Numbered from the whole stretch's first letter, positions 1-44,498 are shown. The stretch: 44,498 nt of DNA, filler included, from Jimgerdemannia flammicorona (GCA_003990765.1; 2 parts of 2 records of this genome joined end to end with filler, not necessarily neighbours in it); one strand, 5' to 3'. Translations and numbers: made by a program. The notes: a model not told the origin generated them from the letters alone.

Positions 1-2995
1 AAAAAAAAAAAAGAGATCAAGATGATTATAGAGATCATGAATGGCAAGAGAGTGCAGCTGGATTGGGCAGCCTAGGAGAGGGTATAGGGGAGATATATTC
101 AGAAAGATTTGTTGGCAAAGTTGGGTCATAGAGTAGAGGGGGGGACTTTTGTAGCAGATGTTAGATTAAGGGCAAGTGCCTAGGCAGAGGAGAAGAAAGT
201 AGCATCAGAGGAGACTCTAAGGGTAAGCAGAGGCTCAGGATAAAGGACAGTAGTAGAAGATGAAGTGATAGATAAGGAGAAACACCCACAGTATGGAGTA
301 ATAGTGGGGGCCAGTAGGGATGATGAACTATAGAATATACTGGAGGAGGATTGGGATGAGTCAGTAAGAAAAAATGGAGAGAAAGAGCAGGTGAAGAAGG
401 GAATAAGATGGTCCAGAGAGTGGAGGAGGCAGTTGATGAGGAGAAGTGGCTGTAGAAAATGCTGACAAATGTGGTGGCTGAGAAGCTGAGGGGAGAGGAC
501 TTTTGGGTACTTAGCAAGAGATACTGGGGAGAAATCCTTTGAGATGAAGAGGTGTTGAGAAAACTCTGAGATGAGATAATGGTAGCTTTGCTAGAAGCTG
601 AGGCATATCAAGTAGATAGCAGTACTTTAGATAATTACAAATGACTGAATTGTTTATCTGTAAGATCTAAGGAAGGAGCAAGCAAAGTAGCAGATGGTGT
701 GTAAGAAGTACCAGACAGATATAGAAGCTGTGGATAGTGCAGATTATCAGGAGATCTTGGAGATATTGGAGGCTCAGCAGAGAGAGGCAGATGAGCTTGA
801 GATAGAAAGAAACCTGGATATAGTAGGTAATATGGTGAGTATGGAATTATAGAGTGGGCCATAGTTCTTCTAAAAATATTATTCAATATGAACAGTATAA
901 CTAGAATCTTCTCTTTGAATATCAATGAGCTATAAGGAGTAGTGAGGTATAGAAATATATTCTGCTAGCTAAAGGGGCTAGATGTGGATTTATTCCTACT
1001 ATAGAATGTTGGATGTAATGTGGACTTAGATATTCTGAACTAGATAAAGAAATGGGGTGGTGTGGTTATTTAGAATAGGTATGTGGATATTTTGGTTAAA
1101 AAGAGTAAGAGGGATTTTGAAGACATTGGACATTGAGAGAGCATAATAGTATAGAGAGTCTGGAAGAAATTAGGCTAGAGACTCTTGATAGTTAGATTAT
1201 ATTATTGTTCTGTGGAAAAGAGAGAGAGAGTGGAATGGATTTGAGGGCTATAAGAGTCTGGAGCACTAGTAGAGATAGAGATTGACTATCTAGGTGGGGA
1301 CTTTAACATGATACATAATGGAAAGATAGACAGAACTAATGAAGAGAAGAGAATAGCTGATAGGAGTGATGGTATGGAGACTTGAGAGAAAGTTGAGTAT
1401 CTAAGTTCATTAGCAGATATTGGGAGGCTTAGATGGGGGGATTGTAGGGTCTATACTTACTGAGTGGTAGGGTTGGGCTCCAGAATTGGCTGGATGCTGA
1501 CTGCTGAGTACTAGGGAGTTAATATCTAAAGAACTTTGGAAATAGTTTGGTGCCTATAGTCAAATCACTAGGGTCTTTTAGGAGGGGAGTGTTTTGGGAG
1601 AAGTAGGGAGGGACCTGGACATTAGTACCTGAATACCTCATTACTAGAGGAGGCCTCCTTATAAGATATATAGATAATAGACATTAGCACCAGAATACTT
1701 AGATAGAGAGTAGGGGGGCTGGTGATTGGGGACTATTAGAGAAGATTGAAATCAGATGTACAATAATACTGAGAGAAGGCAGAAAAGATGTAGGGTACTC
1801 AGAGGAAGAAGCAAGTAAGATGGGCCTCTCAGAGATTGGTGAGATTGTTAGCAGCCTGAGCAGATCTATTGAATGATAATGGAGAGGGAGATTGAAGGTT
1901 ATAGCAATCAGGCTGAAGGTGGAGGAGTTAAAGAGTATGCTTAGGCAAGAAGAAGACATACAGATGAAAGGCATGGTAGTCCAGTTGAGATGACAGGAAT
2001 TGGAGAAGGGGGAGAGGCCTATAAAATTTTTGTCACAACTTCTGTAAGTAAGGAGAGTATGGCAGTAATGGGAGGGGGTATTGGATGAGACAGGAGAGCT
2101 GGTTGTTGGGACACTAGAGATTTTAGATCAGTTGAGCAAATGGTGGAAGTAATTATAGAGTAAGAAGAAAGAGAGAGTGGGGGTGCTGAACATTGAAAGG
2201 CATCTAGAGGACTAGTACTCTGATTCAGCAGATACTGTCAATGATAAGCTCAGAGATAGTACTAAGAGAAGATGGCTTACTATGAGATTTTTGGAAAAAG
2301 ATGGCAGAAGTCAAGTTAATTCTGAAAGAGATAATAGTGATGTATAAGGAGATCATTAGCTTAGAGGAGTGGATTGGGGGGCAGTGCTTGGATCTTGTGG
2401 CTCTGCTGTTTAAGAATAAGGAGAAGAGAGAGGAGTGGAAGAACTGGAGACTAATCATGCTTCTGGATATAGATTACAAGCTGGTCACAAAAATACTAGT
2501 AGCTAGGCTATAAAGTGTAGCTCAGCAAGTACTGGGGGCTGAACAGTAAGAGTTTGTAGAGAGATATCTAATCAGAGATGAGACAGCCTAAGTATATAGT
2601 ATTATTGAAGAGACTTGAGCTACTGGGGTAGATAGATGACTGGTTTTTCTGGACCAGGAGAAGACCTATGACAGAGTATAGTGAGTGTGGTTAGAAGGAG
2701 TATTGAAGCATATAGGGATTCCCCCAGGAGTCTGGTGGGCCTTGATTAGACTACTGGAAGAGAGTCAGGTGGTAATTTTAATAAATAGTTACAGAAAGAT
2801 TTCATTCACTCTAGACAAGAGTATGCTGCAAGGAGATCTATTGTCACTAATTCTATATATACTATCCCTAGAGCCACTTTTGGATAGGATTTAGAAAAGA
2901 GTGGGGAGTTGGATATTTTGGGAGCTAATTGGAAGATAGGGGCCTTTGCTGATGATATAGTGGTTAGGTTAAGGTTGGCAGAGGATGTAATAGTA

Positions 2996-3037
<42 letters not shown>

Positions 3038-4180
3038 TATAATAGTACTGAGAGATACATATAGTAGAGTGATATGAGGAGTACCCAGATACTAAGCTCC
3101 ACTGGTATAAGTATGAGACATTGGTGTTGAGAAGAGAGATAGTAGATAGAGATGTGATTGAAATAATTATTTATATAGAAGAGGCTATTTATTATCTGGA
3201 AATCTACTTCTCAGTATATAACTCTTTATTATCTCAAGAATGGTAAGAGCAGTGGTTGGCAGAGTGGGGAAGTACTCTCTTAGAGTGGAGTGGTCATTAT
3301 ATATCTCCAGTAGGGAGGGTAATATTGCTAAATATATATTGGTTACCTAAGCTATAGTATCTGGAGTACTACTTGGACTTTCTAGTGTGGGTGATCAAGA
3401 GACTATTAAAGATAGCCAGGACCTAGATATGGATAGGGCAAGGCAGTCAGATTGATTGAGAAGTATTAACCTCTCTAGTAGACTAGAGAGGTCTGGATCT
3501 AGTAGATTTTTCCAAGTACCTTTATTCCTTGTGGATATAGTAGCTGAAATAAGCTAGTAAGTTGAGGGGCAGCAAGTGAGTTTCTCTTATACAGAGGGTG
3601 TGAGAGACCCAGTTCTCTCTCTGTGATATGACAGAGGGCCTACTATCTCTGATGGCTTTGAAGGAGAGTCAGAGGATATACTTTTGAGAGTTCTGATAAA
3701 GAGTGGTTGATGGGGCTCACCATATTGGTCTCTGATGATAGGTGATGAGAGGGAGGAGGACTGAAACTTCCAAATGTAGAAGTGAGACTATCTTCTACTA
3801 GACAGAACACTGGTAAAGAACTTCTGCTTAGAGGATAGTATAGAGTATCTGTAAGAATACAGGAGAGATCTATGGCCTGAGATATAATAGCAGATAGAGA
3901 TTGACAAAGAGTGGAATTGGAATGCTATTTAGTTATAGAACAAGTAGGCAGTGTGATAAATTTTACTCAAGTTCTGAGTGGCATAGTAGAGATTTCTTTA
4001 GCACAATGTGATATTGAACTATCAATTGAGTCATTTGGTGGAAAACAATATCCAAGAGTATGAGAAGTATCTAAATGTCAAATAAGAAGAGAAAGTGATA
4101 TAGATATCTAAATATTAGCTAAGAGAGTGTAAGATAATGAGAGACTTTTGGAGTATAATTAAGAAATAGCTGAGAATGTA
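1..4180 (+). mobile_element. Decayed L1/Tx1-type LINE (LINE-A), 5' part: end of ORF1, then ORF2 (APE endonuclease, RT, C-terminal Zn region)
   Basis: APE start MNSITRIFSLNIN at ~888; GGDFN at ~1293. RT motifs: NWRLIMLLDIDYKLVTKIL, LDQEKTYD, QGDLLS, GAFADD (2301-2960). Many transition-derived stops. Confidence 0.9.
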
Positions 4181-5070
4181 TAGGTACCTTTCTCTGGTAT
4201 AATTTGCATTATACAAAACTTCAGGCAATACTTTTTGACACAACTCAGAAAAAAGATACTAGGAAAATATCATTAAGCAAGAGTTCTAACAGATGTGCTG
4301 AGTTGGGTGGACCTGGAGCATTTGGCTAGCAATATGTAGGGAGGGGTTATAGATTGAGGATGGGCTCTTTTGGAGGTATGAAGGAGGGAGAGAGCTCTGA
4401 AGAGTGACCAGTGTCTAGTGGAAATGGAGGAGAATCTGAGCCCCCAAGTTTTACTAATAAGATGAAGGAGAGTGGATGGCCAGCAGGTGCTCAAGCTGAT
4501 AGAGCTGGAGGAAAAGGCAAAGCTAGCTTAGAGAGAGCAGGAGGCCCTTTGCTGAGAGAAGTGAGCATAGGGACAGGAGGAGCTGTAGCTGGGGGCAGTA
4601 GAGTGACTGCTGATAGGAATATGATGGTGGATTAGGAAAAAAAAAAAAAATGTAACTGTTGATAGTAATACTATGCAGAGGGACAGACAGGGGCAAGAGG
4701 ACCTGGCTGATGGTGTAACAGGCCTGGCAGTGGCCCTGTTACTCAAAAAGTCCATCTTGGAGTTCACAGTTATATTGTGCTTCTAGGGCTTAGTAGTGAT
4801 GGTAAGAATAGTACTGAGGCTAATCTTGAAGCAGATGGCTGGAATAGCCTCAGTGAAGTTCCTGAAGGGGCTTGAGGGAGTAGAGGTGAGCTTTGAGGAG
4901 GCTGCTCCTTTGGAGGAGGCAATGAAGATAGGGCTGACTATAAGAGAGTAGTAGTTTCTATGATATATTACTTAAGGTGAGATCTAAGGGTAGTGTAGCT
5001 CCTGGTGAAAAGAGTGCTCACAGTAATAGTGATTGAGATAAGGAGGAGGGTTGAGGAAGTTATGGCTGAG

Positions 5071-5489
5071 TAGTACTCCCAAATGAGTCAAATCAATTTG
5101 AATCAAATCGAATTGAGGGTTAAACAAGTTGAATCGAATTGGGGATTTTTCAATTCGAATCAATTTGAATCAAATCAAAAGTCAAATCGAATTGAGGGTC
5201 TGATTCGAACCCTAATTTTCAAAATGCAATAACTCAGCGTAAACTCATCTAACGTACTTTAGCTTGTTAGAATCACATTAATACGGTGAATCTAAAAAGC
5301 TAAAAATACGTTAAATTTGGATGAGTTTTCGTCAAGTTATTATATTTTGAAAATTAAGGTTCAAATTGAACTTTGAATCAAATTGGACCTTTGATTTGAT
5401 TCGAATTGAATTGAATTGGACCCTTGATTCAATCGAATCGAATCGAGTTTGGGCCAAATTCAATTCGATTCGATTCATTGGGAGCACTA
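5071..5489. mobile_element. hAT-type MITE, 419 bp, palindromic
   Basis: Termini TAGTACTCCCAAATGA...TCATTGGGAGCACTA. Perfect 8-bp TSD TGGCTGAG (5063-5070, 5490-5497). Subterminal AATCG/GATTC-type short repeats; CpGs retained. Confidence 0.9.
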
Positions 5490-6272
5490 TGGCTGAGTAT
5501 AGTGAGGTAGTGGATATTGGGTTTTAGGTCTAGGAGGAGATCTCTTTTAGGATAGAGGATATAGATATTTATCTCAGGCTGGCAGGAAAGAAGGTTACTG
5601 GAAAGCTGCAAGATTGACCAGTAGTAATGATGTGAAGAGTCTTTATCTATAAGATGATGAGAGTAAAGAGGAGTATAGAGAATGAAGAGGATCTAGTAAA
5701 GATACTAAGAAGCTCAGTAGAGTGGTAGAGCAGCAGACCAAGATATAGCAGAGTTATGTGAAATCAATTCACTTAGAGGTAGTAGATAAAAAGTGTATTT
5801 AGGTGGACAAGGGTATGTGAGAGAGGGCTCAGGGGTATAAGAGGCAGAAGGAGCTATTGGTAAGTTTGAAGGAGAAGGAGAAGGAGAAGATAAGCTTAGA
5901 AGAGGAGACTGGGGGAGCTAAAGAGAGCATCTGGGCAGAGGTGGAGGTTGGGAGGATACTGAAGTATATAAACAGAGGCCAGGAGGAGAGAGATCAGGCT
6001 CTCTATGATAATCGTATACTAGAGGTATGGGAGGAGAGTAAGGGTATAGGAAGGAAGGCTCAGGTCATCCAGCTGATAGCTGGTGAGGATGTAGAGATGT
6101 TGGAGACTCATCATGTTTGATTTAGTATACCTGAGGTAGCAAGTAGGGGGTAGGTAGTTGGGGTTAGAGAGGAGGAGCTGGTGGATGTCCCTGAGGAGAA
6201 GTGGGATGAGTCTGCAAGTACTAGAGCAGACACTATGATGCTTGAAGCTAACTGGCTGATAATATCTAGGGG

Positions 6273-6872
6273 TAGTGCTCCTAATAAGTCAATTTAATCT
6301 GGATTGGATTCAGATTGATTTGGATTGAATCCCATCCAGATCAACTCAGATGAGATTCAAATCCCATCTGGATGGATTTGAATTAACTATTGTTTTGATT
6401 TCCAAATTAGACAATTAAATGTTTATATCAATAACTCAATAAATAATCATCCAAATTTAATAATATTGGTGTCATTTGAAAGTCCTTAATAAGGCCTACC
6501 TAATGATACCAAGAACATTGAAATCAGATCATACATTGCTGAGTTATGAAGGAAAATGTCTGAATTGCTAACTTTTGAAATTATTCAATTTGCTGATTTT
6601 GGAAATTTTGTCAAATAGAACATTTTCCTTAATATCTTGACAATACATGATCCAATTTTAATTTTCTTGGTATCATTAGAAAGGACTTATTAAGGGCTTT
6701 CAAATAAAACCAAGATTATCAAATTTGGATAATTATTAAGCAAGTTATTGATGTAAACATTTAATTGTCTAATTTGGAAATCAAAACAATGGTTGATTTG
6801 AATCTCATCCAAGTTGATCTGGGATTCAAATCCCATCTGAATTTCATTCAGATTGACTTGTTTGGAGCACTA
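6273..6872. mobile_element. hAT-type MITE, 600 bp, palindromic along most of its length
   Basis: Termini TAGTGCTCC...GGAGCACTA. The 8-bp TSD TCTAGGGG / CCTGGAGG differs only by transitions, and the homologous empty site in LINE-C reads CCTAGAGG. Confidence 0.85.
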
Positions 6873-9800
6873 CCTGGAGGCAAGGAGATTGGGGACTTGC
6901 AGTAGCTGTGCTGGGTGATAAATAACTTAGCAGCTAAGAAGTTGGGAGATGTGGACTTGTGAGTCATCAGTGAGAAGCACTGGATGAGAATTCTACAGGG
7001 AGATGATACTATAGAGGCCCTGGTGAAAGAGGTGCTGGTGGTGTATTTGGATGAGAAGGGTTTGAGGTAGATGTTGAGAGAGAGGCAGAGATGATAGTGG
7101 CTACTAGAGAGTATATAGTCTTCTGGTGGGAGTAGAGAAGTGGATTGGAGATTTGGCAAGGGACTTGTTTGGAGTATCAGAAGGAGATGGAGTTGAAGGA
7201 TGATGTAGCAATAGATGAGCTCTTGGGTGGACTGGAAGCTAAGCTGATTGAGAGTGGGGGCTACTGCTAAGTATAGATTAAACTTGGCGAGAGAGAAAGT
7301 AAATATGGAGTTATAAGAGAATACTTCTATTTTAATATTATTTCTTATAAACAGTACAACTAACATTTTCTCACTAAATGTGAATAGCCTGTGGGTTCTG
7401 GGAGGTGATACAACATTTTTACTTAGTTAAGAAGATTGGAGGTAGATCTATTTCTTCTATAGGATATATAATGTGAGAAGGATCTTGATCAACAGAAGTG
7501 GACAAGAGAATAGAGTAGAGCAGTAGTTTGGAATGATAAGGTTAGACTACTGGTGCAGAAAGAGTGAGGGGAAATATGTGAAATCAGGAACTGGGGGGAT
7601 TATATAGTTTAGGAAGAGTAGTATTGGTCTGGATGAGAGTCAATTATGGTAGGATCTTGCTACTGTTCTGTAGTAAGGAGTGAGTATATAGAGTGGATTA
7701 ATAGTCTGTTAGATAGTAGAGTGCTTATAGAGACAAGAGTAGAGGTTCTTGGAGGAGACTTCAATATGGTTTGCTTGGTGTAGTTAGACAGGACAGATAG
7801 GGAGAGAAATGTAGAAGGCAAGAGTAGTGGTCTAGAGGGTTGGGAGGAGGTGGAGTGACTTAGCTCCTTGGTGGATACTGGATGGACAATGTGGAGAGAT
7901 AAGAGGGTCTATACTCATTGGGTGAACAGTCTGGGGACTAGAATTGACTGAGTGCTAACAGCCAACTGCTGGGGTCTAGATGTCTGGAACTCCCTAGAGA
8001 TTGAGTAGTATCTGTAGTCAGACTATTGGGACTTGTTAGAATATAGGCAGTTTGGGGGAAGTGGGGATGGGCATGGACATTAGTGCCTCAATTTCTTTTT
8101 ATTGGCTGAGAAGAAGCTATAAGACAATTGAGCTAAGAGCATTTGGCAGAAAGTGAAAGGTTGGATATATGAGAGTGCCCTAGTTAGTATTCAATAGATA
8201 AGATTGAAGAAGGCTGCTAGGATTTACTAAAATGAGGCTAGCAAGGTGGCAGAAAGACAAAGGAAGAGAAGAGTGATCTGGACTTCTGCTATATTGGCTC
8301 AGCTTTAGGAAAAGTGGACTGGTCTTTTGGCCCTAGAGGGGGTAGAGGACTGGAGGTTGATGTGGGCCAAGCTAGAGGTCACTGAGTTACAACAGGTATT
8401 GAGGGAGAAGAAGGAGATACAGATATAGAGTATAGCTATACAGCTATGCTAGCATGGGCTGGAGGGAGGGGAGAGACCCTCTAAGTATCTCTTAAGGATT
8501 CTTCAGGCAAGAAGAGTGAGGCAGAGATGAGAGAGGGTACTAGATTCTGATGATCTGCTAGTATATGGTCTACAAGACATTCTAGGTTTACTGAAGGAGA
8601 GGTGGAGTGGTCTGTGGAGTGAGGAGGAGGGTGGAGCAGATACTGCTATCATTGAATATGTCTTGGAGAATTAGCACCCACTATGAGTAGATGGGCTTAA
8701 CAGCTTGATAATACCAGTATAGGAGGAGGAGATTCATCAGGTTCTTACTATAACTATACTGGGCACAGTACTAGGAGAGAATGGTCTGCCCTGGGACTTC
8801 TGAAAGAAGATGATGGGAGTCTCTGAAGTGCTAAGAGAGATGATAGCACTTTGTAACTTGGTATTACAGTCAGGAAAGTAAATGAGAGAGCAGGATCTGG
8901 GACTGGTAGTACTGCTGTATAAGAATAAGAGCAGAAGGAAGAACTGGAAAAACTGGCAACCTATTATACTCCTAGATATGGACAGGAAGTTGGTCACCAA
9001 GGTGGTGATTGAAGGCTATAGAAGATAGTACAGCAAGTCTTAGGTGAGAAGCAGTAAGATTTTGTAGAGGACAGACTTATTAGGGATAGTATAGCTTGGG
9101 TTCATAATATTATTGAAGGGACTTGAGTCTATAGGCTAGATGGGAGATTGGTCTTCTTAGATTAGAAGAAGGCATATAACTATATTAGGCAGATCTGGTT
9201 GACAAAGATACTAGAAAGGATTGGTATCTCTTAGTAGTTCTGAGTGGTAATAATCAGTCTACTGAAAGAGAGTAGAGCAGTATTCATATACAATGGTCAT
9301 CAGGAAGTGGTATTTTCTCTAAGTAGAGGTATTCCTCAGAGTGACCCTTTGTCTTCTATTTTGTATACTCTGTCCTTAGAGTCTTTGATAGATAGGATTT
9401 GGTGAAAGATAGTAGGTCTCCCAATTTTTAGAATTGTATAAAATGTTGGAGCCTTTGCAGATAATATGGTTGTAGGCCTAGGTTTGATTGCTGATATTGA
9501 GAAACTTCAGAAAATGGTAGAGTGATATGAGGTATACTCTGGAGCTAAACTCAACTAGCATAAGTATAAAACAATAGTGTTAGGTAATGGCCTAGTGAGA
9601 GGGGATATCATTGGAATAATTGTCTCTATAAAAGATACTGTATAGTACTTGAGCATCTATCTTTTAGTTTATGAGTCAGTCTTACCAAGACCTTGGTAAG
9701 AGCAGTGAGTGGCTATTTGGAGGGAGGCCCTGTAGAGTTGAAGAGGCTGCTACATCTCTTTGATAGGTTGTATTTCAATTTTGAATATCTACTAGCTGCT

Positions 9801-11079
9801 GAAGCTATAGTATTTAGTATATATCTGGACTTTCTAGCCTGAGTAGTGAAGAGACTATTGAAGTTGGCCAAAGGTTAGATTTAGACTAGGAGGAGAAGTC
9901 AGATTAGCTGGAAAATTTTATCATTACTAGTGACTTAAGAAGGCCTTGGGCTAGTTGACTTTCTGAAGAGACTATATTATCTGAGAGCTTGGTGGTTGAA
10001 GAGAGCTGTAGAACTGAGGAGTGATAGCTGGGTTTCTCTAATGAAAAAGGTCTAAGAGATAAGGTTCTTACTAAGAGACTCTACAGGAGATCTACTGTCC
10101 TTGGTTAGACTTCAGAATAGTGAGTACATATAGTATAAGAACTTCTGGTAGAGAGTAGTTGATAGAGCATACTATATTGGTACTGCTAGCAGAGGGCTGA
10201 AGGAGAGATACATTGGGACCTAGTGATATAGAGATAAGATTAAGTATTTTTGAGAAGTACTCTCCTAATTAACTTTAATATTAGTGATGGAGTTGAGTAC
10301 CAGAGAGGATTAGAATAAGATGTATAATCTAGTGACTAGCAGATGGTGGGTATTGAAAAGAAGTAGAACTGGAATGAGATTTGGGCCTAGAGTGTGGAAA
10401 TATGATATTAACTATCACCTAAGTACTGAGTGGTTTAGTGGCATATGCTGAGAAAAAAATATTTTGCTCAATTTTTATTTAGACCACTTTATAGAGAGAA
10501 GTAGCTTTGATTGTGAGGAGTGTTATAATGTAGAATAGAAAGAAGAATATGTATAGATATCAGAACATTAGCTGAGAAAGTATGAGATACTTGGAGACTT
10601 TTGATTAGAGATTAAAAATTGATTAGATATTATAAAAAAGAGAAATAGTGAGAGAGATCAATAAAAGGATCTGAGAGATAGATTGGTGAGAGAGATTAAA
10701 AATAAGTAACTCACTACTGGTTGAGTTTTAAATATGAATAAAACTGACTAAACACTGACTGTTTATTTTTGAGAAAAAAAAAACATATAGATTTGAGAGA
10801 ACAGCTGACAAGATGAGAAAAGTTAGTGATAAATATCTTAATGAGCTAATGGCTGAGATAGAATTTATAAAAAGATCAATAATATTATTTAGTAAAGAAA
10901 ATTTATTAACAAAGCAAGAGAAAAACTATAATAGTAAATAATAGAATAATATTCAAATATAAAAATATAATGAGAGATCTCTTTAGAGAAATTAAGTAGT
11001 AAGAAGAAATACTATATTTATATTTAATAAACTAGTAATAAATAGCAAAGTCTAAAAAATTATTAAAAAAAAAAAAAAA

Positions 11080-11574
11080 TAGCTAAATATATACCTAACT
11101 AAACTATAATGAGAGAGAGATAAAATGACCTCTGAAAAAGATTGATAAAAAGAGTAAGAAATAAATAACTAATATTGAAATAAGTACTAACTATTTGAGT
11201 TAAACTTATCTGATATTAGTATATATATTTAAAAAAGATCAATAATTGCTACTAGAGACAAAAATTACTAAATAAAAATAACTAATGTTGAACTTATTAA
11301 ATAGCTGATAAAGAGAATGAAGCACTAATCAGAAGTATCAACAATAACTAATAAAAACAATTTGTAAAAAGAGTGAGAGAAAGATAAGAATAATAAGAAA
11401 AATAATAACATTTCTAAAAAACAATATAGAGAGAAAGAAACTTTCTTATAAGATTAAGTGAGAGATTTGTTTATATTAATATAATATAAATAGTTTGATA
11501 ATAAAGTAAAATCTATAAAACTATATAAAAAAAAAAAAAAAAAAAAAAATATAAAAAAAAAAAAAAAAAAAAAA
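11080..11574 (+). mobile_element. 3' end of LINE-A resuming after the LINE-B insertion, extremely A-rich, with poly(A) tail
   Basis: Aligns by eye to the ORF2 C-terminus and 3' UTR of the other LINEs; A-tracts at 11528-11574. Confidence 0.65.
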
Positions 11575-12139
11575 TCAAATATATCTTAAGCATTTTTCCA
11601 GTCACACATATCTCCTCTTTATATAACTCATGAGAAATCTATACAATTTATTTCTTTCTAGCAGCCTCTAATTTATCAAAGACATCAATTTATAAGTTCA
11701 TGTAAATATCTCACCACTAATACAATTTTTTTTTTTTTCAAACACAGCTTCCATCTTGACTTCCTTCCAAAAGCTTTTGGTACTGATAGTTTGTTTCTAA
11801 CAAAGCGGTGCAATTAGTTAGTCTACATTATTCATATTATCTCTTTTTTTTTTTTTTTTTTTTTTTTACAGACTCTTATTCATATTATCTCCATACTCTA
11901 TTTCAATTTTAACTACACAGCAGCATTCGCTCCCAGGTATCCAAGGGGGTAGTTCCCCCCATAGGATGTTTGCAAGAACGAAGGTAATACCTCCCTGGGT
12001 TGTGCAGTGTTGTGCAGTGCGCGGGGTAATACCCCATACTCGGGCTCCTTAAGCCTTTAAGGGCCTCTCTTGCAAAAGGGGGTAATACCCCCCCGAGCTG
12101 CGCGTTTTCCAGGAAGATAAGAGAAACGATGTAACGCAC

Positions 12140-13726
12140 CTGATTCACTAACAATATCGCAACCTGAAACTTCCTCTGACTGGTTTCGTCGCTGCCTTTT
12201 GCAGCGTCACGAACTATTTTTTTAAGTGAGGATGAATCTATTCCGCCAAATTCCTTGACAAACTTTGGTGTTGTCAATGTAAGATGATAGGTTTCATGGA
12301 TTTGAGAAAACTGACATAGGACCACTCAGTAATCGGAGTCTTCCCGAAGTAAGAAGCTGTAGCTTTGCCTACAAAAACAATTAAATAGGCAAGTTGGAAC
12401 TGCGGACTCATAATTTCCGACCAAAAGTTGGGAGATAAATCTTACTGAGAGAAGCTGAAGCGAATACACCCATCTATCAATTGCAATAGGGAGTTTGCGC
12501 AAATGGGATATCCATGTAGATTTCGGAAAGCCAAATATCCGTGTAAGAAATGAGTTTGCGCAACACGGATTTCTTACTTATATACGGGTATGATCAAATG
12601 CCTTCAAAAACAAGAATACTATACCTCGCCAGCGGCCATGGGATGCGCCGAATCACCGTCCTCCGACGTGTCGCTTTCCTGTTGATTGTTTTTTAAGACT
12701 CGGTTTAGTAGATTAAAGGCCTGAACATCGGGTATGATCAGAATACCGTACCTCGTCTTCCCTGCTCGCGGCCATGGACCGCTTGGCGCTCCTGTAAGTT
12801 GCCAAAAAAAAAAAATCGACAAATACGCACGCTAGTTGACACTTACCGCTTAGAGCGGTGTTCATAATTTTTTTTTTCGAGCCCAATATTCTGCCAGGGT
12901 AATTCCCACCGTGCTTGACTCTGTAGAAAGGAATTCAGTTCAGTACAGTTAATTGCTGAGTTATGGCGTATGTAAAAAACAAATCAAATGCACAAGAACA
13001 AACGAATACTATACCTCGTCTTCGTTGCTCGCGGCTATGGACCGCTTGCTGCTGTACGTCACTTTGACCTTCGGCGTGTTCGAGTCGCCCTCCCATTCGA
13101 GGCGGTCATGGACCGCTTGGCGCTCCTGCACATTAAAAAAAAAGGGGGTCATTAGAATCACCATATTAGGGAGTTTGCGAAAATGGGATATCGGTGTAGA
13201 TTTCGGAAAAACTCGGAGAATGCTATACCTCATTCGGGCTAAGCTTGTTCGCGGCCATAGGCCGCTTCTTTGTGTTTTCAATGCTTACGCGGTTCTTCAC
13301 CGCTTTAACAAGTTTCTTGTTCAAGAGGGCAAAAAAATATAACATGGTTGGAACGTCCCCTTTGGGCGCCTTCAGCAGCGGCGAGGAGCCATCACTGGGC
13401 GACGAGCAGTAACCCAGCTAGATCCACGACGTCCGAGGAATTATTCAAAATTCACAGACCTTCCTTTTTCCTCATGAGTGAGAAAGGATAGCCCACTCGA
13501 CTATAGCAATAATAACATTTTTATAGGCAACGTCTTACTCACCTGCCAGCCGGAATCCAGAAGCCTTTGTGCATTGCACGGCATCGCGATCTTCCATCTC
13601 AGCACGTCGCTGAAGATCCTTCTTAATACGGTCGAAAACGCGACTAATGTTATCGTCGGCGCAATAGTTTGCTGCAATAGCGTCATACGTCTAATTTTCT
13701 GCGGGTGCGTCGAAGTACGTTGTCAT
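12140..13726 (-). pseudogene. Multi-exon hypothetical gene, pseudogenised
   Basis: ATG at 13726. Canonical splice sites define exons 13543-13726, 13229-13315 (KLVKAVKNRVSIENTKKRPMAANKLSPNE), 13015-13125, ~12847-12919, ~12752-12791, ~12625-12678 and ~12140-12368. Premature TAG at 13691-13693 (probably Trp) and frameshifts; CpG-rich. Confidence 0.7.
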
Positions 13727-14280
13727 GTTTTGAAAGTGCACTGTGAAGAGGAAAATGTTTAAACGCGTTAAGTCCCAAATAATTGCAGCACGTCCCAAAT
13801 TCAATTTCGGCTAGCTTATCTGGTACCAAAGGACTTAGAGGCAGCCAGAATAGTGAGAGAGAAGAGGCAAGAGAGAATTAGCTGCGGCAGGGTAGCAGGC
13901 GAAAAGATTTTTGGATGACGCAAGCGTACTGGGCCTTTTTAATGTCTTGGGCCTGTGCAGTGATCCCCGCGGCTGGTACCAGCGGACCCCGGTTTCCCTG
14001 GCATACCAAAATTGGAAAGCTTAAAACAGGCGTAGCGTCGCAAACCAAAATACTGCCCTTTTTACCAGTGGAATAAGCACAAACCCCTATCCCAAACCCT
14101 ACCAAACACCTCTCCCCAACACACCCTCTATGTCTTCCCACTTCACCGCCACCAGCTCACTCCCTCAACTGCGCCCATTAGCTCGTCGTTGGCATCAGCA
14201 TCGTCTGCTCCGCCAGGCTCCCAAGTTGACTCCCGAGTCGCCGACTCTTCTTCCTCTGGCCCCCGAGAGTCACTGCCTCC

Positions 14281-14877
14281 ATGGCAGATGAACCTGGTAG
14301 TCCGCCCATGGTCTCATCTCCATCCCCGTCCTCGGTTAGGCTTGCCAAATTGTATGGCGTCGATCTTGACTTGGTACGTTCACGGCCTCCTGTTAATATC
14401 CTCAAGGCAGCTATAGATGAGGTCAACAAACGGTTGCCACCAGGAATTGAGAAGCTACGTAAGGCAAAACGAAAGCTGGATTTGCTGAACAGCCTGTTCG
14501 ACCTCTGCCAAGTTCCTGAATACGAGCGTGATGAGCGACCAGTCTATGTAGATCGCCAACAGCAAGTGGCAAAGGAGTTTGCTGCCATTGATCTTGGATG
14601 GAATGATGCAGAGAGATGGTGGGATAGAGGCTCAGATAAGTCGTTTTCGGATTGTGAATGTCCACGTTGCGAAGGGGAACCATGGCCACCACAAAAGAAA
14701 CAATTTTCCATCGAGGCCACGATAATCCCGGAGCCTGAACCTGAGCCTGAGCGTGTGCCCACCAAGATCGAGCCGCCTGTGCCAACTGAACCATACTCTC
14801 TGCCAAAGGTACCAACAGTGCATAGTGTTGAAGATGCAATCCAACAAGTAAAGGATGGGCTTATTGCAGTGTTCTGA
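14281..14877 (+). CDS. Hypothetical protein, 198 aa (CxCxxC motif, PE repeat), possibly 3'-truncated
   Basis: Intact ORF in the CpG-retaining island; it ends where the decayed Sola-like sequence begins. Confidence 0.55.
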   Translation: MADEPGSPPMVSSPSPSSVRLAKLYGVDLDLVRSRPPVNILKAAIDEVNKRLPPGIEKLRKAKRKLDLLNSLFDLCQVPEYERDERPVYVDRQQQVAKEFAAIDLGWNDAERWWDRGSDKSFSDCECPRCEGEPWPPQKKQFSIEATIIPEPEPEPERVPTKIEPPVPTEPYSLPKVPTVHSVEDAIQQVKDGLIAVF

Positions 14878-16490
14878 GAGAGATATAAGACATCTTTTAA
14901 TGGCCCAACTTAAGACAATAAATGGTAGATCCATAAGTGCTAGTTGCCATCTTAAAAAGAAAGCTCACATTAATAAAAGAACTTTATACTGCTGAGACTG
15001 TAATATATCTCTTTGCCAGAAAACCTATTTAAATATGTTAGGAATTGGTTGTGCTCATTTTGAAAATGTATGAGATCATCTGCTGAAAAATAGCCTTTTA
15101 TCATAGCTCTATGGCAATACCAAAAGAATGTCTCAGTAAAAAACTAAAATGGTAATTGACCAGAATATCACTACTACTATTAAGAATTTTCTTTTGAATT
15201 ATGCTGAAGTTCATGGACTGCCTAGTCTGGTGAGAAATGTTAATTGAATAACTCAATCATTAATCTTTTTATCAGTAGAAATGAGCTTTAAATCTGTTTA
15301 CTGCAACTTTTTAGCTAGCCTGGAAGATAGTACTCTACATGCTCTGAAATATAATACCTTCTGCAAATTGTAGCATCAGCTAACTCTGTATGAGTTCTTG
15401 AACCAACTTATGTGATATCTGTCAATATTTGTAGAATGATTTATAATTTAAAGCTTGTAAAGAAGAAGAGGCTTAAGACTTATTAAAGAGATATAAAGAG
15501 CATCTCACCAAAGCCAAGCTAGAATAAAATTATTATAACAGAAATATCAAATTAGTAAAAGAACAAAGAAAACTTATTTATCAGAATTATTTTATACCGA
15601 AAAGTAAGATATCATTCTGTAGTATTAATATAGTTGCCCAATATAGTTATGACTGAGTCCAAAATATCTATATGCCTCATTCTGATCAACAGATTGACAA
15701 AGTATATTATCTTAGTACTCATAAAGTGTATTTGTTTGAAATCTAAGATAAAGCAGTCTATAAGTAAATTAATTATATTCTTAATGAGAATGAACTACTT
15801 GGAAAGGGTCTAAATGATATACTTAGCCTAGTCTTTGATAGAATTAAGCAATTGAACTAAGGTGAAAGATACTTAAAAATCACTTGCAATAATGTAGATA
15901 GATAAAATAAAAATAATACCACTCTTTGGTTTTATTTATATTTGGTAATTTATAAATATTATGAAAGTATTAAATTGAACTTCATGGTTCCAGGCTATAT
16001 TAAATTTAAATGTGATAGTAGTTTTGATCTGATTAAAAGACTTTATTGCAAAACTATGATAAACTGTATAAATTATATTATCAATATAGTAAAAAGGTCT
16101 AGCATCACCAGATTAAATAAAGTATAGCATTATAATAGAAGCAAAAGTTTTCAATACTTTAACATTCTGAGTAGTTTGGAAATATGTATATATACTTCAA
16201 GAAGTTATCTGATATACAAAAGCTTCAATATTTTCTTTTCACCAAAGTGAATCCAGATGCTGTCAAAGCTTAAGAAATCACCAATAGTCTATTCCAAGAA
16301 TTCAAACTATTAAAAAGTAGTAAATCTGAAACTTCAAAAGTTATAGAAATAATTAAGACCTTCTCATTTCCAGTGCTAGTATCTCCTTTTATAGAATTGA
16401 AATACTAGAAATATCTTTATTACAATATTTGCTCCTTTATATATCTAAGATGAATTTAAAGATATTACTTATCTAAAACCAATTTATACT
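14873..16490 (+). pseudogene. Decayed Sola1-like DDD transposase (DUF7869-type)
   Basis: Recognisable motifs LCQKTYLNMLGIG, FLLNYAEVHGLPS, YSYD(W)VQNI, ITCNNVDR*NKN (decayed DN..GQNKN) and NFMVPGYIKFKCDSSFDLIK (GHTKF.CD.SFG.IK). Confidence 0.75.
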
Positions 16491-16526
16491 ATCAATAAAT
16501 AAAAATATTTACTTTTTTTACTTTTA

Positions 16527-17727
16527 ATTAAGGTTGTTTTTTAATCTTAATTTGAGTTGCAAATTAGCTCTAATTGGGCTTTTAATTCGTTTAATTTTTT
16601 TATCTTTTCTACTTCTGCCTCTAATTCTTTAATCTTATTTAATAATTCTTACTTCTATCTTTTACTTCACTTTTTGGATTTTTCCATAGACTTCTCTTTC
16701 TTCAGCTATTGTCTATTCAGCATTATTTAATTATTCTTATAAGGTGTTTATTTGCTATTCATATCTAGTAGATACTCTTTCTTTATAAGATAAGACTGGA
16801 AGTTCTTTTTTATTACTATTAGAACAATTATAGTAAAAACTCATTCTAGTCTTTAATTGTCAACATTTCTCATATTTAGATAGTTCATCATTTTCAAATT
16901 TTTTCTTATACTCTTTACAAGCACAAGCATTACTAACTATTTTATATATATATGACTTATTTTACTCTGAGTTCTGATTTAATAAACTACTTTATTACTC
17001 TTATTAAAATCAGAGCAAAAGTCACAAGTTGTGCCTTCACCTCATTTCTCTAATTCTAAAACAATATAAAGTAGTTCTTCATACTACTTAATCTTAACTT
17101 CTATTTGAGTAATTATTTCTTAAGTTTGAGACTTAATTTTTTCTATATTTCTATTCCTAAGTATAAGGGCTTATTGGCTAAATTAAGCAGTGTTTTCTGT
17201 ATTTAAATTATTTCTCTTACTTTTCTCAATAATTTTATATTATCTTTTACTTTCTTTTAAAATTTTGAATTTCTCTTTCTTAATTTTCAATTATAATATG
17301 ATTTTGCTAAATGATTTCTGAATTATCTCTAATTTTCTCTTTTAAAGATATTTTCTTTTATTATTATATTCCTTGCTAATTTTGGTAAAAGAGATAAAGT
17401 GAGTTTTGATATCTACTTCCCATTTCTCAATAATTCTCATAATAATCTCATTAAGTTTATCTAATTTACTATTTTTAATTTTCTCTAATAATTCTTATAG
17501 TTCTCCTTTTAACTAATAAACTCTTTTATTTTCTATATCCTCTTCTGTTAATTTAGAATAATCTAATAAAAGTTTCTTAATAGTTTTCTTAAAACTTTCA
17601 TATTTAATTTTAACTTTTGCAATTTATTCAGTAATATCTTTTATTATATCTTCAAAAGAAATACCATGAAGATTATAATAATTTCTAAACTCTTTCCTTT
17701 AGTCTTCTTCAAATAGTTCCTTTTTTA

Positions 17728-17785
<58 letters not shown>

Positions 17786-19141
17786 TTACTTGGCCTTTAC
17801 TATTTATTATCAATCTATTAAATATAAATACAGTACCCTCTCTCACTACCCAATCTTCCTAGAGCCCCCCCTGCACTATATCTTCATACTTAAACACTAC
17901 CTTATCACCCTCTATCCCAACTCTTCCCCTACTCTATCTATAAATTTTCTCTATTAGATAGTATCTCTGATCGCTCTACAGATCCCATCTCAGCCACCAG
18001 TCTATCAAAATGTCCTCCATCAACTCTTCTCACTCAATAGCCACTCTCTCAATCCCAAATACCTCCCTTCCTCAAATACAAATAACTAGTATCTTACTAG
18101 CTCTATCTATATAGCTAAAACTAACTCAAAGTGAGCTACTCCTTTCCAACCCCCTCTACTAATCTATCTCTCAGATCCTCTCATCAATCTCTCTCACTAT
18201 CTTCTCTTCTCACAACACTTAATTGATTCTCAACTACTTATCAAAAGTTACTAAGTATCTCATACTCTCTCAGTTAATATTCTGATGTCTATACAAAACC
18301 CCCTTTCTGTTCTACATTATAATACTCCTTACAGTCAAAGTTACTCTCTCTACTAGATGGTCTGAGTAAAATTTGAGTATAATATTCCTCTATAGTATAT
18401 ACTACCAAATCACCCAGTACTTAGATAGTAGCTATTATCTTATCTCTACACTCTAGGCCCAGATCCCATTCCAGTCTCACTCTTCTCCAATATCTACTAT
18501 CTGCCAACCACTAGACCAAACATCCTATCTCTCTCTGGTACTTGGCCCCATCACTAATATTGAAGTCAATTAGGAGAGTACCCCCTAATAATACTTAATC
18601 CTATCTCTATATTACTGGACCCCAAGGTATCTCTCCTTCAACCCCCTGCTAGTAAATACTAATATAATATATCTTATTAACTACTTTCTATCAAAAGCTC
18701 TTATATTATATAGTTTCTTTTTATCTTATTCTCTTCTAATTATTTTTCAATAATTTTCTTACTTTTCTCTAAATATAAATCTTATAGAGTAGAGAAAATA
18801 TCTTTTTTAGTATCATTTATTTCATTATAGTATTTAAATCAATCATTGTAATATTGAATATATTAATAAAGTAAGCAAATATATCCTTACTGAGAACTTT
18901 CAGTAGGATAATTCTTGCAAAGCCTTGGTCAGTATTCTTCATTATTAATTTGAGCAATTTTATCAACTATTACTAGATCTGAATCATAAGTAATGTATTT
19001 ATCTCCTAAATATTTAATTATCTCTTATTTAATTTCTTTATTATTCAACTGCTTAACTTATAATAGTACTTTTAATTATTTGATTTAGTTTAATAATTCT
19101 TTGCTTCTCTCTTGGAGTTTATTAATTATATTTTTTATCAT
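16527..19141 (-). pseudogene. Decayed, intronless, closely spaced K/E/I/N-rich ORFs of unknown origin, interrupted by a LINE fragment
   Basis: Minus-strand reading MIKNIINKLQERSKELLN... continues across the LINE insertion. Most stops are TAA/TAG at likely Gln positions. Cys motifs CDFC and ACACKE. Confidence 0.5.
17732..18709 (-). mobile_element. 5'-truncated LINE with poly(A) tail
   Basis: Poly(T) at 17730-17783. Homologous to the LINE 3' end at 28573-29500. TSD atagttccttttttatctt (17713-17731) / atagtttctttttatctt (18710-18727). Confidence 0.88.
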
Positions 19142-19751
19142 AAATTTATATTTATTTTTCTTTGATATACTTATATATTCTTTTTATAAGGTTATGTTAA
19201 ATATATAGATTATTTTAGTCAAAACAAAAAACAAAAAATAATAATTATTTTTCTTTAAGATAATTCTGTCAGAATGAAAGAAATACACTAGATTTTAGTA
19301 TTTTATTGATAATAATCTAGTTAAGAGGAATTTATAGTATAAAAATGAAGAAATGTTCTCTGAAAAAAATTATGTTCTGCTCTCAGAAGAGCATTAGACT
19401 ATAGCTCTATTACTTACTATATTATTTTAGTTATTGAATCATTAAAAATTATAAGCAAAGTAATAGTGAAAATAAAATCTTTAAGCCTGATAAATAAGTG
19501 ATATCAAATGTTTTCTTTATCTGATTTTATTATAATATACCCTATATTATATCAGTATAGTTATCATATATTGCATTAATTCAAATAGTTCTTCTAGTTT
19601 AACTATATATTGTGACATCTACAATTGACCCTGTCCAAATTCGGAGTACTCTGTGACCACAAGATCAGATGACATTATGGTGTGATAACTGGTGACCAGC
19701 CCAATCCATCAAGTGATTTCACCAAAAGAAGACAAGATGATCTGAGCCAAA

Positions 19752-20816
19752 ATGAAGACCACGTTATTTAAGGAACCATACTCTGCCTCAGGGATTAGCA
19801 CCAAAGAACCAAGTACTCACCACACAATGCCTCCCATTTGCCGATCCAACCAGACCTCCCACCGCTCTACCCCTTTGTCCGGCCCAAAGACTCTGATCTT
19901 TGAAGCTATCAAGAAGGCCATCTGGCACCCAGATACTTCCGAACACTTGAACTTCTATACCAAGGACCTTGGACACTTCATCAACTACCAGTATATAATG
20001 ACCCAACAGCTCAAAGACACTATCAAACAAATGACCCTCTGGCATGACTACGAAATCAGACACCGTCTTCGTAATGAAACTCAAGAAGATGACCAGGAAG
20101 GCCTTATTACCGAGTTGTTAACCACCAGCCGGCTAATCAAGAGAGCCCTCCATGTCTACCAAATCTTCCACCATATCCCCTGGACTATAGCACACTTACA
20201 AGGAGTGACCACTAGAAGTCTTGCCCGCCTCTCAACTGAAGATGCAGACTGGATAGAATCTGAAGTAGCCAACTCTATTGGCAGCAACTGTGTTGCCGTA
20301 GGAAGTCAACAAACCAAACCTACTCAGCCAGGTTTCCACACCACCCTACTCCGAGACAACTATCAAGGTCATCTAATGAGTCTTATGGAGATATTTGAAG
20401 GACTGCCCATTACCATAAAAGTACCCATTGGAACTACCCCAACCACCCACCACCCTGTCAGCCACAATTCACATCTCATCATTTGGGAACCGAATCAAGA
20501 AGAAGCCCAAGAGGTCCCCATCTTTAAAGAGGAAGCCCAAGAACTCCAAGACCCTGCCCCTGAAGAAACCCCCTCCAATACTAAAACTGACGAGTTTTCA
20601 GAAGAAGAAGAGGAGCAACAGAGAGCCTACCAGTCCTCTGTCCACATTCAAGCTGTTCAAGAGTTGGAGAATGTTGTTGAAGATGACTGGCCACTTTTCT
20701 ACCCCCTTACCTCTTGGCCAGCACTCCCCCCCTTCGAGGAGAGATATGATGAAGAAGAAATCGCAACCCAGCAAGATTTGCCCACCGCAGATGAAGGGTA
20801 CTACTATTCCCTTTAG
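19752..20816 (+). CDS. LTR(U3)-encoded hypothetical protein, 354 aa, acidic C-terminal tail
   Basis: Intact 1065-bp ORF; homologous to 23277-24509 and 37084-37905. Confidence 0.8.
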   Translation: MKTTLFKEPYSASGISTKEPSTHHTMPPICRSNQTSHRSTPLSGPKTLIFEAIKKAIWHPDTSEHLNFYTKDLGHFINYQYIMTQQLKDTIKQMTLWHDYEIRHRLRNETQEDDQEGLITELLTTSRLIKRALHVYQIFHHIPWTIAHLQGVTTRSLARLSTEDADWIESEVANSIGSNCVAVGSQQTKPTQPGFHTTLLRDNYQGHLMSLMEIFEGLPITIKVPIGTTPTTHHPVSHNSHLIIWEPNQEEAQEVPIFKEEAQELQDPAPEETPSNTKTDEFSEEEEEQQRAYQSSVHIQAVQELENVVEDDWPLFYPLTSWPALPPFEERYDEEEIATQQDLPTADEGYYYSL

Positions 20817-20856
20817 AAGCACCACCTGTCAGCCATGATAATTGTGCAGCCTTCAT

Positions 20857-21012
20857 GTCAGCAAGTCAGCAAGTCCAAATCCAGCATTACTATCCAGTGC
20901 CACTATTTTCAGTATTTTGTTAGCAAGTCCGTTTTCAGCATTGCCACCCTCCATAAACCATTTCTGGCAACAATCATTATAGTAAGTCAGCAAGTCCGAA
21001 TCCAGCATTACC
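20857..21012 (+). repeat. Three dispersed ~25-bp direct repeats (GT(C/T)AGCAAGTCC....CAGCATT), enhancer-like
   Basis: Copies at ~20866, ~20918 and ~20986, between the ORF stop and the TATA box. Confidence 0.7.
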
Positions 21013-21231
21013 ACCCACAACATCCATATCCAGCACTAGCACTCATCTTATCCCTATTCGGCACAAACAATTGTCACATCCATTTTCAGCGTTGCTATCC
21101 CCTACAACCCAATCCGTAGTAAACAATAGCCTGTACCTTGCATCATGCAAGCCAATAGCATAGCAAAGTTCGCCACAATGTAGTATACCTTAGCCTTAGT
21201 TGTGCCCCCTCCCCCATAGCTAGCAAACTTG

Positions 21232-21263
21232 TATAAATAACCCATATTCTTAGAGTGAATAAA
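21232..21263 (+). promoter_or_regulatory. LTR-1 TATA box and poly(A) signal
   Basis: TATAAATAACCC followed by AATAAA; matching motifs occur in LTR-2 and LTR-3. Confidence 0.6.
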
Positions 21264-22201
21264 TCTCAGTCAGCTTGTATTTAAAAAGTAAAAAGGATTA
21301 CTGAGAAACCTCACTATCTCCAAGAGACCAGATAAATTCTGAGAACAAGATAACAACCTAGAGCAACAGATTGCTCAGAAGTTTGAGTTAAAGAATTTTC
21401 TCTTGCCATAGAAAGAAAACATTACCCAACTACTGTCATTCGAGACCCAGAAACCCAAGGATTCAAGACCATGACCGCTGCGCATTCAGACTGCCATTCG
21501 GACTGTGCATTCGACCACCATTCAAGATTCAAGACCCGAAAACCCAAGTTACCCAGCCAAAGGATACAAGGCCGCTACCAAAAGACCTGAACAATCGCCA
21601 GGAACCTTTCAAGTTGACTAAGATGGATGAGCGAGCCATCAACCTCCATTTTCTTTCCCTACTGTGCTACGAACTGCTTAAAGCCAAGCCCGTTACCACA
21701 TAAATTCAAGTTCGCTGCCAAGTTAATTGCCACCAGGAGACTTAGCCAGCATAATCGCTGCCCTTTTCCACTAAACAATTGAGCCATCAATGTCCTGAGC
21801 CAACGAACAATCGAACTCCCACAATTACCACATGAATCGAACGACCCGATCACATGACCAATGACCCACGAACATTACCAACGCCTTCAGTTATACATCG
21901 CGCACTTCACCAGTGGCACACATTGAGCTGTGCAGTTGAAGTTCATTATACATAACCAATGCCACATTTTGGGGGCTCAACTGGGAAAGTTTTCAAAAGA
22001 CTTGACCATTTGGCTCAAGAACCCAGCTATCTACAGTAGAGAACTTAGCAGGACCAAGTCAGCAACCAAACCAGGGGCAGCAACAGCCCTCCTCAGCAGA
22101 AAAGAAAGCCCATACCCTTGTCAGAACAGTAGCCAGGACCCTATTCAACAACAGTAGCCAGAAAACCAAATCAGAAGAAAGAAGTGACCCAGATTACGGT
22201 T

Positions 22202-22301
22202 NNNNNNNNNNNNNNNNNNNNNNNNNNNNNNNNNNNNNNNNNNNNTTAATTAATTAANNNNNNNNNNNNNNNNNNNNNNNNNNNNNNNNNNNNNNNNNNN
22301 N
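22202..22301. other. Artificial contig spacer (N44-TTAATTAATTAA-N44)
   Basis: Six-frame stop linker centred in an N run, exactly 100 bp in total. Confidence 0.97.
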
Positions 22302-23123
22302 TTTTTTAATGAACTCAATGTCCCACAGATTTTTATTGGAAGGGAACCTAGACTGTATAGGCCAAAACCCTCCCCCACCACCCACCAAGTACTGCCCCCC
22401 CATTAACCTAGACTAGCTATTGTCTAGTAACTTGACCATACTAGGTGCAGCAGAGCCAAAGGAGGCCTACACCTCATTCTGCGCACCATGCTCTCTCTAC
22501 TACCAGGGGAAACCCAGCCATATGCTAATGTCCAAAAGTGCATGCCCGAGAACCCAACATATATACAAGGCCACACCCAAGCTGAATAGAATAGCCCCTA
22601 CCACCCTAAAGAGAATGACAGGCAGAAGAAAAACTCTCATCAAAGCACAACATGGTGGATAGGGCCTGGTTCTCCCAGTCAAGGTGAGTAAAGGACTTAC
22701 ACATGAGGCAGAAGGAGACCCCCAATATCTCACTACTCAAGTCTGCAGACCTCGATCACATTGCCATATCAGCTCTCGGTTCCAGTTGAGTACAGCCAAG
22801 ATGCCTGAAATGGGTAGCCTCGGGCCCCCCAACCCCCCCTGATGACTGGGGTCCAATCTGCCTGACCACCAAAAGAAGCTGAGAGTGATACCTATCATAT
22901 AACTATGCTGTACCAATTAAAAGGCCCTACCGAAGCAGCATCTACTCCAGCCCCAACAGCTGCCCCTAGCCTGGCACTCTACTGGTCCACCATTATCACT
23001 CTTTCTCTTATCTGTGATGGCCATCTCCCCTCCCATCCTGACAACACCCAAAAAGCAGTCATCTATGCCAGAACTGCGTTTGCTAGGAAGCTTGCCAAAG
23101 CCAGAGAGCCCCACCACAGGCAC
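22302..23123 (-). mobile_element. Probable 3' end of a different LINE family (host of the solo LTR; resumes at ~25193-25260)
   Basis: T-run at 22302 with a minus-strand AATAAA nearby; G-rich minus strand; FCLMCK...HH relic resembling the ORF2 Zn knuckle. Confidence 0.45.
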
Positions 23124-23276
23124 TGTAAGTGCACAACCTCCAAGCCACTGAAATTACACGTCACCCTCTGAACAAGCCACCAAAATTACACGCGACCTCT
23201 GAATAAATCTGGAAATCACTTGCTTGATCATGAAGCTGAGTCAAACCGAAGTCACAGCACACAAAGCTGAGTCAAT

Positions 23277-24509
23277 ATGAAGTCACAGAATACAAGATTT
23301 ATACAAACGGAATCTTACCAATCAGGACCAAATACATATATACTGAGCACCGAGATACATCAAATCAGAGAACCAAAACAAATAATAACCACAACTTCCA
23401 AATACACAAATATGACCACCAAGATCTACAACTGTATCCATACTGATATTTGGAATGCTATTGTCAACCGAGCTACACCCCCTCTGCCCCTCATGAATAT
23501 CCATAGCCTGGCACCCCTCTACTTCGTGGAAGTCCGATGGAATGCTCTGAACATGCTTAGCGAGGCCCACCGAATCGGACAAATCTCAAGCTACTACCAG
23601 ATTGGCCGCCTCCTGGAAGACATAGTTGAACACCACCATGATACAGACATTATGCAGATGTCTCAACACCAGAAGCTCATCACCCGCAAACATCGAGAAC
23701 TCTTCTATGAGTACAATACCTTTATTCCCCACCTCTGAGTCACTACCAGCGAAATAGTTGCTACCCTGTCCTATGGCCAAATCGATGACATGATACAAGA
23801 ACTCAACCACAAGTACCTCGAATATGTCCAGACCACAGACAGAACCTTCCCACACCCTGATGACCATATCCTGCAAATGCCTCAAGTTGGATATGCCATG
23901 AAGGACGTCTATGACATAATCCACTTCGACGAAGATGAAGCAGAAGACAATGATCCCTCTGACGCTGACATGACCTCTAGCCAAGGATCTCTGCCAACCC
24001 TGATCACACCGCCAAACTTGCCGATGAACTTACAACAGTTCATAACAGTATACGAGACTTATTGGGACAATGACCACTGGTATGAATACCAACTCACGTT
24101 CACCCCTGATTACTTCAATTACAATGAAGAGACCGGAGAACACAACCTGTACCTCCAGACAACCCTCGAGATTGAACCAACCACTCCACTACCTGAGTAC
24201 GAGCAATATGAACTACAGCTGCCAGCTTACTACAATCCTGCAACTCATAGTACTGTAACTCATAGAAGGTATGCAGACAGTGAATCTGATGAAAGCGAAG
24301 ACAATATACCCATTCTTTGCCCACCAACACCCTATCCAGCCTACAAGACAGACGATGCTATCCTGTGGGACGGAGATGAAGTCCCAATGTATTACTACCT
24401 CAGCAAACAAGGAGAAGTAATCCACGAACCACTCTTCCTAGACAACTACTTCATCAGAGATGATGCAATCGATGGTGATGTCATTGAAGACTACCCAGAC
24501 AGCGCCTAA
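23277..24509 (+). pseudogene. LTR(U3)-encoded protein, ~410 codons, split by one in-frame TGA
   Basis: ORFs 23277-23738 and 23790-24509 are in the same frame. They are separated only by TGA 23736-23738 (likely CGA>TGA) inside the conserved IPHL*VTT motif. The C-terminus is D/E/Y-rich. Confidence 0.8.
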
Positions 24510-24550
24510 ACCCATAAATAGCCTAGCAGTCATAGTATAGTTAGATTAAC

Positions 24551-24644
24551 CTTGTACGACATGACTGTGAACTGACTCAGCAGTCAGACAATCTCTTGAT
24601 ATATCAGATCACACTTGTACTACGTGACTGCATTCTGACTCAGC
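24551..24644 (+). promoter_or_regulatory. Duplicated ~31-bp enhancer-like repeat, each copy with a TGACTCA (AP-1/Gcn4-type) site
   Basis: CTTGTAC.AC.TGACTG....CTGACTCAGCA occurs twice; sites at 24573 and 24636. Confidence 0.6.
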
Positions 24645-25500
24645 AAGGCACTTAGTGCTACATCCATATTCAGCATAGTCCAGATAGCCCCTCACTAGTA
24701 TAAATACCCCCTCTCCCAGACCTCAGAATCTCAGACTTGAACAATTCGAACACAACTCCTAAGCACTTCCCCACAATATCCCTTCACACAACTACTCCTA
24801 GTATAGAAATATCATGAATAGTGAATAAATCTATTTGATAACCCACAAACTACTCTTAAGTAAATCCACTCCCTGTTAGGTCTTACTCCTAACTCTGTCA
24901 CGAAATTTCCTAATTGGGTATTGTCTGCAGCGATACGCCAATTCAACTAAGCTGGTCTTAGTTTCTTGAACTTCCTGAAATATGGAAAATCCTGAACATC
25001 CAGAACTAGTCCAAAAAAGGACTTTGGTTGAGATGTCAACCCGATCTTGAAATCAATAAGCGTAGAGGACATACTCCATATGAAATTGATCTTGACCATA
25101 AGAAACCAGTCTTCCAGAACATCCAGAATATCTAGAAAACCTTTCCAGAACTACATAATGGTCACTATAAAAAGTAACCCTCTTACAGGTACCAAGGACC
25201 TACAGATAACCTACACTGAGCACTTAATGCCCAAGGTCAGCTGACTCCCTATGTAGCCTGAGACATACCGAGACAGCACCTTGTTGGTGATGACAAAAGG
25301 AAGAAGGCACCAGAAACTATGAAAAAGTGGAGAAGACACTGATCTGATACTGATAAAGGGCCATTGTCCTCCTCCCACCATATCCATGTAGGCACAGCAA
25401 ACTAACTCGAGATAGAGGGGGTAATAATAGGAGAAAGGGGACTCAGAAGGTTGCCTACCAAACCTTGTGACCAGTAAGGTAGTGGAGAAAGAGGTATATG

Positions 25501-28500
25501 AAAGGTAGTTTTCTTGATATCTTATACATAGAAGAGTTCTTCTCATTTGGGCTCCAGTTTTTATAATCATGAGGCTTCTATCATATTTTGATACAGTAGG
25601 ACCTTTTCTCCAATTTGGATGAGTTCTAGGGTCTTGTGATTCTTTTCTACATTCTTCCTTGTCAGCACTTGTAACTTGATAATGTAATCTTCAGCCTTCT
25701 TCCTGATTTGGTATAGTCTCTGGATTTCTGCATCGACCTGTCTCCAAGTTAGATCTAGATTTGTGACTAAGGTTCCATCAGAATCTTCTTCTCTGAAGAG
25801 CAGTTCTCTTGGAGTAAAGTGTGTGTTCTGTAACCATATATCCTGTAGGACAGAGAGGGCAGTTGAGAGGTAGTTATCCTATTCTTATATATATCTGAGA
25901 TCTTTGTCAGTGTGTTTTTGAGGATTTTATTAGTTCTCTATCTGTCTATTTTCTTAAGAGTGGTATACAGTGGTCTTGATGTACTAGATCTTATATTTCT
26001 GATATATTATCTCATGGAATCTATTGACAAATTCTGTACTATGGTCTGTAGTGATTTGCCTTAGTGTCTTGTAGTGTCAGATGATTTCTCAGTATAGGAA
26101 GTTAGCTATAGAGGGCATTGGCTTCTTGTAATACTCCTACTTCTATCCATTTGGTAAAGAGGTCTACAATAACTATAATATAGCAGTTTCCTGATAGTAT
26201 TACTGGTAGTGGCCCAATGATATCTATTGCAATGTGGTAGAGGGGATAGACTCAATTCTTGATGACCCAGATATCTGATCTTACTGATCTTATTTCTGTT
26301 TTTGGCACTTATCACACCCTTTGACAAATTGGTACAGGTCTTCTTCTATCTTGGGCCACCATATAGTTCTTCTTACCTTGTTGTATGTATTGGTTCCTCT
26401 TAGGTATCCTTGCTTATATACTTTCTTTATTACTTGATACTTCTTGTATTCAAATATTACTAGCTTTCCTCCTTTTCTAAGTGTAGTGTTGTTTAGTTCA
26501 AACTGTTTCCAAGTCTAGTTGATGATGGTAATTATCCAGGGTTTGAGGTGGTTGAACATTGTTCACTGCCTAAGATAGCTGATTAATCCATAGTATAACT
26601 CCTTATTTATATTGAATAGTCTTGATGGGGATATTTTGAGGTGTCCTTGAGAGTACATCAGCATTAGTGTTGGTTCTTCCTAAGTAGTACTTGACAGTAC
26701 AGTCATACTCTTGTAACCTGTAAATCCATTAGACATATATTCTTTTGGGGTTCAGAGTGTGGAATAGCCAGACAAGAGCAGAATGGTCTGTTTGAATGGT
26801 GAAGTATTTCCTGGCTAGATAGTAGTGGAACTTGTCTACTATCCAAACTACTGCTAAGCATTTGAGCTTGCATAACTTATAGTTCTGTTCTGCTCTATAG
26901 GTATCTTAGCTTGTATAGGAGATGATATATTCATATCCATCTTTCTTCTAAGCTAGGACTGCTCCAAGTCCTATAGTACTTGCATATGTCTGCAGGATAA
27001 ATTCTAGGTTACAATCTAGTCTTCTGAGGATAGGTGCTTGGGTCAACCTAGTCTTGAGTTCATTGAAGATTTCTTGGTATTCTTTGGTCTATTTGAATTT
27101 GGTCTCCTTCTTCAGTAGCTTGTAGATAGATACAGTAATATTAGAGTATCCTTTAATGAATCTTCTATAGTAGGAGACCAGTCCAAGGAAGATATGGACT
27201 TCTGTAGTTGTTCTGGATCTCAGGTAGACTGCAACAGCCTCAATCTTTATAGAGTCTGTGTGGATTCCAGTCTGGTTGATGAGGTGTTCTAGGTAGGCAA
27301 TTTCCTGAGCTATAAACTTGTATTTCTTGGGCTTGATGTAGAGGCCATACTCCTTGAGCTTCTTGAGAGCTAGCTGTATGTAATTGTCATATTTCCATAT
27401 AGTATTGCTGAAGATGATCACATCATCAACATAGACAAAGAGCCATTTTCCAATCTTATTGCTAAAGACTCTATTTATTATTCACTGAAAACTTACTGGG
27501 GTATTGTACATTCCAAATAGCATTCACAGGTAGATATAGGTAGTATCAGATATGATGAAGGCTGATTTCTCACTGGTATCTTGAGTGAGATCAATCTGAT
27601 GGAAGTCTGAGAACAGATTCAAGGTGGTGTAGTATTTGGCTTCACTTCCAAGAGTGGTAAGGATTTTTTGAATATTTGGTAAGGGCTGCTTATCCTTCTT
27701 AGTAATTGCATTAAGCTTCCTATAGTCAATATAGAGGCTTAGTGCAAACTCTCCAGGCTTACTTTCTTTCTTTAGGGTAAGGACAATGGGTGAAGCCCAG
27801 AGACTGATAGCTTGCTTGATGATTCCAGCTTCTTCTATTTCCTTGAGTTCTGCTTGCAGCCATTCTCTATAGACAGGTGGTATAGATCTGACTTTCTGGT
27901 AGATAGGTTTGGTGTCACTAGTGTCAACTTCATAGTAGTACTTGGGTTCTTGATTATGGATATCTCTGAAGTCTGTAGCAAGTACTCCTTCATTCTGATG
28001 CAGGATCTTGAGAAGTTATTCTTCCAGAGGAGAGTTTTCTTCAATGGTATATGTGTGCTTGTTCTGGTCCTTGTCTTTCTTGTACTCAAGTTCAGTAATC
28101 TTGGTGGTGGCATAGGCTCCTCTTCCAGTAGATCCAAAACCTTATTCTCCTCTCTTAGTCTTGATGAGTTTGATGGCTTCAGTGATCTTAGGCTTCTTGA
28201 TTTCATGGATCAGTATCTGGCCAATCCTGTCATACTTCTTGACTTCAAATGGGGTGGTGGGGTTGTGATTCCTGACTATGAGGAAGATCTCACTAATATA
28301 ATCAGAGTCAATTACTTCTCCTTCAACTAAGATTTTGCTTTTGGCCAGACTGCTCCTGATCTTGATAATTCTAGTATGGTTCTCTAGCAACTTGACTCCA
28401 ATTCTAGTACCAAGTAGGGTGGTGGTCTGTAGTTTGAGAGTAGTATCTTGAATGCTGGCAAGGTCCATTCCTATGGCTCCTTCAGTCTTGTATTCTGGGA

Positions 28501-28551
28501 TCTTGACTTTGGGGTGGAACTTCTTAATCTTAAGAGTGATATCTGGTTCTT
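25501..28551 (-). mobile_element. Decayed Gypsy pol (copy B): dUTPase-RT-RNaseH-integrase
   Basis: RT motifs LCIDYRKLN-like, LNLFSDFHQI and FVYVDDVIIF (~27415-27440); FLGLVSYYRRFI; integrase with KLEPKW. Colinear with 40620-43683. Confidence 0.93.
28124..28550 (-). pseudogene. dut: dUTPase domain of Gypsy copy B
   Basis: Motifs GMDL, RSSLA, VIDSDY.SEI, DRIGQ and RGE*GFGST. Confidence 0.9.
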
Positions 28552-31500
28552 TTTTTTTTTTTTTTTTTTTTTATAGTCACTTGGACTCCATCTTTATTAC
28601 TAGTCTATGAATAAGTATATAGTATCATTACCCACTACTCAATCCCCATAGGAGAGCCCCTCCCCACCTCCTCATGAATAAAGATCACCCTCTCACCCAC
28701 TACTCCAACTTTCCCCCACTCTGTCTACAGATTTTCTCCACCAAGTAGTACCTCTGACCACCCTGCAACCTCCAACCAAGCCACCAGCCTGTCAAGGTGT
28801 CTTCCATAAGACTATGCTACTGCAACAACTGGTCCCCCAAGCCCTGTCACCTCCCATCCTCAAAAACAAATAGCCAGTGACTGGCCAGCCCCACCCAAAT
28901 AACCAAAGCCCAGCCTAAGGTAAGCCACTCCTTTTCTACCCCTCCTACCAATCAATCCCTCAAGTCCTCCCACTGCCCCCACACTTCATCTCCCTTACAC
29001 CTTACCCCTAAGTGATCCCCAATGGTCTGCCAAAAGTCCCCCAGCACCTCATATTCTCCTAGCCAATGTTCTGGCATCTGTATATAACTTCCTTCCTGTC
29101 CTACATTATGGCACTCCTTACAGTCAAAGCAGCCCCCTATGATAAGATGATCTGAGTGGAAGTTGAGTATTACATTCCTCCTCAGTATATGCCACCAGAC
29201 CACCCAGTACTTCAACAACATCCACTTTCTCACTGTGGTACTCTAGATCCAAACACCATACCAGTTCTACTCTTCTCCAATTCCAACTCCTTATCAACTA
29301 CTAGGCCACAGATCCTGGCCTAGACCCTATTGGTATTCCATTCTATCACCAATGTCAAACTCAATTAAAGGAATACAACCCAGCAGTATTTGATCCCATC
29401 TCCACATTACCGGGTCCCAAGCTATCTCTCCATTATTTCCCTACTAATGAATTTCAATATAGTGCACCCCCTTTGCTATCCTCTACCAAAATCCTTTATA
29501 TCACAATTGTTCAGTATTTCAAAGTCCAACCAATACAAGGAGATCACCAGTTGAGCCTCTTAGTGATGACCACCTCTCCCAGACCTTCTGCAGCAGGGGA
29601 ACTCAACTACCTCCTCTCAACTCTACCACTCTCTTTAGCCACCATGCTCTCAAGCAGTGTAGCTGTTTTGGAAAGTTAACCAGCCCAAGGTCTCCCAACT
29701 GATCTGACTCCTTCTGCCAGCCCAGATCCATCTCTTTGTCAGCTTCATCAATCACTTCACTACTTAGGCTGGGAAGTCCAGATAATAAGTCAGATACCAC
29801 AACTTTGGCAGCTAATAGATATTCAAAATCGAAACACATCCTGCCAGAGAAAGATGTCTTCCCCCCCAACCCCACAGGGCCTCCTCCCAGATTCCAATCC
29901 TCTGCTCCCACCAAAGCCTGGGTAGAACTGACCCATAGACTGACAGATAGATGCCCAAGTACTATACTGTCTCACCAGTGGGGACAATTGTTCCTATAAC
30001 CTCTCCTCCTACCAGGCCATTGCCTAGCACCATTGTTTCACACTTGTATCAATTAAGCTTAGCCCCAGAGTTCTCCTCATACCACTCTACTGTCTTCTTG
30101 AGCTCCTCGACATCAGCAATTGATCTCAAGCCAACCACTATGTTATCTGCAAAGGCCCCAACTTTCCACCCAATTTCAAAAACAGAGAGCTCCACTATCC
30201 TCTGCCTAATTCTGTCCATAAGGGGTTCCAGGGAAAGAGCATACAAAATGGGGAACAGTGGGTCCCCCTGGGGCACCCCCCTACCCAGGGGGAATACTAT
30301 CCCTCTATGTCCATTACACATGAGTGCAGCTCTACTCCCTTCTGGTAGGCTGACTATTGCTGACCAGAATCAGCATAAAACCCCAGTTCTATCTAATACT
30401 TTCACCAGCCAAACTTGTCACATCTGGTTGTAAGCCTTCTCCTGGTCCAAGAAGACTAGTTGCCCATCCAGTCCACAGGTCCTTACCTCTTCAATAACTC
30501 CATATACCTAGGCTGTGCTATCCCTAATGAGCCAACTACTCACAAATCTCCTCTGCTCAACACCCATGACTTGCTGGGCCACCTTCTGTAGCCTTACAAC
30601 TACTACCTTAGTTACTAACTTTCTGTCTATATCCAACAACATTATTGGCCACCAGTTCTTCCAATCCTCTCACCTTCCTTTATTCTTATAAAGTAGTATT
30701 GCCAGTCCAAGATCCTGCTCCCCCACCCATCTCCCTGTCTATAGAATAAATCACACAATGCTGTCATCTCTCCCATCACTCTTGGGACTCCCACCATTCA
30801 CTTCCAGAAGTCCCAGGGCAGACCATCCTCCCCAGGGTACCATGCCTGGTGTCATCACAGCAAGAATCTGGTGGATCTCATCCTCCTGCACAGGCAACAC
30901 CAAGTCACCTAGCCTCTCTACTTGTGGTGGGTACCAATTCTCCAATGTTTGGTCAATGGCAGCAGCATCCACCCCACCCTCCTCCTCACTCCACAATCCA
31001 CTCCATCGCTCCTTCAATGATCTAAGAATATCCTGTACACCATGTACTAGTACACCATCAGAGTTAAGTACCCCTTCCCACTATTGCTATATCCTTCTTA
31101 CCTGAAGGGCCCTCATAAGAAATTTGGAAGGCCTCTCCCCTTCCTCCAGATCCTGCCAACAAAGCCATGCTACCAAGCTTTGTACCCTTACTTCTTCCTC
31201 TTCCCACAGCACCTGTTGTAGTTCCCCAACCTCTATCTTTGCTCTCATTAATCTCCAGTCTTCTCCCCCCTCCAACATCACTAGTCTCGCCTACTCCTCC
31301 AAGAGTCTAGCCAATCTAATAGAAGCCCAACTCACTCTTTGCCTTCTCTGCTTCTCTGCCTCCTTGCCAGCCTCACTCCAGTAGATCTTGGCCATCTCTT
31401 TCATCCTCATCCACTGAATACCAACTGAGGCACCTTCCTGCCACCAGTTCTCCACCCTCAGCTAAATGTTCTTAGTCTACTCAACCCACCAGGCCCTATT

Positions 31501-34368
31501 ATCTAATAAAGAGGAATTTAGGCACCAATATCCAGGCCCATCCCAAAGTGCCCCTGTCCCAAAAGCCCCCAGTAATCTGACCATAGACACCATTCCACCT
31601 CCAGTGACTTCCAAACATCTAGACTCTAGCAACTGGCCATCAGAATTCAGTCAATTCTTGTCCCCAGGCCCCCTGCCCAATGCATATAAACCCTTCTATC
31701 CCCCCAGTACTCCCTACCAGCATCTACCAGTGTACCTAGTCTTTCTACTTCCTTCCATACCACCAGCCCTCCACTTCTGCTCTCAACATCTTGTCCCATC
31801 TGTTCTATCTATCAGTATATCCTGAACCATATTGAAATCTCCTCCAAGTATATCCACTCCAGCCTCTGTAAGGATCCAACTCTCCTGGAGACCCTTTACC
31901 CAATCTATACACTCACTCTATATAGCAGAGCAGTAACAGGAGCCAACTATAACTGGCTCTTAGCCAGCATGAATCCACTCACCCCAGACCAGTCTTTCCC
32001 CCCAACTTCTCATATCCCTTATCTCTCCTCTGCCTTTCTGAACCAGAATCCCAACCTTGCCCTTCCAAATCACCACACCTCCCCATTCCTTCATCCATTC
32101 CATCCTATTGGAGTCATTCTCACACCTGATATTCTGTAAGAGGAAGAGATCAGCCTTCAATCCCTTCAGCCAAGTAAAAATGTTCCTACATCTAGCAGTG
32201 TCCCATAACCTATTCACGTTCAAAGAAAAAATATTGGTTGTACTATTCATAGTAAAATATGTTATGTTATCAGTCAATTCCTACTGCTCTATATTCATTT
32301 CCTCCTGTGCTATGTCCAGATTATATTCCACAGTCACCTCCTCCTCTTCAGCCCTCTGAGCCTCCAATCCAGCCAACAGTTCATTCATCTCCCCATCTGC
32401 CTTTTCCTCAAACTCCTCTCAGTACTCTAGGCAGGCCTCCTGCTAGAGCTGCAATCCATGATGCTTGTTCCAGCAGTATTCAGCCCTCTCTCCAGCAATA
32501 ACTACTAGCTCTGCCTCCCACTCCTTATCTACCTTATATCCTTCCTCCTCTAGATATACCACAAGAATTTCCACCTTCAATGCTCTCATCACTCTATCCC
32601 TCTACAGTATCCATGCCCAATGCTCATCACTCATCACTCTCAAGTCCACCTCCCCCAATTCTTCTGCTGTTAGATTGTTTATCATCTGGTACATCCAAAG
32701 TAGGTTCCCCACCTCCTTCCCTCTAGGAGTCACCAGCCTCTCTCCATCCATCATTGTGGTATCAGCCCCAGTACTTGCAGACTTATCTCATACCTCTGAG
32801 ACATCCACCAGTTCCTTCTCTCTGGCTGCCACCACTTGTCCCCTGTTTGCTACCTCCGGAACTCTGAATTTCACCTACTAGGCCCCCCACATTGGCACAT
32901 CCTCCACTACTCTGTTTTGAGAAGCTGGGCCTCACCTGATAAGAAGAGTAGGGGTAGGGGAGTCCTCTCAGTCCACCTTCCAAACCTCCAATATACCATC
33001 AGTATATGGGTCATTACTAGTCACCTCCTTATCCTCCCCTGTCTCCTTCTTGGCCTTCCCACCCCCCTCACTGGCCCAGACACTCACTTTGGCCCCCCCT
33101 GTGCTCTTCTTCTTGCTTGTATCCTCCAGTGGTCTGCCTTCCAGCTTAGCCAGCAGATCCTTCTGTCTCTTATGCCCCTGTGCTCTTTCCCACTACTCCT
33201 TATCTACTTGAATCTGCTTTCCATCCACCACCTCCAAGTAAGTCAACTCCACAAAAACCTTCCAAGCCTTTGCTCACCACTCTACAGCACTACTCAACTC
33301 TTCTAGTGCTTCCAATAAATCCTCTTCCTCCTCCTTACTTCCTTTCACCCTTGTCACTTTGTATAGGATTGCTCCCCAGATTATTACTGAAGATCAGTCC
33401 CTCACCTTTCCAGTAGCTTCTTTCTCAGCTAGCTGAATTCTTATGTCCACATCACTAGTTCTGAGTGAGGTCCCTTCCCAGACCCTGAATCCAATATCCA
33501 CTATCTCTCCATATTCTACCATGACTTCCTCAACTTGCCTTCTCATCTCTACTACCATCACCATGGGCACTCCTTTCACCAGCAATTGGACCACCCTGGA
33601 ATCTCATTTCAGGCAGCATACCATCAGAACACATACCTCCCCAACTACCAATCCAACCTTCAGTGCCTCCTCTATTAACTCAGCCTCCTCAAAACCCACT
33701 TCTACTCCCTCTAATCCCTTCAAAAACTTCACAGACATAGCTCCTGCCACCTGCTTAGTGATAAGCCCCAGTACCATTTTCACCATCACCACTAAGCCCT
33801 GGAAGCACAGTGTAACCATGAATACTGAGATTGATTTTTTGAGTAACAGGACCACTGCCAGGCCTGTCACACTATTCACCAAATCCCCTAGTCTTCTAAG
33901 CCTCAACCACTCAGCCTCTCTATCAACCATTACATCTGGATTTTTTTCCAGATTGATAGTTCTGTTACCATCAGCAGTCACACTCTCCCCAGCTGCTACT
34001 CTCCTAGCTCTACTGCCCCCTCTTCCAAGGGCTACTCCCCCATACACTGCTGCCTTCTCAGTCTCCTTGCCCTTCCTCAGCCAGTCTTCTAGCCCTGATG
34101 TCTGCTGTCTTCCCTTCACTATCTCTACAAAGCTCACCCTCTCAGACCCTTGGCCTTTACTACTACCTCTACCCCTTCCATGTCTACCTGCCAGCAGCCC
34201 CCTCATGCCCCCCCCCCAGGCCCAGGCCTCTCCCCACCTGCTGTCAGTCGAAAGTGCTTGAGCCACTCTACCCAGTATATATCTCAGATTGCCTATTAGT
34301 CACTATGTTGTTAGTCTCTTTTCTTCAAAAATGATATTGTAAGTACTTTCCAAAGGTTGTGTAATCTG
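28552..34368 (-). mobile_element. Full-length decayed LINE (LINE-C, 5.8 kb) inserted in Gypsy copy B
   Basis: Poly(T) at 28550-28572. Perfect 16-bp TSD GTGATATCTGGTTCTT (28536-28551, 34369-34384). APE MNSTTNIFSLNVN at 32250; RT GVPQGDPL, AFADN; C-terminal CKEC...H. Confidence 0.93.
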
Positions 34369-34903
34369 GTGATATCTGGTTCTTATTCCTCTTTATCATC
34401 ACTATCAGCTTGAAGCTCTGGGAGCTGGTCATCTTCTTTAGCTTTCCTTTTTACTTCAGCAGCTTCTTACTCATGCTTCTGTTGGTAGATTTTCCTGACT
34501 TTATTAATATAGGACCAGTAGACATTTAGGTATTTAGAGCAGTACATCCTAGTATCATGGGGGCATATTCCTTAAGGGGCATAGCTATTGATGATCTTGT
34601 TGTACTACTGCTCATCTGTGAGCTTTGGTGTCTTGTTCTTATTCTTATTCACTAAGTACATAAAGACTTCTATATCCTTCTCATCTCCTTTCTTCATGTC
34701 TGGTAGAACTCTTTTGTGAACATTGATAGAGACTTGTACCTTTCTTCCTCTATAGTTAATCTACATCTTCTGGGCATTGAGGTCAATGATGGTCTTGGTC
34801 TTGTGAAGCCATTAATTGCTAATGAGGATATCATAGTTGGTGATACTTATAACAATTATATCTACTGGGATGGTGGCTTCTCTTATCTTGATGGAGACTT
34901 CTC
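34369..34903 (-). mobile_element. Gypsy copy B upstream remnant (protease C-terminus and linker)
   Basis: Reverse complement is colinear with 40088-40630. Confidence 0.85.
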
Positions 34904-35681
34904 ATATTATTAATATACTGAATTCAAATATTAAAGCAATGATATTTTGTCTAAAGAAGGCTATTTAAGTATATTTTCTACTCATAATAAATTATAATTT
35001 ATTTATTAAATAGATTAGTTATAGTTTGAAATTATATAAATTACTAGAGTATTAAATATATATAAAAATAATAGGAGAATAAATAGATATTGTACAGAAA
35101 AGACTAATATTAGGTAACTAGAAGTATATAGTATCCTCTAGTAAAACAAAAATCAATTATTTTGGATTCTGCATATGACATCTGCCTTATTTGGTCATCT
35201 TTGAATTGATATCATATGACTTTTTCACATTGAAAATGCTGTGAAACTACTTTAAACTGACTGTAAAACTACTGCAAATACTCAAATAATATATTATTAT
35301 AATTTCAAATATCTAAGATACTATAAAATTGAATCAAAGATATGAAATATCACTTAATGCAAGTCATATAACATTGATTGACGTAAAATTCAAAGATGAC
35401 GGAAAAAGGCAGATGTCATATGCAGAATTCTTTTTGTTTTATTAGAGGATACTATATACTTCTAGTTACCTAATATCTGTCTTTTCTGTACAGTATTTAT
35501 TTATTCTCCTATTATTCTTATATATATATTTAATACTCTAGTAATTTATATAATTTCAAACTATAACTAATCTATTTAATAAATAAATTATAATTTATTA
35601 TAAGTAGAAAGTATAATTAAATAGCCTTCTTTAGACAAAATATCATTGCTTTAATGTTTTAATTCAGTATATTAATAATAT
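34904..35681. repeat. Foldback/MITE-like inverted repeat, arms ~300 bp
   Basis: 34904-~35210 is the near-perfect reverse complement of ~35380-35681. Confidence 0.85.
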
Positions 35682-35846
35682 ATTATATATATTTATATAT
35701 ATTTAAAAAGAGTTTTTTTATTATTTTTTTAAAAGATAAAATAAATAAGATTATAGAGAAATATTAAAAGAATAATTATAATAAGTTTTAAATATATATA
35801 TCAATTTATTGTCTATCTATTAAATAAAGAATATTTATAAATAATT

Positions 35847-36061
35847 TGGTTCCAAAACTGAACCAATAAATTTTTTTTTTTAGATTTTTTTTTAAAGATA
35901 AAATAAAAATTTAAAAATAATAAATTTAATATTTTTAAATATCTCTAATATAAAACTATAATATATTATAATATAAAATATATTTATTTAGAGTATTTTT
36001 ATTTAAATAATTAAAATATAAAATTTAATAAAACATTAGTTCAGTTTTGGAATATACTGTA
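35847..36061. repeat. Short inverted repeat, possible Tc1/mariner-type terminus relic
   Basis: TTCCAAAACTGAACCAAT / ATTAGTTCAGTTTTGGAA, followed by TATACTG-TA. Confidence 0.35.
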
Positions 36062-36826
36062 GGAAAAGATTAGATAATAGCTACTGGTATGATATAAGGA
36101 CTATATATATATTATAGATTAGTTAATAAAGAAGCCTAGTGCTCAATAGAAAAAAAAAATTAAAAAAATTAAAGCTACTAAATAATATCAATTTAATAAA
36201 TCAGTAATACCTAGAAATAAAATAGTATTAAAAGATATCTATATATTAATTATAATGAAATTCTGTCTATTAAATTATATTTATTTAATATGAGATTAGA
36301 TTGTTGAGCTTTTTTTGAGAAGGATGGAGAATTATAATATTATGATATTACTCTTATTTTATCTGAAGTATCTGGCAAAGATTGTTATACTCTTTTCTAT
36401 AGGTCTCTAGAATATTATTATGAACAGTATCAGTACTTAATAGATATAAATTATACTTGAGAAGGTCAAAGATATCATATAATTAGTTACTTTTAATAGT
36501 TATAAATAGTTGGTTTATATATATAATCTAGTAAATAAGTTAATTTCAAAACTCTATTTAAGTATATAGCTAAATAATTTTAATTAAATAGAGTTATTGA
36601 TATAGAAGAGTCAAGTAATCACATTTTGAATTTTATTTTTTCTATATTTTTTTGGATTTTATCTAAATATCTTTCTCTTATATATTAATATATATTTAAA
36701 GTTGAACTACTATATATCTTGAACTTCTAACTATATAATATATGAGATTAGCTAAGTTAAGTAGAATCAATATTATATATATATACATATTATATAATAT
36801 GTTTATTATATCAAAATTATATATAT

Positions 36827-38421
36827 TGTAATGGTGATCTCAGAATAATGATATCAGTATAGAAGACAGTCTTTCCTTATAAGTTACCAGATTAGAGCAT
36901 AAGAAGATCATATGGCATAACTCACCCAGACTATAAGATAAGCTATAATAACCAACTGTGAGTCATTAAGACCACAAGACAGACATCTCAAAGAATATAA
37001 AAAAAGGATCAAGGAACTACAGTAGTAGCAACTTAATAAGACCCACTAATTCCAAAATAGCTCAAAGACTTACTATAAACAAAATGCCTACTACTTGTCA
37101 AATCTCAAGATTAAGAAACTACCAAAACCCCTCAGTCTAGAAAAGGATATTTCAAGACATCTAAAGAGCTATAAGGATCTATACCATAAGGACTCCTAGT
37201 GTTAACCTGGATACTGGCAACTCTTATCATTATATTCTCTACTACTATAAAATGGAAACAAGAATTACCATTACTACTGAATGCCTCCAGATATGATAAG
37301 AATATGAAATAGGAAACCTCCTCTGCTGGGAACTTCCTCAAGTTAGCCCTCAAGAGCTATAAGATACCACTTCTATGGATATATGTAAAATAAGGATAGC
37401 TAAGAAGATTTATCAAATCTTCAGACATATACTATAGTTAATCCCCAACTTGGAGTATACCAAAGTCTCAGACTTCAGAGATCTGTCAGCCCACTGTATC
37501 AATGCACTAGAAGTCATGGTGACTACAGAAGCCCAGTCTACTATTACTCTCAATAGTGATGAGGTAAAAGAGTTCTAGTATCTCATTCTCTAGAACAACT
37601 CAGATTAATTCTTACAAGAATTGATCTCAGTATTCTAAGGTCCAAGCATCTAAGTTAGACCTCTTCAAGACTCTACATTTGTCTCTTATTTTGTAGAAGA
37701 GGATTTCATAGACTGGAGAGCCTCTGATCTTTTTGCTCTCCCTGTTATCAAATGAAATGACATCATCAGCAATGATATCATTCTGTGTGATATATGCAAA
37801 ATATATGACAAAGCATATGAAATGAATGAAATATTTACAGACCTTATCTTCTTTGAGGACAGTGATAAGGACAAAACCCCCATGGTTCTAAACTTTCTGC
37901 TCTGAGTTCTTAGTGATACTGAATTCTGCTAGCATCCTTTTCCTGTATAATAGTTAATCCTTCTACTAGTATTCTGATCCTATATAACTCTGAATTCTTC
38001 TAGTATCCTTTTTCTGTACCACTAAAATTCTATCAGTACTCTGAACTTATACAACCATCTGTATCAATACTGAAATCTGTACTGACAACTGTAGTTTTCT
38101 GTATTTCAGTATTTTATTTAGTTATTGAAATTTATATTTAACTTTATATATATCTTAGTAACCATTGAATTATATTTTATATAAATATCCCTCTTATTTC
38201 CTTTGAAATAAAGTCAGTTCCTCTTAGTGTAATATATATAATTTCTTATAAGCAATCTAAAGAGATAACAAGACAGTTTAAAGATAAGAAGTTTGAGGAC
38301 TATAAGACCTTAGGAAGGTACTCTAATAAGAACTTACTTATAACAAACTTGAGTTAGTCTAAGAGATATACCTTGAAGAGAATCTAATATATTTGAAGGA
38401 CTCAGTGACTACTATGTAACA
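36827..38421 (+). repeat. 5' LTR (LTR-3), ~1.6 kb
   Basis: TGTAA...TAACA termini; TATAAATA at 38180; AATAAA at 38207; followed 3 nt later by a PBS. Confidence 0.8.
37084..37905 (+). pseudogene. Decayed LTR(U3)-encoded protein, absent from the ORF track
   Basis: Frame-intact manual translation: MPTTC...RIFQDI*RAI...I**EYEIGNLL...IAKKIYQIFRHIL*LIPNL...ELISVF*G. Confidence 0.8.
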
Positions 38422-38424
38422 ACT

Positions 38425-38440
38425 TGGTGCCCATTAGCTA
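38425..38440 (+). promoter_or_regulatory. Primer binding site (TGGTGCCC...)
   Basis: TGG start just after the LTR-terminal CA and before gag; tRNA identity not determinable. Confidence 0.65.
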
Positions 38441-40620
38441 GTGATTCAAGATGAATTTCTCACTTTCAAGCTGAAAAATAAACAATCACCATAATAACTA
38501 CCCTAACTACAAGAGTCCCCTCTATAAGAATTCAAGATAAGATAGAAATTCATCCCCCCACATTCTATAGATATACTACTAAAGAGTCAATTCTGACCTT
38601 TATTGAAGACTTTGAACAATTCACTATCATATGAGCCCTTAGCATAGATATATAATTGACCCTTCTACTAGTTAGTCTCAGAGGACCTGTTAGAGATAAG
38701 TTCAATACAGCCACTATTGCTGATGCTGGTGCAGCCAAACTTACCAACATAAAGATCTTCCTCAGAACTATATACTATACTGAAGAGATCAAGCAAGCTC
38801 TCAAGGATCAACTCAATACTATCTGCTAGAGACTCAGTGAAGATCTCAACTCATTCTATACCTGAATCTGCCACCAAATTGTCTTAGCTAGCTATGATGA
38901 CTGCCTCAAGAACCAAATAGCTAATTCAACCTTTCTTAAAGAAGTTCATCCTGAAATTGCTCTAACAATCCAGTCTACCCTAGCTGCTCTGACTCTTGAT
39001 CAGAAAGTGATCTTTGCACAGAGATATTAGACTACCAGATACCCTGCTAAATACTTAATGGAGAAAATAACTGGTATCAAGATAGAGCTCTCAAAGCCAA
39101 TCAGTATCATATCTGCCATAGTTGTAAACAGATAACTATCCCCACCTACTCCCAAGATAGCTAAAGCTGACCCAGTAGAGGAACTTATCAAGCAGTTTAC
39201 TAAGATGACTATATATCTTAGTGATGTTGTTAGAGAAGTCTGAAGTACCAACAGGAGACTAGTATAGAGATTTTCAGTTGCTACAGAAGAACACAATATT
39301 ACATACTTCAGATATAAAGAAGAAGGCCACTATACAAAGAGTTGCATGACTGAAACAAGATGTAAAGCTCAATCCAACAATACTACTAAAGCTAGAGAAC
39401 AAACTAATACAGTAGTCATCAAGGAGATTGGTGACACTGATAATGAAAAATACTATGAGGAGTCAGAATTTTATTCTGTTACTGAAGATACCAGAACTCA
39501 GTCCAAGCCCTATAATAAGAAGAGCAACCACAAGCCAGTTGGAAGACCAAAAAAGACCCCAGCTATCACTATTCAAAGCAAGACCCAACTCAAGGAGATT
39601 GATCAAGATATAGAGTTAGATGAAGCTACCTGCCAAATTATTAAAGACACTACTCCAGTCTTAGGAGAAAGTGAAAGCAAGAAAGAATAAAAGTTGCACA
39701 AGACCAAGATCCACTAGTATGATATCTACAAAGATCTCAAGGAATAGAAGATTAATACTACTTTTGAACAACTAGCTGAAGTCTCTGCCTTCAGACAGTA
39801 GTTGAGAGTAGGACTTGCAACTACTATCAAGAATCAAAAGTAAAAGATTGTAGAAGCTCATAATATATAAGAAGAATCTGAAGACTTAGGCAAAGAATCT
39901 GAAGACTAGTGCAAGACATCAGTCTATACTCTATGTCAGATTGAAGATTATATCTTTGATACTATTATTGATATTGGTGCTGGAGAATACCTTATAAGCA
40001 AGAAGACAATTGACTGCCTAGGCTGAGATATTGAAGAGTCTACTAAGATAGTCTATGTCACATGAACTACCCTCCTTGACAAGATCTGAGAAGTCTCCAT
40101 TAAGATTAGAGGAGCTACTATCTCAGTAGATATAATTATTATAAGCACCACCAACTATGATATCCTAATTGGCAACTAATGGCTTTATAAGACCAAGGCC
40201 ATCATTGATTTCAATGCCCAGAAGATGCAGATCAACTATAGAGGAATAAAGGTATAAGTCTCTATTAATGTCCATAAAGAAGTTCTACTAGACATGAAGA
40301 AAGGAGATGAAGAGAACACAGAAGTCTTTATACACTTGGTAAACAAGAACAAGAACAAGAACAAGATACCTAAGCTTACAGATGAGCAGTGATACAACAA
40401 GATAATTGATGGCTATGCTTCTCAAGAAAGATGTCTCCATGGTACTAGGATGTACTACTCCAAATACCTGAATAACTACTGGTTCTGTATCAGTAAAGTC
40501 AGAAAAATCCACCAATAAAAGCATAAGTAAGAAGCTGCTGAAGTAAAAAGAGAAGCTGAAGAAAATGACCAGCCTCCAGAGCTTCAAGCTGACAGTAATA
40601 ATAAGGAGGAACAAGAACCA

Positions 40621-41040
40621 GATATTACTCTCAAAGTTAAGAAGTTTAACCCCAAAGCTATGATCCCAGAATATAAGACTGAAGGAGCTATAAGAATGGA
40701 CCTTACTAGCATTCAAGATACTACCCTCAAACCACAGACCACCACTCTACTTGGCACTAGAATTAGAGTCAAGTTGCTAGAAAACTATACTAGAATTATC
40801 AAGACCAGAAGTAGTCTGGTCAAAAGTGAAATCTCAGTTAAAGGAGGAGTAATTGACCCTGATTACACTGGCAAGATCTTCCTTATAGTCAGAAATCATA
40901 ACTCCACCATCCTATTTGAAGTCAAAAAGTATGACAAGATTGGCCAGATGCTGATCTACAAAGTCAAAAAGCCTAAGATCACTGATGCCATTAAACTTAT
41001 CAAGACTAAGAGAAGAGAACAAGGCTTTGGATCTACTAGA
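40621..41040 (+). pseudogene. dut: dUTPase domain of Gypsy copy A
   Basis: All five trimeric dUTPase motifs: (G)MDL, RSS, GVIDPDYTG.I, IGQ, R..QGFGST. Confidence 0.93.
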
Positions 41041-44000
41041 AGAGGAGCCTATGCTACTATCAAGATTACTGAACTTGAGTACAAGAAAGACAAGAACCAG
41101 AACAAGTACATATACATATATCATTGGAGAAAATTTTTCTCTAGAAGAACAACTTCTTAAGATTCTATACCAGAATAAAGGAGTACTTACTACAAACTTT
41201 AGAGATATCTACAATTAAGAACTCAAGTACTACCATGAAGTTGACACCAGTGATACCAAGTCTATCTACCAGAAAGCCAGACTTATACTACATACTTATC
41301 TACAGAGAATGACTGTAAGCAGAATTCAAGAAAATGAAAGAAGTCAGAATCATTAAGCAAGCTATTAGTCTCTGGGCTTCACTCATTATCCTCACCCCAA
41401 AGAAAGAAAATAAGTCTGGAGAGTTTGCCCCAAGACTCTGCATTGATTACAAAAAGCTCAATGTAATTACTAAGAAGAATAGGCAGCCCTTATCAAATAT
41501 TCAAAAAATCCTTACTACTCTTGGAAGCAAAGCCAAATACTATACCACCCTAGATCTGTTCTCAGGCTTCCATCAGATTGGTCTCACTTAAGATGCCAGT
41601 GAGAAATCAGCCTTCATCACATCTGATGCCACCTATATCTATCTGTGAATGCTATTTGAAATATATAATGCCCCAGTAAGTTTTCAGTAAATGATAAATA
41701 GAGTCTTTAGCAATGAGATTGGAAAATAGCTCTTTGTCTATATCAATGATGTGATCATCTTCAGTAATACTACATGGGAACATATTATCTATATACAGCT
41801 AGCTCTCAAGAAGCTCAAGGAATATGGCCTCTACATCAAGCCAAAGAAGTATAAGTTTGTAGCCTAAGAAATTGCCTACCTAGAACACATCATCAATCAG
41901 ACCAGAATTCACATGGATTCTATAAAGATTGAGGCTGTTGCAACCTACCTAAGACCCAGAACAACTATAGAAGTCCATGCCTTCCTTGGACTGGCCTCCT
42001 ACTATAGAAGATTCATCAAAGAATACTCTAATATTACAGTACCTATCTATGAGCTACTGAAAAAGGAGACCAAATTTGGATAGATTAAGAAATGGCAAGA
42101 AACCTTCAATGAACTCAAGACTAAGTTAACCCAAGCACCCATCCTCAGAATACCAGATTGGAACCTAGAGTTTATTTTACAAATAGATATAAGTACTATA
42201 AGACTTGAAGCAGTCCTAGCTCAGAAGAAAGATAGACATAAATATGTCATCTCTTATATAAGCTAAGATACTTGCAGAGCAGAACAGAACTATAAGTTAT
42301 ATAAGCTCAAATGCTTAGCAGTAGTTTGAGTAGTAGATAAGTTCTACTACTATCTAGTTAGGAAATACTTTACTATTTAAACAAACCATTCTGCTCTTAC
42401 CTGGCTATTCTATACTCTGAATCTCAAAGAAATATATATCAGATAGATCTACAGACTTCAAGAGTATGACTGTACTGTCAAACATCACTTAGGAAGAACT
42501 AATATCAATACTGATACACTCTCAAGGATACTCTGAAATACCCCCATCAAGACTATTCAATATAAATAAGGAGCTATACTATGGATTAATTAGCTATCTT
42601 GGGCAGCAGAAGATATCCAACCATCTCAAACCCTGAACTATCACTATCATCAACTGGACTTAGAAACAATTTGAACTAGACAACACTATACTCAGAAAAG
42701 GAGAAAAGCTTATATATAATATCTGAATATAAGAAGTATCAAATAATGAAGGAAGTATATGAACAAGGATACCTAGAAGGAACTAACACATATAACAAGA
42801 CAAGAAAAACCATGTAGTGACCTAAAATAGAAGAAGACCTGTACCAATTTGTTAAAGAGTATGACAAGTACCAAAAACAGAAACAAGATCAGTAAGACCA
42901 GGCACCTAGATCATCAAGAATTGAGCCTATTTTCTTCCACTACATTGCAATGGATATCATTGGACTACTATCAGTAATACTATCAGAAAACTGCTATATT
43001 ATAGTTATTGTAGACCTCTTTACCAAATTGATAGAAATAGGAGTATTACAAGAAGCCAATGCTCTCTCTATAGTCAACTTCTTATACTGAGAAATCATCT
43101 GCTACTACAAGACACCAAAGTAAATTACTACAAACTGTAATACAGAATTTTTCAATAGATTCCATAAGATAATATATCAGAAATACAAAATTCAGTACAT
43201 CAAGACCATTGCATACCACCCTCAAGAAAATAGACAGACAGAAAGAACTAATAAGATCTCAAGAATATCTTAGCAAAGATCTTAAACACATATGACAATT
43301 GGAATAACTATCTCCCAACTATCCTCTCTGTCCTATAAGATATATAGTTACAGAGTATATACTTTACTCCAAGAGAACTGCTCTTCAGAGAAGAAGATTC
43401 TGATGGAACCTCAGCTACAAATCTAGACCTAACTTGGAGATAGGTAGACTCAGAAATCCAGAGACTATACCAAATCAGAAAGAAGGCTGAAGATTACATC
43501 ATCAAGTTGTAAGTACTGATAAGAAAGAATGCAGAGAAGAATCACAAGATCCTAGAACCCATCCAAATTGGAGAAAAGATTCTACTGTATCAAAATATGG
43601 TAGAAGTCTCATGGTCATGAAAACTGGAGCCCAAATGGGAAGGACTCTTCTACATATGTACAAAATATCAAGAGAACTATCTTCTGGCTTAGAAAACTCT
43701 CAGAAACTATATTACCTACTATAGTATACAGAAACAGACTTAAGAAGTACTACAAACCTATATAAGAGAAGTAAAATATGATGACTACCCATGAGGTTCT
43801 AGTCTGTGAATTGTAACAGTATGTCCCATAACTAGTAGGCAATCTGTCTGAACTATTCTCTAAGAGATATAGTACTAGCAACTACTCATTTATGAGACTT
43901 TCAAAGTTAGAGGAGTTTGAACCATCAACTGATTGGTCAAGATCAGAATCAGGCCCTTGCTCTATATATATGAAGGGAGCAACCCTTCACCATCACACCA

Positions 44001-44117
44001 AAATACATAGAGAAGATGCTAGCCTATAAACATCACTTTTTGACCCCCTGCTAAAGATTATAGAATTAGTAAATTTTTCAGAACTAATAAATAAGGATAT
44101 TCAAGAAGATTCTTATT

Positions 44118-44498
44118 TAGGGGGGAGGCGGCATGGGGGCCTAGAATGTGGCATTGGGATAGACTGCTCCTGGGGGGTACTCCCTTGGCTGCATTCGATA
44201 TTGGGGAGGGAGTGGAGTGTCAGCAGGGGCTTGGCCAGGATCTTTGGCTGGGTGGCTGGCAGGCTGTTGGGATAGGCGAGGAGTGGGACTAGGTGGGCAT
44301 CTGGTCTTGGAGTGCTGAGGTACGGCGATGGCTCCCTCCCAAGTACTGGGTGGTATGGTGGAGAATGTTGTAGAGGAATGTTATGCTGAATTTCCGCTCC
44401 GGACATTTGGTGGAGGGTGGACAATTCGATTGCGAGGAGTGTTATGGTGTGGGGCAAGCTGGGGGTTATGTACAGACGCCAGAACATTGGCTGGGGGA
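44118..44498 (+). mobile_element. 5'-truncated, less decayed LINE fragment (ORF2 C-terminal Zn region) running off the window
   Basis: Plus-strand translation ...KYWVVWWRML*RNVMLNF...FDCEECYGV...TPEHWLG matches 28952-29233 (minus strand). Confidence 0.85.

Follow-up and report, generated by a model that had tools for sequence, protein, structure and literature searches.

Three long LTR-like blocks of Gypsy type carry genes of one undescribed protein family, one intact and two broken, just 5' of a repeat promoter

Introduction

The mouse retrovirus MMTV carries sag, a sense gene of about 1 kb that lies wholly within the U3 region of a betaretroviral LTR and encodes a superantigen, which is a type II membrane glycoprotein. 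HIV and SIV nef, as well as the tas/bet genes of foamy viruses, are 3' regulatory or accessory genes that overlap U3, and foamy viruses additionally use an internal promoter. The arrangement of a gene within an LTR is known in a few retroviruses, and we found no description of it for fungal retrotransposons.

LTR retrotransposons can also carry extra ORFs. The accessible parts of the literature describe ORF0 of Retrosat2, RIRE3 and RIRE8, ORFs captured downstream of pol, and CERV of the C. elegans element Cer1 (PMC3485330, PMC6431247, PMC10309623). A dUTPase between protease and reverse transcriptase (RT) is reported in the accessible parts of two papers for PosPlaTy3-5 (Postia) and cited for Tmt1 (Tuber) (PMC2864245, PMC6431247).

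Here we describe three ORFs found in a window of 44,498 nucleotides (the whole stretch of DNA that was analysed, filler included). They are protein genes of one undescribed family, one intact and two broken, and each lies in a long, LTR-like block of Gypsy type, just 5' of a repeat promoter. On balance, we think that they represent an undescribed accessory-gene family, and that fungal Ty3/Gypsy retrotransposons carry it in U3 of their LTRs, which at 1.6-1.9 kb are unusually long.

Results

The three blocks share a common layout on the + strand: a TG, a leader of 216-399 nt, the ORF, block-specific direct repeats, an invariant TATAAATAnCCC, AATAAA and a closing CA. Block 1, a candidate LTR of 1828 bp (19611..21438), starts with TGTGAC and ends with ACTACTGTCA; block 2, a candidate LTR of 1888 bp (23013..24900), extends from TGTGATGG to AACTCTGTCA, with both ends being candidates set solely by analogy with blocks 1 and 3; and block 3, of 1595 bp (36827..38421), extends from TGTAATGG to CTATGTAACA and ends in TGTAACA. 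TG...CA termini are present in block 3, and blocks 1 and 2 run TGTGA...CTGTCA, where the 3' ends are candidates only. The first ATG follows the TG at 141 nt in block 1, 264 nt in block 2 and 257 nt in block 3. The TG starts are sharp against degraded AT-rich flanks, and the degraded sequence upstream of block 1 has a GC content of 24-32%. Contigs from other runs begin to align at 19611 (X2 record 8) or 19618 (X3 record 16), the alignment of X5 record 30 ends at 21443, and that of X1 record 6 begins at 21456; the letters beyond differ in each case, which weakly hints that these alignment limits may mark the boundaries of block 1. The TG starts, ORFs, direct repeats, and promoter and poly(A) motifs of the original prediction were all found at the positions it gave. 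Its remark that the blocks have little obvious nucleotide similarity was also accurate: sensitive blastn aligned the blocks and the metagenome contig L001 only over the coding part and 38 nt immediately 5' of the ATG.

ORF A, in block 1, is intact (19827..20816, + strand). It encodes 329 aa from a conserved start, MPP, which is M26 of the longest form (354 aa, from 19752), and is 76% identical to its relative P0001. ORF B (23412..24509, + strand; longest form from 23277) has 365 codons from its likely start and one in-frame TGA at 23736-23738, with P0003 being 66% identical to the part after this stop. ORF C (37084..37905, + strand) is a pseudogene of 273 codons, interrupted by 12 internal stops but free of frameshifts, and is 59% identical to the intact P0007. 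Of its 11 aligned stops, 10 face W, Q or R of P0007, and ORF C reads as a once-coding gene damaged by transition mutations. A start context, ACTYACCACAAACAAA-ATGCC, is common to block 1, block 3 and L001. A TATA-like TTATTTAAGG (19764..19773, + strand), which would be a putative promoter, lies 63 nt 5' of the conserved start codon of ORF A; TATAAAAAAAGG (36996..37007, + strand) lies 88 nt 5' of the ATG of ORF C, and TATAAAAG 81 nt 5' of the ATG of the L001 gene.

Between ORF and core, all three blocks contain direct repeats on the + strand: four 31-nt copies and one 51-nt pair between ORF A and the TATA core of block 1 (20846..21100; families D2 and D3), two 40-nt copies in block 2 with a TGACTCA in each (24543..24645; family D5), and two 29-nt copies in block 3 (37919..38018). 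The core itself, TATAAATANCCC, occurs exactly three times in the 44.5 kb, always on the + strand and 190-416 nt 3' of the three ORF stop codons (0.06 occurrences expected; three reached in 0/100 shuffles). AATAAA follows at +26 nt from the core start in block 1 (TATAAATAACCC and AATAAA, 21232..21263, + strand) and at +27 nt in block 3 (TATAAATATCCC and AATAAA, 38180..38212, + strand). For the core of block 2 (TATAAATACCCC, 24699..24710, + strand) the next AATAAA is at 24824-24829, +125 nt rather than about 26 nt away, and we count this spacing, together with the placing of the block 2 ends by analogy, against the reading favoured here. The shared layout held for the TG, ATG, ORF, repeats, core and AATAAA in 3/3 blocks, with the AATAAA close to the core in blocks 1 and 3. 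As predicted motifs, sense-orientation promoter and polyadenylation signals are present in all three blocks. Around the block 1 core, the alignments of contigs start no earlier than 21215 for X1, X2 and X3 and reach no further than 21269 for X2, X3 and X5. Outside these limits the letters differ, so that this core is held within otherwise differing sequence.

The proteins had been aligned by eye through a series of short motifs, and this alignment was reproduced by MAFFT and HMMER. ORFs A and C are significantly similar by pairwise blastp (E 1.8e-9, 25.5% identity over 200 aa); pairwise blastp was not significant for A-B (E 0.68) and B-C (E 25). In a search with a 5-member family profile, C scored 219.6 bits and B 16.6 bits (E 6e-7 for 3 targets). 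The N-terminus of B scored 17.8 bits against a 7-member profile, a value reached by 0/2000 shuffles (best 9.2), with the reversed sequence scoring -1.5. The three proteins are connected, A and C pairwise and B through the family profile, and the view that they form one family is further upheld by intact relatives elsewhere: there are seven family representatives among the 1.84 billion proteins searched, 13 proteins in 6 clusters among public-database relatives, and an intact 291-aa ORF of the family on L001. The database homologs are annotated as hypothetical proteins only, without genomic context. The family exists, and its conservation spans subfamilies in which the non-coding LTR DNA can no longer be aligned. 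It matched no described family, in agreement with the first impression that it was not a recognised one: there was no Pfam match at E <= 0.01 for the window ORFs or at E <= 1 for 11 members of alignment A2, and a PDB profile search returned 0 matches at E <= 10. In the ESM Atlas the best value for A was 0.76, and the 0.90-0.91 of the P0006 N-domain against unnamed bacterial clusters, at a low feature count, is chance level.

The C-terminal tails have a pI of 4.1-4.3, contain 20-31% D+E and 9-14% F/W/Y, and bear out the anticipated combination of a conserved N-terminal domain with an acidic, aromatic tail. The maximal 19-residue Kyte-Doolittle mean is 0.59-1.27, and there is therefore no transmembrane-like segment. 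A U3 protein of the MMTV Sag type was considered and rejected, as family members have neither a Pfam match nor such a segment. AlphaFold structure prediction gave no fold, its confidence being too low to use (pLDDT 38.4 and 44.6); the two low-confidence models both give an all-helical N-domain. In the reading favoured here, the protein would have a helical N-terminal domain of roughly 200 aa, followed by a tail rich in acidic and aromatic residues and in proline.

Block 3 is joined to a Gypsy interior, G1(+), at 38422..43683 (+ strand). A PBS-like TGGTGCCCATTAGC with a TGG start (38425..38438, + strand) lies 3 nt after the terminal CA of block 3, and on the same strand follow the first gag-like residues, read from about 38510, a gag frame in which a decayed Zn knuckle lies near 39301, protease (RVP_2, 39895-40230, E 1.6e-7), dUTPase (40531-41157, E 7.7e-22), RT from 41319, and integrase, with homology to a second copy up to 43683. 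Since block 3 directly precedes gag, protease, dUTPase, RT and integrase, it is by position the 5' LTR of G1(+). The second copy, G1(-), lies on the - strand at 25502..28535 and resumes at 34369-34907, being cut at 25502 and interrupted by a nested element of 5.8 kb (about 28536-34368). It is 86% identical to G1(+) over 708 aligned bases at the integrase ends and has no LTR in the window. The copy with a readable interior, G1, is a dUTPase-bearing element, with the dUTPase between protease and RT, and no chromodomain was detected in it.

After blocks 1 and 2 there is no recognisable gag or pol (for block 1, in 21439..22201, + strand, to the contig end), and the sequence resembles neither the leader nor the gag of G1; nor does the G1 PBS-like site have a significant counterpart there, with 118/300 and 66/300 shuffles scoring equally well. 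The position of the ORF relative to the core promoter is fixed in 3/3 copies, one of which is joined to the Gypsy interior. No second copy of any block was found in the window, which counts against the LTR reading, since an LTR is defined by its identity at the two ends of one element. The window, however, covers just one end of each element: G1(+) extends past it on the 3' side, a contig end at 22201 cuts off block 1, and a junction at 25502 ends the sequence that follows block 2. Because none of the three blocks has a partner LTR in the window, we infer the placement in U3 and regard it as probable, as we do the duplication of the ORF at both element ends. The original wording, that the genes are embedded in U3 of LTRs, would fit the place of block 3 before a Gypsy interior, but the window holds no partner LTR, and blocks 1 and 2 come without recognisable gag or pol.

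Discussion

Our analysis suggests an LTR that would open with a TG, followed by a leader whose TATA-like box lies 63-88 nt 5' of the conserved start context, then the ORF, family-specific repeats, TATAAATAnCCC as core promoter with an adjacent poly(A) signal, R/U5 and a final CA. Because the genomic promoter sits 3' of the ORF, the ORF would be copied with the element only as a part of U3, and its place in the genomic RNA would be 3'-terminal, as for MMTV sag and part of HIV nef. Judging from the motifs, an ORF mRNA of about 1.1-1.5 kb could perhaps start from its own upstream TATA and end at the LTR poly(A) site, although we hold this only tentatively. The product, at our best guess, would be a regulator that the element encodes, with an acidic tail and with a TATA of its own upstream of the ORF. 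A fuller version of this idea, in which the tail would be an activation or interaction module, the adjacent repeats possible targets, and the protein a transcriptional activator or counter-silencing factor with a regulatory role for the element, is rather doubtful.

It had been argued that conservation of the proteins implies selection, and protein similarity is indeed kept where the flanking DNA no longer aligns by blastn, which argues for long-term selection on the protein. The picture among close copies is one that could also be expected of a passenger, namely a cellular or other transposon gene captured once in an ancestral LTR and of no service to the element, with its conservation reflecting recent spread or a host-type function. 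The best-supported 22 differences listed between ORF A and related contigs fall 9, 4 and 9 times on first, second and third codon positions, and since there is no third-position excess, they give no sign of purifying selection. The family also shows no kinship to retroelement proteins, having no Pfam match and an hhalign probability of 0.1% against the G1 gag. We nevertheless consider a passenger improbable: intact ORFs are kept in at least four subfamilies with a mutual identity of only 25-35%, where the surrounding LTR DNA is unalignable, the ORF position and start context are conserved, and the homologs that appeared among the 1.84 billion representatives are all 342 aa or shorter and lack Pfam domains.

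The TATA-like box 63-88 nt before each ATG could also be read in another way, with the true LTR being the 216-399 nt from TG to ATG, the box its promoter, the ORF the first internal gene, and TATAAATAnCCC an internal promoter for gag-pol. All copies here are on the 5' side of the interior, with no 3' LTR available in the window, and plant Gypsy elements such as Retrosat2 can have an additional upstream ORF (ORF0), according to the accessible part of PMC3485330. Such an LTR would, however, leave just about 30-60 nt for R, U5 and the PBS between the upstream TATA and the ATG, and no AATAAA was seen on reading 19611-19826. In blocks 1 and 3 an AATAAA follows the downstream TATA core at 26-27 nt, which fits instead an LTR with a poly(A) signal used at the 3' copy only, and contigs from other runs diverge at 21443 and 21456 rather than beside the ATG, a weak point. 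Taken together, this makes the short-LTR arrangement decidedly improbable. It is very improbable that the genes are an ordinary dispersed family or another repeat class, with one copy by chance beside a Gypsy 5' end in a transposon-rich region, as blocks 1 and 2 without adjacent retroelement genes and database homologs without context might suggest, given the same 12-nt promoter core 3' of all three ORFs (3 vs 0.06 expected), a block 3 core with the LTR end 241 nt and the first G1 gag-like residues about 320-330 nt to its 3' side, TG starts that are sharp against degraded AT-rich flanks, and related sequence that occurs as many short contigs (323 records from X1 and 29-55 each from X2, X5 and X3).

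Read as U3 genes of long LTRs, the three ORFs can be compared with several known systems. As with MMTV sag, the 5' copy of the ORF would precede the LTR promoter, and the genomic RNA would carry the ORF at its 3' end, such that a subgenomic or separate transcript would be needed. Unlike Sag, the proteins here have no hydrophobic segment and no Pfam family, the element is a fungal Ty3/Gypsy element, and the duplication in both LTRs is one that we infer. The TATA-like box proposed upstream of the ORF may parallel the internal promoter of foamy viruses; nef and tas/bet, however, merely overlap U3, belong to complex retroviruses and bear no sequence relation to this family, whose promoter and function are putative. 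In the placement of its dUTPase, G1 resembles PosPlaTy3-5 and Tmt1, which with Phanerochaete elements are dUTPase-bearing fungal chromoviruses, and it may be related to such a clade; no chromodomain was detected in it, and the accessible parts of PMC2864245 and PMC6431247 say nothing of an LTR-borne ORF. Finally, as far as the accessible parts of their descriptions go, the extra ORFs of plant and animal elements are similar in that they encode lineage-restricted, fast-evolving accessory proteins, of unknown or regulatory role, in elements of Gypsy type, but they are internal, between the LTRs, whereas the ORF described here lies 5' of the genomic promoter, in a terminal block.

A conserved ORF family in three blocks

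ORFs A, B and C belong to a real, conserved and unnamed protein family, carried on the + strand by three blocks (candidate LTR1, LTR2 and LTR3) that have the layout described in the original prediction. Block 1 (19611-21438) holds an intact ORF A (19752/19827-20816), block 2 (23013-24900) holds ORF B (23277/23412-24509) with one in-frame TGA at 23736, and block 3 (36827-38421) holds ORF C (37084-37905) with 12 internal stops. All three blocks begin with TGT(G/A)A, and in each the sense ORF is followed by block-specific direct repeats and then by TATAAATAnCCC, a putative 12-nt TATA-type promoter core that occurs exactly three times in the window (0.06 expected) and only at these block sites. 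Counted from the first base of the core, AATAAA follows 26-27 nt downstream in blocks 1 and 3, and 125 nt downstream in block 2. A TATA-like box also stands 63-88 nt upstream of the conserved ATG in the three blocks (beginning at 19764 in block 1 and 36996 in block 3) and in L001, a metagenome contig with a relative. DNA alignment between the blocks is confined to the coding part.

The conserved motifs that had been lined up by eye in the three proteins were reproduced by computed alignments, and the homology of the three ORFs holds. ORFs A and C are 25.5% identical over 200 residues (E 1.8e-9); the pairwise comparisons A-B and B-C are without significance, and B enters the family through profiles. 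A profile of five intact members gives 219.6 bits to C and 16.6 bits to B, colinear across 140 positions, and a seven-member profile gives 17.8 bits to the first 210 residues of B, against 9.2 for the best of 2000 shuffles and -1.5 for the reversed sequence. B is therefore a distant yet significant family member.

Among 1.84 billion cluster representatives there were seven matches to ORF A, four of them relatives at the subfamily level: P0002 (74% identical), P0004 (35%), P0006 (32%, 342 aa) and P0007 (26%). Word-indexed searches added P0001 (76% identical to A) and P0003 (66% identical to B downstream of the in-frame stop). In total the clusters comprise 13 proteins, from contigs of 829-19434 nt, with P0012 encoded on a 19.4-kb contig and P0006 on a 4.8-kb contig. 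A metagenome scan returned a single contig, L001 (1535 nt), whose 291-aa ORF, of P0004 type, is intact, and no family member came up among viral contigs or contigs of prokaryote genomes. Since the homologs begin at the residue matching M26 of A, and since block 1, block 3 and L001 have the start context ACTYACCACAAACAAA-ATGCC in common, we place the start of A at 19827 and regard 23412 as the probable start of B. ORF C is 59% identical to P0007, and ten of its 11 stops aligned with that protein stand opposite W, Q or R and one opposite E, with no frameshift, which makes C a point-mutated pseudogene of a formerly intact gene.

Block 2 also holds, at 23237-24642, five of the window's 11 sites of TGA(G/C)TCA, a bZIP/Gcn4-AP1-type consensus whose window-wide count is not above chance (11 versus 8.3 expected). 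Four of the five sit inside two direct-repeat pairs, one upstream (23233-23294) and one downstream (24543-24645) of the ORF, and the fifth shares bases with ORF B's in-frame TGA. L001 carries repeats at 168-205 and 1479-1525, and in its subfamily the gene may, as in block 2, be flanked by repeats on both sides.

Properties of the protein

The family was not recognised when it was first noticed, and the searches leave it so: no Pfam family matches the ORF proteins, a PDB sequence search gave 0 matches at E <= 10, and the ESM Atlas gave no usable neighbour. Two AlphaFold runs on shallow 11-sequence alignments both predicted an all-helical N-domain, at mean pLDDT values (38.4 and 44.6) too low to support a search by fold. 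The proposed division into an N-terminal domain and an acidic, aromatic tail is borne out by composition, the N-domains being near neutral (pI 5.4-6.6) and the tails having a pI of 4.1-4.3, with 20-31% D+E, 9-14% aromatic residues and 7-11% proline. The tails contain short acidic-hydrophobic motifs, and a near-C-terminal motif, P-x-V/I-L-N-F, is common to P0006, P0007, C and L001. None of the family proteins has a transmembrane-like segment.

Selection and decay

That the protein is under selection was part of the original prediction, and the answer differs with the distance at which copies are compared. Intact ORFs occur in no fewer than four subfamilies that share 25-35% identity across some 200 residues and whose surrounding DNA is unalignable, an indirect but strong case for long-range selection on the protein. 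Among close copies the claim gained no short-range support: when ORF A is compared with related contigs, the 22 differences with the best backing are spread 9, 4 and 9 over codon positions 1, 2 and 3. When the window copy (19000-22201) is set against contigs of the other sequencing runs X1, X2, X3 and X5, nearly every difference is a transition (113 of 120 in X1), and the window copy has A/T where the related contigs have G/C at 75 positions versus 38 in reverse. This transition bias and A/T excess fit a RIP-like C-to-T mutation of the window copy. ORF A is still open despite that pattern. The comparisons with the runs X1, X2, X3 and X5 are comparisons with contigs only, and that X5 is RNA is our guess.

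The retrotransposon setting

The window is a nest of decayed eukaryotic retrotransposons, with GC down to 17-30% in stretches and strong strand skews. At 22202-22301 the two contigs are joined by TTAATTAATTAA between two runs of 44 N, a six-frame stop linker for joining contigs, so that the sequences on either side need not be genomic neighbours; the three-block finding is thus spread over two contigs, and the element of block 1 is cut 763 nt past the block's end.

Across 118 stop-to-stop frames, Pfam matches to RT, dUTPase and integrase zinc-binding domains turned up on each strand, along with a single piece of DUF7869. Six-frame self-comparison together with nucleotide alignments of the window resolved two copies of one Gypsy family, G1. 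G1(+) runs on the + strand from 38422 to at least 43683, with gag (a decayed Zn knuckle lies near 39301), an RVP_2 protease (E 1.6e-7), dUTPase, RT and integrase in that order. G1(-), on the minus strand at 25502-28535 and 34369-34907, is cut at both ends and interrupted by a 5.8-kb element, from a second family, that is nested within it. The dUTPase domain stands between protease and RT in both copies (40531-41157 (+), E 7.7e-22; 28145-28570 (-), E 4.4e-21), an order already known from some fungal Gypsy elements (PMC2864245).

The second Gypsy family is seen at 28536-34368 (-), 1-10700 (+) and 17868-18717. Its strand composition is extreme (GC skew as high as +/-0.5), and either strand carries long ORFs; beside the copy of about 5.8 kb nested in G1(-), at least two further copies lie within the first 10.7 kb. 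The DUF7869 match (E 2.9e-6) is to a 73-aa frame at 15906-16124 (+), in AT-rich decayed sequence, and is probably the remnant of another mobile-element protein. The stretch of 17-20% GC between the G1(-) remnant and block 3 contains an inverted repeat whose arms, 34917-35186 and 35408-35668, agree by up to 91% at the protein-word level.

Probable placement of the ORF within the LTR

We consider it likely, from the arrangement of the sequence, that the ORF lies in the U3 of LTRs. Block 3 is the best LTR case among the three: it ends in ...TGTAACA at 38421, with a PBS-like site starting in TGG 3 nt on and then the G1 gag-pol, and its TATA core stands 241 nt before the block end, with the ORF between the TG start and the TATAAATAnCCC promoter. 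If that promoter drives the genomic RNA, whatever lies upstream of it and moves along with the element has to be restored from the 3' U3. The order of ORF, repeats and core is repeated in two unrelated-looking blocks, which argues that ORF and core are one unit. Contigs from other runs align with the window around block 1 only from 19611 or 19618, stop at 21443, or begin at 21456, each with unlike letters beyond, which hints weakly at repeat boundaries of block 1 at 19611 and about 21440. The ends of block 2 are placed by analogy alone.

The original assignment of all three blocks to Gypsy LTRs stands best for block 3, which is joined to a Gypsy gag-pol. An LTR is defined by the identity of the two ends of one element, and it counts against the assignment that the window has no second copy of block 1, 2 or 3 that could be a partner LTR. 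The sequence after blocks 1 and 2 is without gag, pol, or similarity to the G1 leader or gag. By-eye PBS matches at 21914 and 25160 were dropped, as the PBS-like stretch of G1 has no significant counterpart after either block. Structurally, the chief competing model has a short LTR with an internal ORF0 behind it, but the space before the ATG is too small for R, U5 and PBS, and the AATAAA directly behind the downstream TATA would be left unexplained. Block 2 might instead be read as the 3' LTR of G1(-), which we reject because the G1(-) homology ends at 25502, within integrase, and a comparison of block 2 with the reverse strand of block 3 shows no similarity. An origin of the ORF as a gag duplicate is likewise rejected, the protein being unrelated to the G1 gag. 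About 600 nt (24901-25501) separate the candidate block 2 end from the place in integrase where G1(-) homology stops. They have no other match in the window and none in Pfam, and may represent the leader of the element to which block 2 belongs.

Discussion

Placed in U3, the ORF would have its own promoter in the 5' part and would end at the LTR poly(A) signal, so that each LTR would form a small gene in front of the promoter for genomic RNA. To judge from its acidic tail and from the repeats between ORF and core promoter, the protein may be a transcriptional activator specific to the element, or else a factor that counters silencing. A more specific proposal, to which we give a low probability, is a two-promoter LTR whose upstream promoter would serve the protein and whose downstream promoter would serve the genomic RNA, with protein from dispersed LTRs acting in trans on the downstream promoter of the family. 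The factor would either activate that promoter via the adjacent family-specific repeats or shield it from silencing, protein and repeats would co-diversify between subfamilies, and every LTR copy, solo LTRs included, would be a working gene. If true, a fungal retrotransposon would possess a retrovirus-like transactivator circuit.

A conserved gene in fungal Gypsy LTRs would in itself mean that long fungal LTRs are more than regulatory DNA, that solo LTRs could still code, and that repeat masking would conceal a real protein family from gene annotation, and it would provide a tractable system for studying retrotransposon self-regulation or the countering of genome defence. The family offers concrete, testable handles for such work in its profile, start context and promoter core.

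To our knowledge, LTR retrotransposons are usually described with extra ORFs only between the LTRs. ORF0 of Retrosat2 (PMC3485330) and ORFs captured downstream of pol (PMC6431247) are internal in this way, whereas the ORF described here is probably inside the LTR. The main texts of papers open to full-text search contained no LTR-embedded ORF family in fungal retrotransposons, and for ORFs within LTRs they yielded only MMTV sag and unrelated uses. Accessory genes lying within U3 characterise a few complex retroviruses; in position, MMTV sag comes nearest to this ORF, with HIV nef and foamy-virus tas/bet as partial analogues. The likeness to these genes is one of position; the ORF family described here differs from them in sequence and topology, and is a member of none.
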